Below are positions 1 through 61,901 of a stretch of DNA of 61,901 nt, piece after piece. The notes below the pieces were generated by a model. It made no database searches, had not been told where the DNA came from, and saw only the letters and a program-made list of their open reading frames with translations. The DNA lies in IMG/VR virus record IMGVR_UViG_3300046171_000186, positions 1-61,901 of that record, one strand, 5' to 3'. Within the stretch, counting starts at the first letter, position 1. Every line of letters begins with the position of its first letter. The position numbers were made by a program, and so were the translations under genes. The stretch comes from a virus. Taxonomy: Duplodnaviria; Caudoviricetes.

Positions 1-1060
1 CATGGTCTAACCATTTACCTGCTGAAAGATTTCTGAGTTGTCTGTGCAACTCCTCGATCTGGTCACTACTCAGGTTGGAACCCTGTGGGAGATTCTGTAG
101 CTGAACCAGTCGTCCGGTCCATCGTCCGGTATGGGCACCGTGATACTGGAACATCCCATGAATACGTCCATCTTCGGCAACGGCATTCTTAAAGGCTTTG
201 ACCTTGGCAGTCGAAGTCTTGGCGTTGTCTTGTCGGATCTGCAGGACTTCCCGTACCTTGCCCGTGCTGTGCGGAAGAGTTTGTTCAACAGTCTTCTTGG
301 ACAGGTCCTCAAGGAAAACATCCTGAGTCTCTAGCCATCGAAGGGTATCCTTGACGTTGGACACTTTCGTGACCATCTCATCAGTGATCTGACGGACCCG
401 TGTATTCGCCCGGTACTCCTGTTTCTTGATCACTTCGAGCAACAGGTCGACTGCTTCAACGTCGACCTTGACTCCCCTTTCATTGATTTTACGGTCTAAC
501 CAGAAGATCTCCTGTTCACTTTTTGGTAGGTCTCCTAGTTGTTTGTGGATCTCGCATTCTGCCAGCACGTCTTGCTTACAGTAGTCGATCAGTCGGTGGA
601 CGTTCTCAGGTTCGTTCCACCAGATCGGTACCTGTCCGGGTTCGTGCTTTCGAGGCTTTGCCATCTTGAGCATCAACTTCCGTCCCTCTTCATCCTTCTG
701 ACCGTCTTCCCCGGCAAGAGCCTGTGCCGCAAGTTTTAAAGAAGCCGGGTATCCCCGGTATCGGGCAACGGCACTTGGGTCTCGCCACTGTTCGATCTCT
801 GTACTTGGGAACCCGTAACGAGGTACAAGCACCCTCTCGTAGACATCCCTCTCAAAATTAGCATTCCACGCACAATGTGTCTGGAAGGGATTCTGGAAGG
901 GTTCAGGTACAGGATCACCCGGCTTCCATACACCCCCAGACCCGGTCTCATCATCGTAATAACAGACACACCACACCCCTAGATCCTTGTCAGCATAGGA
1001 CCAACTCCCTAAATCCTTCAGTTCCCTGAAGTGGTAGGTCTCATAGTCTTGATGAAGCAT
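1..1060 (-). CDS. polA: DNA polymerase family A, N-terminal part (3'-5' exonuclease); continues across the circular junction at 61901
   Basis: Manual translation from ATG 1060 (RBS GGAGG): MLHQDYETY...AWNANFER...LIDYCKQDV...YHGAHTGRWTGRLVQLQNLP. No stop to base 1, and it joins in frame (..WLDH|VNKEHGAP MPVISS..) with the 61006..61878 ORF, giving about 651 aa. Confidence 0.93.
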   Translation of the reverse strand, partial: MLHQDYETYHFRELKDLGSWSYADKDLGVWCVCYYDDETGSGGVWKPGDPVPEPFQNPFQTHCAWNANFERDVYERVLVPRYGFPSTEIEQWRDPSAVARYRGYPASLKLAAQALAGEDGQKDEEGRKLMLKMAKPRKHEPGQVPIWWNEPENVHRLIDYCKQDVLAECEIHKQLGDLPKSEQEIFWLDRKINERGVKVDVEAVDLLLEVIKKQEYRANTRVRQITDEMVTKVSNVKDTLRWLETQDVFLEDLSKKTVEQTLPHSTGKVREVLQIRQDNAKTSTAKVKAFKNAVAEDGRIHGMFQYHGAHTGRWTGRLVQLQNLPQGSNLSSDQIEELHRQLRNLSAGKWLDH

Positions 1061-1079
1061 TTATAGCCTCCAAAGAAAC

Positions 1080-1097
1080 AGGGGCCAGAAGGCCCCT
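1080..1097 (-). terminator. GC hairpin followed by a T-rich tract between SSB and polA
   Basis: Minus strand AGGGGCC TTCT GGCCCCT followed by GTTTCTTT. Confidence 0.45.
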
Positions 1098-1104
1098 TGG
1101 TTAA

Positions 1105-1691
1105 TTAAGCAGCAAACATCCGGTCCAGAGCCGCATCGACACTATCATCGTCGTCTGCCGGGACGGTCACCTTTTGTGGCTCTGCCTTCGGCAGCAGACC
1201 AAGGGCAGATTGCTTACCACCACCAGACGCATCAGCAGTTTTCTGCAGCACGTTGATTCGTGCAGTGATGCCTCGGTTTTTCTCGGAGACCGTGTAGGCC
1301 ATGATGAAGACCACCACGTTGCCCATGATCCCGTTACGGATCTCAGAACTTCGAGTCTCAGGGATCTGATTCTGGTAGAGATCAACCACCGTGGGGGCAC
1401 CCTTCTCTTCAGCCTGTGCTGCTTGAAAAACAAGGTCACCATCTGGAAGGGACTTAGCGGAGACCGAAGATCCCCGGACTTGAGTTGCTTCTTCGCTTCG
1501 GTCTTGTTCAGTCCAAAAGCCTTGGAGGCTACCTCCACCAGCACGTCATCGATCTTTGCCCAATCTTCTTTCTGATCGGGATCGACAACGGCACTAACTT
1601 CGTAGCGCCCATACTTTGACGGTTTAAAAACAGCAGGGAAAAGAATTCTGCTTTCAGGAAGAACAACTTGCTGACCAATATACTTTGCCAT
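1105..1691 (-). CDS. ssb: Single-stranded DNA-binding protein (DUF2815/gp2.5-like), split by one probable sequencing frameshift near 1452
   Basis: N-terminal RILFPAVFKP..KYGRYEVS and C-terminal MAYTV..NRGITARINVLQK with an acidic tail. Adding one A to CTAAG restores SPLKSLPDGD. It lies between the Cas4-like nuclease and polA, as in APSE-like modules. Confidence 0.75.
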
Positions 1692-1699
1692 TTGAACCT

Positions 1700-2920
1700 T
1701 TATAAAAGGAGTTGAAGACCCTCTTCAGCAGATGGGCCATTAAAAGATAACTTCATTCCGGAAGACCGGGACTCGACAAGGTGGGAGATCTTATCCCAGT
1801 CTTCGGAGGGAAGGATGGACTCCAACTGGGAAGGGGACAATGCCGCTAGGTTTGCTTTCTGTTGAACGTCAAACTCTAGGGTCTGTAGATGTTGACGAAG
1901 CTGATCTTCGCTTGACCATCTACGGGTTGGACGGGTGGGACTGAGTTTCCAGCCGGGGATTCGGTTCCCTGACTCGAGAAGCTTTTCAGCGTAGCGACGA
2001 TGTCGTTTGATTGCTGCGTCTAGCAGATCACAACACTCAAGCACCTCGGCAAACTCGTCAGGAGACATATCCTTGGGGTTGCCTGAGATCTTCAGATAGT
2101 CAACCTCGGTTAACTCCTCCTGCATCGGCTGGTTGTACGTTGGGCAAATCTCTTTGCCCGGACAGAAGCGACAGTGGGAACCTACTACGAAGTCGTCCGG
2201 GTTGTCCAAAGTGTCCTGTATCGCAGAACGCAATTGACTCTCGAAGTCGAGAATGTCCTGCCAATGTAGGACCTCTGTGCGGATCGGACCTGACTCGTGT
2301 TTTGCTCTGGGCTGAACAATCGTCAGGCGGACCACGATGAACTTGTCCGAAAGAAAATGTCTAAGAATTTTCTTGCGGCCCATCAGCTTGTGGAGGAACC
2401 CCAAGGCGTAGTAGCGAAGCTGCAGGTTTCCCTCGATTTCGACAGGCACCCCCTTACCGTACTTGAAGTCGACAATCTCGATAATCAGGTTGGTCTGGGT
2501 GCCTTTCGATGAATGAGGTACGATCTCTTCTTGGTAGAAGATTGCATCGGCAGTCCCGAAAAGCTGAAGGCTACGTTCCAGCTTGAGCTTGACGGGATCG
2601 ATCTTCAGAGTCTGCTCGTAATGGGTCTCGCAACCTTCTGTGCAGTTATGCAGACGGGGAAGAGAATCGACATAGTTGATGTAGGTGTTGACTGCATCCA
2701 CCATCTCCTGATCGATCTTGACTCCGTCGACCACGGCATCAAGTGCATCAGAGGGTCTAAACAGATCACCCGTAAAACACCGTTCGCTCAGGTTGTGGGC
2801 AACGGTGCCTTCACGAGAATACTTGGACTCTGACCGGGGTAGATCTTCGCACAACCCAATCGACCCGGGACAGGCAGACCATCGGGTCATCGCTGATGCG
2901 GACCACTTAGAGTGATTCAT
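1700..2920 (-). CDS. Cas4-like PD-(D/E)XK exonuclease (DUF2800 family)
   Basis: HSKWSAS..RW..CPGS, EGTVAH, FGTAD, IVDFKYGKG, QLRYYALG, IVQPR, HCRFCP...C, GWKL. Confidence 0.88.
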   Translation of the reverse strand: MNHSKWSASAMTRWSACPGSIGLCEDLPRSESKYSREGTVAHNLSERCFTGDLFRPSDALDAVVDGVKIDQEMVDAVNTYINYVDSLPRLHNCTEGCETHYEQTLKIDPVKLKLERSLQLFGTADAIFYQEEIVPHSSKGTQTNLIIEIVDFKYGKGVPVEIEGNLQLRYYALGFLHKLMGRKKILRHFLSDKFIVVRLTIVQPRAKHESGPIRTEVLHWQDILDFESQLRSAIQDTLDNPDDFVVGSHCRFCPGKEICPTYNQPMQEELTEVDYLKISGNPKDMSPDEFAEVLECCDLLDAAIKRHRRYAEKLLESGNRIPGWKLSPTRPTRRWSSEDQLRQHLQTLEFDVQQKANLAALSPSQLESILPSEDWDKISHLVESRSSGMKLSFNGPSAEEGLQLLL

Positions 2921-3468
2921 GCTGCCTCTTTGATTTGTTCGGTCAGTAGTCCCTGATCTGCCTCTGCCAGATAGGGAAGACTTCGATCATGGCGGAACCC
3001 ACATAAGCTGGTCAGCAGACTGGTCATCAACTCATCATCGGGGTTCTGCAGATCTCTACCACCCTTAATTTCGTTAAGTTCCTTGGTCAGCACCATCCCC
3101 ATCTGTTTTCCACCGTCTGGGTATTGCTCGGTCAGTTCAACAATCGTCTCCTGAATAAACTGTCTAAGAAACCTAGAGAAAGCCGTGCGGTGCTTTTCGA
3201 TCAAGGCTTTCACCAGAAGGACAAGCACTTCATCGGTAGGGGTTGGGGAATCGATCTCATCCAAAGTCTCCTTGATCTCTTTAAGATCTTGTGTTGTCTC
3301 GGAAGTATCAAGATCTTCTGACCCGGTAGCGTACTCTTCTTTCAAAGAGTAGCAGGTTTCTTTCCCGGGCTGGTGGTCTTCAAACATGGCAAGCCATTCC
3401 AGAAACTCACAGACTTTTTCATTTGACCACTCTGATACATCGATGGTCAGGTTCTTTATGCTGGACAT
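2917..3468 (-). CDS. Acidic hypothetical protein
   Basis: 183-aa ORF overlapping both neighbours within the operon. Confidence 0.65.
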   Translation of the reverse strand: MSSIKNLTIDVSEWSNEKVCEFLEWLAMFEDHQPGKETCYSLKEEYATGSEDLDTSETTQDLKEIKETLDEIDSPTPTDEVLVLLVKALIEKHRTAFSRFLRQFIQETIVELTEQYPDGGKQMGMVLTKELNEIKGGRDLQNPDDELMTSLLTSLCGFRHDRSLPYLAEADQGLLTEQIKEAA

Positions 3469-4769
3469 AGTCCAATCTCCAGTAGGTGTTGGGTTTTTGC
3501 GCTTAGTGCAGCGGAGATACGTTCGTCAATACTGTTGTGCAGCATCAGGTTTGTGCAGAATACCGGGCGTTCCTGCCCGATACGGTGGCACCTCTTTGAT
3601 GCTTGTAGGTTGGTGGCTGGTGTCCAGTCCTGTTCCAAGAAAACCACTTGGTTGGATTGGGTTAGGGTAATGGCAGTACCGCAAGCGGTTAGCTGCCCGA
3701 TAAAGACCCGGCACTCTGGGTCATTCTGAAAACGGTGAATACTCTCGTTGCGTTCTTTCTGCGAACAGGAACCGTCTATCATGACGGATTTAACCTTGGC
3801 GAGAATTAAACGCTGCAGATGTCGGAGCACCGATTTATGGTACGCAAAAACGACAACCTTGTCTTTTGAACCCTCGAGCATATCGAGAATATACGATGCT
3901 GCGGCTGGTGTCTTTGCGGCACCAATCAACCGTCGAAGGGTTGCAACATGTTCGGAGGGAGGAGGGGGAGAGGTCTCTGCTGCATTCTCCAAATGCTGCA
4001 CCAAAGCTTCGATCTCTGGTAACTGCTCGTACTCCTTCAGCTTGAGCAGAGCCTCTTTAGCATCCACCGGATCAACAACGGTGTCGTTGAAAGAAATCGA
4101 TGGAAGGTCAGGTAGAACATCTCGAGACCGTAGAGGAATGTAAACATCCCTCATCATGTCTTTCAACTCTTCCGTATTTCTTGCCCCCGTGATCACACTA
4201 CCCCACCGGGTGTCTCGAATCGAACAGTAGCGATTGCGGAAGGCAAAGTAGCTACCCTTGACCCGAGATGGCACCATGAACCGTAGGTGGGGGTAGAGTT
4301 CTGAAACGTTGTTTGGGGCAATCGTACCTGAGAGAGCATAGACTCGCTTACATCCGGTAACGAGACCGTCGACTCCATCACAGGCATGTCCGTAGACTGC
4401 CCGGGTCCTTTTTGCCCCAGAGGATTTCAGGAAGTGTGCTTCGTCCAGAATGACTCCTTGGTGCCCCCACTGCTTTAATTCTCTTAAAGTCTTGGGCTGT
4501 CGAGCTTTGTCATATGACATCACCCGTAAGTCTGCTGAGAATCCCACACGTTGTGCTTCTCGTTTCCAGTTTGCCACGGCAATTGCAGGACAGAGAACAA
4601 GGACCTTATCGAAAGAGTTGGCTTCCATTGCCAAGAGGGACATCAAAGTCTTTCCAGTCCCCATCTCTGCACCCAAGATGGCTTTTGGCATGTGGGCAAG
4701 TTGCCTCACAATTTTCTTCTGATATGGATAGGGTTTAAGAACTTTTACCAGTCCTTTGATAATTGTCAT
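3456..4769 (-). CDS. SNF2-family (SF2) helicase
   Basis: EMGTGKT, ILDEAH, LSGT, GTAITLT, QASKRCHRIGQ. Confidence 0.92.
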   Translation of the reverse strand: MTIIKGLVKVLKPYPYQKKIVRQLAHMPKAILGAEMGTGKTLMSLLAMEANSFDKVLVLCPAIAVANWKREAQRVGFSADLRVMSYDKARQPKTLRELKQWGHQGVILDEAHFLKSSGAKRTRAVYGHACDGVDGLVTGCKRVYALSGTIAPNNVSELYPHLRFMVPSRVKGSYFAFRNRYCSIRDTRWGSVITGARNTEELKDMMRDVYIPLRSRDVLPDLPSISFNDTVVDPVDAKEALLKLKEYEQLPEIEALVQHLENAAETSPPPPSEHVATLRRLIGAAKTPAAASYILDMLEGSKDKVVVFAYHKSVLRHLQRLILAKVKSVMIDGSCSQKERNESIHRFQNDPECRVFIGQLTACGTAITLTQSNQVVFLEQDWTPATNLQASKRCHRIGQERPVFCTNLMLHNSIDERISAALSAKTQHLLEIGLCPA

Positions 4770-4840
4770 AAGCCTCCGAAAATTAGTAACAATTTTAAGA
4801 TTCTTATTGATATCAATGAGAATCTAGGATAGGGTAAGTG

Positions 4841-4905
4841 ATAGGGTCAATGTCGACCCTACAATGTCATTAGAGCCTACAAGATTCTTATGACATGTCA
4901 ATACT
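4841..4905. promoter_or_regulatory. Divergent promoter/operator region between helicase and repressor
   Basis: Minus-strand TTGACA-N16-TAGGCT, palindrome TGACATGTCA, inverted repeat TAGGGTC..GACCCTA, repeated CAATGTC. Confidence 0.55.
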
Positions 4906-4932
4906 CTTTTAAAATCTCACTGAGCTTTTGTG

Positions 4933-5345
4933 ATGGACAACATTGAGCTAGGTGCAGCAATCAAGAATTTAAGAAGACGAACTTGGGGTTAACCCAAAGA
5001 GAATTCTCAGACAAAACTGAAACCGAACTCAAGAAGGTAAGCCGATTGGAGTGTGGCTACCAGCTACCTGATGAAGACTACTTTGCGTCTCTAGAGACCC
5101 TGAAAGTAGATCAGGAAACCATTAAGAAGTTTCGTCAGTGGACTGACGATGCTCGAAGAGAAACTGTAATCAAGCGAACTAGTCGAAGTACGGACACCTC
5201 GGCATTGGCCCATGATGTCAAGACCATCAAGGAAATCGTAGCCCGGAATAACCTGCTGCTCAGAGAGTTGATCAGCCTGAATAAGAGGGATACGAACGAC
5301 AACTTAGTTCGTCGTGCTCTTTCTCCGCTAGGAGAAGAACAATGA
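4933..5345 (+). CDS. XRE-family HTH repressor (probable start ATG 4933 with an indel near 4975-4985)
   Basis: MDNIELGAAIKNLR followed, after a frame change, by GLTQREFS..VSRLECGYQLP. The stop overlaps the integrase ATG. Confidence 0.75.
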
Positions 5346-6451
5346 AAAAAGTGATTGTTAAAAAGCATCACGCCAACATGCCAGCACAGTACTACGCTCG
5401 AATCTCTTTAGACGGTAAAGAGAAGATGACCGTGCTGTGCTCGGTGGCAGAGGCTGATGCTAGCAGAGACCCAGAGACGTTCCTCCATCACAGGCTTATC
5501 GAAGCCATACAAAAGCTGATGACTCAAGAGGTCTCGACAGTTTCGGAAAGTCGCAGGACCCCACTCGTCAAGCAAGTCTATGAAGAGTGGCTGGATTCCT
5601 TGACGGTAGGAGAAAGAACCAAATCCTTCTACGAACTAGCCTTGAGCTTGTTCCTGCAGTACCACGGGGAGACCGAAATCGGTAACCTCCGGGCTGTTTC
5701 CAGTCGACCGATGATTAAGGACCTGCAAGAGAAGGGACGTTCTGCCAACACGATTAGGACCTATTTGCGTAGTGTCCAGATCATGCTCGGCTATGCGGAG
5801 AAGGCTGGAATCGTTGAGAAGTGCCCTGTGCTGGAGCAACCCGGAGCAGAGAAGCGAAACATCCGGATCTACAGTGAAGAGGATCTGGATCGGGTTGAGG
5901 GTCACCTACGAGGATTGGCCCTGAAGGAAGAACCTGCGCTGAACCGCTACCGATTGCACATGATGCTACGGTACACAGGAATGAGGGCAGGAGAAGTCTG
6001 GTCATTGCCTCTGAAGAACATTGACCTGAAGGGTGGGTACATCATTCTTCGAGAAGTACCTGAGTTAGACTGGAAGCCCAAGAAGGGGAAAGAAGCGCAG
6101 ATTCCGATTGTAGGACGATTGAAAGAGTTTCTTTTAGAGGATCTAAAGAAACGAGGATCTGCGGAGAGGTATTACTTGGACAAAGGGGATGGACGAACCT
6201 ATGCCTCTGAAACGTCCAGCTTGACCAAGATGATGGGTCGAACCATGAAGAGCCTTGGACTGCAGGATGCAGCAAAGACCCTGCACGGGTACCGGGCCAG
6301 TGCAATCACCCATATGCTGGAAGCAGGGGTACCTCCGCACGAGGTGCAAGCCGTGGCACGGCACGAAGATTTGAAAACAACCTTGGGGTATCTACATCAA
6401 CGTGGGGTTAGCGAGAAGGCGTTGGCTACGCTACAGAGTCAATCCCTGTAG
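5342..6451 (+). CDS. int: Tyrosine integrase
   Basis: YTGMRAGE (catalytic R), KPKK, LHGYR (HxxR), ARHEDLKTTLGY (H, Y), and SAM-like SANTIRTYL. Confidence 0.93.
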   Translation: MKKVIVKKHHANMPAQYYARISLDGKEKMTVLCSVAEADASRDPETFLHHRLIEAIQKLMTQEVSTVSESRRTPLVKQVYEEWLDSLTVGERTKSFYELALSLFLQYHGETEIGNLRAVSSRPMIKDLQEKGRSANTIRTYLRSVQIMLGYAEKAGIVEKCPVLEQPGAEKRNIRIYSEEDLDRVEGHLRGLALKEEPALNRYRLHMMLRYTGMRAGEVWSLPLKNIDLKGGYIILREVPELDWKPKKGKEAQIPIVGRLKEFLLEDLKKRGSAERYYLDKGDGRTYASETSSLTKMMGRTMKSLGLQDAAKTLHGYRASAITHMLEAGVPPHEVQAVARHEDLKTTLGYLHQRGVSEKALATLQSQSL

Positions 6452-6759
6452 CGAACATCAAAGACTGTCCGGGTTTTGCCTTTTGTGCTATAACCCGGGA
6501 CAACTTCCGGGTAGGTCACCAAGTACCGAACATGACCAAGATGCTCTACAACTGGCGGATGGTTGATACACCAAACTGCCAGTTCTCGTAGACGTGGAAT
6601 GTCCACATTATCCCACCACTTTGTTCTCTTCTTTATACTCTCTAAATAACCTTGCAAGATCATGTAGGATGGTAGGCCCATGTAGACTTCCTGCGAGGTA
6701 TGAATTGGTAGTTCTCTGAGAATCCAGAGTTCTTCTGATTTCTGATTCCAATGTTTCAT
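6439..6759 (-). CDS. Hypothetical protein convergent with the integrase
   Basis: ATG 6759, 106 aa, downstream of its own promoter and structured leader. Confidence 0.55.
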   Translation of the reverse strand: MKHWNQKSEELWILRELPIHTSQEVYMGLPSYMILQGYLESIKKRTKWWDNVDIPRLRELAVWCINHPPVVEHLGHVRYLVTYPEVVPGYSTKGKTRTVFDVRYRD

Positions 6760-6933
6760 AAAGAAGACAAGAAAGGAGGGGGGGGAACCCTCCGCAAAGA
6801 TACAAACGGAGGGTTCGGGAGGCACCGACTTTCGGGCAGACTGGGTTGCGATTCTTGACCCTAGCCACGATCCCATCACAGGGGACTCACCTGTCTGTGA
6901 TTTGCCAGTGGGACAAACTTAGCGTAAGTCCCA

Positions 6934-6962
6934 CTATGACAAGGGGTGACGATACTGTCAAG
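6934..6962 (-). promoter_or_regulatory. Sigma70-like promoter
   Basis: TTGACA-N17-CATAGT, with a TGAC-N6-GTCA palindrome over the -35. Confidence 0.6.
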
Positions 6963-6965
6963 ATT

Positions 6966-8905
6966 TTACAAGATGTCACAAGAATTTCCGGAACAAGCCC
7001 ATTCCTGCTGAGTGCCATTGTTATGATCTTCATACTCATAACGAGAGAGCATGGAGAAGTCGATGTCTGGGAACTCAGCATCGGCCTTCTCGAACTCCCC
7101 TTTGTGATCGGACATAAGGTGCTAGCTGATAGACATGGTCTGTTCGAGGGAGGAAGCTCAGACCTGTGATATGGTCAAAGTTTTTCCAGACCCACGATCC
7201 CACATCTGCCCACTCGTCTTTACCCACAGAGATTGTAGCACTGACACTGTGCTCTGCATAGTTTGTATTGACCGTCTTCCAGTTTTCCAATTGGTCTAAG
7301 GCTGAGACTTGGTCCACGGTAGTAGAACCCTTTGGTGAGGCCACAGGGAACGCACAGACCCACGTCCGGACTTGATCGAAGGGAAGGTGATCCTGTCCCA
7401 CCTCTGGATAGAACTTCACCCCTTGGTCTTTCATCATCCTGTAGAGCGGATCGGTTGCGTTAAACCGAACGTGTCGTAGGTAGTACTTGGAATATCTTGC
7501 ATGATTCCGTGTGCGCTTCCGTTGACAAGTGCGGACGTGCCCTCTGGCTTCACAGTGGTTATCGCTGCAGACTGATTGACACCTAACTGCTGAGCGAAAG
7601 CCTTGTTGGTTTCAATGGCTGTTTTCTTTAGAGCCTGTAAAGTCTCAGGATCTTTCGCTAGTGTCGGGTGATCCATGATCCCGTCAGAGAAACTCCGGTC
7701 AGTTGCTCTCTCAGCGTTGAGCTTCCAATCTTGTTTACAGTCTCTAACCAACCGAAGTTCATTAGGTTGCTTGGATGGTCCCCATCTTCGTAGCGATCCG
7801 CACCTTCTCCTTGAGAGAATCGAGATCGTCGTTAGGCCGCACCACCACTGAGGTCAGACAACAGAACTGTCGAGGTCTCAGGCTGATCTCTGCACATGGG
7901 TTAGTTCCCTAACTGCTCTCTGTTTTTACCCTTTAAAGTTCTGCGTTTCGGTGCCTTCTTCAGAGCGGCCCCACGGTTGTAAATTCCTCTTTCCCCTGAC
8001 CCAGAAGCGACCAAGGTAGTCCACTCCCTCCAAAATTCTTCGGGTTCTGGTCTGCGGTAGTAGATCGCTGAGTTGTTCGCTAGTGCCCTTTGCGGAGCAT
8101 CAATCCAGAACTCACCCAGCTTTGCAGTCGAGAGTTGCTTATCGTCGAGGTCACTCAGACTAATCAGAGCGGATCGACGGACACCTCCAACTACGATGCA
8201 CTCCGCTATCGCACAAACCATATCGTGGGCTTCCAGAGGAGTGATCTTCCTGCCCCGTGCTGCCTCGACAGTGTCTAAACAGAACTTGGTAGCTTTCATT
8301 AACGGTTGGGGACCACTGGCTCTGCCTCCGAACGTATTTAACGGGGCACCTTCCGGACGAATCTTTGAAACGTCTAATTTCACTTCTCGCCCATACCACG
8401 AGTTATTGAGTGCTTCGAGTAACCCTTTAGCCCACCCTTCTTTGGAGTCTTCAAAGACTACGGTATGGGCCGAATCGACACTCGGAGGATCTGCCCACAT
8501 GGCTGTTGGTGACAGGGAAACAGGAGGCAATTGATTGACTACTGCTTTCGAGACATCGTATCCTACGCCAGCACCATGCATTAACAAATACATGGCTTCA
8601 GCGAATGCTCCGATACTGTCGATGGGGAGGTAACTACAATTGTACGTTCCAATCGAATTCAATCGTGCAGGTTCCCCTGCTGTCCATGCTAATCTCATGG
8701 AGGGCATCACGTCCAGACGCATCATGGCCTGTCGAATCTCATCGATCTCATCATCAGACACTAGAGCAGTCGGGGTGACCTCCCGATAGTAATCGGCAAC
8801 ACGGTTAACCATTTCTTCTCCGGTCTCCCGTCTACCCAACTCTTTAACGTAACGCAGGTAGGTTCGGTAGGTCACTACCTCTGCGAGTTTGTTTGGAAAT
8901 TTCAT
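6966..8905 (-). CDS. nrdJ: Class II (adenosylcobalamin-dependent, monomeric RTPR-like) ribonucleotide reductase with several indels in the 3' half
   Basis: PSMR, YNCSY, VVGGVRRSALI, ANNS, SGERG. Off-frame pieces give GTNPCAEISL, GVSLTGIMDH, TTVKPEGT, EHSVSATI, GLSFLP, and C-terminal ACSGNSCDIL* ending at 6966. Confidence 0.88.
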
Positions 8906-8931
8906 TCAAAAAACCTTTCTTTATAGGATAC

Positions 8932-8972
8932 AAAAAAGCCTCGCCTTCATCTAAAGCGACAAAAGCGAGGCT
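8932..8972 (-). terminator. Intrinsic terminator immediately upstream of nrdJ
   Basis: AGCCTCGC...GCGAGGCT followed by TTTTT on the minus strand. Confidence 0.6.
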
Positions 8973-9000
8973 AGTAGGATATCAGGAGATATCGAAAGTC

Positions 9001-9279
9001 TCAAGATGTTGTGACCTCTTCCTCATCATCTACTATGATCACACACGGGTAGTGTTTGACCTTCCCACCGTTAGCAAGAAACTGGTCTACTTGCTGCTGG
9101 AAGACAGACTCTCCACGAATCCGGTCTACCTCCTGATGGGGTAGGGTCTTGGTGAGTTGTTGGTCAATCACCCGGTTGCAGTTCCTGATGAGATCACATA
9201 CATCGACGAAGGTCAGGTCACAGGGTTCACCGTGCGGATTATCAAAATCAACTATTCTTTTAATACCTAAAGATTTCAT
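9001..9279 (-). CDS. Hypothetical protein
   Basis: 92 aa; VDQFLANGGKV resembles a small-phage-protein motif; ATGA-coupled to the upstream ORF. Confidence 0.6.
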   Translation of the reverse strand: MKSLGIKRIVDFDNPHGEPCDLTFVDVCDLIRNCNRVIDQQLTKTLPHQEVDRIRGESVFQQQVDQFLANGGKVKHYPCVIIVDDEEEVTTS

Positions 9280-9452
9280 TGAAATAATGCGTCCGGATAA
9301 TGGGGTGAAGAATTATCGAGGTCTTTGATATCAGCGTCGATAGTCTCGATCCATGTGTCAGGGGTGAAGGTGTGCGTGGTCAGAGCAGTTTGAAAGTTTT
9401 CCGTTGTCTCGATGATGGTCGAGTCCTTTGTACGTCTTACTTGATAAACCAT
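9276..9452 (-). CDS. Small hypothetical protein (58 aa, absent from the ORF track)
   Basis: MVYQVRRTKDSTIIETT...DALFQ*; its TGA overlaps the ATG of the next gene. Confidence 0.45.
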   Translation of the reverse strand: MVYQVRRTKDSTIIETTENFQTALTTHTFTPDTWIETIDADIKDLDNSSPHYPDALFQ

Positions 9453-9864
9453 TTTGGGCCTTTAAAGATCTAAAGTAGTTGGTTGTCTGTTCTACCTTGT
9501 AGCATCCACAAGATTTGGAAGCACCCCGGAGAACGGACGTAAGTCGAAGCAGGGAAGTGTAGCCGCACGAGCATCTACACTTAGCGTAGCGATGGGTATT
9601 GATCACAGGGCCAAGGTCAAGGATCGTCCAGCGATTGTAGGTGGTACCGATCAACTTCAACAGTTCTCGGGATTTACCACACCCACAGGACTTGGACTTA
9701 CCTGCTTTAAGGTCATCGACCCTGACGTAGTTTTTTCTCATGCACACACAACGGGCGAGGACATACTGATGTTGTAGGTCACCGACCTCATGCGGTGCTT
9801 TTGACAAGACTTGCCAGTAGCCAAAGTATTTGTTAATCATACGGTCAAAAGAAAGTAATGACAC
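9358..9864 (-). CDS. Protein with two CxC..L..G...SCGC repeats (N-terminal module of HNH/AP2 homing-type endonucleases); no nuclease domain visible
   Basis: ARCVC..DDLKAGKSKSCGC and KCRCSCG..VLRGASKSCGC. Confidence 0.65.
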   Translation of the reverse strand: MSLLSFDRMINKYFGYWQVLSKAPHEVGDLQHQYVLARCVCMRKNYVRVDDLKAGKSKSCGCGKSRELLKLIGTTYNRWTILDLGPVINTHRYAKCRCSCGYTSLLRLTSVLRGASKSCGCYKVEQTTNYFRSLKAQNGLSSKTYKGLDHHRDNGKLSNCSDHAHLHP

Positions 9865-9892
9865 CCCGGTGGTATCGGGGTGCCGTGGTTAA

Positions 9893-10303
9893 TTAAACGA
9901 CAGGGGGAGAAGAATTTTTCAGAAGGTTGAACGTGATGGTCAACCAACCACCCTCTGCCCAATCGACATCTGCGGTCCACTCGTTATGCAGTGGCCTGAT
10001 CTCTCCACCTACGAAGGTAAGATCCAGATCCTCCTCTCTACCCTCGAACAACTCGAAGGCTTGTTCGCTAGTGATCTTCGTGTAGTACTCAGATTCAAGG
10101 TTCAGCACACTTTCGTCCGGAGAACCGCTTGCAAGTGCCTGATCTTTCCTAAACAAACCTGTGGTTCCATTTAATGCATTAAATTGTGTCGATGCTAGGG
10201 ACTCCTTAGTACGATGAACGATCATTGCCAGTTCGATAACCTGACAGTATTCAATCAGATTACGAAGACTAGCTACTGGCTGTTGTTTGTTTTTCTTTTC
10301 CAT
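9893..10303 (-). CDS. Hypothetical protein
   Basis: 136 aa, GAGG RBS. Confidence 0.6.
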   Translation of the reverse strand: MEKKNKQQPVASLRNLIEYCQVIELAMIVHRTKESLASTQFNALNGTTGLFRKDQALASGSPDESVLNLESEYYTKITSEQAFELFEGREEDLDLTFVGGEIRPLHNEWTADVDWAEGGWLTITFNLLKNSSPPVV

Positions 10304-10451
10304 AAAGCCTCAAAAGGATGGAGGGCACCAACGATGACCAACGGAATTGCTGGTCCATCTTGACCTCCTACAGTCAGGTGCCCTGAGATGCCAACCGATG
10401 CTGGTAGGTTGACATCTTCGGACACCCCGACAGTCTCGGGGTGTGTTAAGG

Positions 10452-11447
10452 TTATGCGGCTAACTCAAGAGCCAGATCGTAGGCACGTTGGGACATCTGT
10501 GAACCAAGGCCACAGACAGACTTCTCGAACCTTGATTGGTCGGACTTGGTTGGGCTGTCGTGGGTGACGTGGTGGGTCACCGCATTGAATGCATGGTACA
10601 AAGAACCGTGTACCTTGGACGGAGACAGCTTCTCTTCATCAGCGTGAGCTTGGAACAACCATTCCAGCTTGCGCTTGCCCTCTGCCATTTGCTTCTCGTA
10701 GGCTTCTTCGTCTTCGACGATAGCCTTCGGATCTCTGAAGGGTAGCTTTAACACGTTGCGGAAGTAGTTCTCCAGACCCAGAGCACTGACAGGCTTCCGG
10801 GCAAGCTTCTTGAGGTGTGACTCGGAGTCAGTGAAACCTTTCAAAGCTTCGGCTGTCACGGCACCGATAGTGTCCAACACCTCGTGGGCACCCCGACGAT
10901 GCTTGATGCGGAGGGTGTGGTTCTTACTCTCCCGGTTGATCAGGGGGAACATGTTCGTACAGGCCAACCGTGTAGAGAATGCCTTGATCTCGATAGCCGT
11001 GTTGCCATCGTGCCCGTGGCGTAGCATGATGTACGGTCGATGCTCGTCACCCTTGACTACGTTGATCGGCTTGACATTGTCGACGTTGGCGACGATGAAC
11101 ATGTTGCGCCCACCCCGGAAGATCCCGGCACAGTCGATGGAAGCACCAGCATCGAAGATCGGGCGGAAGAACTCCAGAGCCTCCCGGTTCTGGACCACTT
11201 GGTAGCGTTTGGATACCAGCCCAAGGTGTTGCCCGGTATCGTCACGAGTGACGACCCGGGAGTCGAAGACAGGTTTGCCTGTGGGGTCGAAGACCTCTAG
11301 CTTGGAGACTTCCCAATTCAGATTGGGATCTTCCAGCAGGTCGTCGATCTGGCACCCCGGCTTGATTGCTGCGAGGGTGTCGTCCTGCAAGGGACTATGT
11401 TTTGCGGTAGCGATGGAGTAGTCTGTTCCCATGATTGCTTCTGGCAT
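10452..11447 (-). CDS. DUF932/DUF945-family phage/plasmid protein
   Basis: LNWEV, RDDT..LG.VS.RY.VVQN.EA, HGHDG, RLACTN, IKH, GSLYHAFNAVT. Confidence 0.85.
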   Translation of the reverse strand: MPEAIMGTDYSIATAKHSPLQDDTLAAIKPGCQIDDLLEDPNLNWEVSKLEVFDPTGKPVFDSRVVTRDDTGQHLGLVSKRYQVVQNREALEFFRPIFDAGASIDCAGIFRGGRNMFIVANVDNVKPINVVKGDEHRPYIMLRHGHDGNTAIEIKAFSTRLACTNMFPLINRESKNHTLRIKHRRGAHEVLDTIGAVTAEALKGFTDSESHLKKLARKPVSALGLENYFRNVLKLPFRDPKAIVEDEEAYEKQMAEGKRKLEWLFQAHADEEKLSPSKVHGSLYHAFNAVTHHVTHDSPTKSDQSRFEKSVCGLGSQMSQRAYDLALELAA

Positions 11448-11507
11448 GATATATCTCGATAAGGTTGTGGTGAGGGAAGCCAGTCAGTGACCGGACTTAT
11501 ACCCTCA

Positions 11508-11535
11508 AAAGTATCGACATCTCGTGAGATGTCAA
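11508..11535 (-). promoter_or_regulatory. Promoter with an overlapping palindromic operator
   Basis: TTGACA-N16-TACTTT, overlapped by palindrome GACATCTC-N2-GAGATGTC. Confidence 0.55.
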
Positions 11536-11551
11536 TCTAAAAAGTAGAGGG

Positions 11552-11680
11552 TCAAAACATCTTGAACACTTTAGTCCAGAAGGCTATTGCGTCAAGGATC
11601 AACGGGCAGAGTAGCAGGAAGCTGATCGAGGTCAGCAGGATGAACAGGGAGAACCGAAGGATCGAGTCGAGTACTAGCAT
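11552..11680 (-). CDS. 42-aa hydrophobic membrane peptide
   Basis: MLVLDSILRFSLFILLTSISFLLLCPLILDAIAFWTKVFKMF*, directly after the stop of the 11687 ORF. Confidence 0.5.
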   Translation of the reverse strand: MLVLDSILRFSLFILLTSISFLLLCPLILDAIAFWTKVFKMF

Positions 11681-11686
11681 AGAACC

Positions 11687-11908
11687 CTAAAAGATGAGGG
11701 TGGAGATATTACAGTCTTTGAAGACATCCCAAAGACGTTTCGCCTGTTTGTAGTTGAGCTTGATCCCGTGATCTTTGTAAACCTGTTGAAGTTCGTCAAC
11801 CTGTGGGGGTTGTTTGTTATTATAATTGTGGAAGTAGCCCTTCATATTCATGACCGATCTTTTTCTGCCTGACGAAGGGGGTCGCTTCTTTTCAAATTTA
11901 TGTCGCAT
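11687..11908 (-). CDS. Hypothetical protein
   Basis: RBS AGGAG, 73 aa. Confidence 0.55.
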   Translation of the reverse strand: MRHKFEKKRPPSSGRKRSVMNMKGYFHNYNNKQPPQVDELQQVYKDHGIKLNYKQAKRLWDVFKDCNISTLIF

Positions 11909-11917
11909 TGGATCTCC

Positions 11918-12703
11918 TTAGTTGTAGGTGAGGCGAGGAGCATTCGACGTGCTCCCCACTTGGTTGTTGAGGCTGATCTTGTCACCAGCCTGTTTGCCAG
12001 CAGAGAACCCGTTCATGCTGGAGGGACCACTGGCACGGTTTGATGTTATCTTCATGTCTCGCATGAAGTCTTGGATGGCAGCTTCCTGTTGTTGCCGGGC
12101 TGTTTGGACCGTCAAAGCAGTGATGTGCTCCCCGGTCGATGACTCCATGCCTTGCTGGTCCCGGGTAGTAGCGATCTCTTCCATCCGATCACGAAGCCGA
12201 ACAGCCGCACCGTAGCGGAAAGAGTTGCGGTACTTCGTCCAGTAGCCTCGTTCCTCGAACCCGGTAGAGTTCCACTTCTTTTGGTAGCGGAGGTCATTCT
12301 TGGCCTGTCGTTCGATGGCTTCGATCAGGTACTCGAGCATCGAGTGGGACACTTCCACCTGTGATGGTTTGCCTACGAAGACCATCCCGGTTTGCCGGGA
12401 GAACTTGGTGCGATACGGGGAATCGCTGATGTTTTCGTATTGCGTTTCAAAGTAGGACTCACACATGTTCAGCTTACTGATGCCGTAGGCCAACGCACCA
12501 TGCCAGTGGTTCAGCTTGGCAGCGTAGACTTTACGGAGTTCTGTGACTTTCTGGGAGTCGTCATCAGTGACGATGTCTGCCTCCAGTAGCCCGTGCTCGA
12601 GCATCAGTCGGGAAGCTTTCTCCGCTGCAGCGGCAGCTTCGGCTTCGTTGGGGTTGTTGCCAGCGAGGTTTAAGAGTTTGCGTACACGGTCTTTGACATT
12701 CAT
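11918..12703 (-). CDS. DUF2786-containing protein
   Basis: RVRKLLNLA..NPNEAEAAAA.EKA.RLMLEHGL, RNSFRYG, G..AG..ISLN.QV. Confidence 0.85.
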   Translation of the reverse strand: MNVKDRVRKLLNLAGNNPNEAEAAAAAEKASRLMLEHGLLEADIVTDDDSQKVTELRKVYAAKLNHWHGALAYGISKLNMCESYFETQYENISDSPYRTKFSRQTGMVFVGKPSQVEVSHSMLEYLIEAIERQAKNDLRYQKKWNSTGFEERGYWTKYRNSFRYGAAVRLRDRMEEIATTRDQQGMESSTGEHITALTVQTARQQQEAAIQDFMRDMKITSNRASGPSSMNGFSAGKQAGDKISLNNQVGSTSNAPRLTYN

Positions 12704-13041
12704 TGTGCCTCTTGAGATTGGTAGGTTGCTTTGCGTTGGTAACGTCTCAGGTCTTCCCGGCTGATCTGCTTGTAGCCGAACTTCGTGCTGAGACGTTCAA
12801 GGATTGGTTTGGCGTTGTCACGAGTAGCTGCCCCGGCCCAATTGCCTTCGACAACTATCGTCTTGCTGTACTCGTCAAAGAAGACGGTGCCAGCAGAGTC
12901 ACCGTTCCAGTTCTTTCCACCGTTTAATCGGGGTAGATCTATGTAGATCCTGCCCCGGCCTTTGCCTTGTTTAGTCCAGACGTGACACCGTTCGACTCCG
13001 TCTGTCTCTTCAAGTTCAAAGGCTAGCTTGTCTAGGTTCAT
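12700..13041 (-). CDS. Hypothetical early protein
   Basis: RBS GAGGA; ATGA overlap with the DUF2786 gene. Confidence 0.65.
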   Translation of the reverse strand: MNLDKLAFELEETDGVERCHVWTKQGKGRGRIYIDLPRLNGGKNWNGDSAGTVFFDEYSKTIVVEGNWAGAATRDNAKPILERLSTKFGYKQISREDLRRYQRKATYQSQEAQ

Positions 13042-13065
13042 CGGTCCTCATCTGTTGGGGTTACG

Positions 13066-13254
13066 TCAGGATAATGATCGAAACTCGGGAAGTCGTAGCT
13101 TCGGCTTTCGAGGGTATCGGCAAGCCACCAGAGGAATACCCCGGCACCCATACCCGTCAGGAAAATCAGGATCATTGGTATCAATTCCATTTGAGCCTCT
13201 AAAAAAGATGATAATGGAGAGCATCCCCCCGGAGGGGGATCGAGTGTTTACCAA
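13066..13254 (-). CDS. Possible small hypothetical protein (frame uncertain)
   Basis: Fills a gap in the early operon; weak support. Confidence 0.3.
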   Translation of the reverse strand: MVNTRSPSGGMLSIIIFFRGSNGIDTNDPDFPDGYGCRGIPLVACRYPRKPKLRLPEFRSLS

Positions 13255-13451
13255 GTACCACTCAGTAAACGAAGGTTGCGGTGGGCAAACTCGAGGTTAC
13301 CCATCATTCGACGTGTGTAGTCCACGTCGAAATCCTGCCCTGCTTCCCACCTCGCCTTCCGTTCGGTCAGGTGGGCCACAAGGTCTTGGGCCTGACGAAT
13401 TGCTTCGTCGAAGTCCTCCCGGTCAACCCGGGAGTCACGTTGTACTGACAT
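13248..13451 (-). CDS. Hypothetical protein (67 aa)
   Basis: Strong RBS AGGAGGA before ATG 13451, MSVQRDSRVDREDF... Confidence 0.65.
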   Translation of the reverse strand: MSVQRDSRVDREDFDEAIRQAQDLVAHLTERKARWEAGQDFDVDYTRRMMGNLEFAHRNLRLLSGTW

Positions 13452-13461
13452 AATCCTCCTG

Positions 13462-13854
13462 TCAGGTGTTGTTGGGGTAGAAGTCGATGTCCGTGTCGGG
13501 GTTCTGCTGATCAAGCTGATCAGGGAACTCTTCACGATCATCGTAGGGGGGTTGGTTATCATCATCAGCGTAGGCAGATTCGATCTGCTCCCCACAGTGA
13601 CAACAGTAAAGGTCAGTGTCCTCGTAGTTAATCTCTACACCTACGAGTCTCCAATCGTCACCCATGTCCGCCCCATCAACATGTTCAGCTTCGGACTCAG
13701 CACAGTGGTGACAAAGAGCCTCACCGTCTGCTAGCACGGCATACTTGGGGTAACCTCCGGGCCAAGCATAGGGATTCTTGACGAGGTCTTGACGCAATTC
13801 GATGGGGGTCTGTAGGGTCAGACCGTGGGTGGTGCGGTGTGGTAGTGTGTGCAT
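13462..13854 (-). CDS. Hypothetical Zn-ribbon protein
   Basis: YAWPGGYP, CHHC and CCHCG motifs; RBS GAGG. Confidence 0.75.
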   Translation of the reverse strand: MHTLPHRTTHGLTLQTPIELRQDLVKNPYAWPGGYPKYAVLADGEALCHHCAESEAEHVDGADMGDDWRLVGVEINYEDTDLYCCHCGEQIESAYADDDNQPPYDDREEFPDQLDQQNPDTDIDFYPNNT

Positions 13855-13863
13855 GGTTCCTCT

Positions 13864-14058
13864 TTAAGATTGTTGGTTAAGAATGGCGAGGTCTTCCTCA
13901 GACCCCTCTACCCATGCATCGTCACCATCGACGTGTAGGGTGTAGTCGCAGGAGATGCCACCGATCTGGAGGTGATAATAATCACACCCTGTGCTGACGG
14001 TGCGGTCGCAGTATCGGTCTAAGAACTTGATGATCTTTTGGGTGGCTTCGATAGTCAT
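13864..14058 (-). CDS. Hypothetical protein
   Basis: TAAGAGGCACCAATG junction. Confidence 0.6.
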   Translation of the reverse strand: MTIEATQKIIKFLDRYCDRTVSTGCDYYHLQIGGISCDYTLHVDGDDAWVEGSEEDLAILNQQS

Positions 14059-14067
14059 TGGTGCCTC

Positions 14068-14295
14068 TTAGTCTTGGTTACGTTGATCGTAAGAACGAAG
14101 AATGGTTTGCACTCTACGCTCTTCAATGGGGATAGTGGTGAACATGGAAGGACTGTAGTTGGTCTTGGGGTGGTAGCGTTCCAGTTCCCAAGAGCCATTG
14201 CCTGTATGGTATAATTTGATCTGCACCAAGGATTGGGCAGATGGTAACTCGATAGATGAGAAACTAGCTTTTCGCATGATGTCGAAGGTAGACAT
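14068..14295 (-). CDS. Hypothetical protein
   Basis: RBS GGAGG. Confidence 0.6.
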   Translation of the reverse strand: MSTFDIMRKASFSSIELPSAQSLVQIKLYHTGNGSWELERYHPKTNYSPSMFTTIPIEERRVQTILRSYDQRNQD

Positions 14296-14357
14296 AGAGC
14301 CTCCAAAGAAGTAAGAGTGTTGCAGGGTCTGGGAAGTATTGAGACCCTGCAGGGTTG

Positions 14358-14708
14358 TCAGATCAAGTAAAGCTCACCATTGACGATGATGGCAATCGAC
14401 TCCTGACGCATTCGGTCACGCATGTTTTCAGCGTACTGAATCACGTCTTGGATGTGCCCCTCCAACCCATCACTGGTGCAGTAGGAGATGACTTGGGTCA
14501 CAGCTTCCTTAACCAGACCAGCCTCTTGGGATACCCAAGTGCCCACGCAATTGCTTGCTGTGGCACCGTTGAAGAGTCGGCCCATGAATTCGAGGCAATC
14601 GTCGACGATTGCAGAGTTGTCGACGTGCTGGTTTACTTCGGTGGTCGAAGGGACCAACACGGCAACGTGGCAGGATAAACGAATCAGGTTTTTCAGTGAC
14701 TTTGGCAT
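14358..14708 (-). CDS. Hypothetical protein
   Basis: RBS GGAGG; VAVLVPST..LFNGAT..GTW..GLVKE..QESIAI. Confidence 0.7.
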   Translation of the reverse strand: MPKSLKNLIRLSCHVAVLVPSTTEVNQHVDNSAIVDDCLEFMGRLFNGATASNCVGTWVSQEAGLVKEAVTQVISYCTSDGLEGHIQDVIQYAENMRDRMRQESIAIIVNGELYLI

Positions 14709-14761
14709 ATGCCTCCAGAAATAAGAGATTGAAAGACCCCGGAAGTATCGGGGTCAGTAAT

Positions 14762-15157
14762 TTAAAAGATAAAGCCTACATAGACTTCAGTGGTCCCGTC
14801 TTGGGAGATAGCGTTGCGTTGCCCGTCAGTGTAGCTGATGAGGGTGTACGCATGACCACCCCGATCATACTCGCCACGAACCCAGACGGGTCCGTTGGGC
14901 TTGAGCCTGACGGGTGTACCTTTTTTAACCTTGGACAGTGGCTTGAGCTTACCGAAGTCAGGTGTCAACAGTGATGCCTTCGGTTCAGGGACCAGATTGC
15001 CCTTCACCAGCACGGGGAGGTTGCGGCCTCCCTTATCGATAACCACGGGTGCCTCGTGGTCCCGGGTCAATATGCTGTAGGATTCACCTTTGCAGAATTC
15101 AAATGAATATCCTGCAACTTTTGCGATGCTGATTAGGCGTTGTACTGCTGAATGCAT
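14762..15157 (-). CDS. Hypothetical protein
   Basis: TAATG-coupled; VWVRGEYDR. Confidence 0.65.
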   Translation of the reverse strand: MHSAVQRLISIAKVAGYSFEFCKGESYSILTRDHEAPVVIDKGGRNLPVLVKGNLVPEPKASLLTPDFGKLKPLSKVKKGTPVRLKPNGPVWVRGEYDRGGHAYTLISYTDGQRNAISQDGTTEVYVGFIF

Positions 15158-15465
15158 TATGCCTCCAGATCGATGATGGTTGACGTGACGGTGTTCAGTG
15201 CAGCATCGTGCTCCAGAACCTCGTGATAGATCTCAGTATTAACAGTATACTGAGTTGCACCCTCGTAACGGAAGGTGCTGACGGTGATCTTATATCGAAC
15301 GGGGGAACTAAAGTGTTCCACCCAGATGCCCCAAGTGCGTTCACGGTTGTGAAAGTGGAGCATGCCCTTACCGAATAGCCGAATTTGGATATTCTGGATG
15401 GAAGAGACGATGCTGTCGTTATTTTTAACAGCATCGACAAAGCTTTTGACTATGTTCTCGTTCAT
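15157..15465 (-). CDS. Hypothetical protein, first gene of the early operon
   Basis: TAAGAGGCACCAATG start. Confidence 0.65.
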   Translation of the reverse strand: MNENIVKSFVDAVKNNDSIVSSIQNIQIRLFGKGMLHFHNRERTWGIWVEHFSSPVRYKITVSTFRYEGATQYTVNTEIYHEVLEHDAALNTVTSTIIDLEA

Positions 15466-15539
15466 TGGTGCCTCTTATGATTGGTGATCTAGGATGTTGA
15501 CTTAATAGACTATCTAAAGAAATCAACATCGACGATCAC

Positions 15540-15820
15540 CCACTGGCAACCGGATTGACCGGGACGATCAGTATTACGCCAGTGCCTTGAATCGTGCGCT
15601 TATAGGGTAGGGTCTGGCATCTTCTCCTGACCGTACCTTGGGGACCCGTGATCTGGTGATCATCGGGAAGCGTTTTCCGGAATCCTGTCTTCGTCTCTGA
15701 TCGACTAGTTACCAGTGATGTGGCGCAGGTCCGTTTGATTGTCGTGCCGGGCCAACCGGGTTGGTCGGGCTTACCGGGGGGAAGATCGAAGTGGCTGGTC
15801 ACCCTGATCGGTGCCAGTGG
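15540..15820 (-). ncRNA. Putative ~280-nt structured leader RNA
   Basis: Complementary ends (CCACTGGCA/TGCCAGTGG plus extended irregular pairing) and several internal stems; starts just after a promoter. Confidence 0.55.
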
Positions 15821-15825
15821 CAACA

Positions 15826-15855
15826 AACCTATCAGCAATCTGTTTTGACTGTCAA
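15826..15855 (-). promoter_or_regulatory. Major early promoter
   Basis: A-tract (UP-like), then TTGACA-N18-TAGGTT with an extended -10 TG; TTGACAGTCAA palindrome. Confidence 0.6.
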
Positions 15856-16094
15856 TACTTTTTTTAAGAATAATTGACATTATTTTGTTGATGCCGCTTG
15901 TTTACTGGTTTGCAGAGGATAATTTTTTTTTGACTCAGGTCTTAATTGTAGGGGTGAGATGATAATTCTGGGGAGGATCTGAAGGAGGTAGATTTGATCT
16001 TTCCAGCTACATCAAACTGATCTTGAGGTAGGCTAATCTGACTAGTAGGTAGCTGATGCTGCGGCTCTTTCTCCCTTTATAGTAGGGGTATGGG

Positions 16095-16440
16095 AATCCA
16101 CGGTACCAGTAAGATATCTCTAAGTAATTGATTTACTTTATTAAATTAGATCAAGAAAGCTACTGGTACTCTCTGGTACCATAATTGGACCATGAAGATT
16201 TTCTATAAGTATCTAATATTATTATATATTCTTCTGGTACCATTGGTCTCGCAGTAAAAAAAGTATTCTGAAAATATATAAGAGAGACATATATGTTACT
16301 ACTCTATAGCTATATATAGAAAATAGTTTATAACAGCAGTCCAATGGTACCAACCATTATAGTCAACAATAATAGTGCTTTAATCCTTTTTCGTCATGGT
16401 CCAATCATGGTCCACGATGGTACCAGAGCGTCCACAACTA
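16095..16440. other. Putative replication origin (iterons around an AT-rich core, IHF-consensus site)
   Basis: Many TGGTACC/TGGTCC/TGGACC repeats in inverted arrangement around an AT-rich TATA-repeat core; AATCAATTACTTA on the minus strand at 16121-16133; lies at the strand switch. Confidence 0.6.
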
Positions 16441-16589
16441 CAAATGAAAAGGAAGGAAAGACAATAAAGTCTACTTTAAACGCAATCTTGTAACGTCATA
16501 AGTCTCACTTAAAGTTAAGGGACATTGCCTTGAGAGTTATCCCTAATCTGGTAAGCTTAGAGATCAATTCAACCCTACTCTGAAGGCAT

Positions 16590-17285
16590 ATGACAGAATC
16601 ACTTCCAGACCTAGCTGAATTACGAATCGACCTACCCTTCCCGGTATCCCTAAACACCTACTACAAAAAGTTTCGTAATCGGCTAACGATCAGTGAAGAC
16701 GGACGACAGTTCAGGGATCGAGTGATCAAGATCATTCAGAATAGGACTAAGGGTCATCGGTTTAACGATAGTGCCCGGCTGTCGTTGAGCGTTCGACTAG
16801 TTACTCCAGATAGACGAAAGAGGGACCTAGATAATTTTTGTGGCAAGGCTCTTCAAGATGCACTGCAGCACTCTGGGCTGTTTAAAGATGATTCCCAGAT
16901 CGACCACTGCAATTACATCAGGGGTGAAGTAGATAAAGACGACCCAAGGGTCGAGGTTTATCTTGTCGATCTTGGCACGACAACGGTCGAAGTTAAACAA
17001 GATGATGATGAACGTATAGAGATACCCTCTGACGCTATTTATGTGGCTATGGGGAAGCTTGCGGAAGTACTACTCGAGAAGGCACCTAGAGACCTGATGG
17101 CGTATGATGAAGCAACACATGATCCAGAGTTCCCTAGAAATGAATTCTTGGCCTTCATGCAGCTAAACGAGCAGTTCGAGAACAGCATCTACGATGAAGA
17201 GGAGAACCCCCTTGGTCTGGGTTTAGAGCCTGTAAAGAAATTACATGAACAGTGGAGAGAGATGCACGAGCAGAGTCTGAACTAA
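16590..17285 (+). CDS. rusA: RusA-family Holliday junction resolvase with an acidic C-terminal extension
   Basis: LPFPVSLN.YY, PDRRKRDLDN..KALQDAL..G..KDDSQID. Confidence 0.88.
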   Translation: MTESLPDLAELRIDLPFPVSLNTYYKKFRNRLTISEDGRQFRDRVIKIIQNRTKGHRFNDSARLSLSVRLVTPDRRKRDLDNFCGKALQDALQHSGLFKDDSQIDHCNYIRGEVDKDDPRVEVYLVDLGTTTVEVKQDDDERIEIPSDAIYVAMGKLAEVLLEKAPRDLMAYDEATHDPEFPRNEFLAFMQLNEQFENSIYDEEENPLGLGLEPVKKLHEQWREMHEQSLN

Positions 17286-17494
17286 TGGATTCAGTAACGA
17301 AGTCTGTGCTGGATAAATATCTGGACAGAGCAGTAGCCGGGAAGAATAAGTACGGTACTGACATGGACAGAAACGATCTGAATGTAGTGCAGTGGCTACA
17401 GCATCTACAGGAAGAAATGATGGACGCAACCCTTTACGTTGAAAAACTATTACAAGAACAGGAGAAGCATGAGCGAGTTTACAAAGTCAATTAA
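17285..17494 (+). CDS. Small all-alpha NTP pyrophosphohydrolase (MazG-like) protein
   Basis: R...G..KYG..MDRNDL...WL.HLQEEMMDA.LY. Confidence 0.65.
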   Translation: MDSVTKSVLDKYLDRAVAGKNKYGTDMDRNDLNVVQWLQHLQEEMMDATLYVEKLLQEQEKHERVYKVN

Positions 17495-17675
17495 CGATGA
17501 AGGAATGGAGATGATGAACCGCATGTGGCAATTGTTTCAGCCTTTAAATAACATGTGGCAACGGGTTCTAAAAGATCCATCGAAGAAGGAGAACTATTTC
17601 TGGACTGACGATGAAGTGCTGGTGATTAAGCACACCGCAGAAAGCTTTCTGTCCGGAGATAAGTCGGGAAACTAA
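17469..17675 (+). CDS. Hypothetical protein
   Basis: RBS AGGAG before ATG 17469. Confidence 0.55.
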   Translation: MSEFTKSINDEGMEMMNRMWQLFQPLNNMWQRVLKDPSKKENYFWTDDEVLVIKHTAESFLSGDKSGN

Positions 17676-17710
17676 ACAAGGCTGGAATAGCTAGATCTTG
17701 GGAACGCTTA

Positions 17711-18019
17711 GTGGCTTTGTGTGAACATATCGCAGAGCCACACTTCACTACTCTGGAAACTGCCGAATTGCTTGGTATTGAGAGACGTACAGTAGACTAT
17801 TGGATTCACAACAAAAAGCTTCCAGTAAGGTGGATCGAAGGACGTAATTACGTTCGCCTTTGTGATTTAGAAAAGATTCTTTATGAAGGGTCAGCAAGTG
17901 TCGAAAGAGAAAAGAACAGACGGTTAAAAGATTCTGCTAGTTTAAAAAAACATCGTGCTCCCCCAACACACAAAAAGCTCAAGACAGCAAGTAATTCCAG
18001 CTACCACAAAAGTACCTGA
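17711..18019 (+). CDS. Excisionase-like HTH_17 DNA-binding protein
   Basis: FTTLETAELLGIERRTVDYWIHNKKLP. Confidence 0.75.
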   Translation: MALCEHIAEPHFTTLETAELLGIERRTVDYWIHNKKLPVRWIEGRNYVRLCDLEKILYEGSASVEREKNRRLKDSASLKKHRAPPTHKKLKTASNSSYHKST

Positions 18020-18023
18020 GACC

Positions 18024-18437
18024 ATGTCAGAGTTTAACGAAGCAAAAAAACAATTATTGCAGGAAACAAAGGACAAACGCTTGGCCTTGCTCCAAAGTCT
18101 GGATTTTTTGTGGTTGTCGAGCGAATTGCATAAGCAATACACTAAAGCTGACGAGGCTGATGACGTGCGCTCTGCAACAAGTGTGCTAAGTGTCCTCGCA
18201 GACAAACTGAAATTATTTGAAAGAGCGGAAGCTTCAAGACTACAATTAAAGGCTGAAAAGTGGTCCGCTAATGATTTGCTTACTGTTCAATTTGACCTTT
18301 TAAAGAATGCAGTCGAAACAGGCAATTTGCCACTGGCTACGAGGATCTTGGAAACGATGAAAAAGACCCAATCAAAGGACACCGATTTGGTAAATTACGA
18401 AGCACAATTAGCCCAACTACTCGATGATCATAAATGA
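18024..18437 (+). CDS. Helical hypothetical protein, possible terminase small subunit
   Basis: Position upstream of TerL and a helical, coiled-coil pattern; the function is positional inference only. Confidence 0.45.
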   Translation: MSEFNEAKKQLLQETKDKRLALLQSLDFLWLSSELHKQYTKADEADDVRSATSVLSVLADKLKLFERAEASRLQLKAEKWSANDLLTVQFDLLKNAVETGNLPLATRILETMKKTQSKDTDLVNYEAQLAQLLDDHK

Positions 18438-18617
18438 AGTCATATGATATCAATAACTTACACTTAGTGTCCTTTTGACAACAGATCAGCAGGACAGGTG
18501 TTCACTGGGCTGGACGGTTGTTGATTGGTGTCAAAAGGACAGCCTCTGAAGATAGGAAGAGACCTTCCAAACATCATCAGACCATCAAAAAAACTGACCA
18601 AAAACATTCCAAATTCT

Positions 18618-18664
18618 GAGAGGGGGGGGAGAGGGGCCACGACCCCTCCCCCTCTTTATTTTTT
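18618..18664 (+). terminator. G-run/C-run hairpin with T tail (terminator, or packaging-associated site)
   Basis: GAGGGGGGGGAGAGGGG CCACGA CCCCTCCCCCTC TTTATTTTTT. Confidence 0.5.
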
Positions 18665-18712
18665 GGGACTCCAGCCATTTCCACACCGACCTAAAAAACT
18701 TTTCGGAGGTTT

Positions 18713-18970
18713 ATGAAATCTGTACCCCAAAGACGAAATAAGTTAGCAGGGAAAGGTAAGCAGTCTGCTTCAGAGCACAAGAAACAGTACGATTCAGAGT
18801 ACCATTCAACGCCTGAACGAAAGAAATATCGAGCAGAACTGAATAAAGCGAATCGAACAAACCCCCGTCCAAAAGGGTACGATAAGTCCCATACAAAAAG
18901 CGGCAAGCTGGTTAACGAAAAAGCCAGTAAAAACCGTGCTCGAAACCAACCCGGTCGATCCAAGAAATGA
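18713..18970 (+). CDS. Basic degenerate HNH-like protein
   Basis: RBS GGAGG; YRAELNKANR..GYDKSH..G.LV.E.AS.NRARN. Confidence 0.6.
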   Translation: MKSVPQRRNKLAGKGKQSASEHKKQYDSEYHSTPERKKYRAELNKANRTNPRPKGYDKSHTKSGKLVNEKASKNRARNQPGRSKK

Positions 18971-19587
18971 GAGAACTCAACACGGTAGAACTTATTGATT
19001 TTGTAGGGGGTGACCATGCTCACGCCCGTGCAGCTTGGGCTAGTACGAATCAAGAGATAAGCGAGGAGACTTCGCACCGTATACCCGGATTACTTCGTTA
19101 TCTCGCATTGAACCACCACGGTACCCCCTTTGAACACTCTATGTTTTCCTTCCGGGTGCAGTCTGACCTTGCTACTCACATCCACCTACTAAAACACCGC
19201 ACTCTTTCTATCAATTCTGAATCTGCTCGATATAAGGAATTAAAAAGGGATTCGTATTACATCCCCGATGACTGGCCCGAAAGCCTTCAAGAATCTGCTT
19301 CTAATCTTGTTCAGGCAGCACAACGATCCTACCACTTATTTATAAAAGACCTAGAAGCTGCCGGGCTTTCTCGTGCCCGGGCCAAAGAGTCTGCTAGGTT
19401 TCTCCTCCCCTACGCCAACCAACTACGCTATGTAGTTACCTTCAACTTTCGCAACTTTGTTCATTTCTACCAACTTCGTGCAAGCGACCATGCACAAATC
19501 GAAGTGCGACAGGTTGCCCACCAAATGCGCCAACTGATTAAAAACACCGGACAATTTAACGAATCATTACTGGCATTTAGCCTCTAA
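18967..19587 (+). CDS. thyX: FAD-dependent thymidylate synthase
   Basis: HGTPFEH, HLLKHR..SINSESARY, KESARFLLP, NFRNF.HF..LR...HAQ.EVR. Confidence 0.93.
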   Translation: MRELNTVELIDFVGGDHAHARAAWASTNQEISEETSHRIPGLLRYLALNHHGTPFEHSMFSFRVQSDLATHIHLLKHRTLSINSESARYKELKRDSYYIPDDWPESLQESASNLVQAAQRSYHLFIKDLEAAGLSRARAKESARFLLPYANQLRYVVTFNFRNFVHFYQLRASDHAQIEVRQVAHQMRQLIKNTGQFNESLLAFSL

Positions 19588-19591
19588 TCGG

Positions 19592-19620
19592 TTTGCTACT
19601 TAATTGTTTTATGGTATAAT
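19592..19620 (+). promoter_or_regulatory. Sigma70-like promoter
   Basis: TTGCTA-N17-TATAAT with extended -10 TG. Confidence 0.6.
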
Positions 19621-19638
19621 CAGGCTCATAATAAAAAG

Positions 19639-20040
19639 ATGACAAAGCCGATTCAGCCAGAAATTCTTGAATTTGAGGTTCTAGACTACGTTCAGAATTA
19701 CCTTGGTGGACGAAGAGAAGTCTACTTAAAATCAGGAATTGCAGATCTGGTCGTCGGCAACAGCATAATCGAAGCTAAGAAGTATGAGAATTGGAAGGCA
19801 CTACTAGGACAGCTACTGTCGCATAAGTTTTGCTACCCCAACCAGAACTTAATTGCTATTGCTTATTGCCATCATCGCTTCTTTCCACCCTACAATCTTG
19901 AATACGTCCGTAGCATGTTTATGCATCACGGGATCAAGTTCTGGGTAGCTGCAGACCGTGCCATCAAAAGACGCATTTCAAGAAGTACTAAGAAAGCTTA
20001 CCGACGACCCTCTTTGGCATTTCGAGAAATTCCGAATTGA
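19639..20040 (+). CDS. Small PD-(D/E)XK-like nuclease
   Basis: REV....G.ADLV....IIEAKK...WKALLGQL. Confidence 0.7.
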   Translation: MTKPIQPEILEFEVLDYVQNYLGGRREVYLKSGIADLVVGNSIIEAKKYENWKALLGQLLSHKFCYPNQNLIAIAYCHHRFFPPYNLEYVRSMFMHHGIKFWVAADRAIKRRISRSTKKAYRRPSLAFREIPN

Positions 20041-21712
20041 ACGTTTCGGAACCGGAGACCTGATTCCTTTTACGTTGAATACCGTTCAACGAATTCTGCA
20101 CTACCGATGTGAAAAGCAGAAGAAAGAGACCGGGTTTGTTCGGCAAGTAATCCTCAAGCCAAGACGTAGCGGACTCTCAACGTACTGCCTAGCAAGATTC
20201 TTCCGGGCAGCATTGATTGGACAGAACATGAGGGTAGCCATCGTAGCCCATGATGAGCCTACGACGATTACCCTGTTTAACATGGTTCGTTTGATGCTGA
20301 AGCACTACCCGGCACCACTCAGGCCGAAGGAAGGCTACTCCGGAAAACGAGAACTTTCTTTCAGTGACTTGAACGTCAGGTTTCGTCTAGGTACTGCTGG
20401 GGGCACCGACATCGTTGGGGACCAGATCAAGCTTTTGCACTGCTCCGAGGTATCCCGTTGGGGGGAGAACGCTTTCGATTATTCCGGAGCACTACTCCGC
20501 AACGTAGCCATTGCCGAGGGTACGGAAGTTCTCATTGAGTCCACCGCACGAGGCATGGGTGGCTACTTCTACGAGTCTTACTGGTCCGCACAAACTGGGG
20601 AAAATAAAGGTGGATGGGAAGCCACATTTTTCCCTTGGTATGTTTTTGATGACTACAAGCTGCCCTTTGAGTCAGATGCAGAGAAGGAAGCCTTTAAAGA
20701 GACCGTAGGCACAGAGCCACGGTACGGAGGAGAAGAGGAAGAACGCTTACTGACAGAAACCGTTCAGTACGATCTTGGGGATGCTGGTCTTGAGACTTTC
20801 GGGGTGTCATTAGAACACCTGAAGTGGAGACGACTTTCCATCGACGTAAACTGTCAAGGATCTCTTGATCAGTTCCATCAGGACTATCCCAGTTCAGATC
20901 GAGAAGCCTTCCTAGCTTCTGGGCGGATGGTTTTTGACCGGGAGATCCTTGAAAGAATTCGGCAACGTTTAAACACTCAAAAGTCTGCAGTGAAGATGAC
21001 GTTGCCTACGAATCGCTACTCTCCGGGTACCAACATTCCGAAGTATACGTTGGACCCCCACCCTACCGGGGAACTGGAGATTTACATCGATCCGATTGAA
21101 GGACGAGAATACCGGATTGGATGTGACGTAGCAGAAGGCATTGAGGTTAACGACCGTGACACCGATTGGTCTGTTGCCTGTGTGTTTGACGGTCTAACTT
21201 TCGAGCAAGTAGCACAACTTAGGACAAAGACAGATCCTGATCAGTTGGCATGGAAACTAGTCACACTGGCCCAGTATTACAACGAAGCCATGTTGGTCGT
21301 TGAACGGAACAACCACGGATTGGTTACTTTGCGCTCTCTGTTGGACAAGCATCACTACACGAACTTGTACAACGAGATGAGGCTGGATGAAAGAGGGCAG
21401 AAGCGCACAAAGAGGGTTGGGTTTTTAACTACAATAAAGACACGACCCCAGTTAGTTGACACGATCCGAGAATTACTTCGAGAAGAAGAAATTACGCTGA
21501 AAAGCCGAGTACTCGTAGATGAACTTATGACGTTTGTGACCCTTCCAAACGGCAAAGAAGCGGCAAACACAGGTGCTCATGACGATTGTGTATTTGCGCT
21601 AGGGTTAGCTTGTTGGGGAATGACACGACATCCAGCTACCGGACGAAGAGGTCCACTACTACCAGAGTACTCTTCAAGAAAGAACGAATATCGGCACTAT
21701 GTCCATGTCTAA
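19958..21712 (+). CDS. terL: Terminase large subunit
   Basis: LKPRRSGLST (Walker A), LLHCSE (Walker B), ESTARG, GCDVAEG, VERNNHG, HDDCVFALG. Confidence 0.93.
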   Translation: MPSKDAFQEVLRKLTDDPLWHFEKFRIERFGTGDLIPFTLNTVQRILHYRCEKQKKETGFVRQVILKPRRSGLSTYCLARFFRAALIGQNMRVAIVAHDEPTTITLFNMVRLMLKHYPAPLRPKEGYSGKRELSFSDLNVRFRLGTAGGTDIVGDQIKLLHCSEVSRWGENAFDYSGALLRNVAIAEGTEVLIESTARGMGGYFYESYWSAQTGENKGGWEATFFPWYVFDDYKLPFESDAEKEAFKETVGTEPRYGGEEEERLLTETVQYDLGDAGLETFGVSLEHLKWRRLSIDVNCQGSLDQFHQDYPSSDREAFLASGRMVFDREILERIRQRLNTQKSAVKMTLPTNRYSPGTNIPKYTLDPHPTGELEIYIDPIEGREYRIGCDVAEGIEVNDRDTDWSVACVFDGLTFEQVAQLRTKTDPDQLAWKLVTLAQYYNEAMLVVERNNHGLVTLRSLLDKHHYTNLYNEMRLDERGQKRTKRVGFLTTIKTRPQLVDTIRELLREEEITLKSRVLVDELMTFVTLPNGKEAANTGAHDDCVFALGLACWGMTRHPATGRRGPLLPEYSSRKNEYRHYVHV

Positions 21713-21852
21713 CGTACAACTCTTACTAGCCGAGTGGCGAGAACTGATTCAGGAGAAGCAAGAAGAGACCTTTTCTTCTTTTGAGTTAATCGAAATAAAT
21801 GAAAGAGTCGCAGAAGTTTTATTAGATACTCTAAACGAACTGGAGACAGATC

Positions 21853-24174
21853 TTGATTGACGTAACTCCAATTACGGATACGGAGGTTTCCCCTCCCCCA
21901 CCGGACGATCCGGATTATAGCGAAGATCAGCTAGCGACCCTGATTCGTAATAAGTTTGAAGAGTCTCGAGACTATCGACGCAATATAGAAGATGAACGAT
22001 GGCTACCCGGGGAAGATGCTTACAATGGCATCTATGTAGAAGAACTCCGTAAAGAGTCGGGCAGGAATGCACCCTACATGAACTTGACTAGAAGGGAGGT
22101 GACCTCGGCTCATATCAAGATCAACGGGATGTTATTCCAGAATAACAAGATCCCGTTTTCGGTGGTTCCTGCCCGTACTCCTAAGTTTATTCCTGCAGAC
22201 ATCCACCAGATGGCTGAAGGGATGCCAATGATGTCGGATAAGGAGAAGACTGAATATATCAAGGAACTCAGCAACCATCTTCCTATTCACCAAATCCTTC
22301 GGGATCGTGCCCAGAACATGGAAGACAGGATTCGAGATATTCTTGATCAAACTGATTTTACGACAGAAATCGGCAGAGCCATCCACGAGATGATCCTGCA
22401 TGGCACTGGGGTTTTGAAGTCCCCGGTGCTGATTCGCAGGAACTACCCTGTGTATTCAGGCAAGTTCTCTGGAAGACTTGAGAGTATCGAGAGTGCCGTA
22501 GAGGCAGAACTCTTACCGACAGCTAAGTTTGTTTCTATTTTTAACCTCTATCCGTCTCCTGAAGCAGATAACGAGCAGGATCTCAGTTACATCGTAGAAC
22601 GTACACAACTATCATCCGTTCAAGCCAGACAAAAACTGACAGAAGAATATGGCTATGACCCGGAAGCTGTAGCCGATGTACTGGAGAACAAGTACACGAT
22701 AGGTGGCTACGAACTTTCTCGACCAATCAACCCCCATCAAGAGTCTTATCAGGAAGCTGAAAAAGAGTACGAACTCTTGGAGTTTTGGGGAACCCTTGAC
22801 CGGGATGACTTAGAAGGTTACATCGATGAAGATGCTCTCGGTATTCTCGAGGTGGCACCAGTTTGTGTGACTGTTCTTGGGAATCGTGTAATTAAAGCCT
22901 CTATCAATCCGTATGACGGGCAGATTCCTTACCATTTCTGTTACTGGCACGATAACACCCATTCTATTTGGGGTGACGGTATCTATTGGTCGATTCGAGA
23001 TATCCAGAGCCTAATCAATTTTGCGATGAGCATGTACGTCGAAGGCAAGGAGATGTCTTCGGTCCCAATGGTTGGTATGGATTCTAGCCAGTTGGCAGCA
23101 AACGAAGATCCGACAGATCTCTACCCCGGTAAAGTCTGGCAATTCGCACCGGGTGCCGATGTCTCTGGCGCATTTCGCCCGGTATTGATTCCAGACGTGA
23201 CCAACGGACTGATGGAGTTGATGCAATTCTTACAACGGGAAGCCAACTTGTCTTCTGGTCAGTCTCCGATTGGCATGGGACAGACAGCACCCTACCAGAC
23301 CCGTACTGCCACCGGGATGTCCATATTGGATCGGAATCAGGCCCGTAGCACTGCTTCCGTAGTACAATCGATTTCGCAGATGATGCGAAACACGTTGAAC
23401 GGAATCTATCGATGGATCTTGGTAGACACTGACGATCCGGAACTCCACTGTGATGCAGACGCACTCTGCACAGGCTACGAACGCTACATCGCTGAAGAAG
23501 TTCACAATCAACAACTCCTTCAGTTCATGCAGGTTCTCCAGCAGTTACCGGGCCTAGCGGAAGAGATTAGGATTGAACGTCTAGCAAAGCCGATCTTAAA
23601 CGCATTTAATCTGGAACCAGACGAACTACTGAAGACTCCAGAAGAGAAGCAGCAAGCCCAACAGCAAAAACAACAGGCGCTGCAGATGCAGATGCAGATG
23701 GAGGCTCAAAAGAAATTGCAAGAAGGACAGATAGACGAACAGTTAAAGCGTTTGGATTCTGCTCTCGAAGAGCGACATAGCATTGGGAAACAAAGACGGG
23801 ACCTAGAGATACAACGAATTCTCAAGATGATGGACATGGGCCAGATGATCCAACCGTCTGACTTCTCCGACCTTTCAATTATGTTGAAGGAAGAACAGCA
23901 GAGAATGGCCCAACAAAGATACCAGCAGGAAGTTCAAGCCCAACAACAGCAAGCTGCACAGGAGCAACAACTCCAGCAGGTACTAGGAGAGATGCAACGT
24001 GAACAGATGGCAGCAAACCAAGGGGCAAACGTACCCCCTAACCAACGACGAACTGCAGGTCCTCCGGGGGCAGAAGCTATGGCTACACCTCGAGGAGATG
24101 TTGCAGACCCGAATAACGGAGGAAGTGGAACGACTCAAGTTACTGGTGACCCCGGAGGGTCTAGCCCAGCATAA
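21853..24174 (+). CDS. Portal protein
   Basis: Follows TerL; HGTGVLK, ELLEFWG, IWGDGI, RTATGMSIL, Q-rich C-terminal barrel. Confidence 0.88.
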   Translation: MIDVTPITDTEVSPPPPDDPDYSEDQLATLIRNKFEESRDYRRNIEDERWLPGEDAYNGIYVEELRKESGRNAPYMNLTRREVTSAHIKINGMLFQNNKIPFSVVPARTPKFIPADIHQMAEGMPMMSDKEKTEYIKELSNHLPIHQILRDRAQNMEDRIRDILDQTDFTTEIGRAIHEMILHGTGVLKSPVLIRRNYPVYSGKFSGRLESIESAVEAELLPTAKFVSIFNLYPSPEADNEQDLSYIVERTQLSSVQARQKLTEEYGYDPEAVADVLENKYTIGGYELSRPINPHQESYQEAEKEYELLEFWGTLDRDDLEGYIDEDALGILEVAPVCVTVLGNRVIKASINPYDGQIPYHFCYWHDNTHSIWGDGIYWSIRDIQSLINFAMSMYVEGKEMSSVPMVGMDSSQLAANEDPTDLYPGKVWQFAPGADVSGAFRPVLIPDVTNGLMELMQFLQREANLSSGQSPIGMGQTAPYQTRTATGMSILDRNQARSTASVVQSISQMMRNTLNGIYRWILVDTDDPELHCDADALCTGYERYIAEEVHNQQLLQFMQVLQQLPGLAEEIRIERLAKPILNAFNLEPDELLKTPEEKQQAQQQKQQALQMQMQMEAQKKLQEGQIDEQLKRLDSALEERHSIGKQRRDLEIQRILKMMDMGQMIQPSDFSDLSIMLKEEQQRMAQQRYQQEVQAQQQQAAQEQQLQQVLGEMQREQMAANQGANVPPNQRRTAGPPGAEAMATPRGDVADPNNGGSGTTQVTGDPGGSSPA

Positions 24175-24298
24175 CTCAAGGGTTGGGAAGATACAGGCAT
24201 TTCAAGAGATTTTAAACTATCCCGACTACGTCCAAAACCTTTCTCGAGATACGAATGACCAATCCAGAAAAATTGGAAGAAGTTCCATCGACCGATGA
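23999..24298 (+). CDS. Small head-associated protein overlapping the portal C-terminus
   Basis: AGGAGA RBS 8 nt before GTG; W.HLEE...RI.EE....G.IQAF.EIL..P pattern typical of post-portal genes. Confidence 0.6.
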   Translation: MNRWQQTKGQTYPLTNDELQVLRGQKLWLHLEEMLQTRITEEVERLKLLVTPEGLAQHNSRVGKIQAFQEILNYPDYVQNLSRDTNDQSRKIGRSSIDR

Positions 24299-25223
24299 AG
24301 AAGTAGAACAACCTTCTGCCGAACTCTCTAAGGAAGATATCTGGACTCAGATTTCTGTAGGAAAGAACACAACACAACCCGAACCGGAACCAGAGCCTGT
24401 GGCAGTCGACCCTGAACCAGAGCCGGAACCGGAACCGGAACTCAAACCAGAGCCGAAACCAGAGCCGAAACCAGAACCTAGCTTGGAGAACGACCCCAAG
24501 TTAGCCAAACGGTTTCGAGACTCACAAGAATTCATCTCCAAGTTAAAGGCTGAAAACAAGGAGATGAGCGAATCATTATCTCGGTTACAGCAAGAGATCG
24601 AAGACCTCAAGAAAAACCGGGAGACCCAACCGAAGCAGAACGTACCAACTGACCCGGTGCCCAATCTGCAGGAGTTGTTAGAAGATTTGCCGCAAGACGT
24701 TCGAGACGAACTCGAGGCATTTCCTGAACTATTTCGAGGAATGACCACCCTGTTGGACAAGCGTATCAAGCAGATGCAACAGCAGGTAGACCCGGAGATT
24801 CAGGAGTTCAGAAAAGAGAGGGAACGACGACAGGTGCAGGACTCTTTGTCCAAAAGGCACCAACTGGCGAACCAACAACTTGGGATTTTAAACGCTCGAG
24901 ATATCGATTTTGATTCTCCGACTTTTGCCCAATGGGTGTTGGGGAGTGACTATCGTAAATCGGTGGTTACGAACTTTGCCAGTCCAGATGCTTTTGTAGA
25001 CCTGATGCGATCCTTTCTTTTTGAATATCCAGACGAAGCAAAACGTCAAGAACCTACGCAACCCGTAGCCTCTTCTCCAGAACCAGATCCTCAGAAAATA
25101 GAAAGACGGAAAGCTGCCAGTAGTGTTGTCTCACGAAAATCGGCACCCGAACGACCAAAGGCTGGAATTACTTCTTTAGACGATAAAAGTAAGTTCTGGT
25201 CACAACTAATGAATACAGGATAA
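24255..25223 (+). CDS. Scaffolding protein
   Basis: Acidic, with PE/PK repeats and a coiled coil (KRFRDSQEFISKL); directly before the MCP. Confidence 0.8.
   Translation: MTNPEKLEEVPSTDEEVEQPSAELSKEDIWTQISVGKNTTQPEPEPEPVAVDPEPEPEPEPELKPEPKPEPKPEPSLENDPKLAKRFRDSQEFISKLKAENKEMSESLSRLQQEIEDLKKNRETQPKQNVPTDPVPNLQELLEDLPQDVRDELEAFPELFRGMTTLLDKRIKQMQQQVDPEIQEFRKERERRQVQDSLSKRHQLANQQLGILNARDIDFDSPTFAQWVLGSDYRKSVVTNFASPDAFVDLMRSFLFEYPDEAKRQEPTQPVASSPEPDPQKIERRKAASSVVSRKSAPERPKAGITSLDDKSKFWSQLMNTG
24378..24480 (+). repeat. (PE/PK)n coding low-complexity repeat
   Basis: CCGGAA/CCAGAG/CCGAAA hexamer runs. Confidence 0.8.
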
Positions 25224-25236
25224 CTAGGAGATTAAA

Positions 25237-26331
25237 ATGGCTATTACAACTACCGCATTCGCAACGACTAGCGGTAATCTTTACGGAGACCTGAGTACGG
25301 AAGACGCACTCACTATTCAGTCAAAGATGCTGCCCGTTGCGAAAAAGAACTTAACCTTTGCACGGTTTGCTCAAAAAGATACCAAAGGTCGTAATGATGG
25401 CAACGTCATGCGACATAGACGGTATAAGAAATTTCCTCTGAATGATACCCCGTTGGGTGAGGGTGTGACTCCCGATTTTGACCAGCTAGAAAGCGAAGTC
25501 ATCAGCACAACCATCCGCCAGTACGGTAGATATGTGCCTGTGACCGACCTGATGGAACTCCTTGGTCAAGACCCATATGTCTCCATTATTACGGAGAGAC
25601 AAGCGCAGCAAGCTGCAGAAGTAATCGACCTACTCTGCTACAAGACTTTCCGTAATCCTGCGAATACGATCTATGCTGGTGGAGCAGCAATTACCTCTCG
25701 TGCCGCAGTCAATAATGTAGTGTCTACTGCCGATCTGGATCGTGCAATCCGACACTTAGAGGGTCTGGACGCAGAGAAGCTGACAGAGATGCTAGCCGCA
25801 ACTCCTGATGTTTCAACGCAACCTTTGCGACCTAGCTATGTTGCGATCTGCCACCCGATTCTGCGCTACGACCTAGAGGCTCTAACTGGTTTTGTACCTG
25901 TCGAGCAGTATGCCAACAGTTCACAAGCAATGGACTTTGAGATTGGTTCCTACAAGGGAGTACGCTTCCTCGTAACCACTCAAGCAGTTGCTTTTGATCG
26001 TGATGGTGACAACTCTCTCGGTGCTGGTGCAGCAGGGACATCGCTAGTCGAAGATGCATCCGGGTCATTCGCTGAAGTATACCCGATTGTGATTTTCGCA
26101 AAAGATGCCGTAGGCACTGCAACTATCGGAGGGATGGACAGCATCGTTCCTAAAGTTGTACGCCCGACACCTAGCGGAACCGATCCCTTGGGTCAACGTG
26201 GTACAGTAGGATACACTTTCATGCATAGCCAGTTAATTCTTAACGAAGACTGGATTATTACAATTGAATCAGGTGTGTCCGCACTAGCTTCCACTGTGAC
26301 CACAGGTACACTCTACGGTGCGAATAGCTGA
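25237..26331 (+). CDS. Major capsid protein, N4-gp56-like family
   Basis: RBS AGGAG; PLGEGVTP, QYG, EIGSYKGVRF, DPLGQRGTVG. Confidence 0.9.
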   Translation: MAITTTAFATTSGNLYGDLSTEDALTIQSKMLPVAKKNLTFARFAQKDTKGRNDGNVMRHRRYKKFPLNDTPLGEGVTPDFDQLESEVISTTIRQYGRYVPVTDLMELLGQDPYVSIITERQAQQAAEVIDLLCYKTFRNPANTIYAGGAAITSRAAVNNVVSTADLDRAIRHLEGLDAEKLTEMLAATPDVSTQPLRPSYVAICHPILRYDLEALTGFVPVEQYANSSQAMDFEIGSYKGVRFLVTTQAVAFDRDGDNSLGAGAAGTSLVEDASGSFAEVYPIVIFAKDAVGTATIGGMDSIVPKVVRPTPSGTDPLGQRGTVGYTFMHSQLILNEDWIITIESGVSALASTVTTGTLYGANS

Positions 26332-26391
26332 TAACTAATAGGTCTCGGGACTGTTAAGACCCCGAGACACTCTCATCTATAAGGAGATATT

Positions 26392-26799
26392 ATGAAAAGT
26401 GATAAAATGCAGATGAGCTATGTGCCTCAGACTTCTGAGCACATTAAGATCACATCTGTCAAAAACGGAACAGATGTCTATGACATCAAGCTTCCGATTG
26501 GGGCAATCATTGATGACATTGTTGTTGTCAAGAAAACCCTTTTCGGGGTGGTAAATGCAGATATCAATCTAGGGAACACTACCCTAGCAAATGACTACAC
26601 TGCCACAGCAATCGATGCTGGATCGGGTGGGTCTGCTGGAGTAGCTGGTGTAGATGCTGGGGATCGAATGACCCCTGTACCTGCTGACCAGATTGTACGA
26701 GTAAGCGTAACTGGAACCGCAGCAAATACTGCAGGAGTGGTATATGTCTGGGTGAACTATCGCTTCGACTCCAATCCTTACCCAACCCAGTTGGTGTAA
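26392..26799 (+). CDS. Probable capsid decoration/cement protein
   Basis: Post-MCP beta-rich protein, LPIGAII...G.V.VWVNY. Confidence 0.6.
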   Translation: MKSDKMQMSYVPQTSEHIKITSVKNGTDVYDIKLPIGAIIDDIVVVKKTLFGVVNADINLGNTTLANDYTATAIDAGSGGSAGVAGVDAGDRMTPVPADQIVRVSVTGTAANTAGVVYVWVNYRFDSNPYPTQLV

Positions 26800-26805
26800 C
26801 CTTTC

Positions 26806-26854
26806 TCGCAAGGCAATTGACTCCGGTTGGTTGTCTTGCGACTTTCTTCTTTTT
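26806..26854 (+). terminator. Intrinsic terminator after the capsid genes
   Basis: TCGCAAGGCAA...TTGTCTTGCGA followed by CTTTCTTCTTTTT. Confidence 0.7.
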
Positions 26855-26875
26855 ACCGTATAATTAGAAGTTTAA

Positions 26876-27394
26876 ATGGCTCAACAATACTACGAACCAT
26901 CTCTTTCCCAATCTTACTACAATCCCGGTATTGGACGGTTTTCTCAAGTATCTGCTCACGCTAATCTAGCGAAAGAGTGGGACGGAGATCCTGCCAGTGT
27001 CCCTGATGGATACGGTGTTATCCGTATTGAAATGGGTCGAGATGTTCACGACACGAATGAAGTAGCTTCGTCAATTAACGGATTCCGAGTAGTGATTCCG
27101 AGAGGAAGCGCAAGAGTAGTCTCTGCCATCCACATAAACCGTCTAATGAATGAGTGCTACGAGACTGAATACACTCAGACTCAATACTCTCGACCTCCCG
27201 AAGGATATCGTAGACCACGATTTCCGGTTACCTTGATCGTACCTCCTAAGAATTCTCCTGTGTTGATCGACCCCGACTCTGGGAATGCTGCCAAATCAGA
27301 AGCAAAAACGGTAAAAGCACCTCCAAAACGGAAGCACAACTACACTGTAGGAGAAGATGAGTCTCAATCTGGGTCAACTACGAACGAGAGTTGA
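26876..27394 (+). CDS. Hypothetical virion-associated protein
   Basis: SINGFRVVIPRG...V motif; position in the head operon. Confidence 0.65.
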   Translation: MAQQYYEPSLSQSYYNPGIGRFSQVSAHANLAKEWDGDPASVPDGYGVIRIEMGRDVHDTNEVASSINGFRVVIPRGSARVVSAIHINRLMNECYETEYTQTQYSRPPEGYRRPRFPVTLIVPPKNSPVLIDPDSGNAAKSEAKTVKAPPKRKHNYTVGEDESQSGSTTNES

Positions 27395-28397
27395 GCGACT
27401 ATTACAAGATACAGATAATCGAAGATGGTCTGACGCTGAAATCAATGACTACCTCTTTGATGCTCAACACGAATTCGTCCGCCTCACTGGCTATCCCCTC
27501 TTAACCACCAACGTAGATCTTCAGGGGTTGGTTGCTGAGTATGATGTACCAACCGACCTGATGGATATTCAACGAGCACGGGTACGCAACCGTGCTGTTG
27601 AAATTCCTATTATCTCGCCTACCGTTCTCGACGAATCCTCTACTTTCTTAAACGAATCGGTTGATGCCGATTGGAGATCTCAGACAGGGCCAATCCGGGC
27701 TGTTGTCTTGGATCATCAGTCCGCTTCTAAATTTAGGCTCTATCCAATTCCTGCTGGCAACATTGTCAGTACGGTCACCGCTTCTTTTGACGCTACAACT
27801 ACAACGATCACTGTTTCAGATGCATCCGATCTAGCAGTCGGGATGTATGTTGGTGGGAATACCAATATTCCTGAAAAGACAGCAATTGCTTCGATCAGCG
27901 GAACAACAATCACCCTGACAAAAACCACAACCAACACTGGTGCGGTATCGAATGCATCCATCACGTTTGTATCGTCTAACGTCTTCAGTAATTATCTTTT
28001 ACAGGTTCCAACTACCGATTTGGACGCAATTAGTGGAACCGACATCTTATATGATTCTAGTGGGTTTTTTCAGGGTACTATCGTAGTTTTACCGTCTATT
28101 GAACTGCAAGGAACAAGGAACCCACCGAGAGATGCCCTGCAAACATTAGCCAATGTAGCAGGAGGAACAGACGTTCCCATTATAGGCTCTAGATTCCACG
28201 AAGCATTGGTATTTGGTGCAGTTGAACGGGCGTACTTAAAAGAAAACGAACTTCGTAATGTTCAGAAAAGCAGTGCTTTCCGAGAGAGATTCCTGCAGTT
28301 CGTTGCCGAAGCACGACGAGAAGAGCATGAGAATAGAATCCGCAGAGTAGGAGGAGCAAACCGAGTACGGATGAAAGTCAGTAGGAGGTGGGTATGA
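27357..28397 (+). CDS. Head-tail adaptor / tail tubular protein A-like
   Basis: LRTRVERLLQD....RWSDAEINDYL, FRLYPIP, FHEALVFGA..RAYLKE. Confidence 0.8.
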   Translation: MSLNLGQLRTRVERLLQDTDNRRWSDAEINDYLFDAQHEFVRLTGYPLLTTNVDLQGLVAEYDVPTDLMDIQRARVRNRAVEIPIISPTVLDESSTFLNESVDADWRSQTGPIRAVVLDHQSASKFRLYPIPAGNIVSTVTASFDATTTTITVSDASDLAVGMYVGGNTNIPEKTAIASISGTTITLTKTTTNTGAVSNASITFVSSNVFSNYLLQVPTTDLDAISGTDILYDSSGFFQGTIVVLPSIELQGTRNPPRDALQTLANVAGGTDVPIIGSRFHEALVFGAVERAYLKENELRNVQKSSAFRERFLQFVAEARREEHENRIRRVGGANRVRMKVSRRWV

Positions 28398-30391
28398 CGG
28401 TTTCGGTTGTAGGGTCTAACAATGAAACGGTAGTCTTCCAGACTCGTAAAGTTAAAGGGTCTGACCTAGAAACGGACGCAACGCTTCTAGACCTTGATGA
28501 TATCCCAATGCCCTCCGGTGTATTGGATTCAAACAACACTACCTACGCTAATTTCTCTGCACTTTATGCAGACCTACCCACGAATCAAAATATCCGTGGC
28601 CCACAAGGCCCACAAGGCCCAGCAATTGACAGTGTATCGCTAGCACAGTCAGTCGATCTCTCCACCGTCACAATGACCTTCGGCTATACCTTGAACAATC
28701 AAGGGTATACCGTAGGAACCACACCCTCCTTTACGATTCCTGCTGGCCCAACTGGCCCTACTGGAACAGGCATTCAGTTCGTTTCGCACGATACTCAGAA
28801 TCATACTCTGACTTTTCAGTTTACAGATACGTTATCTGATTTGACGGTTGATCTACCGCAAGGAGACACTGGCCCTGCTGGTCGTAGTATCTCCAGCATC
28901 TCCAAGTCAGGAGATGTGATGACGATCAACTACGATGATGGGTCTTCTCCTACCCAGATCTCAGGAATTCGTGGCCCAGCAGGAGATGCTGCCACCATCA
29001 CAGTTAGCGCAACGAATACGTTAGCAGCAGGAGCATCTGCTACCGTTACTGAAACTGGAACCAGCAATTCTCAGAATCGGGAGTTAATCTTTGGCATTCC
29101 AGCAGGAGTAGACGGAGTAGACGGAGATGATGGGGTTTCTGTTACTGGAGTCAATCAAGTCAACTCCAGCACGATCAATTTTAGCCTATCCAACAGTACA
29201 ACCACTTCCAACATCACGCTTCCTTCTGCTACTGCCTCTTCGATTTTACCAAGCTATACCAATAACGCAGGAAAAGTTTTAGCAGTAAATAGCACTGCAA
29301 ATGACATTGAATGGATTGCTGGATCAGGAACCGGAACGGTCACAAGTGTCGGACTGACAGGTGCAAATGGGATCACTTTTTCTGGTGGGCCGATCACAAC
29401 CAGTGGCACGATTACCACCACTGTGAATGCTACTACGCTAAAAAGTCATTTAGCAATTGATTGGACAGACGTTGCCAATAAACCAAGTATTCCTGTTTCT
29501 GGAACAGACTTCGACCCAGTAGGGACAGACAACAGTACGAACGTCACACTCAACACCGCAAGTTATGATTATCTTTCTTTAGCTGGTCAAACGATCACGC
29601 TAGGACAAGTTGATTGGTCAACCGACATTTCAAATAAACCGTCAATCCCTGTAAGCGGTACGGACTTCGATCCTGTCGGAACTGATAATAGCACAAATGT
29701 AAGTTTAGTAACAACCTCTTATGATTACCTTTCTTTAGCTGGTCAAACGATTACGTTAGGTGCAATCGATTGGTCAACGGACATTTCAAACAAACCAAGC
29801 ATCCCTGTTTCTGGGACAGACTTTGATCCGGTTGGCACAGACAACAGCACGAATGTTTCGTTAAACACTACAAACTACGACTACTTATCAATCACAGGTC
29901 AAGCAATCACACTTGGTCAAATTGATTGGACAACGGACATTTCAAACAAGCCAACAATCCCTGTAAGTGGAACAGATTTCGATCCAGTTGGTACAGACAA
30001 TAGCACGGACGTTACTCTTAATAATACGACTTATAATTACCTCACAATTTCTGGACAGGCAATCACGGTTGGACAGGTTGATTGGACAACAGACATTGCA
30101 AATAAGCCAACAATCCCTGTTTCTGGGACAGACTTTGATCCTGTCGGAACCGATAATAGCACAAATGTAAGCCTTGCTACCGTTAGCAACAACTATCTAA
30201 GTCTCAGTGGGCAAGAGATCACAGCAGGAACAATCCCCTACCAGCTTGGAGGAACCGGATTAACAGCACTAGGTTCAGCAGGACAAGTACTAAAAGTCAA
30301 TTCAGCAGGAACCGCATTAGAATACGCAACTGACAATACTGGCGCAGCATCAGGCGCAGATCCCGTGGTAATGGCAATCGCATTAGGTTGA
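28394..30391 (+). CDS. Tail fibre protein with collagen-like triplets and 52-aa repeats
   Basis: GPQGPQGP, GTGTVTSV, five DW..I.NKP repeats, GGTGLT..G..GQVL.VN, C-terminal MAIALG. Confidence 0.85.
   Translation: MTVSVVGSNNETVVFQTRKVKGSDLETDATLLDLDDIPMPSGVLDSNNTTYANFSALYADLPTNQNIRGPQGPQGPAIDSVSLAQSVDLSTVTMTFGYTLNNQGYTVGTTPSFTIPAGPTGPTGTGIQFVSHDTQNHTLTFQFTDTLSDLTVDLPQGDTGPAGRSISSISKSGDVMTINYDDGSSPTQISGIRGPAGDAATITVSATNTLAAGASATVTETGTSNSQNRELIFGIPAGVDGVDGDDGVSVTGVNQVNSSTINFSLSNSTTTSNITLPSATASSILPSYTNNAGKVLAVNSTANDIEWIAGSGTGTVTSVGLTGANGITFSGGPITTSGTITTTVNATTLKSHLAIDWTDVANKPSIPVSGTDFDPVGTDNSTNVTLNTASYDYLSLAGQTITLGQVDWSTDISNKPSIPVSGTDFDPVGTDNSTNVSLVTTSYDYLSLAGQTITLGAIDWSTDISNKPSIPVSGTDFDPVGTDNSTNVSLNTTNYDYLSITGQAITLGQIDWTTDISNKPTIPVSGTDFDPVGTDNSTDVTLNNTTYNYLTISGQAITVGQVDWTTDIANKPTIPVSGTDFDPVGTDNSTNVSLATVSNNYLSLSGQEITAGTIPYQLGGTGLTALGSAGQVLKVNSAGTALEYATDNTGAASGADPVVMAIALG
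29455..30235 (+). repeat. Five tandem ~156-bp coding repeats
   Basis: GATTGG anchors at 29459, 29612, 29768, 29924, 30080. Confidence 0.9.
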
Positions 30392-30395
30392 ATAT

Positions 30396-30731
30396 ATGGC
30401 AAACGCATTCTTGAGAAAAACCGAAACAGCAGGGACTGCCCGAACCGATGTACTGGCAGCAAAAGTACCTCCAGCAACCGAAGTGGTTTGCATTGGACTT
30501 ATAGCCTCAAACAAATCTTCTGCCTCTCGTACTTTGACAGTTGAAATAAAATACGACACAGGAACTCCTACTTATACCAGCTACATCACGAATATTCCAA
30601 TTCCTGTAGGATCGTCCGTTAATTTGTTAGACGGTGGAAAGTTAGTCCTTGTACCGAATGAAAACCTAACGGTCACAGCAGACTCCGCATCAGCAGTAGA
30701 TGTACATCTCAGCTATCTGGAGATCACCTGA
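30396..30731 (+). CDS. Fibre-associated small structural protein
   Basis: MANAF..IPIPVGSS...GGKLVL....DV.LSYLEIT, a typical neighbour of MAIALG fibres. Confidence 0.7.
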   Translation: MANAFLRKTETAGTARTDVLAAKVPPATEVVCIGLIASNKSSASRTLTVEIKYDTGTPTYTSYITNIPIPVGSSVNLLDGGKLVLVPNENLTVTADSASAVDVHLSYLEIT

Positions 30732-31264
30732 TGAGTTACATAGGCAGCAAACGATCCAGCAGTTTAGTAAGTCTGGATGAGGGTACGATTGGCGATAATG
30801 TGAAGTTTCCTGCTGGGCATGTAATTCAGGTTGTTACACCTCCAGTAACCGTCGAAACAAATTCTTTAACCACTAGTTATGTTAATTATTACGAAGCATC
30901 TCTTACTCTAAAATCCTCTAATTCAAAGGTGTTTATAGTTCATTCATTTAATTATTTTATTTCTAGTGGTGGTTTTGGGCAACAAATTTACAGATCTACC
31001 TCAACTCCTGTTACGACATCCGACACAGTTGTTTTTAACTCTGGGGCTGTTGATGGAACTGGCGGCCCATTACAGTATTTTATCGGTTCAACATTTTATT
31101 CGACTGCAACAACACAGGCAGTAGATGATATTTCAGGGCAGACTGCTGGCGATGAATTATATTATGGATTTTTTTATAAGGCATATAGTGGGACTGTCAA
31201 TTTGCCAGTGAATGAAAGTACAGACGGTTTTTTCGCTACTACAATATTCGAAATACAAAAATGA
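30731..31264 (+). CDS. Short fibre/receptor-binding module A1
   Basis: MSYIG, GTIG..V.FPAGHVIQV. Confidence 0.65.
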   Translation: MSYIGSKRSSSLVSLDEGTIGDNVKFPAGHVIQVVTPPVTVETNSLTTSYVNYYEASLTLKSSNSKVFIVHSFNYFISSGGFGQQIYRSTSTPVTTSDTVVFNSGAVDGTGGPLQYFIGSTFYSTATTQAVDDISGQTAGDELYYGFFYKAYSGTVNLPVNESTDGFFATTIFEIQK

Positions 31265-31593
31265 TCAATGAAGCATTATACGCATTAGGAATAAATGGTG
31301 GTTGGAAAATCAAGAATGGGAAAATTGCAAAGTGGTACGCAAATCAACCACAACCAACCGAAGCGGAAATCCAAGCAAAAATAGCAGAACTAGAAGCAGC
31401 CGAACCACTACGCTTACTACGCCAACAACGCAACCAACTCCTCCAGCAATCCGATTGGATGGCAGTAAGCGATAGAGTAATGACCCAAGCACAGATTGAT
31501 TACAGACAAGCACTACGAGATTTACCAGAAACAGCAGATCCACAACTAGACGAACAAGGCAATCTAACCAACGTAACGTGGCCTAGCTTATGA
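31261..31593 (+). CDS. Tail fibre assembly chaperone B1
   Basis: QPTEAEI, LRQQRNQLL..SDW, YRQALRDLP, VTWP. Confidence 0.8.
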   Translation: MINEALYALGINGGWKIKNGKIAKWYANQPQPTEAEIQAKIAELEAAEPLRLLRQQRNQLLQQSDWMAVSDRVMTQAQIDYRQALRDLPETADPQLDEQGNLTNVTWPSL

Positions 31594-31961
31594 GTAATGC
31601 AAGAGATATTGCGGATGCAGGACATACGCTTAAGGCGTGGATAAACTTTGATGGATCAAGCACGTTTAGCCCTAATCCTAGCACCAGTGTTATTCGAGCA
31701 GATTTTAATTTTTCATCAATTACAGAACATACTGGGGGTGATTACACACTGACTTTTGAAAACTCAATGGATAATCGTAATTATGCAGTGGTTTTTGGAG
31801 CAGGCCGCACTCATGCTGGGTCAGTAAATTCAATGGCTGTTGGCTGTTTAAAAGAAGGTAATGCGCCAATTGCAGCATCGTTTAGAATGACAATCAATTA
31901 TCAGAATGGTGGATTAGGAACTACTACTGGAGATATCAGTGTTGCGGTTTTTGCTCCTTGA
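31590..31961 (+). CDS. Short fibre module C1
   Basis: KAWINFDG..IR..FNFSSI..G.YTL.F...M...NY. Confidence 0.7.
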   Translation: MSNARDIADAGHTLKAWINFDGSSTFSPNPSTSVIRADFNFSSITEHTGGDYTLTFENSMDNRNYAVVFGAGRTHAGSVNSMAVGCLKEGNAPIAASFRMTINYQNGGLGTTTGDISVAVFAP

Positions 31962-31985
31962 ACCAACAAACTACTCAGGAAACCA

Positions 31986-32198
31986 ATGAAACTAGCAATT
32001 TTTCCCAATGAAACAACCATTAGTGTGCTAGTCCCAGCACCAAACTGTGGCTTAACGTTGGAGCAGATCTGTGCGAAAGATGTCCCTACAGGTGTCAAGT
32101 ACAAGATCATTGACAGTTCAGAACTACCAGCAGACCGAGAATTCCGCAATGCTTGGGACTATGATTTCAGCAATTCTTACGATGGAGTAGGAGCGTGA
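31986..32198 (+). CDS. Small tail assembly protein
   Basis: KDVPTG..YKIID..ELP.DR.FRNAW. Confidence 0.7.
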   Translation: MKLAIFPNETTISVLVPAPNCGLTLEQICAKDVPTGVKYKIIDSSELPADREFRNAWDYDFSNSYDGVGA

Positions 32199-32425
32199 TT
32201 ACGATCAATTTACCAAAAGCCAAAGAGATCAAAAAAGAATCTCTGCGAATGGAACGTAAACCGTTACTGGAAGCGCAGGACGTAGCCTATATGCGAGCAC
32301 AGGAAGCAGGAGAAGACACCACTACGATCATAGCCGAAAAGGTTCGCCTACGGAATATCACAATGCTCTGTGATATGGCTGAAAACGTAGATGATCTCAA
32401 AGCTATTGACATCAACAACTCATGA
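32195..32425 (+). CDS. Small tail assembly chaperone-like protein
   Basis: KAKEIKK..LR.ER.PLL...DV.YMRA.E. Confidence 0.7.
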   Translation: MITINLPKAKEIKKESLRMERKPLLEAQDVAYMRAQEAGEDTTTIIAEKVRLRNITMLCDMAENVDDLKAIDINNS

Positions 32426-33477
32426 CAACTGCAGCAGAATTAGCATCCTACGCCAGTAGCTTTCCGAATTTTAGAAATAAGATTATCAATGGTGGGATGC
32501 AAATAGCACAAAGAGGGACAACTGGAACAACTCCAAATACTAATAATTATTTATTAGACAGATTTTCGTTAAGTAGATTTGGAGGATACCCAGATAATGC
32601 TACTCAATCGCAAGACACAGATTCTCCTTCTGGACATTTAAAATCTTTAAAATTTATTCGTAATAGTGGTCATACTTTAACTGGAACTCATGGCTCTGCA
32701 CTTACTTATGCAGTTGAAGGTAATGATATTTATCATTTCAATTGGGGAAGTTCTTCTGCAAAAGCAGTAACATTGTCATTTTGGGTCAAATCAAATAAAA
32801 CTGGTAATTTTTCTTTAATTCTTACTGACACTAATAGTGCCTATGATATAGGCAAATTGTATACAATATCAAATTCTGATACATGGGAACATAAAAAAGT
32901 ATATATTGAAGCACCTACTTCTGGAGGGACATTTAATACAGACAATACTGCCGGATTTTATATTTCTTGGGGATTTGGCGCAACTGATTCTGCTAGAATT
33001 GCACAAGGCTCAACATGGGGTGTTTCAAATAGTAGTGGTTCGACAAAGTCTATGGTTACTGGTGCATCAACTTCATTGGCAACAGATAGCGGAGCAGCCT
33101 TCTACATCACCGGAGTTCAGCTTGAAGAAGGCACAGTCGCAACCCCATTCGAGCATCGGCCCTATGGAACAGAGTTAGCGTTGTGTCAGAGGTATTATGA
33201 AAACGGAACATTCAATGTGTTGAATCCATATTCTACAGGTTTAAATTCCTCTATTAGAGGTCTTGTTTTTTATAAAGTACCAAAAAGAGCATCTAGTAAC
33301 ACCATTACTGTTAATGATAATAATGGCACTTCAGGTAAAGTTTATCGTAATGGAGTTAACAAAAGTTATACTGTTTTTTTGAATCAAAATGATGTTTTTT
33401 CAATAGCAAATTCAGACACCCCCAGTACAAGTACAGATGATTATTACTTCAATTGGACAGTATCGAGTGAGTTATGA
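32422..33477 (+). CDS. Carbohydrate-binding-like fibre module
   Basis: [49 protein letters not shown]. Confidence 0.75.
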
Positions 33478-33668
33478 TTTATAAATTAGCATCAAAAAGT
33501 CAAATCAGTCATAATTCTCCGCATTCTGAGAATGCGGTTATACGCTTGCTAGATGGTGCGTGGATACCATTTTCAGAAACAAACACAGACTACCAAGAAT
33601 ATCTTGCTTGGCTAGCCGAAGGTAACGAACCACTTCCAGCAGATGAACCAGAAGGACAAACAGCATGA
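33474..33668 (+). CDS. Small chaperone-like protein
   Basis: IP....[19 protein letters not shown]. Confidence 0.75.
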
Positions 33669-34369
33669 GCTACATCGGCAATCAGCCCGTCCTAAATACC
33701 AGTGAATTCCGTGAGGAGTTTGCGGTAACAACCAGTACTCAGACGGTTTTTAACACCTCTGGATTTACAGCGAGTGCAAATTCCACACATCTGGAACTTT
33801 ATCGAAATGGTGTGCTTCTTAGTAAAGATGACTACACACTTGATTCAGATGCTGCGACTGTCACTCTCAACAATGCTGCCGTCAACGGGGACATCGTAGT
33901 CGTTACCGGACGTAGAGACATAACGAAAAGACAAACCGAACTAGGTGAGTACATTGAAGAGTTTCCCATCTCCGGTACACCAACAACTGTTACCTTCTCT
34001 TATCCGTTAAACCCCACAAACACTCACGTTTTTCTGAATGGAGTCAAGCTAACCACAACCGGAGGATCTCCTGACATCTCCAGCATTAATGCTGCTACCG
34101 GAGTGATTACTTTTGCAAGTGCTCTAGCAAATGGAGATGTAGTAATCGTTGTCAGTCGGAGTCCAGTTTTGGTGTCACATGATCGGGTATCGCATTATAG
34201 CACAGTGTCTGACGATGTGACGGTTCCAACAGGACAGAATGTAGCTTTCTTCGGAGATACGGAGTTGGCAGGAACCAATAACATTTACGGTAGTCTAGTA
34301 GTGGCAGGAGGTGCTGCTAATTTTAGCGGCACAACGAACATTAAGGGAACCTTTAATTCAGTAGGGTAA
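33665..34369 (+). CDS. Beta-rich tail structural protein with an internal duplication
   Basis: MSYIGNQP; two LY/FLNGV.L...A..GD.V units. Confidence 0.7.
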
Positions 34370-34370
34370 G

Positions 34371-34967
34371 ATGGCAGGAGAGATCAAATTAAACAGTGTA
34401 GACTTTGCTAGTGAATCGGGTGGTATGATTACTGTGAATAATGGAACGATTGGCAGTGGGGTGGTGTTTCCTGCCGGGCATCCAATTCAAGTTAGGCATT
34501 TTTTAGATGATACAATGTGGACATGGGGGGCCACAACTTCATTTACCAGTATACATGGGTCAGGCCAATATCTATACATGGATATTACTCCTAAAAGGAG
34601 CGATTCTTATCTTTTAATAAGCTGGTATATAAATTTTAATAATGCGGATATTCCAACTTACATTAGGCATTTTAAGCTTCACGATGTAACTAATAATACT
34701 CATCCATTAATTGGTCAATCTAATGGGACAAGAAATCAAGTTACTTTATCCAGAAGATTTAATGACGCTGATGGTAATAGTGCAGATGTTTTAGATTTAA
34801 CTGCTATAGTCCAATCATCAAACAGAAATTCAAGAACTTATAGGATTGAGGGAAGGATTGAAGCAAATTCTGGGAATTACAATATTAACCATAGTGTTAA
34901 CAACACATCCAACTATGGTTGGACTGGTTATTCATTTGGATACATAATGGAGTTTATGCCATCATGA
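34371..34967 (+). CDS. Short fibre/receptor-binding module A2
   Basis: GTIGSGVVFPAGHPIQV, paralogue of 30731. Confidence 0.65.
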   Translation: MAGEIKLNSVDFASESGGMITVNNGTIGSGVVFPAGHPIQVRHFLDDTMWTWGATTSFTSIHGSGQYLYMDITPKRSDSYLLISWYINFNNADIPTYIRHFKLHDVTNNTHPLIGQSNGTRNQVTLSRRFNDADGNSADVLDLTAIVQSSNRNSRTYRIEGRIEANSGNYNINHSVNNTSNYGWTGYSFGYIMEFMPS

Positions 34968-35326
34968 TTAATAATGCGAATCTATATTGTAAAGCAATAC
35001 GATTATGCGGAGATTATGCATACTCTTACACTGCTCCATTATCTTCATTTGAAGATATTGATTGGGTTTTTGATAGTCCTTCCAAATCAGATGTAGAGTT
35101 AAAATACGCAGAACTTACTGCAGCAGAACCATTACGCCAACTCCGACTCCAACGCAATCAACTTCTAGCCCAAACCGATTGGCGTTTTCGCAGTGACCTA
35201 ACCCCATCCCAAGAATGGATTGACTACTGTCAAGCACTACGAGATCTACCAGCAAACTCGACACCATCACTAGATGAAAACGGACAACTAACAGGGGTCA
35301 ACTGGCCCACACCACCGGAAAACTAA
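34964..35326 (+). CDS. Tail fibre assembly chaperone B2
   Basis: AAEPLRQLRLQRNQLL..TDW..YCQALRDLP..VNWP, paralogue of 31261. Confidence 0.8.
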   Translation: MINNANLYCKAIRLCGDYAYSYTAPLSSFEDIDWVFDSPSKSDVELKYAELTAAEPLRQLRLQRNQLLAQTDWRFRSDLTPSQEWIDYCQALRDLPANSTPSLDENGQLTGVNWPTPPEN

Positions 35327-36012
35327 TGAGCGGAACACTACAAGTCGGTGGCAAAACACTCGCCACGCATGATACATCAGCAAATGAAATCAGTTTACAC
35401 TCAGACATACTGGCAACGACTGCTCAAGTCCAAGGAATCCATACCACCGCAAACACTGCAAAGGCAACCAACGCCAATCAATTAACATCCGTCACAGCAG
35501 TATCTGGATACAATTTAGCAGACGTTAGCGTGGGTGACTATGTAACCGGAGAAGGCATTGTCGTTGGTACAACCGTTTCTGCAATTAGTGGAACTACGAT
35601 CACACTGTATCATCCAGATGGAGATGCCCTAAGTAGTTCGATGGCAGATCTGAGCAGTGATCCAGTATCATTCTACAATTCAACCAAAGCACTGAGTGCT
35701 GGAACAGTAGCAGGTGGATTGTGCCGAGCTTGGGTGAATTTTGATGGAGTGAACCAGACAATCCGTGCTGCTTACAATATCTCTAGTATTTCATACGGAA
35801 CCGGAGACTATACCGTCAATTTTGCGACAGCAATGCCAGATGCTAATTATGTGTCTGTTGCTCATGGTGGTAAATTAACAACAAATTCTATTTCAGATAT
35901 TGATGTGTCGAGAGTGAATGAATCTGTTTCAAATATAAGAATTGAGACAGTGAGAGGTAGCGATAATATTAAAAATGATTTTGAATGCGTTAATGTCGCA
36001 ATCTTCCGCTAG
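35326..36012 (+). CDS. Short fibre module C2
   Basis: CRAWVNFDG..IRAAYNISSI..GDYTVNFATAMPDANY, paralogue of 31590. Confidence 0.7.
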   Translation: MSGTLQVGGKTLATHDTSANEISLHSDILATTAQVQGIHTTANTAKATNANQLTSVTAVSGYNLADVSVGDYVTGEGIVVGTTVSAISGTTITLYHPDGDALSSSMADLSSDPVSFYNSTKALSAGTVAGGLCRAWVNFDGVNQTIRAAYNISSISYGTGDYTVNFATAMPDANYVSVAHGGKLTTNSISDIDVSRVNESVSNIRIETVRGSDNIKNDFECVNVAIFR

Positions 36013-36039
36013 AAAATCACCAATTAACCAAGGCCGAGC

Positions 36040-36306
36040 ATGAAATATCTACTACTACTTCCACTCACACTACTAGCTTGTAGTGACTATCCTGCAAGCG
36101 AAGGCAACGATAGCGAAGCGAATCCAATTGAAATCCATATCAACATAGACAACCAAAACAACCAAGCACCAGATAATAACACGCAGGACGTAGACGTTGA
36201 CTCTAATAGCGATTCCGACAGCAATAGCAATAGCGATAGTAGTTCTGGATTTACGCTAGATAATAGTACTGGAATCCAAGTCTACGAATTTAATTCAATC
36301 CTATAA
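36040..36306 (+). CDS. Predicted lipoprotein with a D/S/N-rich tail
   Basis: MKYLLLLPLTLLAC lipobox. Confidence 0.65.
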   Translation: MKYLLLLPLTLLACSDYPASEGNDSEANPIEIHINIDNQNNQAPDNNTQDVDVDSNSDSDSNSNSDSSSGFTLDNSTGIQVYEFNSIL

Positions 36307-36318
36307 CCGAGTACAACT

Positions 36319-36600
36319 ATGCCAATAGAAGCTTCCTTCGTCGAAATGCTTTCCTCTTTAGGAGGCACAATGGCAGCACTCTTGTGTTCTTTTTGGTATA
36401 TAAAATATCTTACGGACACCCACAGGCAACGTGAAGAACTTTGGATCAACAAGGACACGGAAGCAGACAAGGCACTTCGAGAATTGCAAGCTACGAGCAA
36501 CGCTCAGTTACTGTCTGTTTTACAGTCTGTTAATGAAACTCTAAAGAATATGACCGTGGCAATAAGCGAACTCAAAAGCAGTTTAGAATCCAAGAGATAA
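36319..36600 (+). CDS. Putative holin-like membrane protein
   Basis: One N-terminal TM helix plus a coiled coil, upstream of the endolysin. Confidence 0.5.
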   Translation: MPIEASFVEMLSSLGGTMAALLCSFWYIKYLTDTHRQREELWINKDTEADKALRELQATSNAQLLSVLQSVNETLKNMTVAISELKSSLESKR

Positions 36601-36602
36601 CT

Positions 36603-36878
36603 ATGGCAGCAAGAGTGAATAAATCGGCAATGAAGTGTAACAGTCCGAAGCGCACTCCCTCTCATCCCAAGAAATCGCACGTTGTCAAAGCCTGTTCTGG
36701 TGGAAAGGAAAAGGTTATTCGTTACGGAGAGCAGGGTGCTAAAACCGCAGGGAAACCGAAGGCAGGTGAGTCTGCTAGAATGAAAGCTAAACGAAAATCC
36801 TTTAAAGCAAGACACGGAAAGAACATTGCGAAGGGCAAAATGAGTGCGGCTTACTGGGCCAATAAGTCAAAATGGTGA
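36603..36878 (+). CDS. Small basic protein
   Basis: KKSHVVKAC..KVIRYG.QG..RKSFKARH..SAAYWANK.KW. Confidence 0.75.
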   Translation: MAARVNKSAMKCNSPKRTPSHPKKSHVVKACSGGKEKVIRYGEQGAKTAGKPKAGESARMKAKRKSFKARHGKNIAKGKMSAAYWANKSKW

Positions 36879-36880
36879 TT

Positions 36881-37213
36881 ATGAAAAAACTAATACTTAG
36901 TGTGATACTATCATTATCCGTCTGTGCAATGCCACCAATGGCACCAGCACACGAAAAGTCTAACGAATATCAGACGATCTTTCTTCTTCAATGGGTCTAT
37001 CAGTGTTCTGAAAAGCTCAAACTGCAATACATGGGAAACGGTACACCGCATCAATTCGCATTGCAGATGAGTATTCAAAACTGTAGCTGCATGATCGACA
37101 ACTACCGTGCTAATTTTACACAACCAGAAGTGATTAACATGACATATGATGATCGAACTGCTTTTGGTGAAGAGTACGCTAAAATCTGTTTAAACATTAT
37201 AAAGCAGAGTTAA
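36881..37213 (+). CDS. Secreted/periplasmic Cys-containing protein
   Basis: Signal peptide MKKLILSVILSL; C..CSCMID..C. Confidence 0.6.
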   Translation: MKKLILSVILSLSVCAMPPMAPAHEKSNEYQTIFLLQWVYQCSEKLKLQYMGNGTPHQFALQMSIQNCSCMIDNYRANFTQPEVINMTYDDRTAFGEEYAKICLNIIKQS

Positions 37214-37217
37214 GCAC

Positions 37218-37481
37218 ATGGAAGATCTATTAAAAAACGTGGTCGAGGAAGTGGTTGATTCTGTATCGACTCAAACAGAAAGTGTTTTGATTGAAACAGT
37301 CGAAGAAACCGTGGCTGAAACAGGTATGGCTGATAATCTTGCTCTCGATACTCTTGATCTCCTGCTGGATACAGGGGCCGCAGAGGGAATCGCAGCATTG
37401 TTTGGAGCACCCGTTGCCATCGTCATCGGACTTCGTTTTCTTAAAAAGTATCGTGCAAAGGGAAACAATGCAACCAGTTGA
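37218..37481 (+). CDS. Acidic protein with a C-terminal TM helix (lysis accessory?)
   Basis: GIAALFGAPVAIVIGLRFLKK; overlaps the endolysin start. Confidence 0.55.
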   Translation: MEDLLKNVVEEVVDSVSTQTESVLIETVEETVAETGMADNLALDTLDLLLDTGAAEGIAALFGAPVAIVIGLRFLKKYRAKGNNATS

Positions 37482-37851
37482 TTCCTCAGAGCATTTCAGT
37501 CGCAAGGAACTTCAGTGCAAGTATTCCGGTGAATGCCAGTTTAATCCTGAGTTTTTAGCACGGATTGAAGAACTGCGAATTGCTTACGGTAAACCACTCA
37601 AAGTCTCGTCTGGTTTTCGTAGTGCCGATCACCCCGTTGAGAGGGTCAAAACAGAAAGAGGCAGATCCACAGGTTACCATGCTAAAGGTGAGGCGCTGGA
37701 TTTTCTAGTATACGGAGAAGATGCCCAAACGCTAATTAAATTAGCGTTAGATTTAGGGTTTAAAGGGATTGGAGTTTCGCAGAAGGGAGACTTCAATAAA
37801 CGGTTTATTCATATAGACCATCGTTCTGAACCTGCACTCTGGAGTTACTGA
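37468..37851 (+). CDS. Endolysin, peptidase M15A family
   Basis: HFSRKELQCK, LR..YGKPL.VSSGFR, H..GEALD, FIHID. Confidence 0.88.
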   Translation: MQPVDSSEHFSRKELQCKYSGECQFNPEFLARIEELRIAYGKPLKVSSGFRSADHPVERVKTERGRSTGYHAKGEALDFLVYGEDAQTLIKLALDLGFKGIGVSQKGDFNKRFIHIDHRSEPALWSY

Positions 37852-37924
37852 TGCACGGTAAAGGTAAATGTAAGAAGTGTGGCAAAATGAAATGTTCCCA
37901 TAAACGTAAATAAAGGAGACTACT

Positions 37925-38086
37925 ATGCCAATGGTCAATGGAAAAAAATATCCATACACAAAAGCCGGGAAAGCCGCAGCAATGAAGGCTAAAAAGAAAA
38001 AGATGACGGGAAGCAAAGCTGGAATGATGCCGACCCCCAATCGTATGAAACCAAAGATGAAACCTAAAATGAAGAAAGGCTATTGA
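37925..38086 (+). CDS. 53-aa Lys/Met-rich basic peptide
   Basis: RBS AAGGAG; MPMVNGKKYPYTKAGKAAAMKAKKKKM... Confidence 0.7.
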   Translation: MPMVNGKKYPYTKAGKAAAMKAKKKKMTGSKAGMMPTPNRMKPKMKPKMKKGY

Positions 38087-38113
38087 AAGTAATGCTAATT
38101 ACAGGGTGTAATT

Positions 38114-38275
38114 ATGGCTGCTAAAAAGAAGGCCAAACCGAAAGACGCTTGTTACACGAAAGTCAAAAGTCGCTACAAGGTCTGGCCTAGTGCCTATGCT
38201 AGCGGTGCTTTGAGTAAGTGTCGTAAGGTTGGTTCTAAAAACTGGGGGAACAAAAGTGGCTCAAAGAAAAAGTAA
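38114..38275 (+). CDS. 53-aa basic peptide
   Basis: MAAKKKAKPKDACYTKVKSRYKVWPSAYASGALSKCRK. Confidence 0.7.
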   Translation: MAAKKKAKPKDACYTKVKSRYKVWPSAYASGALSKCRKVGSKNWGNKSGSKKK

Positions 38276-38471
38276 TTCTTTACGCACTTGGTTCGCTCAA
38301 AACGGTGGCAAAGGCTGGATAGACTGCAAGACAGGAAAACCGTGCGGACGTAAGTCTGCAAAAGGTGGATCTAAACGCCCGTATCCAGCCTGTCGGCCCA
38401 CCAAAGCACAGTGCAATTCCAAAGCTAAAACAAAAACTAGCTCTAAAAGAATAAGTTGGAGAAAGAAATGA
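38256..38471 (+). CDS. Small basic Cys-containing protein
   Basis: LRTWF....WIDCKTGKPCGRK....YPACRP. Confidence 0.7.
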   Translation: MAQRKSNSLRTWFAQNGGKGWIDCKTGKPCGRKSAKGGSKRPYPACRPTKAQCNSKAKTKTSSKRISWRKK

Positions 38472-38573
38472 TGCTAGCTCATCTAACTGCTGAAGTACAT
38501 TTTCACCCCGAAGTCTGGATTCCTCTGATTGTCGGAGGAATTGCGTACATTGCTTATTTAGTTAGAGGGTGAA

Positions 38574-38819
38574 ATGAATTTTACTTATCGAACCGTTACT
38601 CAAGATGATCAAGGAAACCCACTTCCTACCGACCCCTGTCACATTCGATGGGAAACTGATGATCAAAGCTTTTCTGGAATCATTGCAATACCAGCCGAAG
38701 CTTTTGCTGGCGCAACACAAGAAGGAAAGATTGCTTTTGTCGAGAATGAAATACGAAATATTATTCAGGCTAAAATTGAAGCTCAGTCTTTTACTTTTAA
38801 TGGTACTGCTACGGTATAG
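38574..38819 (+). CDS. Hypothetical protein
   Basis: RBS GAGG, 81 aa. Confidence 0.55.
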   Translation: MNFTYRTVTQDDQGNPLPTDPCHIRWETDDQSFSGIIAIPAEAFAGATQEGKIAFVENEIRNIIQAKIEAQSFTFNGTATV

Positions 38820-38824
38820 AACTA

Positions 38825-41352
38825 ATGGCAAAAGCCCGACTAGTTGATTTCCGAGGTGGAATCAATCAAAAAATATCGCCCCACATGATCGGTGACACGC
38901 AAGCTCAAGAAGCGAAGAATGTCGATCTGTCTGCCGTGCGGCTGGAAGGTATGTCAAATCCAGTGCCGAATGATCTAGGAGTACTTGCTAATGAACTGCG
39001 AAAAACCTACGGAGAATTCTTTTATGACACGGGAGACTCACGCACACAACGGTGGATCACGACTGATCCGAACCATACCGGACAATTAAACGGTTCCTTC
39101 GCATATCCGGGTTGGGACTGTCAGTATGTCACCAACAGTACAGATTTTGTAGTCTGGAATAAAGATCTCTACGTTGCCCGAATGAATGCTTCGGGCAACG
39201 ATACCTTGATTCGCATTGTAGATGTTGACCTACCGTCAGGTCAGACTACTGCCGATCCAATCATGTATGAATATGCGCTAGCTTTTGATCCTCCAGCCGC
39301 AGTTGATCTGAATGTTAATTACTATGATGACATCGGAGTTTATACGACAGATGGTGGACGGAAGCTTTACTATGACGAGTTTCGTGAGACAGCATACCGA
39401 TCCGGTACGGTTGAAGAAGCACGGTCACCAGCAAGAGGGGTAAACTGGGCAGTAAATCGAAATTTTGACAGTCTATCTGATTCTGGCTATTACCTCCGAG
39501 CAGTACGGAATTATCAAGGAATCCCTGTTGAAAGTAACACGGCAACCAAAGCCGAAGTAGTTGGTGGCTCTTTTGTAAACGGTCTAAACAATACTCCTAA
39601 TCTTTTGACGTTTGACATCACTGCACCCTCGGATTCGTCTGTAGCAGAGGTGGGTACTATGTCGTTGATCGGTTATCGGTTGTATCGGAATGATAACCTC
39701 TCACGCAATGTTTCTTTGGGCTTGATTTACCCTGAGAACGTTTCGGCTCATTTAGTATCAATAGCATATACTACAAATGTTTTTCTATATTTAAGTGGTT
39801 TGGAAAATGGCGCAAACTATCGGGTCAAGTTCTGGGGATGGTCAGGTGTATCTTTAGCTGCAGGAAGCCATCGTACAAAGCCAACATCAATCTTTCAGGA
39901 TCATACGAATATACAAATATAACCAATAACCAGATACAAGTTCAACTGTACGCTCAAGATAACTTTGACTTTAGCAGTGGTTCTCATTTTCCGTTACTTG
40001 GTGGTTTTGACCTGTGGTTGGAAAAAGAAGTGATGACAGACCTTTGGGCTGTTGCTGGATGTGTTTCCTTTTGGAAAGGGGATACTGCTTCTAATGGCTC
40101 AACTCTATCTTCTTCTTTGTCTGGGACAAATTGGACAGCAGGAGGTCCGGGTCAAGAGCATCCGGTTTACTCCTTTATTGACTGTTTTGCGTCAGGATTA
40201 TCATCAGGTTACATCACCAGCAACCAAGATAAGACAGCACCTCCAAACAGTTTAAAGTTTTTAGCAGAGTGGAATAACTTCTTCTTTGGGGTAGGTTCTG
40301 AATACACCAGTGCAGATCGTTACGGTGATAATATAAACAAGAAAGATAGTTTTCTTTTTGTCTCTGACTACAACAACCCACGGCACTGGCCTTTAGATGG
40401 TTATGTAGAATTCCCAGACTCCATCACAGGTATCTACCCGTATCGTGATGCCATGATCGTTTTTACTCGCAGAGCAGTTTACCGAGTGTTTGGTAGTCGT
40501 GCGAATCAAATGCGAAAAGTTCAAGTCAACACGATTGAAGGATTACCACCGAATTATCATAAAACAATTCAGATGCTAGGTAGTTATTTAATCTGGGTGT
40601 CTACGAAAGGAATCTGTTTGTATGATGGAAACTCTGTAACCAATTTAACCAGAGGACGTTTTGGTGACGATCCGTTAAGTGGAGTCGCACCAGCCGACTC
40701 AGCAGTGTACGAAGGAAAGTATTATTTATTGCTGATGAATTTAGGTGGGTTCATCATTGATTTTAATTTAGAAGGTTTTCCGATTATAGAGGTAACGAAT
40801 TTTACTTATGGAACTAATGATCCTGTAGATCTTTCCCAATATACAGGTTCGTTACAAAATCCAGTTTTAGAATATATACCGTCTAAACATCAATTATATT
40901 TAGGGTATTATTTTTCAACTTCTGTAACAGCAAGCACTGCTATTTTAGAAGGTTACGACATTGAAAATAACCCGTACCAAACAACTTCGATAGCATCTAC
41001 TACGAATACGAAAAGACCGTGGGTTTACCGTACCCGTTCTTTTGATGGCGGAAGCTTTGGTGCAATCAAGCTTGTGCGAAACGTAACGATCAATGGCTAT
41101 GGTTATGGGAAAGTCACGATCCGAATAGACGGTACAACCGTAGTTAATCAACAAACAGTCGGTTCTTACACAAGTTGGGGTCAGAAACCGGAAGATGCTA
41201 CCCCGATTACTGAGCCAACCAGAGTTTATTTACCGGAAACTGTCGCAGGAAACCCGTTTGGATTACCTGCTGGGGATGTCTGGGATGTGGAATTAGAATG
41301 GGTGGGAACTGTGGATTGGATTGAAACTGAATACGAAATATTGAGTACCTGA
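38825..41352 (+). CDS. Tail tubular protein B / stabilisation protein, split by a probable indel near 39868
   Basis: N-terminal DFRGGINQKISP..AQEAKNVD; C-terminal beta-propeller-like FVSD.NNP.HWP, ITGI, VFT, W.S.KGICLYDG. Confidence 0.7.
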
Positions 41353-42210
41353 TGACTGAACAACGTGCTACCGAACTGGATCTATATGATTCGGTTGCAG
41401 ATGAAAAAACGAGAACCTGCTTGCAGCAACTCTTTGACAATACAAAGAATCTACAGGCACAGGTGGATCGACTAGTTGATTTGATCACCAACGCTTCCAA
41501 TCTGACCACTCTACAGACACAGGTATCACAAGATTTTTCTGGTGAATCCATAGCAAGTTCTACCGAATCCGCAACAGATGTCTCTGCTTTTAGCGCCCAG
41601 TTTTCTGCAATCAATCATAATCATGATTCCTCTTATAATAATTTTGTACTAGACCAAGCAACAACGACCGTACTTGGGGGAATCAAGCTTGGTGCTAATC
41701 TAACGTATAACTCAAGCACGGATCAGGTAGATGCCTACCGATACAAATACAGTTTATTCGTTACCAGCCGCAAGCGGATCGACAAGAGGAGGAATTCGGG
41801 TTGGTTCGTACCTTTCGGTCAGTGGGGATATTCTTTCAGTGAGTAGCGTACCGAGTCATTCACATAGTTATGCTCCTACGAACCACAGTCATAGTGGATA
41901 CGCTTCTAGTTCACACGGTCATACGATAGGATACTCAAATTTAGACTCATACTTATCCAACAGAATACAAAAAATTGCAGCATTAGTATTTACAAGCTCA
42001 AGTGCAACTCCTTTTACTCCTTCGGATAGACCAGAAGAAATATGGCTAAGAAACAGGAATAATACTAGTTATGTAGGAAAGATTGTATGTGCAAACTATG
42101 GTAGTTCAGGGAACATCGGCATCTGGTTTCAGAGATATATACTGAACAGCACAACCAGCACCAGCCCTTCTTTTACCTATTTAACTCAATCCCTCATAAC
42201 TTCCGCATAA
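41352..42210 (+). CDS. Fibre-like protein with A(T/S)..LGGI(K/R) repeats, split by a probable indel near 41735
   Basis: ATTTVLGGIKLG and AASGSTRGGIRVG occur in consecutive frames; HSH repeats. Confidence 0.6.
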
Positions 42211-42971
42211 TGCAACTCCAAGTATTTCAGGCAGTACGATTAGAGTACGCCCAGCAACCGACAATACAGGTGAACGTAGACGGTTCACAAGTGGACTCTC
42301 GACAGCTACCGTCACAGTCCACCTTCAAAGGCAGAAGAGTCACCCTTCCGGTCAACACGGTGGGTTACCTCTCGCACTTGGAAGCATCGACTACTCGACT
42401 GCAGAATCATAGTTTTGAAGCACTACCGATTGAATCGTTTAATCAACAACAACTGTTTCACTACTTTGAAGTTGGTTTCCGAGGAACAGGTACACTGACA
42501 CCACGGATCTACTTAGACGGTACGATTCAAGCTCAGAACTACAACATTAGCACGACAGAAGCTACTGAAACGATTCGGGTTTATTTTGATGCTCTCGCTT
42601 ACGGATACATTCCCCATATACATAATACGGGTACGTCAACTGCTGATACTGAAATTCTTTGGGCCAGACCTGTGGCGCTACCACCACGATTTTATAGAGG
42701 GATAAGAACTCATGCTGAGTTTCAGATTACTTATCAAGGTTCAGTCAGTCTACAGTGGTATTTAGATGGTACAAGCATAGGAACCTACACTTTTAGCAGT
42801 AGTAACACCGTGACAGAAAAAGCTTACTTTCCGTCAGGTACAATCGGTCATGTGCTTCAATACACTCACACCAATCCTGAAAGCGGTGGCAAAGTCTATA
42901 TCGTAGAGACAGATGTAACTTTAGCTGATTTAGAACAAAGAACCATGCTACCCCAGCAAGAAGAGAACTAA
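42210..42971 (+). CDS. Beta-rich virion protein with internal repeats
   Basis: Three V/YLDG...P....G units. Confidence 0.65.
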   Translation: MQLQVFQAVRLEYAQQPTIQVNVDGSQVDSRQLPSQSTFKGRRVTLPVNTVGYLSHLEASTTRLQNHSFEALPIESFNQQQLFHYFEVGFRGTGTLTPRIYLDGTIQAQNYNISTTEATETIRVYFDALAYGYIPHIHNTGTSTADTEILWARPVALPPRFYRGIRTHAEFQITYQGSVSLQWYLDGTSIGTYTFSSSNTVTEKAYFPSGTIGHVLQYTHTNPESGGKVYIVETDVTLADLEQRTMLPQQEEN

Positions 42972-42972
42972 T

Positions 42973-45078
42973 ATGGTTACATACACTACCCCTACTCCTG
43001 CACTTCCTACTGATTGGGATTATAGTTCTGATCGATACTATCATGAATATTGGAGTCACTTTAAAGAAAAAGCTTTGCAAGGAGAATGGGCTAGAGCACT
43101 CAATAGCAAATTTAATTCTAATTTCGGAGAAGCTACAAAAGATTGGACAGTTGAAGACTACAGGAATTGGGCCGAAGCAAGTGGTTTGACAGAGTCTATT
43201 AAAAAAGGTCTTCCATCGGATTATCAACAATGGACAAATCTATTAGCCAGTGATGACGTTGGTGGTATTCAGCGAGTAATAGGCGCTTTAGTGATGGATA
43301 AGAAGGGTCATTTTACCGATGAAAAATACGAGACTTCTTCATCTGATATAGCTTCTGTTGTTGAGGGGATGAGGTCATATGGTACTCAAAAAGATTTAGT
43401 AGCAAATTTAAGAGAAAAAGGAGGAACTGACGAGGAGATTCAAGGTATCCTTGATTCTCGTGATGGTTCTGCTGAAGGGTTTGAGTCTTTGCTAAATGAT
43501 ATAGAAAATTTATCAGGAGATGAGTGGAATAACTACATCAACGAAAACTTTGCCGATGAAGATATTCTGCCGAACGGGACGTTTGGTGAATATGAGATTC
43601 CAGCCAAAGTGACCTCTGTTGAAAATGCAACTACCCCTACTGAAACCGTAAATCAACAAGTCACGGAAGCAGTTGTTGGAGATAGTTCCTTAGATGCTCT
43701 AAGAAAAGAAGAAGGCTTTCGGGAAGAAAATGGCAGATACTTTGTTGGAGATCAGGAATACGCCTACGATGAAGAAAATGATCAGGTTGTTTTTGTAGGA
43801 GGTGAAAAAGCTGGAGATCGGTGGACACCGGAAGGCTCTGGCATGGCGAGTCAGTACGATCAACTGACAGAGCAAGAACAGCAAACGATTGCCCAACAGC
43901 AAGGAATTGTAGACGAAATTGTTGGTACAGACGAAATTGATCCGGTCACAGGTGAAAGGGTCACCCCCGGACTTGTCAATGAGTATGGTGATTTTGTCGA
44001 TAAGACCCTAACCGATATTGATGCGGACGATAATGATTTTGCAGGGCAGATTAACGCTGAACTGGATCGATTTCTTACCGGAAAAGATGCAGACGGAAAC
44101 AATATTCTTGATGATGAAGGCAACCCGATCAAAGGATTTTTAGACTATCAGACTGATCTAGAAACGGCAGGAACTAATCTAGAAACAGACCTGACAACGT
44201 TACAAGGTCTATATAACCAAGCATACGAAGGTTATGAAGGTGATCTAGATCCCCTACGACAAGAGATTGGTCGAATCCGAGGTAGACTTGGAGAAGTAGC
44301 CGATCAGCAGATGGGCGTAGCACGGGACGCAGGAGACGAAAGTTACTACAGCAGACTCAGTGATCTCTACTATCAAGACGCAAAAGACCAACTGGATGCA
44401 AGTGCTGCTGGCGCAAGAGAAACCTTGAACGAAGCTTATGCCAATGCAGGTCTTGATCCGAGTAGTCCAGCGTTTACTGCAGCTATGAAAGATCTAGCGA
44501 TGTCAAGGGCAGGAGCAGAACGACAAGCGCAAAGACAGTCGATTCTTGACTCCTACGGACTAGGTTCCCAGATGCTTTCCAACCGCACCACTGCTTTGTC
44601 CGGTGCAGGGAATGCGCTGGGGAACGAGATGGCTGGAGTACAAACGGAAATGGGTGCACTAGATTCTTTATATGGTGTAAAGCTGCAGGGATTGAATCAA
44701 CGACAAGACATGATCGGGCAGATCTACAATACGAAAGCCAATAACGCAAATGTAGGAATGCAGGGTCTGAACACGATACTGAACACAAACCTGAAGGGGA
44801 TCGATGCAAACCAGAACCAATTCAATACGAAAATCAATTTAAGCAATGACTTGTACAAGAACAAAGCTGGAATGTACGGAACAGCCTATGATGCCTTGGG
44901 CGGAATGCGTGGCATCTACGATAAAGAAGGTGGGGATCGGCTCAACACGTTGACTGAATTTGGACAAGACGCAAAAAGCGATGCTTTCATTTTAGAGTCG
45001 CTACAACAACAAGCTTCTCAAAATCCAAACTATGAAGTACCACAGTGGATTATTGACATTTATGGAGGGAATAAATAA
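42973..45078 (+). CDS. Internal virion (ejection) protein
   Basis: Acidic N-terminus, helical A/G/Q-rich C-terminus (ANAGLDPSSP); position before the giant gene. Confidence 0.6.
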   Translation: MVTYTTPTPALPTDWDYSSDRYYHEYWSHFKEKALQGEWARALNSKFNSNFGEATKDWTVEDYRNWAEASGLTESIKKGLPSDYQQWTNLLASDDVGGIQRVIGALVMDKKGHFTDEKYETSSSDIASVVEGMRSYGTQKDLVANLREKGGTDEEIQGILDSRDGSAEGFESLLNDIENLSGDEWNNYINENFADEDILPNGTFGEYEIPAKVTSVENATTPTETVNQQVTEAVVGDSSLDALRKEEGFREENGRYFVGDQEYAYDEENDQVVFVGGEKAGDRWTPEGSGMASQYDQLTEQEQQTIAQQQGIVDEIVGTDEIDPVTGERVTPGLVNEYGDFVDKTLTDIDADDNDFAGQINAELDRFLTGKDADGNNILDDEGNPIKGFLDYQTDLETAGTNLETDLTTLQGLYNQAYEGYEGDLDPLRQEIGRIRGRLGEVADQQMGVARDAGDESYYSRLSDLYYQDAKDQLDASAAGARETLNEAYANAGLDPSSPAFTAAMKDLAMSRAGAERQAQRQSILDSYGLGSQMLSNRTTALSGAGNALGNEMAGVQTEMGALDSLYGVKLQGLNQRQDMIGQIYNTKANNANVGMQGLNTILNTNLKGIDANQNQFNTKINLSNDLYKNKAGMYGTAYDALGGMRGIYDKEGGDRLNTLTEFGQDAKSDAFILESLQQQASQNPNYEVPQWIIDIYGGNK

Positions 45079-46730
45079 TGGCTAATCGATTTAGTGTAGG
45101 GGATACGCTAGGCGCACAGTTGTATAGCCGAGTAATTTCCAATCAGACACAACGCTATCTACAAGAAAAAGCATTAGAAGAAGAGCGTCAACGAAGAGAA
45201 GCGGAAAGGCGTAGACAAGAAAAGCAACGCAAGAAAGCTAGCGATCACGGTGCGTTTGGACAGACCCTACAAACAATCGGACAGATCGGTGGTGCAATTG
45301 CAGGAGGTCTCTCGACAGGGACACCGCAAGGTGCAATCGCAGGATCACAACTAGGATCTGCTGGGGCATCTACAATCATGAACCTGTTCCCAAATGTCGG
45401 AGGGACTGAACCAGATGGTAGTAATCCGTACTACGACAAACCCTCCGATATGGCTAAGTTGGGCAGTACCATTAATACAGGTCTGCAAGCATATGGGATG
45501 TATACCGATTCAGCAAAACCCAAGGCCAGAGAAGAAGTAATCAATCGATTGACATCAGAAATGAACAGTGGGGTAACGTGGGATGATAATGGGCAAACCC
45601 TTTCCTACTACAGTGCGTCCCCAGAGCAACTTGCTGCCCGGATTGAAGGTTTCGACGAGTATAAGAATGCTACTGGAATATTTGGGGAAGAGTTTTTAAA
45701 GGGTTCATCTTTGTCAATTGCCAATACTATTAACAGTGGCATCAGGCAAAGTATCCTGCCTCAAGTAGAGTTCACCAATAGCCTTCCGGACAGTGAGCAG
45801 AAACGGCAAGTACTGACAAATCTTCAAAATAAATATGGTCAAAACCTCACCAACCTACTACCAGAAGGTAGTTTACAAGCTATGGATGCTGGGGTTCAGC
45901 AGAATATTCAGAAAGCAAACCGGGCAACCGTACAGGAACAAACTGCTGAATTTGATAGGTTAGCGAAGGTAGCACTCGAATCGGCAAAAATGGGAAGTTA
46001 CGATGCATCGGTATTTACGACAGAAGTAGCAGATGCCAACCCTGAACTCGCACAACAATACAAGGCTTTAGCTGATAGCTATGTCCGAGAGGCAACTCTC
46101 AAGAAGCAAAACACCCAAACCAAGGCTACGCTTGAACTTCAAAAAGACCGATACGAACTATCTTTAAAGGCTCTAGAGAATACGCCAAAAGATTCAGAGA
46201 TGCACCCTTATCTAGTTGGTGTCACGTCAAAGTTGGCAGAGGATGCTATTGGCATTTCTGACGGACAAGCACTGTTCTCTCAACTTGGAAAAGACGTAAA
46301 AGCTGCCGACGATCCTACCGCAAAAAGCATTCAAGCCAATGCAGAACGGTTCGTCAATGCCCTGATGAGTCCGAATCCATCAACAGGTCAGCAACTAACC
46401 AAGGAAGAAACAATTGCCGTGATCCTTGACTCTCAAGCCCAGAAAGACTCGCAAGGAAGAATCATCCCCAACTCCTTGAGTCCAATCGGGGAAGCCATGT
46501 TAAAACAAGTGGAAAAGTCAAGGGACATTGAAAGCATTATAAATCAAACCAATTTGACGACTGCCTTGGAAGAAGCAAAAAGGAAGCAACAAGAACGTCT
46601 GTCCTTGTGGAACCGAACCTTAAACTTTTTTGGATTTGGAGATGATTCCGGGCCACAGGGTGGCGTTCAAGGAAACGTCACTGGACCGAGTGGAAATCAA
46701 GACATGTACAATTTCTTTATGTCGGAGTAA
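45078..46730 (+). CDS. Internal virion (ejection) protein with a glycine zipper
   Basis: IGQIGGAIAGG..GAIAGSQLGSAG plus a coiled coil. Confidence 0.65.
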   Translation: MANRFSVGDTLGAQLYSRVISNQTQRYLQEKALEEERQRREAERRRQEKQRKKASDHGAFGQTLQTIGQIGGAIAGGLSTGTPQGAIAGSQLGSAGASTIMNLFPNVGGTEPDGSNPYYDKPSDMAKLGSTINTGLQAYGMYTDSAKPKAREEVINRLTSEMNSGVTWDDNGQTLSYYSASPEQLAARIEGFDEYKNATGIFGEEFLKGSSLSIANTINSGIRQSILPQVEFTNSLPDSEQKRQVLTNLQNKYGQNLTNLLPEGSLQAMDAGVQQNIQKANRATVQEQTAEFDRLAKVALESAKMGSYDASVFTTEVADANPELAQQYKALADSYVREATLKKQNTQTKATLELQKDRYELSLKALENTPKDSEMHPYLVGVTSKLAEDAIGISDGQALFSQLGKDVKAADDPTAKSIQANAERFVNALMSPNPSTGQQLTKEETIAVILDSQAQKDSQGRIIPNSLSPIGEAMLKQVEKSRDIESIINQTNLTTALEEAKRKQQERLSLWNRTLNFFGFGDDSGPQGGVQGNVTGPSGNQDMYNFFMSE

Positions 46731-46733
46731 CTA

Positions 46734-49700
46734 ATGGACGAAGCTTTACGAGGTGGACTGCCTGACCGTGAGTACGCAAAACAGTTACTGAAGAGAATCC
46801 GTGAACAGTACCGCAAAGGAGACTCGACGTACCGGGATTCAGATTTTCAACTCCGTACCCTGCTGAAACCTTTTGGCCTGAACGAAGCCCAGACCAATTC
46901 AATCGTATCCAATACCCTTGGGACATCCTACAATGTAGATACGGTAACTACAGGACGAGAAGGGGGTCTACTCAATACGTTAGGGGCCTATGTCCCGGTG
47001 GCCCCAGTAGACTACCTTTCCCAAGTAGCCAAAGGTGTACCCGAACAGTTTGGAAATTTTGGTCCACAAGTAGAAAAATCTCTGGCAAGTATCGGTCTGT
47101 CGATGACTGAAGCCGACCCAGATCCTGCTTACATGGCCCAGAGACAACCGGGGTTAGATCGGACCTCTGACAGCCGATTGCTCCAGAACACATTGAGTCT
47201 CCTTCCGGGTACTCCGAACGATGCTGATGCCTTTCGAGAATCCGCTCGAAACATCGAGAATTACATCAGCACAAACTTTGACACTCTAAAGAACAAACTT
47301 CGGTCTTTTGGAGGTATGGTCCAGAGTTGGGCTGAAGAGAACATCCCAACCTTTGAACTTCCCGGATACGACCCGGAATCCGCCCAGTTAGCCCAAGAGA
47401 GGCAGGAACGCAAAAACAACTTAGCCGACCCCCAGTTTAGACGACAAGAACTCCAACAAGTATTTGATAGAGCCTCTAAGGAAATAGAGGCAAACCCCTT
47501 ACCGTTCCCTCAGACAGCTTTTGAACGTGGTGCAGCAAGTCTAGGGGGTTCAATGCCTTCTTATGCGACAATGGCTCTTGCTCCGTTTGACCCTATAAAG
47601 TTACCGACAATCCTGTTGTCCAATGCTGTAGCAGGGCGAATGGTAGCCGGGGAAGCAGTTGAAGGAGTTGCCCAAGACGATGTCTGGCTGGAGATGTCGC
47701 AGAACATGACCGATGCTCAGAAACAAGAAGCACTATCATACATCAACCCTATTGTTAACTTTGAGGCGTACAATACCCGGACCGCAACCGAACTTGCTGC
47801 CGCAGGATCAGATGCCTTGTCTATGTTGCCTATCGGAGGTTTACCCACTCGACTAGGTCTAGACTTGATGGGGGGTGGTGCCAGTGAATTGATTGACTTT
47901 GACTTGGCAGGACGGGCCAGACGTAGGGGACTCCGGGCCTACGCCCAGAAGATGAACTTACCGATTAAGGACGATCCAAGGTTGCAATTGGTCAACCGTG
48001 GGGACTATGCCAAGGCATATCCTGCCCAAGCACAGGAAGCCTTCCAGACAGGAATCGTGATGTCTGGGGCAGCTTCGACTCCTACCACCTTAGTTGATTC
48101 GTTGTTTACGAATTACCGAAACCGACAGCCTCGAGATAATCAAAATCCTAATCAGAACCCCGATCAGATCCAAGCACTGACCAACACGGTGCTCAATAAG
48201 TTAAAGACTCTAAACAAAAAAGATCCGGAGCAAGTCCGAAGCTACCTTGAAAACCCGATCACCGAAGACGTAGTCCGGAACATTCAAGCGAAGAGTGATG
48301 CTGGACAGGCCCTATCTAAGGATGAAATCGAGGTAGCCAAACGGCACAATGAAATCGACACTCCGATCTTAGCGGCACCCGAAGCTACTCCGACAGATAC
48401 GGCACCCGATGCTCTTGCCGAAGGAGTGGCCCGAGAAGGAGAATACTACCAACGATTGCAGGAGAATGCTGCCCGAGTAGAGACTGTACCCACGGACTCA
48501 CTCCAAGATATTACCCGTCAAACTTATCCCGTCCAAGAAAACATATCACAGACGGATGCTGTTGCTTCCCAATGGGATCGGGCTAATAAGGCTCAAAGAT
48601 CTGACAAGTGGTTTGAGGGAGCAAATGCAAATGAAGATGTTGTTAAAGCATGGGATTCTATACGAAGTGAGGCAAGCACAATAGGTGGTCATGGAATGGA
48701 TAAAGCACTTACGCTAAGTCAAGGGCTTAAAAATCTCCGTACACTTTTAAAAGATGGAATTGACTATAGTGTCAATCCTGACACCGGACTCCGTAGGCAG
48801 TTTTTTACTGCGCCTTTGACGGTAACTGCCCAAGGGACAGGTGCTGGGGCAGGAACTGCAAGTGGTACGGCTTATACCGATGGGCCGTTTATTATTGTTT
48901 TTAGAGAAGGCTCATCCGGTAACCCTTCTATCAATGATGTTGCAGGAATCCTAGTTAATGAGGCTCACGCTGAGATTGCTCCTCTACTCCAAGCAGAATA
49001 CCCAAATTTAGTTATTCGTAGTTATGGTCAAATACAAGATGTAGTTGCCGCAGCAAAAACTATGCGGAAAACACCTGATGATTCCAACTCAAGGATCTTA
49101 CAGTCTGCTGGTCGACAGCCTAGTCTACCGGGTCTGGAAGAAGCACCACCTACTCCACAAGATCCTCGTTTTGAGCCTCTAACCTTTACGACAGACCGAG
49201 CACGATCCAAAGTAGAACAACAAGCGTTGCAGGACCGGGAAGCCCGGATGAAGCAGGAGGAAGAACAAAGAACGCTGAATCAGTTCTATGAAGACATTTC
49301 TGAAGACAGTCTGTTTTCAACCTTTGATCAAACTGAAGAAACCGATCTGGGTACAGTCCAGACTCCTCGAGATGAGTACGAATCTGCCGTAGCCTACGAA
49401 GATGCAATTCAACGACAGACCCAACAACTTGAAGACATCCGTAAGCTACAGCAGGACACTAAGACAATCCAAAAAGCCCGAGAAGCTGCCGAGAAAAGAC
49501 AAGAGGCTCTGATCAAGGCAGACCAACGGATTGCTGCACGAGACCTTGCCGCTGAAGACAAACAGAGAATTCAGGAGAAACTTGCGGCAGACAAACTGGC
49601 AAACCAGCAAAGACTAGCAGAAATCGCTGATATTCAACGTGGCTTGGACCAACGAGTCAAGGAAGCCAAGGCTACTCAGGTCACTGCAAAAGAGGAACTA

Positions 49701-52700
49701 CGAATTCAACAGCAAGATGCTCTGGAAGGCATGAACGAAGGTGCCCGGCTAGCACAACAACGAAGACTTCAAGAACAGGCAAACCAACAAGCCTTGATCG
49801 ATCAAGAGTTACGTTTACTAGATGAAAACGTAGCTAAAGCTGCATCTACACAAATTACTGCACGACAAGCGGAACGTGCCCGGCAGGAAGAACTGCTAAC
49901 ATCGAAGCAGGAAGAAGTAGATACTCAGATTGCCGAGGGTGCCCTGACACCTCGAGAGGCAACGATTGCCCAAGAAGAACAAGCCCGTGCTGAAGAGGAC
50001 CGGATTCTTCAAGAGATCGACCAGATGGAAGCAGACGAACGATCTCAATCACAAGCAGAAGAGGACCTTGCCGTAGAACAGGTTGCTGATCAGGAGAACC
50101 GAAAGCGTTTTGACCGTCTATTAGTAAACCTTTCGGATATGCAAACCCAACGGGACACGGAGCAACGTGTTCAAGCTATCTTTGGAGATCTCGAGACTTC
50201 CGAGAGGTCAACGGTTGCCGGGGGTGCTACTGTCAATCCGAACACTCCTCGTGGTGCCCAGATCCTGAAGCAACGAGAATTGGAGGTTCTAAGGGACGCA
50301 ATGGTAGCCGAGTTCCCGGGGGTGTCTCAAGTCGATGTAGTGGAGACTGTCGAGCAAGCCCGGGAGATGTTACCGGAAGGGGCCGAATTGGCAGACGACA
50401 CCGAAGGGTTTGCCTTCCGAGATGCCGAAGGCAATCCGAGGATTGTGCTGGTGGGTACCAACATCGAGAACAAGCAGGTTATCGAAGGGCAGATCGGAAA
50501 TGCTCTGGAGAATGCTGTTCGGGATGGAGTCCGGATCTTCTTCCACGAATCCTTGGGCCATGACGGGTTACGTCAGGCATTCGGAGATAACGAAGCTGCC
50601 CTGAATGACTTTACTGCCAGACTGTACGAAGCCCGTGAAGATGAGATTAACGACTGGGGTAGTCGCAGGTATTCTGAAGGTGACTGGTCAAAAATGAATG
50701 ATTCGCTAAAAGCGGAAGAGTGGCTGGTCCAGAACTTCACAGAAGAAGGAATTGCTCCGTCTGGAATCTTGGATTCGATCCGGGTTCTGTTCGGAAGCGA
50801 GTTCAATGATGCGTCGATCCGCAAACAAATGAACGCAATCCAGAACGCACTACGAAAAGGACGAAAGCCGAAGTTTACCTTGCGAACTCCTCAAGGTGCC
50901 CGGGCGAATGTCGGAGAAGAGATTCCTGTCGAAGAGATGGAGATCGAGATTCCCGGTCAGGATGAGCAAGCTGCACCGGAAGCCGAAGCGCAAGAACAAT
51001 CTCAAGGCCCCACAACAACCCCCATTGAACCTGATCCTGCTTTAGACAGTTTAATCAGATCACTTTACGAGAAAGGAATTACTCCTCCGTCCAAGTCAAT
51101 GGTTAGTGCCCGGAAAAAGAAATTCTTTATGGAGTTTCCTTTCCTGAAAAATACTGATCTGAACAGTGTTGATGCAGACCTAATCCAAGCAAGAATCAAA
51201 GCAGCACAAGACGAGATCGATTCGATTGTAAACCCGGTCAACTTGGAGATGATCAACAACCCGGCTACTCGTCGTGCAAGGGAACTGACTGCCGCACAAA
51301 AGAATAGAGTTCGAGGGTATTTAGCAGAGATCCAAGCTTTGCAAGGTATTCTTGGTTCTGCTCAAGTTGCACCTGTAGCACAGACAGAATCTACACCAGA
51401 ACGTACTTCTGAAACAACAGTTGAAGTAAATGGGCAGCAAGTAGAGCCAGAAAGTGTTCTACCTCAAAAATCACCGACTACACCTGTCCAAGATACCACA
51501 GAAAGTACATCCACGGATGTACAACCGATAGCGGAAGAGACACCGGAAGAAGTTGCTGATGCTGGGCCAGCAATCAGGATGAGTGCAGGTAGACCTAGTC
51601 TGCAGGAAGTAAAACAATTAGAGGTTGAAAAGAAAGCTGCACCGGGCTACCAGACCCCCAGACAGCTACAAGACTCTAGTACGGCTAGAGAGGAACTTGC
51701 CAACGAAGCAAAGAAGTACATTGCAGGAGAAATTGAATACGAGGACTTCCAAGCTGCCGTTCAGCGTTTAAATCCGATTCAGGCTCTAGGAGAGAAATAC
51801 GATATCCCCGGAGGAGTACCTGCTCCTGCAACGAATGAAGAGATTCAAGATGCTGTTGGTGTCAAGAGTCAGGGTAAAGTCCTTGGTGTAGATACAGAGA
51901 TTGCAGATGGGACTGATGTTGGTTTGAGGCTAGATATAAACGCTTATCAAAACAAAGATGTCTGGGTACCCACGATCCATGATGGAAGTGTTAAAGGGAC
52001 TCAGGGTAAAGTTCTGGCCTATGCTCCGGTCGCTAGGGTATTGGGGCATTCTTCAGACGGTAAAGTTAGCTTCGAGTCAAACCCGGATGCTGCTTTGAAT
52101 ATTGCTTCTGGCAAGATCAACAAGACTACTATCGCACGAGTCTTTGGGTCTTTCCAGAATGCCAACCCGGAGGAACTCTTTAATCAGGCTCAAGAATACA
52201 TTGCCAATCCGAAGCAAGGAAATGATGTCTGGGTTGAAATTGGGATGGACCCCACCAGAGGATCGTTCTTCTACGATAAAGCCAATGGTGACCCTGTTCT
52301 GACTGCTGACGAAGTAATTCAAGTTGGTGCTCTCGTTGTTGCGAAAAATCCTGAGTACGGCAACGTCAACAACATCAGAACGGTAGGTAGGACTAAGGGC
52401 ATTCCTGCAGGATTACGTTTTAGTAGCGGACGACGAAAGAAGCTAATCTCTGAACTGCCGATTTCCGGTATTCTAAGTGGAACAGAAGATCTAGGTACAC
52501 AACCCGGAGACTTCTTCCGTAACTTAGGGTTACCTGTACGAACTAAAAAAGATGGGACGGTCAAACCATCGGTCAGTGATGTCGGTAGTAGCCTTGAGAA
52601 AAGATATCGAAAGATTACCGGAAATGTTCCGTTTGAAGATACCCCAGAGCAGAGAGACATAATTGCAGAAGCTTTAAATGCTGAAATTGAATACCAACTG

Positions 52701-55700
52701 CAACAGGATAACTCTGGTGTGGGGTGGTATGATGCTACGGTAGCTAAAGCCCTTAACCGTTATGCAATTATGCATCCGGAACTTGCAGATAATGCAGATG
52801 CCCAAACAGTATTTAAAGCTATTCTTGCAATTACTTCCCAAGGTGAAACTGTTCCTAAAAACGGAGACTACGCACACAAACTTTATAGCGAATACAAGAA
52901 GACAGGAAGAATCCCAACAACTTTTGAAGGAGGAAAAGAAGGTCCGATTGTCTTAAATAACCTTCAGTTTCTGCAGAAGTTGATCGATAAATACGGGGTA
53001 AAAGACGCAAATGAATTACTGCTTGCTAAAATGCCAGTACGAGATGTCAATAAACTTTCTGCACAATTTGGAAAAGCTGGAGTTGGTGGCGAACGGATGG
53101 ATACGGAACTGCTTGGTGCTGCAGCGTTCGGTCCAAAGATCGGTATCTTCTTCTCTAACCTTTCAGGCCAATATGACTTCCCTACCATTGATTTGTGGTT
53201 CCAAAGAACAATGGGCCGAATGCAAGGTCAACTGTTTGATTTCAAACCCGGTACAGATGAAAAGTATCGAAAGTTATTAAGAGACCATTGGGCCAAAAAT
53301 CCTAAGAACTTTACACCCTCTAAAACCGTTAAACAAATCCCTGAGGATGATTTATCACTTAACCTATGGGCAAAAGAAACTCTTAACGAATATGCAAAAC
53401 CAGTCCCAACAGGAAAATTCAAACCGGATGGAACGCCAATAAAACGGAGTTACCCCGTAGAGAAGAAAACGCTTGAGACAAATGCCGCAAAGAATATAAT
53501 TGAAAACCTAACAAAGTTAAAAGGTGCTCCTACGGGTGCAGATCGTATTTTAACTCGAGATGTGCTCCAACGCATTCAAGATAAGAGGAAGAAGAATAAT
53601 CAGGAGACCCTGACGGTTCCTGATATGCAAGCTGTCTTATGGTACTTAGAAAAAGATCTGTATACTGGTCAGGGTGCTGGAAACGTAACCGCAGAGAAAG
53701 CTGATTATGCTGATGCTGCAGAACAAGTCGTGGAGACCTATGGAAACAAAGAACAAAAAAGACAACTACAACGGGCCAGAATTTCCGGAAATGACCCCCG
53801 AGGAGATACAGGAGCAAGTAGCCAGAACACAGGCACTGACCCGGTCTCTGGACGAGAATCCGGAAATGTGGGACGAACTGCTGAAACGAGTCCAGTCCGG
53901 AAATCAGACAGTAGGGCTTCCAGCCTCTCAGGATATGGAGACGGAGGAAGACGGAGTGCTGGAAGAGTCACGAAGGCGTTGGAAGGTACGCCATCCACAA
54001 AGGGGCCGAACGGAACAAGGGTCCAAGGTCCGATCCAAGAATTAGTCGATGTAGCAGAAAAATATGCTGCAGCTAATGGCATCAACTATAAACGACAAGC
54101 TCAGTATGTAGAAGTAGATGAAGAACTTGCAGGACGGATTGCTGATGCCTACGCAGAAATGGAACATACTCCGAATGATCCTACCGTAAAAGCTGCATAC
54201 CGTGACCTGATTGATCAGACTCGTGCCCAATACGAAGCCTTAGTGGCAGATGGATTTGAGTTTACCTTTTTTGATGGGGAAACAGATCCATACGAGGGCA
54301 GACCTTTCCGGGCTATGAATGATTTAAGATTCAATAAACGGATGGCTGTTTATGGAACCTATGATGGCTACGGAACAGAAGGAATAACTAGAGGAGATTT
54401 AGAAGACAACCCAATGCTAGAAGATACTGGCCTTCAATGGGAAGACCAGAATGGTGAAATGCGCCCGGTGATGGCAAACGATTTATTCCGGGCAGTTCAC
54501 GATGCATTTGGGCATGGACTTGAAGGGGCCGGGTTTAGAGCAAGAGGGGAAGAAAATGCGTGGCAAGCTCACGCCCGTTTATTCACAGGTCCAGCTTTAG
54601 GCGCAATCACGAGTGAAACACGAGGGCAAAACTCGTGGCTAAACTACGGGCCTTACGGAGAGACCAACCGGACTGCTGGTCTAGAAGATACGGTCTTTGC
54701 TGATCAGAAGACAGGCTTGATGCCTGAGTGGACTTGGCAAGAAGGCAAGGCCCCAGATATGCCTGAAGACACTCAAGAAGAAAACGTTAACGATGGTGCG
54801 AACTTGACAGGCACCCGGTTCTCTGCCGGTCGACGACGACCTCTCCAGAACAACCCCGGAGGACGTGCCAAGAAAGAGTTCGGAGCACTCAAGGCTCTAC
54901 GCAAACTCGATCATTTCTTTGACCATAAAAGCAACCTGCCAGAACGGGAAGCGTATGAACTGCTGACCCAGAAGGCCCGTGGAGAGATGACCAACTACAT
55001 TGAAATTGGTCACGAACTCGGAGACATTTTCTTAAAGGCGAAAGAGAATGAACAAGCTGCCATCTACAACTACCTAACCGAACGCAATGCGAACGCTAAT
55101 CTAGTCCCTGACAGAAAAGTTAGAGGTTCTAACAAAACCCTTCGACAAGCTGCCGTACAGGCCAAGCAGGACATTATTCAGATCGGAGAAGATCTGGTTC
55201 GTCTAGGAATGCTCGATCCGGATGCATACGCCAACCGAAAGGGTAAGTATCTACCTCGTGTCTATTTAAAGTATCTATTCAGTGAAGACCACCAGAAGAT
55301 CTTGTCTACAGGCGGATCGCTGAAGATGTCGGACTTAGGGTATCTAAAGAAACGTAAAGACGTAGATGCTCTAGTACGCAATCTGGTCCTTGGGGAGATC
55401 AAGTCCCCGGGGTACTTGGTCAGCAAGACCCTAATGCAGTCTGGGCAGGACATTGCCCGGATGCAGTTCCTGAAGGACCTCTCCGGAAATCAAGAATGGG
55501 TTCTGCCTGAAAGCTATATCAATGTTAGCTATGCCAATGAAATCGAAGGTATCCTACAGGCCAACCCGGCACTTCGGCAGCAACTGCTGAACGAAGGACT
55601 CCCTCCAGCCGCACGACAGACTGCCACAAGACGGGTGACCCCAGAGTATCTTGCGGCAGAAGCTAGACGACTTCGAGAACAAGTTTTACCGTCTAAGAAA

Positions 55701-57374
55701 GAAGGATCTGCCCAGAAGGAGTTGGTCCGGAGAATGATCGAAGTGTTGGATCAGAAGGTCTCTCAGGCCCGAACCAATCAGGAATACGATCCTGAAAACT
55801 ACACGCAACTTCCGGATACCTCCCGGTACGGAGACCTTCGAGGTGCGATTGTCCGTAACGAAATCTACGATGACCTAGTCGGATCTCAGGAGTTATTTAC
55901 CCAGTCGGGTATGGAACGAGGGCTGAACTACCTGACCTCCCTAATGAAGTGGGGCCTGACTGCAGCGAACCCGGCAGTCTGGGCGAATAACCTACGATCC
56001 AACACGGCAATGATGCATTTTGCTGGGTTGCCTTTCCATCGTAGTTTCGACTATCGCTTTAGAGCCTTAAAACAGATGCTGACCAACGGTAGTCGCTATC
56101 AGGCGTTCAAGGAGCAAGGACTAACCCTGTCCACCTTTGCGGCAGACGAACTTGGTCGGATGGAGACGAGACTGGCCCAATCGTTATCCCCGGAAGACAA
56201 AAAGATCATCGGGCAACCTCTACGCTATTCGTTGCCTGTTTTGACTGCAGAAAGATTAGGCTCTTTGATCTACAACGCCTTTGGGGATTTCTATCAGGGC
56301 ATGGAGGTCATGGACAAGCTAGCCTTGGGCATGTACCTAGAAGATCACGGCCCTAGCCTTGGGGCACCTTTTGCGAACAATCGGAAGATGACGACCGAAG
56401 CAGCAATGCGAGAGGCAAACAAGGCGTTGTTTGATTACACAGATGTTCCTGACTGGTTGCGTCGAAGTCGCAGAAGCTTACTAGGTGCCCCGTTTTTAAC
56501 GTGGACCTACAAGGCAGCACCGTACTTGACAAAGATGGCTGGTGACCCGAAGAAGCTTCTCAGGGCCGCAACATGGTACGGTGGCCTGTACACCTTGATG
56601 GCAATGCGAGAGGCAGAACTAGATGATGAAGAACATGATGCGTATTATAATGGTCTGCAAGACTGGCTAGCGAAACGTCAGTTGTTCTCGATCCCCCTAC
56701 CACAAAAGGACGAGAACGGAATGGTTCAGACAGAGGACTACACGATGTTTGCGCCTCATGCCTTCCTGATGAATGCTGCCGCAGATGTTCTACCGGGTGG
56801 ACGTTTCAGTGCGTTGGATGTTGCCAAAGACCTTGGCTTTGCATCCCATCCGTTGCTAGAGTCTACAATGGAATTGATCTTCAATAAGGACTCTTTCACC
56901 GGACAGCCGATCTATCGCAAGACGGATACATCGACCCAGATGGCAGACAAGATACGGGAGCACTACATGGACAACTTGCTCCCACAGTTTATCGCACCAA
57001 ACGGGTGGACTACCCGGATGATCGAGTTGTCTTCAGAGAATCCAAATGTGTTTGGACCCTCTAGTGTTTTGGACCGACAGGGGAACCCTACCCGGACGTT
57101 AGGCCAACAGACACAACGGGTAGTACCGTTCATGCCGAATGTTTACCCGTCAGATTTACGCAAGGGATTAAAATACGGAAGGCAGGATATTCTTCGTTCT
57201 ATTCAGGCTCTAGCAAAAGAGTATTCGACGAACCGAAGAAAGTATCGAGGAGATAAAGAAGCGTTAGCGGAGTTGAAAGCGGAGTACGATGCAGAAAGGG
57301 CAAGACTACAAGGGTTGCTGCGAGAATTTCCTACGGTAGGACAACTACCCAGATTTGAAGAGTATGCAGAGTAA
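46734..57374 (+). CDS. Giant polyvalent internal virion protein (3546 aa)
   Basis: Coiled coils, HESLGH zincin motif, GPKIG/TIDLW/QAVLW module, HDAFGH module, LPD38-like C-terminus (HPLLES.MEL.FNKDSFTGQPI). Confidence 0.85.
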   Translation: MDEALRGGLPDREYAKQLLKRIREQYRKGDSTYRDSDFQLRTLLKPFGLNEAQTNSIVSNTLGTSYNVDTVTTGREGGLLNTLGAYVPVAPVDYLSQVAKGVPEQFGNFGPQVEKSLASIGLSMTEADPDPAYMAQRQPGLDRTSDSRLLQNTLSLLPGTPNDADAFRESARNIENYISTNFDTLKNKLRSFGGMVQSWAEENIPTFELPGYDPESAQLAQERQERKNNLADPQFRRQELQQVFDRASKEIEANPLPFPQTAFERGAASLGGSMPSYATMALAPFDPIKLPTILLSNAVAGRMVAGEAVEGVAQDDVWLEMSQNMTDAQKQEALSYINPIVNFEAYNTRTATELAAAGSDALSMLPIGGLPTRLGLDLMGGGASELIDFDLAGRARRRGLRAYAQKMNLPIKDDPRLQLVNRGDYAKAYPAQAQEAFQTGIVMSGAASTPTTLVDSLFTNYRNRQPRDNQNPNQNPDQIQALTNTVLNKLKTLNKKDPEQVRSYLENPITEDVVRNIQAKSDAGQALSKDEIEVAKRHNEIDTPILAAPEATPTDTAPDALAEGVAREGEYYQRLQENAARVETVPTDSLQDITRQTYPVQENISQTDAVASQWDRANKAQRSDKWFEGANANEDVVKAWDSIRSEASTIGGHGMDKALTLSQGLKNLRTLLKDGIDYSVNPDTGLRRQFFTAPLTVTAQGTGAGAGTASGTAYTDGPFIIVFREGSSGNPSINDVAGILVNEAHAEIAPLLQAEYPNLVIRSYGQIQDVVAAAKTMRKTPDDSNSRILQSAGRQPSLPGLEEAPPTPQDPRFEPLTFTTDRARSKVEQQALQDREARMKQEEEQRTLNQFYEDISEDSLFSTFDQTEETDLGTVQTPRDEYESAVAYEDAIQRQTQQLEDIRKLQQDTKTIQKAREAAEKRQEALIKADQRIAARDLAAEDKQRIQEKLAADKLANQQRLAEIADIQRGLDQRVKEAKATQVTAKEELRIQQQDALEGMNEGARLAQQRRLQEQANQQALIDQELRLLDENVAKAASTQITARQAERARQEELLTSKQEEVDTQIAEGALTPREATIAQEEQARAEEDRILQEIDQMEADERSQSQAEEDLAVEQVADQENRKRFDRLLVNLSDMQTQRDTEQRVQAIFGDLETSERSTVAGGATVNPNTPRGAQILKQRELEVLRDAMVAEFPGVSQVDVVETVEQAREMLPEGAELADDTEGFAFRDAEGNPRIVLVGTNIENKQVIEGQIGNALENAVRDGVRIFFHESLGHDGLRQAFGDNEAALNDFTARLYEAREDEINDWGSRRYSEGDWSKMNDSLKAEEWLVQNFTEEGIAPSGILDSIRVLFGSEFNDASIRKQMNAIQNALRKGRKPKFTLRTPQGARANVGEEIPVEEMEIEIPGQDEQAAPEAEAQEQSQGPTTTPIEPDPALDSLIRSLYEKGITPPSKSMVSARKKKFFMEFPFLKNTDLNSVDADLIQARIKAAQDEIDSIVNPVNLEMINNPATRRARELTAAQKNRVRGYLAEIQALQGILGSAQVAPVAQTESTPERTSETTVEVNGQQVEPESVLPQKSPTTPVQDTTESTSTDVQPIAEETPEEVADAGPAIRMSAGRPSLQEVKQLEVEKKAAPGYQTPRQLQDSSTAREELANEAKKYIAGEIEYEDFQAAVQRLNPIQALGEKYDIPGGVPAPATNEEIQDAVGVKSQGKVLGVDTEIADGTDVGLRLDINAYQNKDVWVPTIHDGSVKGTQGKVLAYAPVARVLGHSSDGKVSFESNPDAALNIASGKINKTTIARVFGSFQNANPEELFNQAQEYIANPKQGNDVWVEIGMDPTRGSFFYDKANGDPVLTADEVIQVGALVVAKNPEYGNVNNIRTVGRTKGIPAGLRFSSGRRKKLISELPISGILSGTEDLGTQPGDFFRNLGLPVRTKKDGTVKPSVSDVGSSLEKRYRKITGNVPFEDTPEQRDIIAEALNAEIEYQLQQDNSGVGWYDATVAKALNRYAIMHPELADNADAQTVFKAILAITSQGETVPKNGDYAHKLYSEYKKTGRIPTTFEGGKEGPIVLNNLQFLQKLIDKYGVKDANELLLAKMPVRDVNKLSAQFGKAGVGGERMDTELLGAAAFGPKIGIFFSNLSGQYDFPTIDLWFQRTMGRMQGQLFDFKPGTDEKYRKLLRDHWAKNPKNFTPSKTVKQIPEDDLSLNLWAKETLNEYAKPVPTGKFKPDGTPIKRSYPVEKKTLETNAAKNIIENLTKLKGAPTGADRILTRDVLQRIQDKRKKNNQETLTVPDMQAVLWYLEKDLYTGQGAGNVTAEKADYADAAEQVVETYGNKEQKRQLQRARISGNDPRGDTGASSQNTGTDPVSGRESGNVGRTAETSPVRKSDSRASSLSGYGDGGRRSAGRVTKALEGTPSTKGPNGTRVQGPIQELVDVAEKYAAANGINYKRQAQYVEVDEELAGRIADAYAEMEHTPNDPTVKAAYRDLIDQTRAQYEALVADGFEFTFFDGETDPYEGRPFRAMNDLRFNKRMAVYGTYDGYGTEGITRGDLEDNPMLEDTGLQWEDQNGEMRPVMANDLFRAVHDAFGHGLEGAGFRARGEENAWQAHARLFTGPALGAITSETRGQNSWLNYGPYGETNRTAGLEDTVFADQKTGLMPEWTWQEGKAPDMPEDTQEENVNDGANLTGTRFSAGRRRPLQNNPGGRAKKEFGALKALRKLDHFFDHKSNLPEREAYELLTQKARGEMTNYIEIGHELGDIFLKAKENEQAAIYNYLTERNANANLVPDRKVRGSNKTLRQAAVQAKQDIIQIGEDLVRLGMLDPDAYANRKGKYLPRVYLKYLFSEDHQKILSTGGSLKMSDLGYLKKRKDVDALVRNLVLGEIKSPGYLVSKTLMQSGQDIARMQFLKDLSGNQEWVLPESYINVSYANEIEGILQANPALRQQLLNEGLPPAARQTATRRVTPEYLAAEARRLREQVLPSKKEGSAQKELVRRMIEVLDQKVSQARTNQEYDPENYTQLPDTSRYGDLRGAIVRNEIYDDLVGSQELFTQSGMERGLNYLTSLMKWGLTAANPAVWANNLRSNTAMMHFAGLPFHRSFDYRFRALKQMLTNGSRYQAFKEQGLTLSTFAADELGRMETRLAQSLSPEDKKIIGQPLRYSLPVLTAERLGSLIYNAFGDFYQGMEVMDKLALGMYLEDHGPSLGAPFANNRKMTTEAAMREANKALFDYTDVPDWLRRSRRSLLGAPFLTWTYKAAPYLTKMAGDPKKLLRAATWYGGLYTLMAMREAELDDEEHDAYYNGLQDWLAKRQLFSIPLPQKDENGMVQTEDYTMFAPHAFLMNAAADVLPGGRFSALDVAKDLGFASHPLLESTMELIFNKDSFTGQPIYRKTDTSTQMADKIREHYMDNLLPQFIAPNGWTTRMIELSSENPNVFGPSSVLDRQGNPTRTLGQQTQRVVPFMPNVYPSDLRKGLKYGRQDILRSIQALAKEYSTNRRKYRGDKEALAELKAEYDAERARLQGLLREFPTVGQLPRFEEYAE
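53740..54045 (+). CDS. Candidate overprinted gene nested in the +1 frame of the giant gene (101 aa)
   Basis: GGAGA RBS before ATG 53740; acidic, amphipathic product, while the host frame is a G/S/R-rich linker. Confidence 0.5.
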   Translation: METKNKKDNYNGPEFPEMTPEEIQEQVARTQALTRSLDENPEMWDELLKRVQSGNQTVGLPASQDMETEEDGVLEESRRRWKVRHPQRGRTEQGSKVRSKN

Positions 57375-57476
57375 TGTGCTCAAGATTGTGCAGCGTTTTG
57401 TGCAGTATTTGAGCTAAGAAGGACAGGCAAGCCAACTTGGGGTTCTTTAGAAACTCTAAAGAAATCAATTGCTTGA

Positions 57477-57524
57477 TGGCTCCCCAAGCTGGACTCGAAC
57501 CAGCGACCCAATGATTAACAGTCA
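57477..57524 (-). mobile_element. attP core: 3' half of tRNA-Asn(GTT)
   Basis: TGACTGTTAATCATTGGGTCGCTGGTTCGAGTCCAGCTTGGGGAGCCA; no D-arm or 5' acceptor strand; flanked by IHF-consensus and arm-like repeats. Confidence 0.85.
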
Positions 57525-57561
57525 ACCTATCTAACTGAAAATCATGGGTCAAATCAATAGG

Positions 57562-57729
57562 TTAATCAACAAGATCTTCTTCTGCCGAGATTTGTGCCAA
57601 GATTTCTTGGTCAAAGTTACCTCCGAGTACGTCTAGCACTTGACTGACTACGCTTTTCAATGATTGGAGTTCTTCAATTGTCGTAGCAAGGTTCGTCTCT
57701 AGTTCTTCGACTCGATCTTCTGTCGTCAT
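57562..57729 (-). CDS. 55-aa acidic coiled-coil peptide next to attP
   Basis: RBS GAGGTG; MTTEDRVEELETNLATTIEELQSL...EEDLVD*. Confidence 0.6.
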   Translation of the reverse strand: MTTEDRVEELETNLATTIEELQSLKSVVSQVLDVLGGNFDQEILAQISAEEDLVD

Positions 57730-58065
57730 TACACACCTCTTTCCGATATTTTGGGTTAGAAGTTAGTGTCGCCAAAACAAATAATGTATCTCTTTGCTTT
57801 TAAATTGCAAGCCTATTGACAGTCATTTTTTTTTGTTAAGACATTTCTTCTTTAAAATCAAACTTTTCGATAAGTAAAAAAGCCAAACCCAAGAACCTCT
57901 GCCTTAAAAGAAAACCCAGAATTACTACGATGATGGAGGTCTATCAGGAACCACTGACGATGTGTAACCGGGTACCAACCCCGGCTATAGAAGAGCCAGA
58001 GACGTGTACCCGTTTTGAAAGTCTTATGACGGAACCTAAATAGATTCCGTAAGACTTTCTGGGAC

Positions 58066-60474
58066 TTACGCAAACTTACCATACAGCACATTAGACTTCT
58101 CTGGTTCATCTTCTGTGTCTAACAAAGTGATTCCTTCACATGTTAATCTTCGAGAACCATCTTTGTCCCGTGGACGACTTGAAGTCACACCGTACTTCTT
58201 CAAAAGGTCTAAGAATTGACCTTGGGTGCCGATAGGTTCATTAACCTGAGTACAATACAGTTTCCAAGATGCCCAAAGCTTGGAAGTTTCGGTCTGAGCT
58301 TTTGGGCTTAGTTTACAGTTATCCATAATCCAGAGGGAAACCACATCGTTCTCACCAAAGTACTCGTCGGTAGCGATCTTGACTGGATGAGGAATCGGAG
58401 GGAGAAGATGTTGGTGCCATTCCACTGCACCCTTTATGATCCAAGCAAGAATGCCCGGGCTTTCTGCATCAAGCTTGTCTTTCAGCTTTGGATCTTTCTG
58501 GTCTTCCTGCAATTCTAGGTTAAAAGGAATCAGACGGGTCCTACGCTTGATCGCCTCATCAAGATACTCGATCTTGGGTTTACTGTTACTTGCAATAAGC
58601 AAGGTATGAGTTGGGACAAATTCAAACGGGTCCTTATATAGATTCTTCGCATTGATGAGATCCCCTCCAGTCAACCCCTTCAACTCCCCTAAATCCCAGA
58701 CCGCTCGTTGTTTAAACTCGCTTGCAGCAACCAACCTTCTTCCATGTAGCTTGAAAAGAAAATGATCGGTATTCTTCCGGGTCTCACAAAACAAATCCCC
58801 CGGAACACTACAGGCATAGTCCCCTAGTACTTTTAAGAGTACGTTCACAAAGGTAGACTTTCCGTTTCCTCCCTTCCCATGTAGTAGAAAGAACACATGT
58901 TCTGACGTGTGCCCGGTCGCAGCATACCCGGCATAACGATGTAGGTATGTCAGCACTTCCGGATTTCCTTCCGTTATCTGGTTTAGAAATTTATCCCAAA
59001 CAGGGGTTTTCATTTCAAAATCGGGAGCAATTTCTGTCTTTTTCAGACAGATCTCTGTAGTGTCAAACTCGGTCTCTTCCAGTAAGGCTCCTGTCTTCAG
59101 GCAGTACTTTCCTTTGCTTGTGTTTAAAATATTTGGATCGTTATCCAAGGTATGAGCCTCTACCATAATACCTCCTTCTGCGGTTCTAAGATCTCGGTTT
59201 ATTTTAGCTAACCAATCTGGGTCGGAAAGCTTGTTGTGTTTTTGTGTCACCCATTCTTCTTCTTGATCACGACCCAACTCTGAAAGTTGTGGGACAATAT
59301 TCTTTTTAGCATAATCTTTAATAAGGGTTGCGGTCTTGTATCCCTTCTTATCTATTACCCACCCAGAGTCGTTCTTCCAGATAAACTGTTCCCACTCCGG
59401 AATGTATTTAAACCGTCCAAAGTAAAAACGTTTAAACTCTTCAGTAATCCAAGAAGGGGAGACTAAAGCCCAAGGGTTTTCGCTAATTTGGGCAACCGGA
59501 CCACTAGCCAAAAGGTGAGATATTGATTGGGCGTAGTTAAACCCGTGCTGTGCAGCTTGCCGAAAGAACCAGTCCGCCCCAACTCGATAAGGAGGTTTGT
59601 AGCCATTCCAGACAGTGTCCGTCTCGACAACATTATACGGCTTGTGTTCTGCCTTTGCGGAAAACGTATGAAACAGACCCCGTCCATACTCTAGGTCGTC
59701 CTGTGTTGCTGCGTGAAGGGATGCACCAATCCGAACCCATTCATCCCAACCAAAACAGGTTGATTCATTGTTCGGTAGAAATTCCAAAGCTTCGGACAAC
59801 AAGCTTGGCTCTTTAGCAATCAGCAGTTCATGTGGGCTACCCTCTCGGTCACCAGAGTATGATGAGGTCTCGGATATCTTAATACCATACAGGCTAAGAC
59901 GTTCGACAACAGCCTCGAGGAATCTCCAGATCTTTTCATTGTCGATTACGGTCAAGGACATTGGATCGGGAATTCCCTGATCGATCTGATAGGGTTGCTT
60001 TGTCACTGGGTGGATACCCTCCACGACATATTGCTGACCAGACCCAAGGATCTCAACCTGCATCAAATCATCATCCAGCTTGAACTTGAGTGCTTTCTTC
60101 GTGATTTCATCTTCCGTTGCATACATCAGCAACTGTTTTGGTGCTTTTCCTACCCGAATTGGTGCTTCCCCAAGGATGTGTAAAGCGATGTCTCGTATTT
60201 CGTTACTCAGAGCTTCGTCATGGACATCTATGTCTATTCCGGGGTAACGCCTTGCCAAGAGTCCTACAGAGGCATGGTGGCGGTCGTAGAGATCCACTTC
60301 TGCTGGACTTATCTTAAAAGTAGTCCACCCTTCCAAACCAGTCCAAATTCCACTACCATTTGGGGTACCCGGAACCTTCCCTAGTCGCTGAGAAGGAATC
60401 CCAATAGCTTCTGCATCTGGAGGAACGATGGGTAGAATCCCTTCATACCCTTTATTTAACCAGTCTACTAACAT
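58066..60474 (-). CDS. P4-family primase-helicase (prim-pol, PriCT-2, D5_N, SF3 helicase)
   Basis: GIDIDV, QYVVEGIHP, WVRIGASLH, HGKGGNGKSTF, GRRLVAASE, LKGLTGGD, AIKRR. Confidence 0.92.
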   Translation of the reverse strand: MLVDWLNKGYEGILPIVPPDAEAIGIPSQRLGKVPGTPNGSGIWTGLEGWTTFKISPAEVDLYDRHHASVGLLARRYPGIDIDVHDEALSNEIRDIALHILGEAPIRVGKAPKQLLMYATEDEITKKALKFKLDDDLMQVEILGSGQQYVVEGIHPVTKQPYQIDQGIPDPMSLTVIDNEKIWRFLEAVVERLSLYGIKISETSSYSGDREGSPHELLIAKEPSLLSEALEFLPNNESTCFGWDEWVRIGASLHAATQDDLEYGRGLFHTFSAKAEHKPYNVVETDTVWNGYKPPYRVGADWFFRQAAQHGFNYAQSISHLLASGPVAQISENPWALVSPSWITEEFKRFYFGRFKYIPEWEQFIWKNDSGWVIDKKGYKTATLIKDYAKKNIVPQLSELGRDQEEEWVTQKHNKLSDPDWLAKINRDLRTAEGGIMVEAHTLDNDPNILNTSKGKYCLKTGALLEETEFDTTEICLKKTEIAPDFEMKTPVWDKFLNQITEGNPEVLTYLHRYAGYAATGHTSEHVFFLLHGKGGNGKSTFVNVLLKVLGDYACSVPGDLFCETRKNTDHFLFKLHGRRLVAASEFKQRAVWDLGELKGLTGGDLINAKNLYKDPFEFVPTHTLLIASNSKPKIEYLDEAIKRRTRLIPFNLELQEDQKDPKLKDKLDAESPGILAWIIKGAVEWHQHLLPPIPHPVKIATDEYFGENDVVSLWIMDNCKLSPKAQTETSKLWASWKLYCTQVNEPIGTQGQFLDLLKKYGVTSSRPRDKDGSRRLTCEGITLLDTEDEPEKSNVLYGKFA

Positions 60475-61004
60475 TATTCTACTCCTGTCGAACCGATCCC
60501 ACCAATTCTGGAATCTGATAGCAAAACATCGTTAACTTCTCGAAACAAAGGCTTGATCTTGCTACGGACAATCTCCCCCTGTGCGATTCGGTCTCCTTCA
60601 ACCAACAGGTACTTGGAGTCTGCTTTCACCAGTACAAAGAGTTCATCCCGGTAATCCGAATCAATAACCCCTACGGAGTTGACAAGAGTCATTCCGTGTC
60701 GGTACGCCAAGGAAGATCGTATGAAGACTTTCATGCCATACCCGTAGGGAATCTCGAACTTCAACCCGGTTGGTAGTTTATAGACGTGGTTCGGATAGAG
60801 AGTTAAACCAATGCCCCGACAAGCCAACTTTTCTGGGTAGATGTGCCCAATGGATCGTCCCCCGGCAGTCAAGGAGAAACATTCAACCTTGTCGTTCCAC
60901 TCAAAGCTGACCCGGAGATCAAAGCAGTGACTTCCCGGGGTAGCGTACTCAGGTAGCTTTGCGTTTTCTTTTAAGCGTTTAACGTTGATTGGGATTTGAG
61001 ACAT
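60474..61004 (-). CDS. dut: Trimeric dUTPase
   Basis: FDL, RSS, GVIDSDYR, GDRIAQ, R.GGIGSTG. Confidence 0.93.
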   Translation of the reverse strand: MSQIPINVKRLKENAKLPEYATPGSHCFDLRVSFEWNDKVECFSLTAGGRSIGHIYPEKLACRGIGLTLYPNHVYKLPTGLKFEIPYGYGMKVFIRSSLAYRHGMTLVNSVGVIDSDYRDELFVLVKADSKYLLVEGDRIAQGEIVRSKIKPLFREVNDVLLSDSRIGGIGSTGVE

Positions 61005-61005
61005 G

Positions 61006-61901
61006 TTACTTCCTGTATCGACGTGATTGATACCCTTCTACCTCGACTGGGATTCCTTCTGCCCAGTCTGGAGTAGTACACATAAGCTTTTCAAACTGCT
61101 CCGTATTATTGGAACTCTCCTCTGGCTCTTCGCAGACGATCTCATCGTGAACCGTCATCGTAATGCTGAACCCGGCACGATCCATCGCTAACATGGCATG
61201 GCACATCAGATCTCGAGCAATCGCTTGCACGATATTTTCGACAATCAGACCACCATACAAGGCTTTGCTGAAGGACTTGCCCATGCCATAGGACTTGTAG
61301 GCTAGTTGAGGTAGCCAACCTTCCCGGGAACCATCGATGTGTGGCTTTGGAAAAAACAAGACTCGACCGGAAGGCAACATCAGTTGTAGGTCTTGCACTC
61401 CTTTAGACCGTCTAAAAGCGATCAGAGAATTATTTCTTCCAAAGCGGATCATCTTGTCTGGGTTGTGGTAGGCTGTCTTCATAGCCTCTTCGGACTCTCG
61501 CCAGAAAGCTGGAATCTGTTCGTAGTAATTGCGGTAGATCTGAATTACTTCCATTGCCTCTGCTTCATCCACTTCGAGTCCTGCATTCAAGCAACTCTGA
61601 TAGAACTTCTGGAAACCCATGCCGTACCCGGCACCCAGAATTGCCATCTTACCAAACTGTCTTTCTTTCTTAGTCACCTCCTTCTCTGGCTTGTTATAGA
61701 TTTTGGCAGCAAGTTGCACATAGGCATCTTCCCCGTTGTGGTAGGCAGTCAGCAGTTTCTCCTCCCCGGCAATCCAACTCAGGACCCTTGGTTCAATCGA
61801 CTTATAATCGTAGACCCAAAGGTTGTAGCCTCCTTCTGCGACAATCAGAGATCGGATCATCGAAGAGATCACAGGCATTGGTGCGCCATGCTCTTTGTTT
61901 A
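61006..61901 (-). CDS. polA: DNA polymerase family A, C-terminal polymerase domain (continuation from base 1)
   Basis: Motif A DYKSIEPR, motif B RQFGKMAILGAGYG, motif C VHDE. Confidence 0.93.
   Translation of the reverse strand, partial: NKEHGAPMPVISSMIRSLIVAEGGYNLWVYDYKSIEPRVLSWIAGEEKLLTAYHNGEDAYVQLAAKIYNKPEKEVTKKERQFGKMAILGAGYGMGFQKFYQSCLNAGLEVDEAEAMEVIQIYRNYYEQIPAFWRESEEAMKTAYHNPDKMIRFGRNNSLIAFRRSKGVQDLQLMLPSGRVLFFPKPHIDGSREGWLPQLAYKSYGMGKSFSKALYGGLIVENIVQAIARDLMCHAMLAMDRAGFSITMTVHDEIVCEEPEESSNNTEQFEKLMCTTPDWAEGIPVEVEGYQSRRYRK

Follow-up and report, generated by a model that had tools for sequence, protein, structure and literature searches.

Recurrent Linker Motifs and an Embedded HExxGH Domain in a Giant Modular Phage Protein: A Candidate Self-Processing Polyvalent Protein

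Introduction

The DNA analysed here, a stretch of 61,901 nucleotides (hereafter, the window), comes from an uncultured, short-tailed phage that we also describe as temperate. One of its genes encodes a giant protein in which the same short peptide recurs at five positions, and one region of this protein resembles a metallopeptidase. Do the five peptides mark the sites at which a chain of modules is cut by its own peptidase domain, or do they serve the uncut chain in some other way? Metallopeptidase domains have been proposed to process polyvalent proteins by autoproteolysis (Iyer, Burroughs, Anand, de Souza, Aravind, 2017; PMC5512222), and from 2017 onward this self-cutting idea had no defined sites to test. 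For polyvalent proteins, we found no description of a junction or cleavage motif in the literature: in the main text of PMC5512222 the strings “linker,” “boundar,” and “interdomain” occur 0 times and “cleavage site” occurs in the reference list only (its supplementary alignments are outside the scope of this count), and “proteoly” and “polyvalent” occur 0 times in the available text of the review PMC8954989.

Genomic position and modules of the giant protein

The giant ORF is preceded on its 5' side by genes for the terminase, the portal, the major head protein, an internal virion protein, and an SU10-type adaptor. Its product is one very large multi-domain polypeptide, with 3546 aa, six segments, and two confidently modelled domains. 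The ORF and its main parts, apart from the peptidase-like domain, are as follows.

46734..57374, + strand: giant ORF, 3,546 aa, closing the structural arm as its last gene
46734..48521, + strand: module 1, aa 1-596, N-terminal and common to the close clade; defined by BLASTP blocks against the relatives P0002-P0005; found in 4/120 homologues
48522..49049, + strand: insert, aa 597-772, missing in P0002-P0006 in the alignment; no motif on its N-terminal side
49221..50183, + strand: Q/E/A/R-rich spacer, aa ~830-1150, probably helical as judged by composition and low-hydrophobicity segments
51681..52385, + strand: module 3, aa ~1650-1884, a confident alpha/beta domain with pLDDT mostly 85-97
52500..53801, + strand: module 4, aa ~1923-2356, mostly helical in the AlphaFold model; found in 70/120 homologues
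53979..54788, + strand: module 5, aa ~2416-2685, phrog_3170; the most widespread module, in 118/120 homologues
54834..57371, + strand: module 6, aa 2701-3546, C-terminal and clade-defining, common to 42 long proteins

The six homology-defined segments differ strongly in spread, being present in 4, 5, 12, 70, 118, and 7 of 120 homologues, respectively. In IMG/VR, at least 573 stretches are related to module 3, at least 541 to module 4 when the alignment is the query (module 4 as a single-protein query found no related loci), and 317 to module 5, while module 6 retrieved 3 weak loci. No complete gene was found that encodes module 6 alone; 12 shorter proteins, mostly on short contigs, show no clear split at a motif.

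Megablast of the giant ORF against phage records gave 0 matches, and none of the six segments matched a Pfam family at E <= 1, four rows at chance level excepted. The PHROGs search yielded 0 families for five of the six segments, the sole match being that of module 5 to phrog_3170, a family of unknown function. For modules 3 and 4, modelled together as two domains, Foldseek had no match at E <= 0.001, which leaves a glycosylase-like identity for module 4 unsupported. The clusters returned by the protein atlas were unnamed; LPD23 is found on 18% of one of them, the one at rank 27. Modules 3-5 are also present in proteins bearing PF18760, PF18834, PF18857, and PF18823 (ART-PolyVal, LPD22, LPD38, InPase). 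No lytic transglycosylase was found in the giant protein, and no 19-aa stretch comes up to a Kyte-Doolittle value of 1.3, so that nothing in it looks membrane-like.

The window protein resembles known polyvalent proteins in being a giant chain of shuffled, unrelated modules that is encoded in the morphogenesis arm and contains an embedded metallopeptidase-like domain; in contrast to them, it matches no Pfam family, and its domain has the rare HExxGH in place of HExxH. As with the internal core proteins of the T7 gp16 type, its gene comes last, is the largest, and follows genes for other internal virion proteins, and in MW202722 and MW805363 proteins of 3209 and 2986 aa with modules 4 and 5 occupy the gp16 position; however, it has no sequence match to the gp16 families in PHROGs. 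The ORF lies at the place in which T7-like phages have the gene for their largest internal (ejected) core protein, a position that supports packaging of the giant protein in the virion. A precedent is phi24B gp47, a protein of 2811 aa with LPD domains and a MuF-C peptidase that was detected by virion proteomics, according to the available part of the preprint (bioRxiv 10.64898/2026.04.10.717836). The window protein would be packaged and delivered with the DNA in the manner of polyvalent proteins.

Five junction motifs

All five hexamers listed in the first-pass annotation are present in the translated ORF, and so are the residues said to follow the first two.

49098..49115, + strand: motif 1, LQSAGR followed by QPSL, aa 789-794, in the low-hydrophobicity segment aa 771-850
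51576..51593, + strand: motif 2, RMSAGR followed by PSL, aa 1615-1620
52416..52433, + strand: motif 3, RFSSGR, aa 1895-1900
53949..53966, + strand: motif 4, RRSAGR, a weak member, aa 2406-2411, overlapping the G/R-rich leader of module 5
54816..54833, + strand: motif 5, RFSAGR, aa 2695-2700, directly before the C-terminal module 6

Chance does not account for this number of copies. Against the 5 observed S[AS]GR, 20,000 composition-preserving shuffles of the protein gave a mean of 0.137 and a maximum of 4, and 0/20,000 reached 5. Among 176 stop-to-stop frames of at least 80 aa in the window (30,858 aa in total), S[AS]GR occurs outside the giant ORF in two frames of 80-81 aa only, one overlapping a ribonucleotide-reductase-like gene out of frame and the other antisense to the giant ORF. 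No other likely gene of the window contains it: the motif is missing from the virion genes, those for scaffold and head included. Since it is absent from the scaffold and head proteins, it is not a general site of head maturation. The shorter pattern R[FYM]S also has three occurrences within folded regions of the giant protein (aa 1312, 3164, and 3357), which we count against self-cleavage.

The motifs had been described as lying at module boundaries, and indeed all five fall between modules. The homology blocks in alignments with homologues stop short of every motif. Segments of low hydrophobicity make up 34.9% of the protein and hold 4/5 motifs, and the linkers are G-, S-, and R-rich. AlphaFold modelling covered aa 1590-2440 (851 residues, 199 of them with pLDDT under 50). 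The three motifs in this range fall within or border on low-confidence stretches (pLDDT<50) that separate domains with pLDDT 80-97: motif 2 at the end of such a stretch, motif 3 (model residues 306-311) within the stretch 298-333, and motif 4 within the stretch aa 2357-2431.

The copies differ in their codons, with Ser encoded by TCT or AGT and Arg by CGA or AGA. In the 10 pairs of 18-nt copies, 6-13/18 bases are identical, and the longest exact run in register is 3-7 nt (78 nt compared). The absence of any shared run >7 nt agrees with the initial suggestion of conservation at the protein level rather than recent DNA duplication. The same tendency is seen between genomes: at the junction preceding module 6, in the window and 11 metagenome loci, Arg is encoded by CGG, AGG, or CGA, Ser by TCT or TCC, and the last Arg by CGA or CGT, with the residues unchanged. 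Judged by codon choice, selection on the motif acts at the protein level.

Conservation of the motifs and module exchange in relatives

The motif was initially defined by SAGR, but this is not its conserved core. In the wider relatives it is [R/S/L]-[F/Y/M]-S that persists, with following residues that are private to each lineage. This pattern is retained in relatives that have the C-terminal module in common, to identities as low as about 27%, and over the same range the F-S core is kept at the site of motif 5. At the site of motif 2, the relatives have RMSSGR (P0002), RMSAGR (P0003), and RMSGGR (P0005); the 18 nt of motif 3 are identical in L256, L257, and L260. Two of the five, motifs 1 and 4, fit the pattern less well. 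Motif 1 lacks the R-[F/M] part, is kept in P0002 and P0003 only, and lies upstream of the peptidase-like domain. Motif 4 reads RRSDGR in P0002 and P0003, the two closest relatives, and the G/R-rich leader that it overlaps is conserved in 118 other module 5 proteins. The upstream location of motif 1, its missing R-[F/M] part, and the change of motif 4 in the closest relatives are all counted against self-cleavage.

Domains are shuffled between relatives in a mosaic fashion. Module 3 is absent from P0002 and P0003, and the missing part lies exactly between motifs 2 and 3. At this site P0002 has ..RMSSGR followed by RKKLISELP, and P0003 has ..RMSAGRQFSSGRRRKLISELP, keeping both motifs back to back. 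Two further loci, L255 and L261, contain a tandem of two RFSSGR copies separated by 7 aa, a motif “scar” like that of P0003. In P0004 the modules after module 3 differ from those of the window protein, and in L001 and L002 the module order is different. Thus, the proposal that modules are swapped at the motifs is borne out for module 3, whose gain or loss is bounded by motifs in the closest relatives, but not for the insert aa 597-772, which has no motif on its N-terminal side and is counted against self-cleavage.

Other lineages repeat motifs of their own at several junctions: RFSS[GKA]R (three times in P0004), R[YF]SSEA (three times in P0123), SFS[SA]N[RQ] (three times in P0126), and LFS[KE] (three times in P0006). 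For each of 8 protein-motif pairs, which were picked after being seen and include P0004, P0126, and P0006, though not P0123, 0/2000 shuffles reach the observed count. Over 162 proteins, R[FY]S occurs 167 times vs. 104.4 +/- 9.6 expected, the highest excess among 13 tripeptide patterns (the next, R[FY]N, is 1.42-fold), and the mean number of 4-mers repeated at least three times is 4.32 vs. 2.86 in shuffles, a noisy measure whose striking cases were singled out by visual inspection before being tested. Distant homologues supplied 1833 non-redundant low-hydrophobicity stretches, in which FS was counted 121 times vs. 90 expected, RYS 20 vs. 5.2, and LEQ 47 vs. 21; these signals are weak, and hence we claim no single universal motif. 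A motif of the [FYL]S, YMP, or FEQ type lies within 21 residues downstream of the module 5 end in 13/49 distinct flanks, and a motif of the listed classes precedes module 4 in 20/60 flanks, both being raw counts without a shuffle control. Finally, the density of [LFY]xQ[GSA] per 1000 aa has a median of 3.0 in proteins with HE[ST]GH vs. 1.5-1.8 in those with the other two zincin classes (Mann-Whitney p about 5e-5, which is not a true probability as the proteins are related).

The HExxGH peptidase-like domain

The candidate protease lies between the helical spacer and motif 2.

50235..50858, + strand: HExxGH peptidase-like domain, aa ~1168-1375, delimited in the AlphaFold model
50544..50561, + strand: HESLGH, aa 1271-1276; HE..[GA]H is present in 16/24 relatives listed
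50718..50720, + strand: Glu 1329, nearly invariant, located 53 residues past His 1276 as the second E of AEEW

In the model of this domain (mean pLDDT 63 overall, residues 25-232 mostly at 66-87), strands 56-60, 82-86, and 92-97 are followed by a long helix, 114-139, that bears HESLGH. Conserved among the relatives are the motif HE..[GA]H..GL and the Glu 53 residues downstream, so that Glu 1329 is a candidate third metal ligand by sequence. The domain is rare: a search of 1.84 billion proteins gave 10 hits at E <= 0.001.

HESLGH is present at aa 1271 as first noted, but the spacing is H-E-x-x-x-H: the active-site helix carries no classical HExxH, the second His being placed one residue later, and the predicted fold of the domain is weakly zincin-like. 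The best PDB structural matches are small zincin-like proteins at Z 5.3-6.0, all weak, among them 3e11_B (Z 6.0, in the range that the structure-comparison tool calls common; rmsd 2.8, 93 residues aligned), 3cmn_A (Z 5.8), and 2ejq_B (Z 5.5). Lower matches include HtpX, PprI, Wss1, and the DNA-protein-crosslink repair protease 6mdx. Foldseek gave no match at E <= 0.001 (best E 0.29), and comparison with Pfam, PHROG, and PDB sequences gave no family match, the PDB rows being at chance level (E 0.4 or more). We count the spacing, the lack of a sequence family match, the negative Foldseek result, and a Z score in the common range against self-cleavage. A predicted complex of the domain with the 51-residue motif 5 linker scored 0.02 in a run without controls and counts neither way.

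Dipeptidyl peptidase III (family M49) is a two-lobed protein of about 700 aa that has HEXXGH followed about 52 residues later by EEXR(K)AE(D). The window domain likewise has HESLGH and a conserved EE[W/F] 53 residues downstream, but it is about 200 aa long and its second motif is just EE[W/F], so that the likeness is one of motif alone. With the domain as query, no DPP III chain was among the structural matches listed, and there was no sequence match to it.

Proposed self-processing and its alternatives

The explanation that we prefer, with confidence somewhat short of even, is that the giant ORF encodes a polyvalent protein whose linker motif is the cleavage signal of its own HExxGH metallopeptidase-like domain. 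The product would be a chain of unrelated, swappable modules, joined by disordered linkers that bear a short linear motif with the core [R]-[F/M]-S, here extended to R-[F/M]-S-[A/S]-G-R. This motif would act as both recognition and cleavage signal for the domain at aa ~1168-1375, which would be an active peptidase and would cut the chain into modules either in the filled head or, post-ejection, in the host. Cleavage at the motifs may then release the “six effectors” of the first-pass annotation. Zincins commonly accept a hydrophobic residue just after the cut; hence, speculatively, the cut may lie between R and F/M/Y.

The closest analogy of working is with RNA viruses, whose polyproteins carry a protease that cleaves them at a short motif of their own, e.g., the Q|G sites of 3C-type enzymes. 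The window protein is similar in having a lineage-private linker motif, uniform within the chain, together with a protease-like domain; as far as sequence can tell, the same short motif stands at the linker junctions, and cleavage by the embedded protease would complete the parallel. In contrast, the window belongs to a double-stranded DNA phage and the domain is metallopeptidase-like, not chymotrypsin-like, so that no kinship is implied. Among phages, T4 internal proteins are cut by the prohead protease. Another case is that of P1 DarA and DdrB, processed head-internal proteins as cited in the main text of Iyer et al. (PMC5512222). In both systems, proteins that go into the head are cleaved, either before or after they are packaged, and are delivered along with the DNA; unlike the arrangement proposed here, the cutting is done by a head-maturation protease or takes place a single time, and no gene for such a protease was found among the 24 other ORFs scanned.

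A rather unlikely alternative, though the strongest, is that the motif is a signal in a linker that stays uncut: a docking peptide for the head or portal, a pause or handle for threading, or a connector required for module swaps to be viable. The linker position, the protein-level conservation, and the private versions suit a binding motif equally well, and P0123 retains its three private motifs yet has no HE..[GA]H domain, which is also counted against self-cleavage. Moreover, some polyvalent proteins with such peptidase domains, i.e., N4 virion RNA polymerase, ArdC, and TraC1, are delivered uncut (Iyer et al., 2017; PMC5512222), and processing of the 2811-aa phi24B gp47 found in virions is not reported in the available part of the preprint (bioRxiv 10.64898/2026.04.10.717836). 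However, no partner can be named, the motif is in no other likely gene of the window, and in most of the clade the same chain includes a conserved metallopeptidase-like domain. Repeated lineage-private junction peptides are, besides, a known pattern of viral polyprotein cleavage sites.

That the motifs are cut by a host protease or another phage protein rather than by the embedded domain appears clearly improbable. The weak support for the zincin fold and the motifs of P0123 would fit it, and a small residue followed by Gly and Arg resembles the sites of trypsin-like proteases. On the other hand, no protease family was found among the 24 other ORFs scanned and no protease gene in the interval from the portal to the head gene, the scaffold and head proteins are free of the motif, and in the wider set the type of motif varies with that of the embedded zincin ([LFY]xQ[GSA] with HE[ST]GH). 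A last explanation, that the repeats are seams of DNA-level recombination or arise from the composition of the linkers, and do nothing as peptides, draws on module exchange at these sites and on the G/S/R-rich linkers, and is very improbable, being largely refuted at the sequence level by in-register sharing of <=7 nt, the use of both codon families for Ser and Arg, the shuffling result (0/20,000 with five copies), and synonymous changes with constant residues across relatives.

Implications for polyvalent proteins

If the domain of the preferred self-processing explanation is active, it would represent a new small metallopeptidase family. A wider and more doubtful reading is that the giant polyvalent proteins of dsDNA phages are true polyproteins, in which a lineage-private junction code co-evolves with the protein's own metallopeptidase and a module works once it is placed between two copies. 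The code proposed is R-[F/M]-S-[A/S]-G-R here, and RYSPGR, FSRK, [FY]SLR, R[FY]MP, SFSSNR, or hydrophobic-x-Q elsewhere. Some of the residues F, Y, L, and M are destabilising at the N-terminus in bacteria. If the cut precedes the aromatic residue, the freed modules would begin with F, Y, L, or M, and a short lifetime may thereby be built into the injected effectors.

Polyvalent proteins occur widely among phages, and a six-residue candidate site that occurs 3-5 times per chain with natural variants makes the idea of self-processing testable. If true, it would provide a rule for where modules start and end, and thereby assist the annotation and expression of many unknown modules. The motif also suggests how phages may gain new counter-defence cargo.

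Junction motifs and module boundaries

The giant ORF of the window (46734-57374, + strand; 3,546 residues) contains five copies of a short S[AS]GR motif, all exactly where the first-pass annotation had placed them:

LQSAGR, aa 789-794 (motif 1)
RMSAGR, aa 1615-1620 (motif 2)
RFSSGR, aa 1895-1900 (motif 3)
RRSAGR, aa 2406-2411 (motif 4)
RFSAGR, aa 2695-2700 (motif 5)

A mean of 0.137 copies was obtained in 20,000 shuffles, none of which reached five, and none of the window's other likely genes contains S[AS]GR. The copies differ in their codons, as had been stated, and form no DNA repeat: in pairwise comparison (ten pairs), 6-13 of the motif's 18 nt agree and the longest stretch of exact in-register identity within 78 nt is 3-7 nt, and both codon families are used for Ser as well as for Arg.

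Hydrophobicity, an AlphaFold model and the limits of homology blocks concur in placing the motifs between modules. Four of five lie within low-hydrophobicity stretches (34.9% of the chain), the exception being RFSSGR. The model of aa 1590-2440 (86 alignment rows, including IMG/VR relatives of modules 3 and 4) takes in motifs 2, 3, and 4; module 3 (aa ~1650-1884) is confident, with pLDDT mostly 85-97, and module 4 spans aa ~1923-2356. Stretches with pLDDT <50 cover aa 1590-1618, 1887-1922, and 2357-2431, so that RFSSGR and RRSAGR are predicted to fall within them, with RMSAGR at the end of the first. Homology blocks to other phage proteins (aa 1654-1872, 1945/1977-2342, 2432-2682, and 2734-3441) end before each motif. 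The six segments of the protein have 4, 5, 12, 70, 118, and 7 carriers, respectively, among 120 homologues. Two ORFs in alternative frames, one of 112 aa (53707-54045, +) and one of 115 aa (53738-54085, -), overlap the G/S/R-rich linker that joins modules 4 and 5; this linker is predicted to be disordered.

Conserved core and lineage-specific versions

A search with the C-terminal module 6 (aa 2701-3546) yielded 42 long proteins. The junction before this module reads RFSSGR, RFSSAR, RFSSA, RFSSEAR, [VAI]SFSS(N)R, LFSKPK, or LRFSRAIN, and the pattern persists down to ~27-32% identity; therefore the lasting core is [R/S/L]-[F/Y/M]-S, and not SAGR as first assumed. At the orthologous junction in the window and eleven metagenome loci, changes are synonymous and the residues unchanged (first Arg CGG/AGG/CGA; Ser TCT/TCC; last Arg CGA/CGT).

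The version specific to a lineage recurs at several junctions within one chain, with three copies each of R[FM]S[AS]GR in the window protein, RFSS[GKA]R in the homologue P0004, R[YF]SSEA in P0123, SFS[SA]N[RQ] in P0126, and LFS[KE] in P0006. For eight protein-motif pairs, picked after having been seen (including P0004, P0126, and P0006, not P0123), none of 2,000 shuffles reached any observed count. Two of the five sites of the window protein are weaker. LQSAGR is retained only in P0002 and P0003, the position of RRSAGR reads RRSDGR in the same two proteins, and RRSAGR overlaps a G/R-rich leader (GDGxGR...LAP) that stands ahead of module 5 in many of its 118 carriers.

Further polyvalent proteins of the homologue set have repeated junction peptides of their own.

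Repeated junction peptides in other polyvalent proteins (protein; peptide; copies)
P0116; R-YSPGR; 6
P0044; FSRK; 5
P0014; [FY]SLR; 4
P0082; [FY]MP, usually after R; 6
P0173; FSRG; 3 (protein with three HExxGH domain copies)
P0028; LSVR; 3
P0061; PLQSR; 3
P0039; TFNQ; 3

Across a set of 162 proteins, enrichment of R[FY]S reaches 1.6-fold (167 vs. 104.4 +/- 9.6), the top value of 13 tripeptide patterns tried. The motif class follows that of the embedded zincin: per 1000 residues, the median for [LFY]xQ[GSA] is 3.0 with HE[ST]GH vs. 1.5-1.8 in the other two classes (Mann-Whitney p 6e-5), and [FY]S..[RK] a median of 0.6 with HExxGH vs. 0.3 with HE[ST]GH (p 0.002), these p values not being true probabilities because the proteins are related. 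The signal does not extend to all proteins. Words counted without bias in the linkers of distant homologues give a weak signal, and by counts with no shuffle control a motif lies within 21 residues after module 5 in only 13/49 distinct flanks, and a motif of the listed classes precedes module 4 in 20/60. Three IMG/VR contigs (L093, L096, and L102) have the same order of modules 3 and 4 with F-K-Y-S-[LI] as the joint.

Gain and loss of modules

The nearest relatives are P0002 (96% identity), P0003 (93%), P0004 and P0005 (62-63%), and P0006 (45%). The claim that modules are gained and lost at the motifs holds for module 3, which is exactly motif-bounded. P0002 and P0003 lack it, with the break exactly at the motifs: P0002 reads ..AVRMSSGR/RKKLISELP across the gap, and P0003 reads ..AVRMSAGRQFSSGRRRKLISELP, two motifs remaining back to back. 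P0004 retains module 3 with its RFSSGR, but a different module comes next. The claim fails for an insert of ~176 residues (aa 597-772; window 48522-49049), absent from P0002-P0006, whose C-terminal end falls 17 residues short of LQSAGR and whose N-terminal edge bears no motif in the alignment with these relatives. Together with an additional stretch before motif 2 in P0002 and P0005, which has no motif of its own, this insert counts as evidence against a strict rule of motif-bounded swaps.

Two metagenome contigs, L255 and L261, have RFSSGR, seven residues, and RFSSGR again upstream of module 6. In both, the module 6 frame opens just past a stop (~290-300 and ~555-565, respectively) with no Met for ~100 residues, and the upstream ORF, in a different frame, terminates at ..HWPGVF; a frameshift, splitting of the gene, or misassembly could explain this arrangement, seen in two independent contigs.

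The 18 nt of RFSSGR after module 3 (window 52416-52433) are identical in the lineage of loci L256, L257, and L260, while module 6 is only 63% identical, which hints at a recent exchange of module 3. This module also occurs in large proteins encoded directly after the portal (loci L089, 5548-8532, and L090, 4138-8325; MW202701, Roseobacter phage CRP-9), and thus the same module serves both there and in proteins that close the structural arm. In many contigs of IMG/VR loci L171-L250, no other domain follows it in its protein, and a conserved tail of ~30 residues (..[YF]FK[RKH]GG[NS]VER..) closes the ORF.

The HExxGH domain

The embedded domain (aa ~1168-1375; HESLGH from aa 1271) has the spacing H-E-x-x-x-H; the pattern HE..[GA]H.GL is found in 16 of the 24 relatives listed, and a Glu 53 residues downstream (EE[W/F]) is nearly invariant. 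It is rare, since a search of 1.84 billion representatives gave no more than 10 proteins at E <= 0.001, and had no match among Pfam, PHROG, and PDB sequences. Its model (16 rows; mean pLDDT 63, core 66-87) has three strands followed by a long helix bearing HESLGH. Foldseek returned no match at E <= 0.001. The top VIA-align matches are small zincin-like proteins, 3e11_B (Z 6.0, rmsd 2.8, 93 aligned), 3cmn_A (5.8), and 2ejq_B (5.5), followed by YbeY, HtpX, PprI, Wss1, and a DNA-protein-crosslink repair protease (6mdx); for this tool, by its own note, Z values <8 may reflect no more than a common arrangement. Hence we call the domain metallopeptidase-like, a putative rather than a shown peptidase. 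HEXXGH with a second acidic motif ~52 residues on recalls dipeptidyl peptidase III, a likeness confined to the motif. In P0173 (2968 aa), three near-identical tandem copies of the domain carry ..RVLYHEALGHHGLR.. at aa 1658, 2095, and 2588.

Genomic context

The window spans an entire IMG/VR virus record (61,901 bases), linear and 69% complete by IMG/VR classification, and its gene set looks like that of a temperate short-tailed phage:

5342-6451, integrase
19958-21712, large terminase
21853-24174, portal
25237-26331, major head protein
27357-28397, SU10-type adaptor
39838-41352, internal virion protein
58066-60474, minus strand, primase-helicase
window's end, family A DNA polymerase fragment

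Positions 1-16000 also encode an SNF2-type helicase, a DUF2800/PD-(D/E)XK nuclease, DUF932, RusA, and a ribonucleotide-reductase-like fragment; with the integrase, these point to a temperate phage that has a replication arm of its own. The giant ORF ends the structural arm. Its modules 4 and 5 are shared with proteins of 3,209 and 2,986 residues in the GenBank podoviruses MW202722 and MW805363, encoded 3' of a "lysozyme" gene and 5' of the tail fibre, i.e., in the gene position of T7 gp16. From gene position, we infer that the giant protein is packed in the head. A precedent in support is the 2,811-residue polyvalent protein detected by proteomics in phi24B virions (bioRxiv 10.64898/2026.04.10.717836).

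Possible processing at the junctions

We propose that the giant protein is a polyprotein whose junctions would be cleaved by a protease reading the junction code, the likeliest cutter being the embedded HExxGH domain of the same chain. A short peptide in disordered linkers, selected at the protein level and serving as the point of module swaps, fits such cutting, as do the metallopeptidase-like domain conserved within that chain and the lack of any motif copy in the head or scaffold proteins of the window. Recurrence of one peptide at several junctions of a chain, with different peptides in different lineages, fits a protease that reads a code. Cutting by the HExxGH domain itself is tentative, at somewhat below an even chance. 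Zincins commonly prefer a hydrophobic residue just after the cut, and on that basis our guess would be a cut before the aromatic residue of the motif.

Alternatively, the peptide in these linkers could be a signal that stays uncut, which we consider rather unlikely beside the metallopeptidase-like domain of the same chain. Cutting at the motifs by another protease is improbable; no other protease gene was found among the 24 other ORFs scanned in the window, which again agrees with the proposed processing by the embedded domain. An artefact or a DNA-level seam, set beside the shuffles and the differing codons, can hardly be credited.

Autoproteolysis of polyvalent proteins was proposed by Iyer et al. 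(2017; PMC5512222), whose main text names no site or linker motif, and no junction or cleavage motif of these proteins was found in the literature searched. Polyvalent proteins are already known and the giant protein is one more of them; its junction code and its peptidase-like HExxGH domain are new forms within that kind.

Follow-up and report, generated by a model that had tools for sequence, protein, structure and literature searches.

A giant virion protein gene in the window analysed here (the whole stretch of viral DNA, Caudoviricetes, 61,901 nucleotides) very probably contains a second, separately initiated gene, overprinted in the +1 frame on the linker that leads into a very conserved downstream module, which we call D. 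Natural variants and related loci indicate that purifying selection preserves the amino-acid sequence of the nested frame and that the main frame is a passenger over about 15 codons. That the nested product serves as a module-specific partner of D seems to us an evenly balanced proposition. The features are listed in Table 1.

The nested frame and its surroundings

The host gene takes the position that the large internal/ejection protein gene has in related podovirus records, and in two GenBank relatives, MW202722 and MW805363, its counterpart lies between the “lysozyme” and tail fibre genes. The window's own giant protein gave no Pfam match; full-length relatives of it contain PF18760, PF18857, PF18834, and PF18823, and a neighbour in BFVD bears the name [quoted passage not shown] Scans of viral and genome contigs with single proteins found no relatives.

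Table 1. Positions of the host gene, the nested ORF, and associated features in the window
Feature	Position	Strand	Description
Host gene	46734..57374	+	3546-codon multi-module virion (polyvalent-type) protein; from the ORF list and translation
Module U (“glycosylase-like”)	52431..53738	+	No Pfam or NCBIfam match
Shine-Dalgarno-like GGAGA	53732..53736	+	3 nt before the ATG, a short spacing
Nested ORF	53740..54045	+	ATG 53740-53742, TAG 54043-54045; 101 codons and stop; +1 frame of 46734..57374
Nested residues 20-54	53797..53901	+	Predicted helical hairpin; N-terminal extension specific to the window's lineage
Variant stretch on nested wobble	53835..53945	+	14 of 22 variable sites at nested position 3
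Nested residues 65-87	53932..54000	+	DMETEEDGVLEESRRRWKVRHPQ, a divergent version of the family core; predicted helix and predicted contact surface
Main-frame SAGR	53955..53966	+	Residues 2408-2411; within the passenger part of the linker
True dual-coding zone	53976..53996	+	Main A-L-E-G-T-P, nested R-W-K-V-R-H
Module D	53979..54764	+	Residues 2416-2677, about 260 residues; very conserved enzyme-like domain

The nested ORF is present in a single copy in the window, and its 101-codon product begins METKNKKDNYNGPEFPEMTPEEIQ. The initial annotation had read an ATG at 53740, a stop-free +1 frame, a GGAGA before it, and a main frame rich in G, S, and R that includes an SAGR motif, all of which hold. 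The true start is uncertain. The stop-free +1 run extends from 53689 to 54042 (118 codons) and includes a further ATG upstream, at 53707, which a +1 stop separates from the ORF in two close relatives, L004 and L005; ATG 53740 is favoured, and ATG 53791 is a possible alternative. In the same two relatives AGAGG stands one base further on than the GGAGA of the window.

Three called proteins are near-identical or related to the nested product (P0213, 96% identity; P0215, 80%; P0219, 68%). AlphaFold2, run on alignment A3, predicts helices at residues 20–39 and 41–54, with a pLDDT of 82–95 over residues 11–50, and another helix at residues 69–84. The first two lie in the N-terminal extension, which is conserved in P0215, P0219, and L004. 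Four disjoint close pairs of such extensions show mismatches of 12, 12, and 14 at the three codon positions, that is, no phase bias, a comparison that is uninformative with so few pairs.

We rejected the length of the ORF as evidence of coding, since chance alone gives such lengths. Among 400 synonymously resampled host genes, 47% contain a +1 run that reaches or exceeds 118 codons and 99% contain some alternative-frame run of at least that length, with a mean of 4.5 such runs vs 4 observed; given the linker's protein sequence, the probability of an open +1 frame is 0.15. Elsewhere in the host gene there are alternative-frame runs of 149 and 146 codons, and over the nested ORF itself two antisense frames are likewise open (145 and 115 codons). 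In relatives, the +1 run exceeds the synonymous-resampling null at p < 0.05 in just 5 of 40 cases. That L004 and L005 also have the frame open is weak evidence as well, because control runs survive too: of 20 other alternative-frame runs with 55 codons or more, 10 stay open in L004. The first half of the ORF, when compared with L004, falls within a 900-nt near-identical tract starting 750 nt upstream, so its high DNA identity is not specific to the ORF. Taken by itself, then, the nested ORF is no more than chance would produce, and it is the comparative evidence from related sequences that raises it above chance.

The length of the ORF and the open antisense frames also suit a reading without any product, in which the frame is open by chance because the linker is hydrophilic and poor in T, and conservation stems from a nucleotide-level signal or a main-frame constraint. 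The T content is 13.6% in the nested-ORF stretch vs 21.2% across the host gene, and stops in the +1 frame require NTA or NTG codons, which are scarce in such linkers. We consider this reading very unlikely in view of the substitution patterns described below, and the antisense frames, open in the window, are interrupted in both L004 and L005.

Selection on the nested frame

Contigs from four seawater and estuary runs supplied natural variants of the lineage to which the window belongs. Of the 22 changes within the variant stretch of Table 1, 14 leave the nested protein unaltered and 2 leave the main-frame protein unaltered, whereas upstream, at 53600–53739, 12 of 14 are silent for the main frame (binomial p = 0.0035; Fisher p = 0.0013). 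Between them, at 53740–53834, all three variants are silent in the main frame and none in the nested frame. Three-periodic variation placed on the nested wobble position is hard to reconcile with a chance frame.

The wider comparison rests on 82 related loci, with 80 of 452 IMG/VR relatives listed, among which 71 distinct 120-nt blocks were anchored. A +1 core is found in 64 of the 71 distinct blocks of these listed relatives (58 by pattern and six by eye), and it follows the consensus [D/W]DPNxPETEEDGIRAEALRRLKVR[Q/R]L, with which the window's copy agrees at 12 of 18 positions in a by-eye count. In the 15 codons before the main-frame L-E-G, the entropy at the three main-frame codon positions is 1.30/0.72/0.78 (64 blocks), so that variability peaks at the nested third position; for the 20 codons that follow L-E-G the same measure gives 0.81/0.71/1.37 over the same number of blocks. 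The upstream 20 codons have a pairwise identity of 0.49 in the nested frame vs 0.33 in the main frame. When the main protein is kept and its codons are resampled, nested identity is 0.163 ± 0.004, with a maximum of 0.177 in 300 resamplings. A nested identity three times the null, and a main frame less conserved than the nested one over the core, both argue against a constraint imposed by the main frame.

The codons themselves point to selection on the encoded residues. A fixed nested Arg is written with mixed synonymous codons of both the CGN and the AGR type (CGA 16, CGG 10, AGA 9, AGG 8), a mixture that a signal at the nucleotide level would not readily explain, and a fixed nested Glu is split evenly between GAA (32) and GAG (32), with the main-frame residue alternating between G and R. 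More generally, first-position changes switch main-frame residues among G, R, S, A, and T and leave the nested residue unchanged, and this extends to SAGR, where main-frame positions toggle in relatives over fixed nested residues. Since the main-frame residues toggle and the nested residue stays fixed, the G/S/R-rich linker appears to be largely an out-of-frame shadow of the nested frame. The proposal that an overprinted frame had imposed the odd composition of the linker is thus borne out, and the conservation of the nested frame and its wobble pattern in relatives uphold the earlier claim that the overprinting is genuine. In the dual-coding zone, per-codon entropy and the codon tables indicate conservation in both frames, with nested codons nearly fixed; L2416 and G2418 of the main frame are invariant in alignment A2.

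Initiation and the small-protein family

The nested ORF family appears to have its own start, an ATG or rarely a GTG, preceded by Shine-Dalgarno motifs. Between the preceding +1 stop and the core there is an ATG in 62 of 64 blocks and a GTG in the other two. Where this gap is at most 20 codons, an ATG is present in 11 of 13 blocks vs 3.7 expected (p = 1.5e-5), and 33 of 62 nested first ATGs have a Shine-Dalgarno score of at least 4, vs 370 of 3532 other ATGs in the +1 frame (Fisher p = 2e-16), p-values that overstate independence as the sequences are related. One example among relatives is AAGGAGG-N7-ATG. The ATG follows a +1 stop within four codons in 36 of 62 loci; for background runs the figure is 167 of 902. 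Relatives retain the combination that the initial annotation had suggested looking for, with an ATG behind a Shine-Dalgarno motif and a +1 frame free of stops.

Selection on the nested frame is silent on how that frame is entered, and the core could instead be read as a trans-frame product, in which a +1 slip in the linker yields a truncated polyprotein tailed by the conserved core and there is no independent gene. A five-C run at 53795–53799 of the window, noted by eye, would allow Pro-tRNA to re-pair one base on, and it lies within a 65-nt stretch free of variants. We think such a slip improbable: a start codon is available in every one of the 64 blocks, ATG is enriched precisely where the gap is short, and the Shine-Dalgarno motifs are properly spaced. 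In several loci, moreover, only 0–4 codons separate the +1 stop from the start, too few to accommodate a slip site there. Returning to the separately initiated gene, its protein would be translated by internal initiation on the late mRNA.

A profile of the nested family, searched against 1.84 billion representatives, matches 309 called proteins at an E-value of at most 1E-3, and the best 150 of these 309 are all 39–281 amino acids long. The nested ORF probably represents, in the window, a widespread family of small phage proteins of about 57–160 residues that has escaped annotation and which gene callers have seen as scattered “hypothetical” proteins of 60 residues. Some profile matches carry further conserved domains; conserved N- or C-terminal domains stand beside the motif in P0198, P0202, P0262, P0298, and P0306. 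For two of the longer motif proteins, P0202 and P0183, the IMG/VR context offers ordinary nested copies only.

Searches with 52 nested proteins gave no Pfam match at an E-value of at most 0.01, TnpV (PF14198) included, and no PHROG match, and a 62-residue nested protein, compared with GenBank phages by tblastn, gave no match. For D, U, and the nested protein alike, searches of Pfam, PHROGs, NCBIfam, PDB sequences, Foldseek-PDB, and VIA-wide comparisons returned nothing usable (the best VIA Z in the fold search was 2.6), and an Atlas search returned unnamed viral clusters only. We found no published account of the nested gene in a search of the openly accessible literature. The account of Iyer et al. 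(2017; PMC5512222) has 0 occurrences of the words frameshift, overlapping, and overprint.

Association with module D and predicted binding

Module D has 70% mean column identity in alignment A4, with invariant H174, D175, H179, E182, E191, E192, and H198, and its AlphaFold2 model has a pLDDT of 94.4. It has no match in the PDB, and its matches in BFVD are to uncharacterised viral polyvalent-type proteins only. Distant versions of D occur in the cultured phages MinM2, Mel-JY33, and Octadecabacter BD1 (35–48% identity), in which the core motif is absent. A domain distantly similar to D forms the N-terminal part of gp102 of mycobacteriophage Rizal, with no small gene before it.

The initial annotation had placed the nested ORF with module U, as a built-in immunity or inhibitor partner of the glycosylase-like module after which it begins in the window. 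U stands directly before D in 39 of the 82 listed loci. In the other 43 there is no upstream U, and most of these still have the ORF. The core overlaps the leader of D in 64 of the 71 distinct blocks among the listed relatives, whether U is present or not, and the nested ORF thus appears to travel with D whatever stands upstream. It is the leader of D, not the end of U, that the conserved part of the ORF overlaps, and the core is also found where other modules precede D. L031 is the one locus with a U-type module in another place, and no ORF of this kind comes after that module there (n = 1). Two phage records, L001 and L002, were set aside as tests of U–D adjacency, as they have other sequence between the modules or a different order. 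A partnership with U is accordingly a most improbable reading; what survives of the earlier proposal is a partner within the same polyprotein, with D in the place of U, as a modelled complex suggests.

In that model of D with the nested protein, the median ipSAE is 0.67 (runs 0.69, 0.67, and 0.53), and the best of three controls is 0.00; of 80 solved complexes 58 attain the ipSAE mark applied, as do 2 of 110 mismatched pairs, a calibration that is rough here since our own alignments were used. The runs share at least 39% of contacts. The nested protein has a pLDDT of 46–51 in the complex, so that its own fold is uncertain, and the predicted interface consists of nested residues 67–87, i.e., the conserved core. 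If the gene is real, we judge it rather more probable than not on this modelling that its protein binds D. The conserved amphipathic helix (ETEEDG...RRLKVR) would then dock on D as a module-specific partner. Such a partner could keep D under control in the producing cell either as an inhibitor, in the manner of an immunity protein, or as a chaperone for folding or packaging.

A somewhat unlikely alternative is that the overprinted gene is real and translated and its product acts on something other than D, perhaps a target in the infected host, or serves in virion assembly or regulation. On this view the link to D records only where the ancestral small gene lay at the time of fusion. All the coding evidence fits this equally well. 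The ORF is absent from 7 of the 71 distinct blocks, with no other copy in four of five such contigs (three of the five have a completeness of at least 97%), and D can evidently occur alone. The predicted interface residues of D are unchanged in loci without the ORF, and their conservation (0.78 vs 0.76 for the rest) is uninformative. The motif proteins that carry other conserved domains also fit a target other than D. Against it, the complex model puts exactly the conserved core on D while all three controls score 0.00, and the ORF stays on the leader of D across many upstream contexts.

For a gene whose product is a partner of D, the likely origin is a gene fusion that ran across an older small gene, whereupon effector module and partner would shuffle as one cassette. 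We would propose, as a tentative generalisation, that polyvalent modules can carry a cognate inhibitor in the second frame of their leader, shuffled as an indivisible two-frame cassette, and that the main-frame “linker” is the shadow of a swallowed small gene.

A comparable case is that of the embedded spanin genes Rz/Rz1 of phage lambda, where both products are used and the Rz1 lipoprotein pairs with Rz for lysis. The arrangement here is similar in that a complete small gene with its own start lies on the same strand, in the +1 frame, inside a larger phage gene. It differs in the host gene, which encodes a giant virion protein of many modules, in the extent of the overlap, which takes in a linker and one module's leader, and in the passenger role of the main frame along the core. 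Unlike Rz1, the nested product has no cysteine among its 101 residues and hence no lipobox. The lysis gene L of the RNA phage MS2 overlaps two genes in the +1 frame and has an out-of-frame stop close before its start. The nested +1 gene shares such a stop, found at the short distance given above, but it lies within one gene of a DNA phage instead of spanning two genes of an RNA phage.

A small partner that is tied to one enzyme-like module, moves with it from one architecture to another, and is predicted to bind it recalls the toxin-immunity cassettes of polymorphic toxins and type II toxin-antitoxin pairs. In toxin-immunity pairs the partner is a separate downstream gene, while here it lies upstream, in the second frame of the same DNA; and unlike in toxin-antitoxin pairs, the pairing is not universal, as the blocks without a nested ORF attest. 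Domains of polyvalent proteins have been linked to toxin-immunity and toxin-antitoxin systems (Iyer et al. 2017, PMC5512222).

If the gene is real, it adds a widespread small-protein family to phage biology and explains the odd G/S/R composition of the “linker.” The predicted binder would also give a handle on D, an abundant, very conserved module confined to viruses, by marking its functional face. The locus would further be a clean natural case of two-frame coding, in which selection switches frame within about 20 codons, and as such would be useful for methods that detect overlapping genes. Standard annotation is blind to a gene of this kind: the record of MW202722 has the giant CDS only, though the nested ORF is present there with AAGGAGGG-N7-ATG.

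The giant gene and its open +1 frame

The nested frame lies within a giant gene (see the table) that itself matches nothing in Pfam and has one weak match in PHROGs. At E ≤ 0.001, residues 1900-2660 match 1677 proteins of similar length, many of which carry polyvalent-protein Pfam domains (PF18760, PF18857, PF18834, PF18823), and in two GenBank relatives the giant gene has a "lysozyme" gene on one side and tail fibre genes on the other. Because of these domains and this gene order, we read the product as a putative polyvalent-type internal virion protein.

Features of the nested region and variable sites among four metagenomic runs
Feature	Coordinates	Strand	Details
Giant ORF (main frame)	46734-57374	+	3546 codons, one ORF; the window is a 61,901-base IMG/VR viral contig
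+1 stop-free run	53689-54042	+	holds the nested ORF
GGAGA motif	53732-53736	+	before the nested ATG
Nested ORF	53740-54045	+	ATG 53740, TAG 54043-54045, 101 codons
Module D	53979-54764		about 260 residues; very conserved domain
Variants, upstream of ORF	53600-53739		14 variable sites; 12 silent in main frame
Variants, ORF start	53740-53834		3 variable sites; 3 silent in main frame, 0 in nested
Variants, ORF continued	53835-53945		22 variable sites; 2 silent in main frame, 14 in nested

The ORF is exactly as the initial annotation described it, with its ATG, stop, length, GGAGA motif and open run listed in the table. By itself, the open frame means little. A +1 stop requires a main-frame NTA or NTG codon, of which hydrophilic linkers have few. 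The stretch is T-poor (13.6% versus 21.2%), two antisense frames are likewise open across it, and the giant gene holds three more alternative-frame runs of 145-149 codons each. With the linker protein kept and its codons resampled, the +1 frame stayed open in 15% of trials; among 400 resamplings of the whole gene, 47% contained a +1 run of 118 codons or more, and 99% some alternative-frame run of that length.

The metagenome contigs L004 and L005 show 88-89% DNA identity when aligned to the window. In each of them the same ATG begins an intact +1 frame and has a +1 stop two codons upstream, and the antisense frames are interrupted. Since 10 of 20 other alternative-frame runs (at least 55 codons) are also intact in L004, this is weak evidence of coding. 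A 900-nt tract (52975-53874), which begins 750 nt upstream and covers the first half of the ORF, is 94-100% identical to L004, against about 89% for the rest of that contig, while the second half of the ORF lies in the most divergent part (57-72% identity over the 300 nt directly after the tract). Such a pattern resembles a mosaic produced by recombination, with a breakpoint within the nested ORF.

A conserved core directly ahead of module D

Relatives in IMG/VR were sought with alignment A2, built from 22 full-length homologues; 80 loci of 452 confirmed relatives, together with L004 and L005, gave 82 loci. Module D is present in all of them, and the upstream "glycosylase-like" module (U) precedes it in the same frame in 39. 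Of the 40 entries with U, 39 have a +1 frame free of stops over 57-159 codons, and the run length exceeds the resampling null (p < 0.05) in only five of the 40. Translating the +1 frames proved decisive: directly ahead of D they share a peptide core, [D/W]DPNxPETEEDGIRAEALRRLKVR[Q/R]L, and the same core is found where modules other than U precede D. Anchoring on the main-frame L-x-G-x-P gave 71 distinct 120-nt blocks (L026, L035 and L059, with no anchor, and L077, too near the end, were left out). The core occurs in 64 of these, 58 by pattern and six by eye (the window, L019, L051, L058, L067, L075); it is absent in seven (L007, L015, L018, L032, L052, L070, L072).

Site variation was used to ask which frame is selected. 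For the 64 blocks with the core, mean entropy at the three main-frame codon positions is 1.30, 0.72 and 0.78 over the 15 codons before L-E-G, and 0.81, 0.71 and 1.37 over the 20 codons after it; the wobble position therefore shifts, in the space of a few codons, from the third base of the nested frame to that of the main frame. Between them lies a short dual-coding zone (main A-P-L-E-G-A-P, nested R-R-L-K-V-R). All 64 blocks encode one particular nested Glu, where the main frame has G (37) or R (27), and one particular nested Arg, where the main frame has A, T or S. Where nested residues are conserved, their synonymous codons vary, and Arg is drawn from both of its codon families, which argues for selection on the protein and not on the nucleotides. 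Over the upstream 20 codons, pairwise identity is 0.49 in the nested frame versus 0.33 in the main frame; with main proteins kept and codons resampled (300 replicates), nested identity is 0.163 ± 0.004 and never above 0.177. The G/S/R-rich "linker" is thus largely a shadow of the nested frame. That an overprinted frame imposes this composition had been guessed in the initial annotation.

Contigs from four seawater or estuary runs, from four studies, were compared over 53560-54160, where they differ at 40 sites. From 53835 to 53945, 14 of the 22 variable sites are third positions of nested codons (binomial p = 0.0035; Fisher test versus upstream, p = 0.0013); the nested frame is therefore selected in the window's own lineage, at least from residue 32 on. 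The first 30 nested codons vary like main-frame sequence, which makes 53740, or possibly 53791, the candidate start.

SAGR or SSGR motifs follow a hydrophobic residue at module boundaries of the giant protein (window 49100-55000, main frame; LQSAGRQP, RMSAGRP, RFSSGRR, RFSAGRR), and relatives have [F/Y]S-x-x-GR or FSAGRG ahead of a G-D-G-G-R-R stretch. These motifs may serve as a signature of processing or of junctions. The fourth "SAGR" (53955-53966) differs from them in kind and sits within the main-frame stretch shaped by the nested frame.

Translation starts and the protein family

The window carries a run of five C (53795-53799; main frame GAC CCC CGA, nested ACC CCC GAG) that would permit +1 re-pairing of Pro-tRNA; it lies in a 65-nt segment (53770-53834) with no variants in the four runs. 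The start statistics across loci favour internal initiation over such frameshifting. After the upstream +1 stop and ahead of the core, 62 of 64 blocks have an ATG and the remaining two a GTG; where that gap is at most 20 codons, ATG occurs in 11 of 13 versus 3.7 expected (p about 1.5e-5). The first ATG has an SD score of at least 4 at 33 of 62 loci; elsewhere in the +1 frame of these genes, 370 of 3532 ATGs do. Several loci show a textbook start, AAGGAGG-N7-ATG. The first ATG lies within four codons of the +1 stop at 36/62 loci versus 167/902 background runs; one idea is termination-reinitiation coupling. Minimal forms (about 57-62 residues) consist of Met, a few residues, the core and an unconstrained tail, which is the N-terminus of D read out of frame.

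N-terminal extensions look like genuine protein sequence too. The nested motif NLPFDPA appears in those of L012, L023, L028, L044, L045 and L049 and likewise in the called proteins P0164, P0170, P0172 and P0183; a further motif, P-x-LAAKQ-R-R-L-L, recurs in L033, P0143 and P0206. In L113 (GenBank MW202675, about 1544-1681) a 46-codon +1 ORF with start context AAGGAGGGG-N6-ATG precedes a divergent D module; there the core reads EEYEEALAFFKHRVKHL, apparently a remote variant of the one shared by the family.

A profile of 52 nested proteins (A3) found 97 called proteins at E ≤ 0.01 in a collection of 5.8 billion, most of them 57-62 residues long and named "hypothetical" at best. An exhaustive search of 1.84 billion representatives with the same profile yielded 309 at E ≤ 1e-3; lengths among the top 150 range from 39 to 281 residues, with no giant proteins among them. 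P0213, P0215 and P0219 share 96%, 80% and 68% identity with the nested product of the window. Searching the 52 proteins against Pfam and PHROGs gave no matches, so the family is distinct from TnpV, and a search of the open literature found no published account of it. Five longer members (P0198, P0202, P0262, P0298, P0306; 155-225 residues) have extra conserved sequence, the core lying between a common N-terminal stretch and a C-terminal domain of some 70 residues, and may represent a stand-alone or differently nested form. The core motif occurs twice in P0123 (131 residues) and P0221 (105 residues), which points to D-type cassettes in tandem or to duplication of the motif.

Module D and the predicted partnership

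Mean column identity in D is 70% among 57 phage sequences, with H174, D175, H179, E182, E191, E192 and H198 invariant. Its model (pLDDT 94.4) has no matches in the PDB and, in BFVD, matches only uncharacterised viral polyvalent-type proteins; D looks like a virus-only enzyme-like fold. Modelled alone, the nested protein forms three helices (residues 20-39, 41-54 and 69-84; pLDDT 73, pTM 0.33). Modelled with D, it gave ipSAE values of 0.69, 0.67 and 0.53, and three controls all gave 0.00; the median is 0.67, a value that 58 of 80 solved complexes attained, as did 2 of 110 mismatched pairs; these counts are a rough guide only, as custom alignments were used. Contact agreement between runs was at least 39% and partner pLDDT at least 45. 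The confident interface comprises nested residues 67-87, exactly the conserved core, and on the D side includes the invariant R171, F186, R187 and E191. The modelling supports a putative binding of the nested protein to D.

The initial annotation had proposed a possible immunity partner for U. Against an obligatory immunity role alongside D stand the seven ORF-less blocks among 71, the lack of spare copies and the interface conservation: four of five ORF-less D contigs have no other copy, the fifth has only a same-site remnant broken by five TAG codons, and conservation at the predicted interface does not exceed that of D elsewhere. The logic is similar to that of toxin-immunity cassettes, but here it is written in two frames of one DNA. 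The nested ORF within the giant gene has the same layout as the nested genes Rz/Rz1 of phage lambda.
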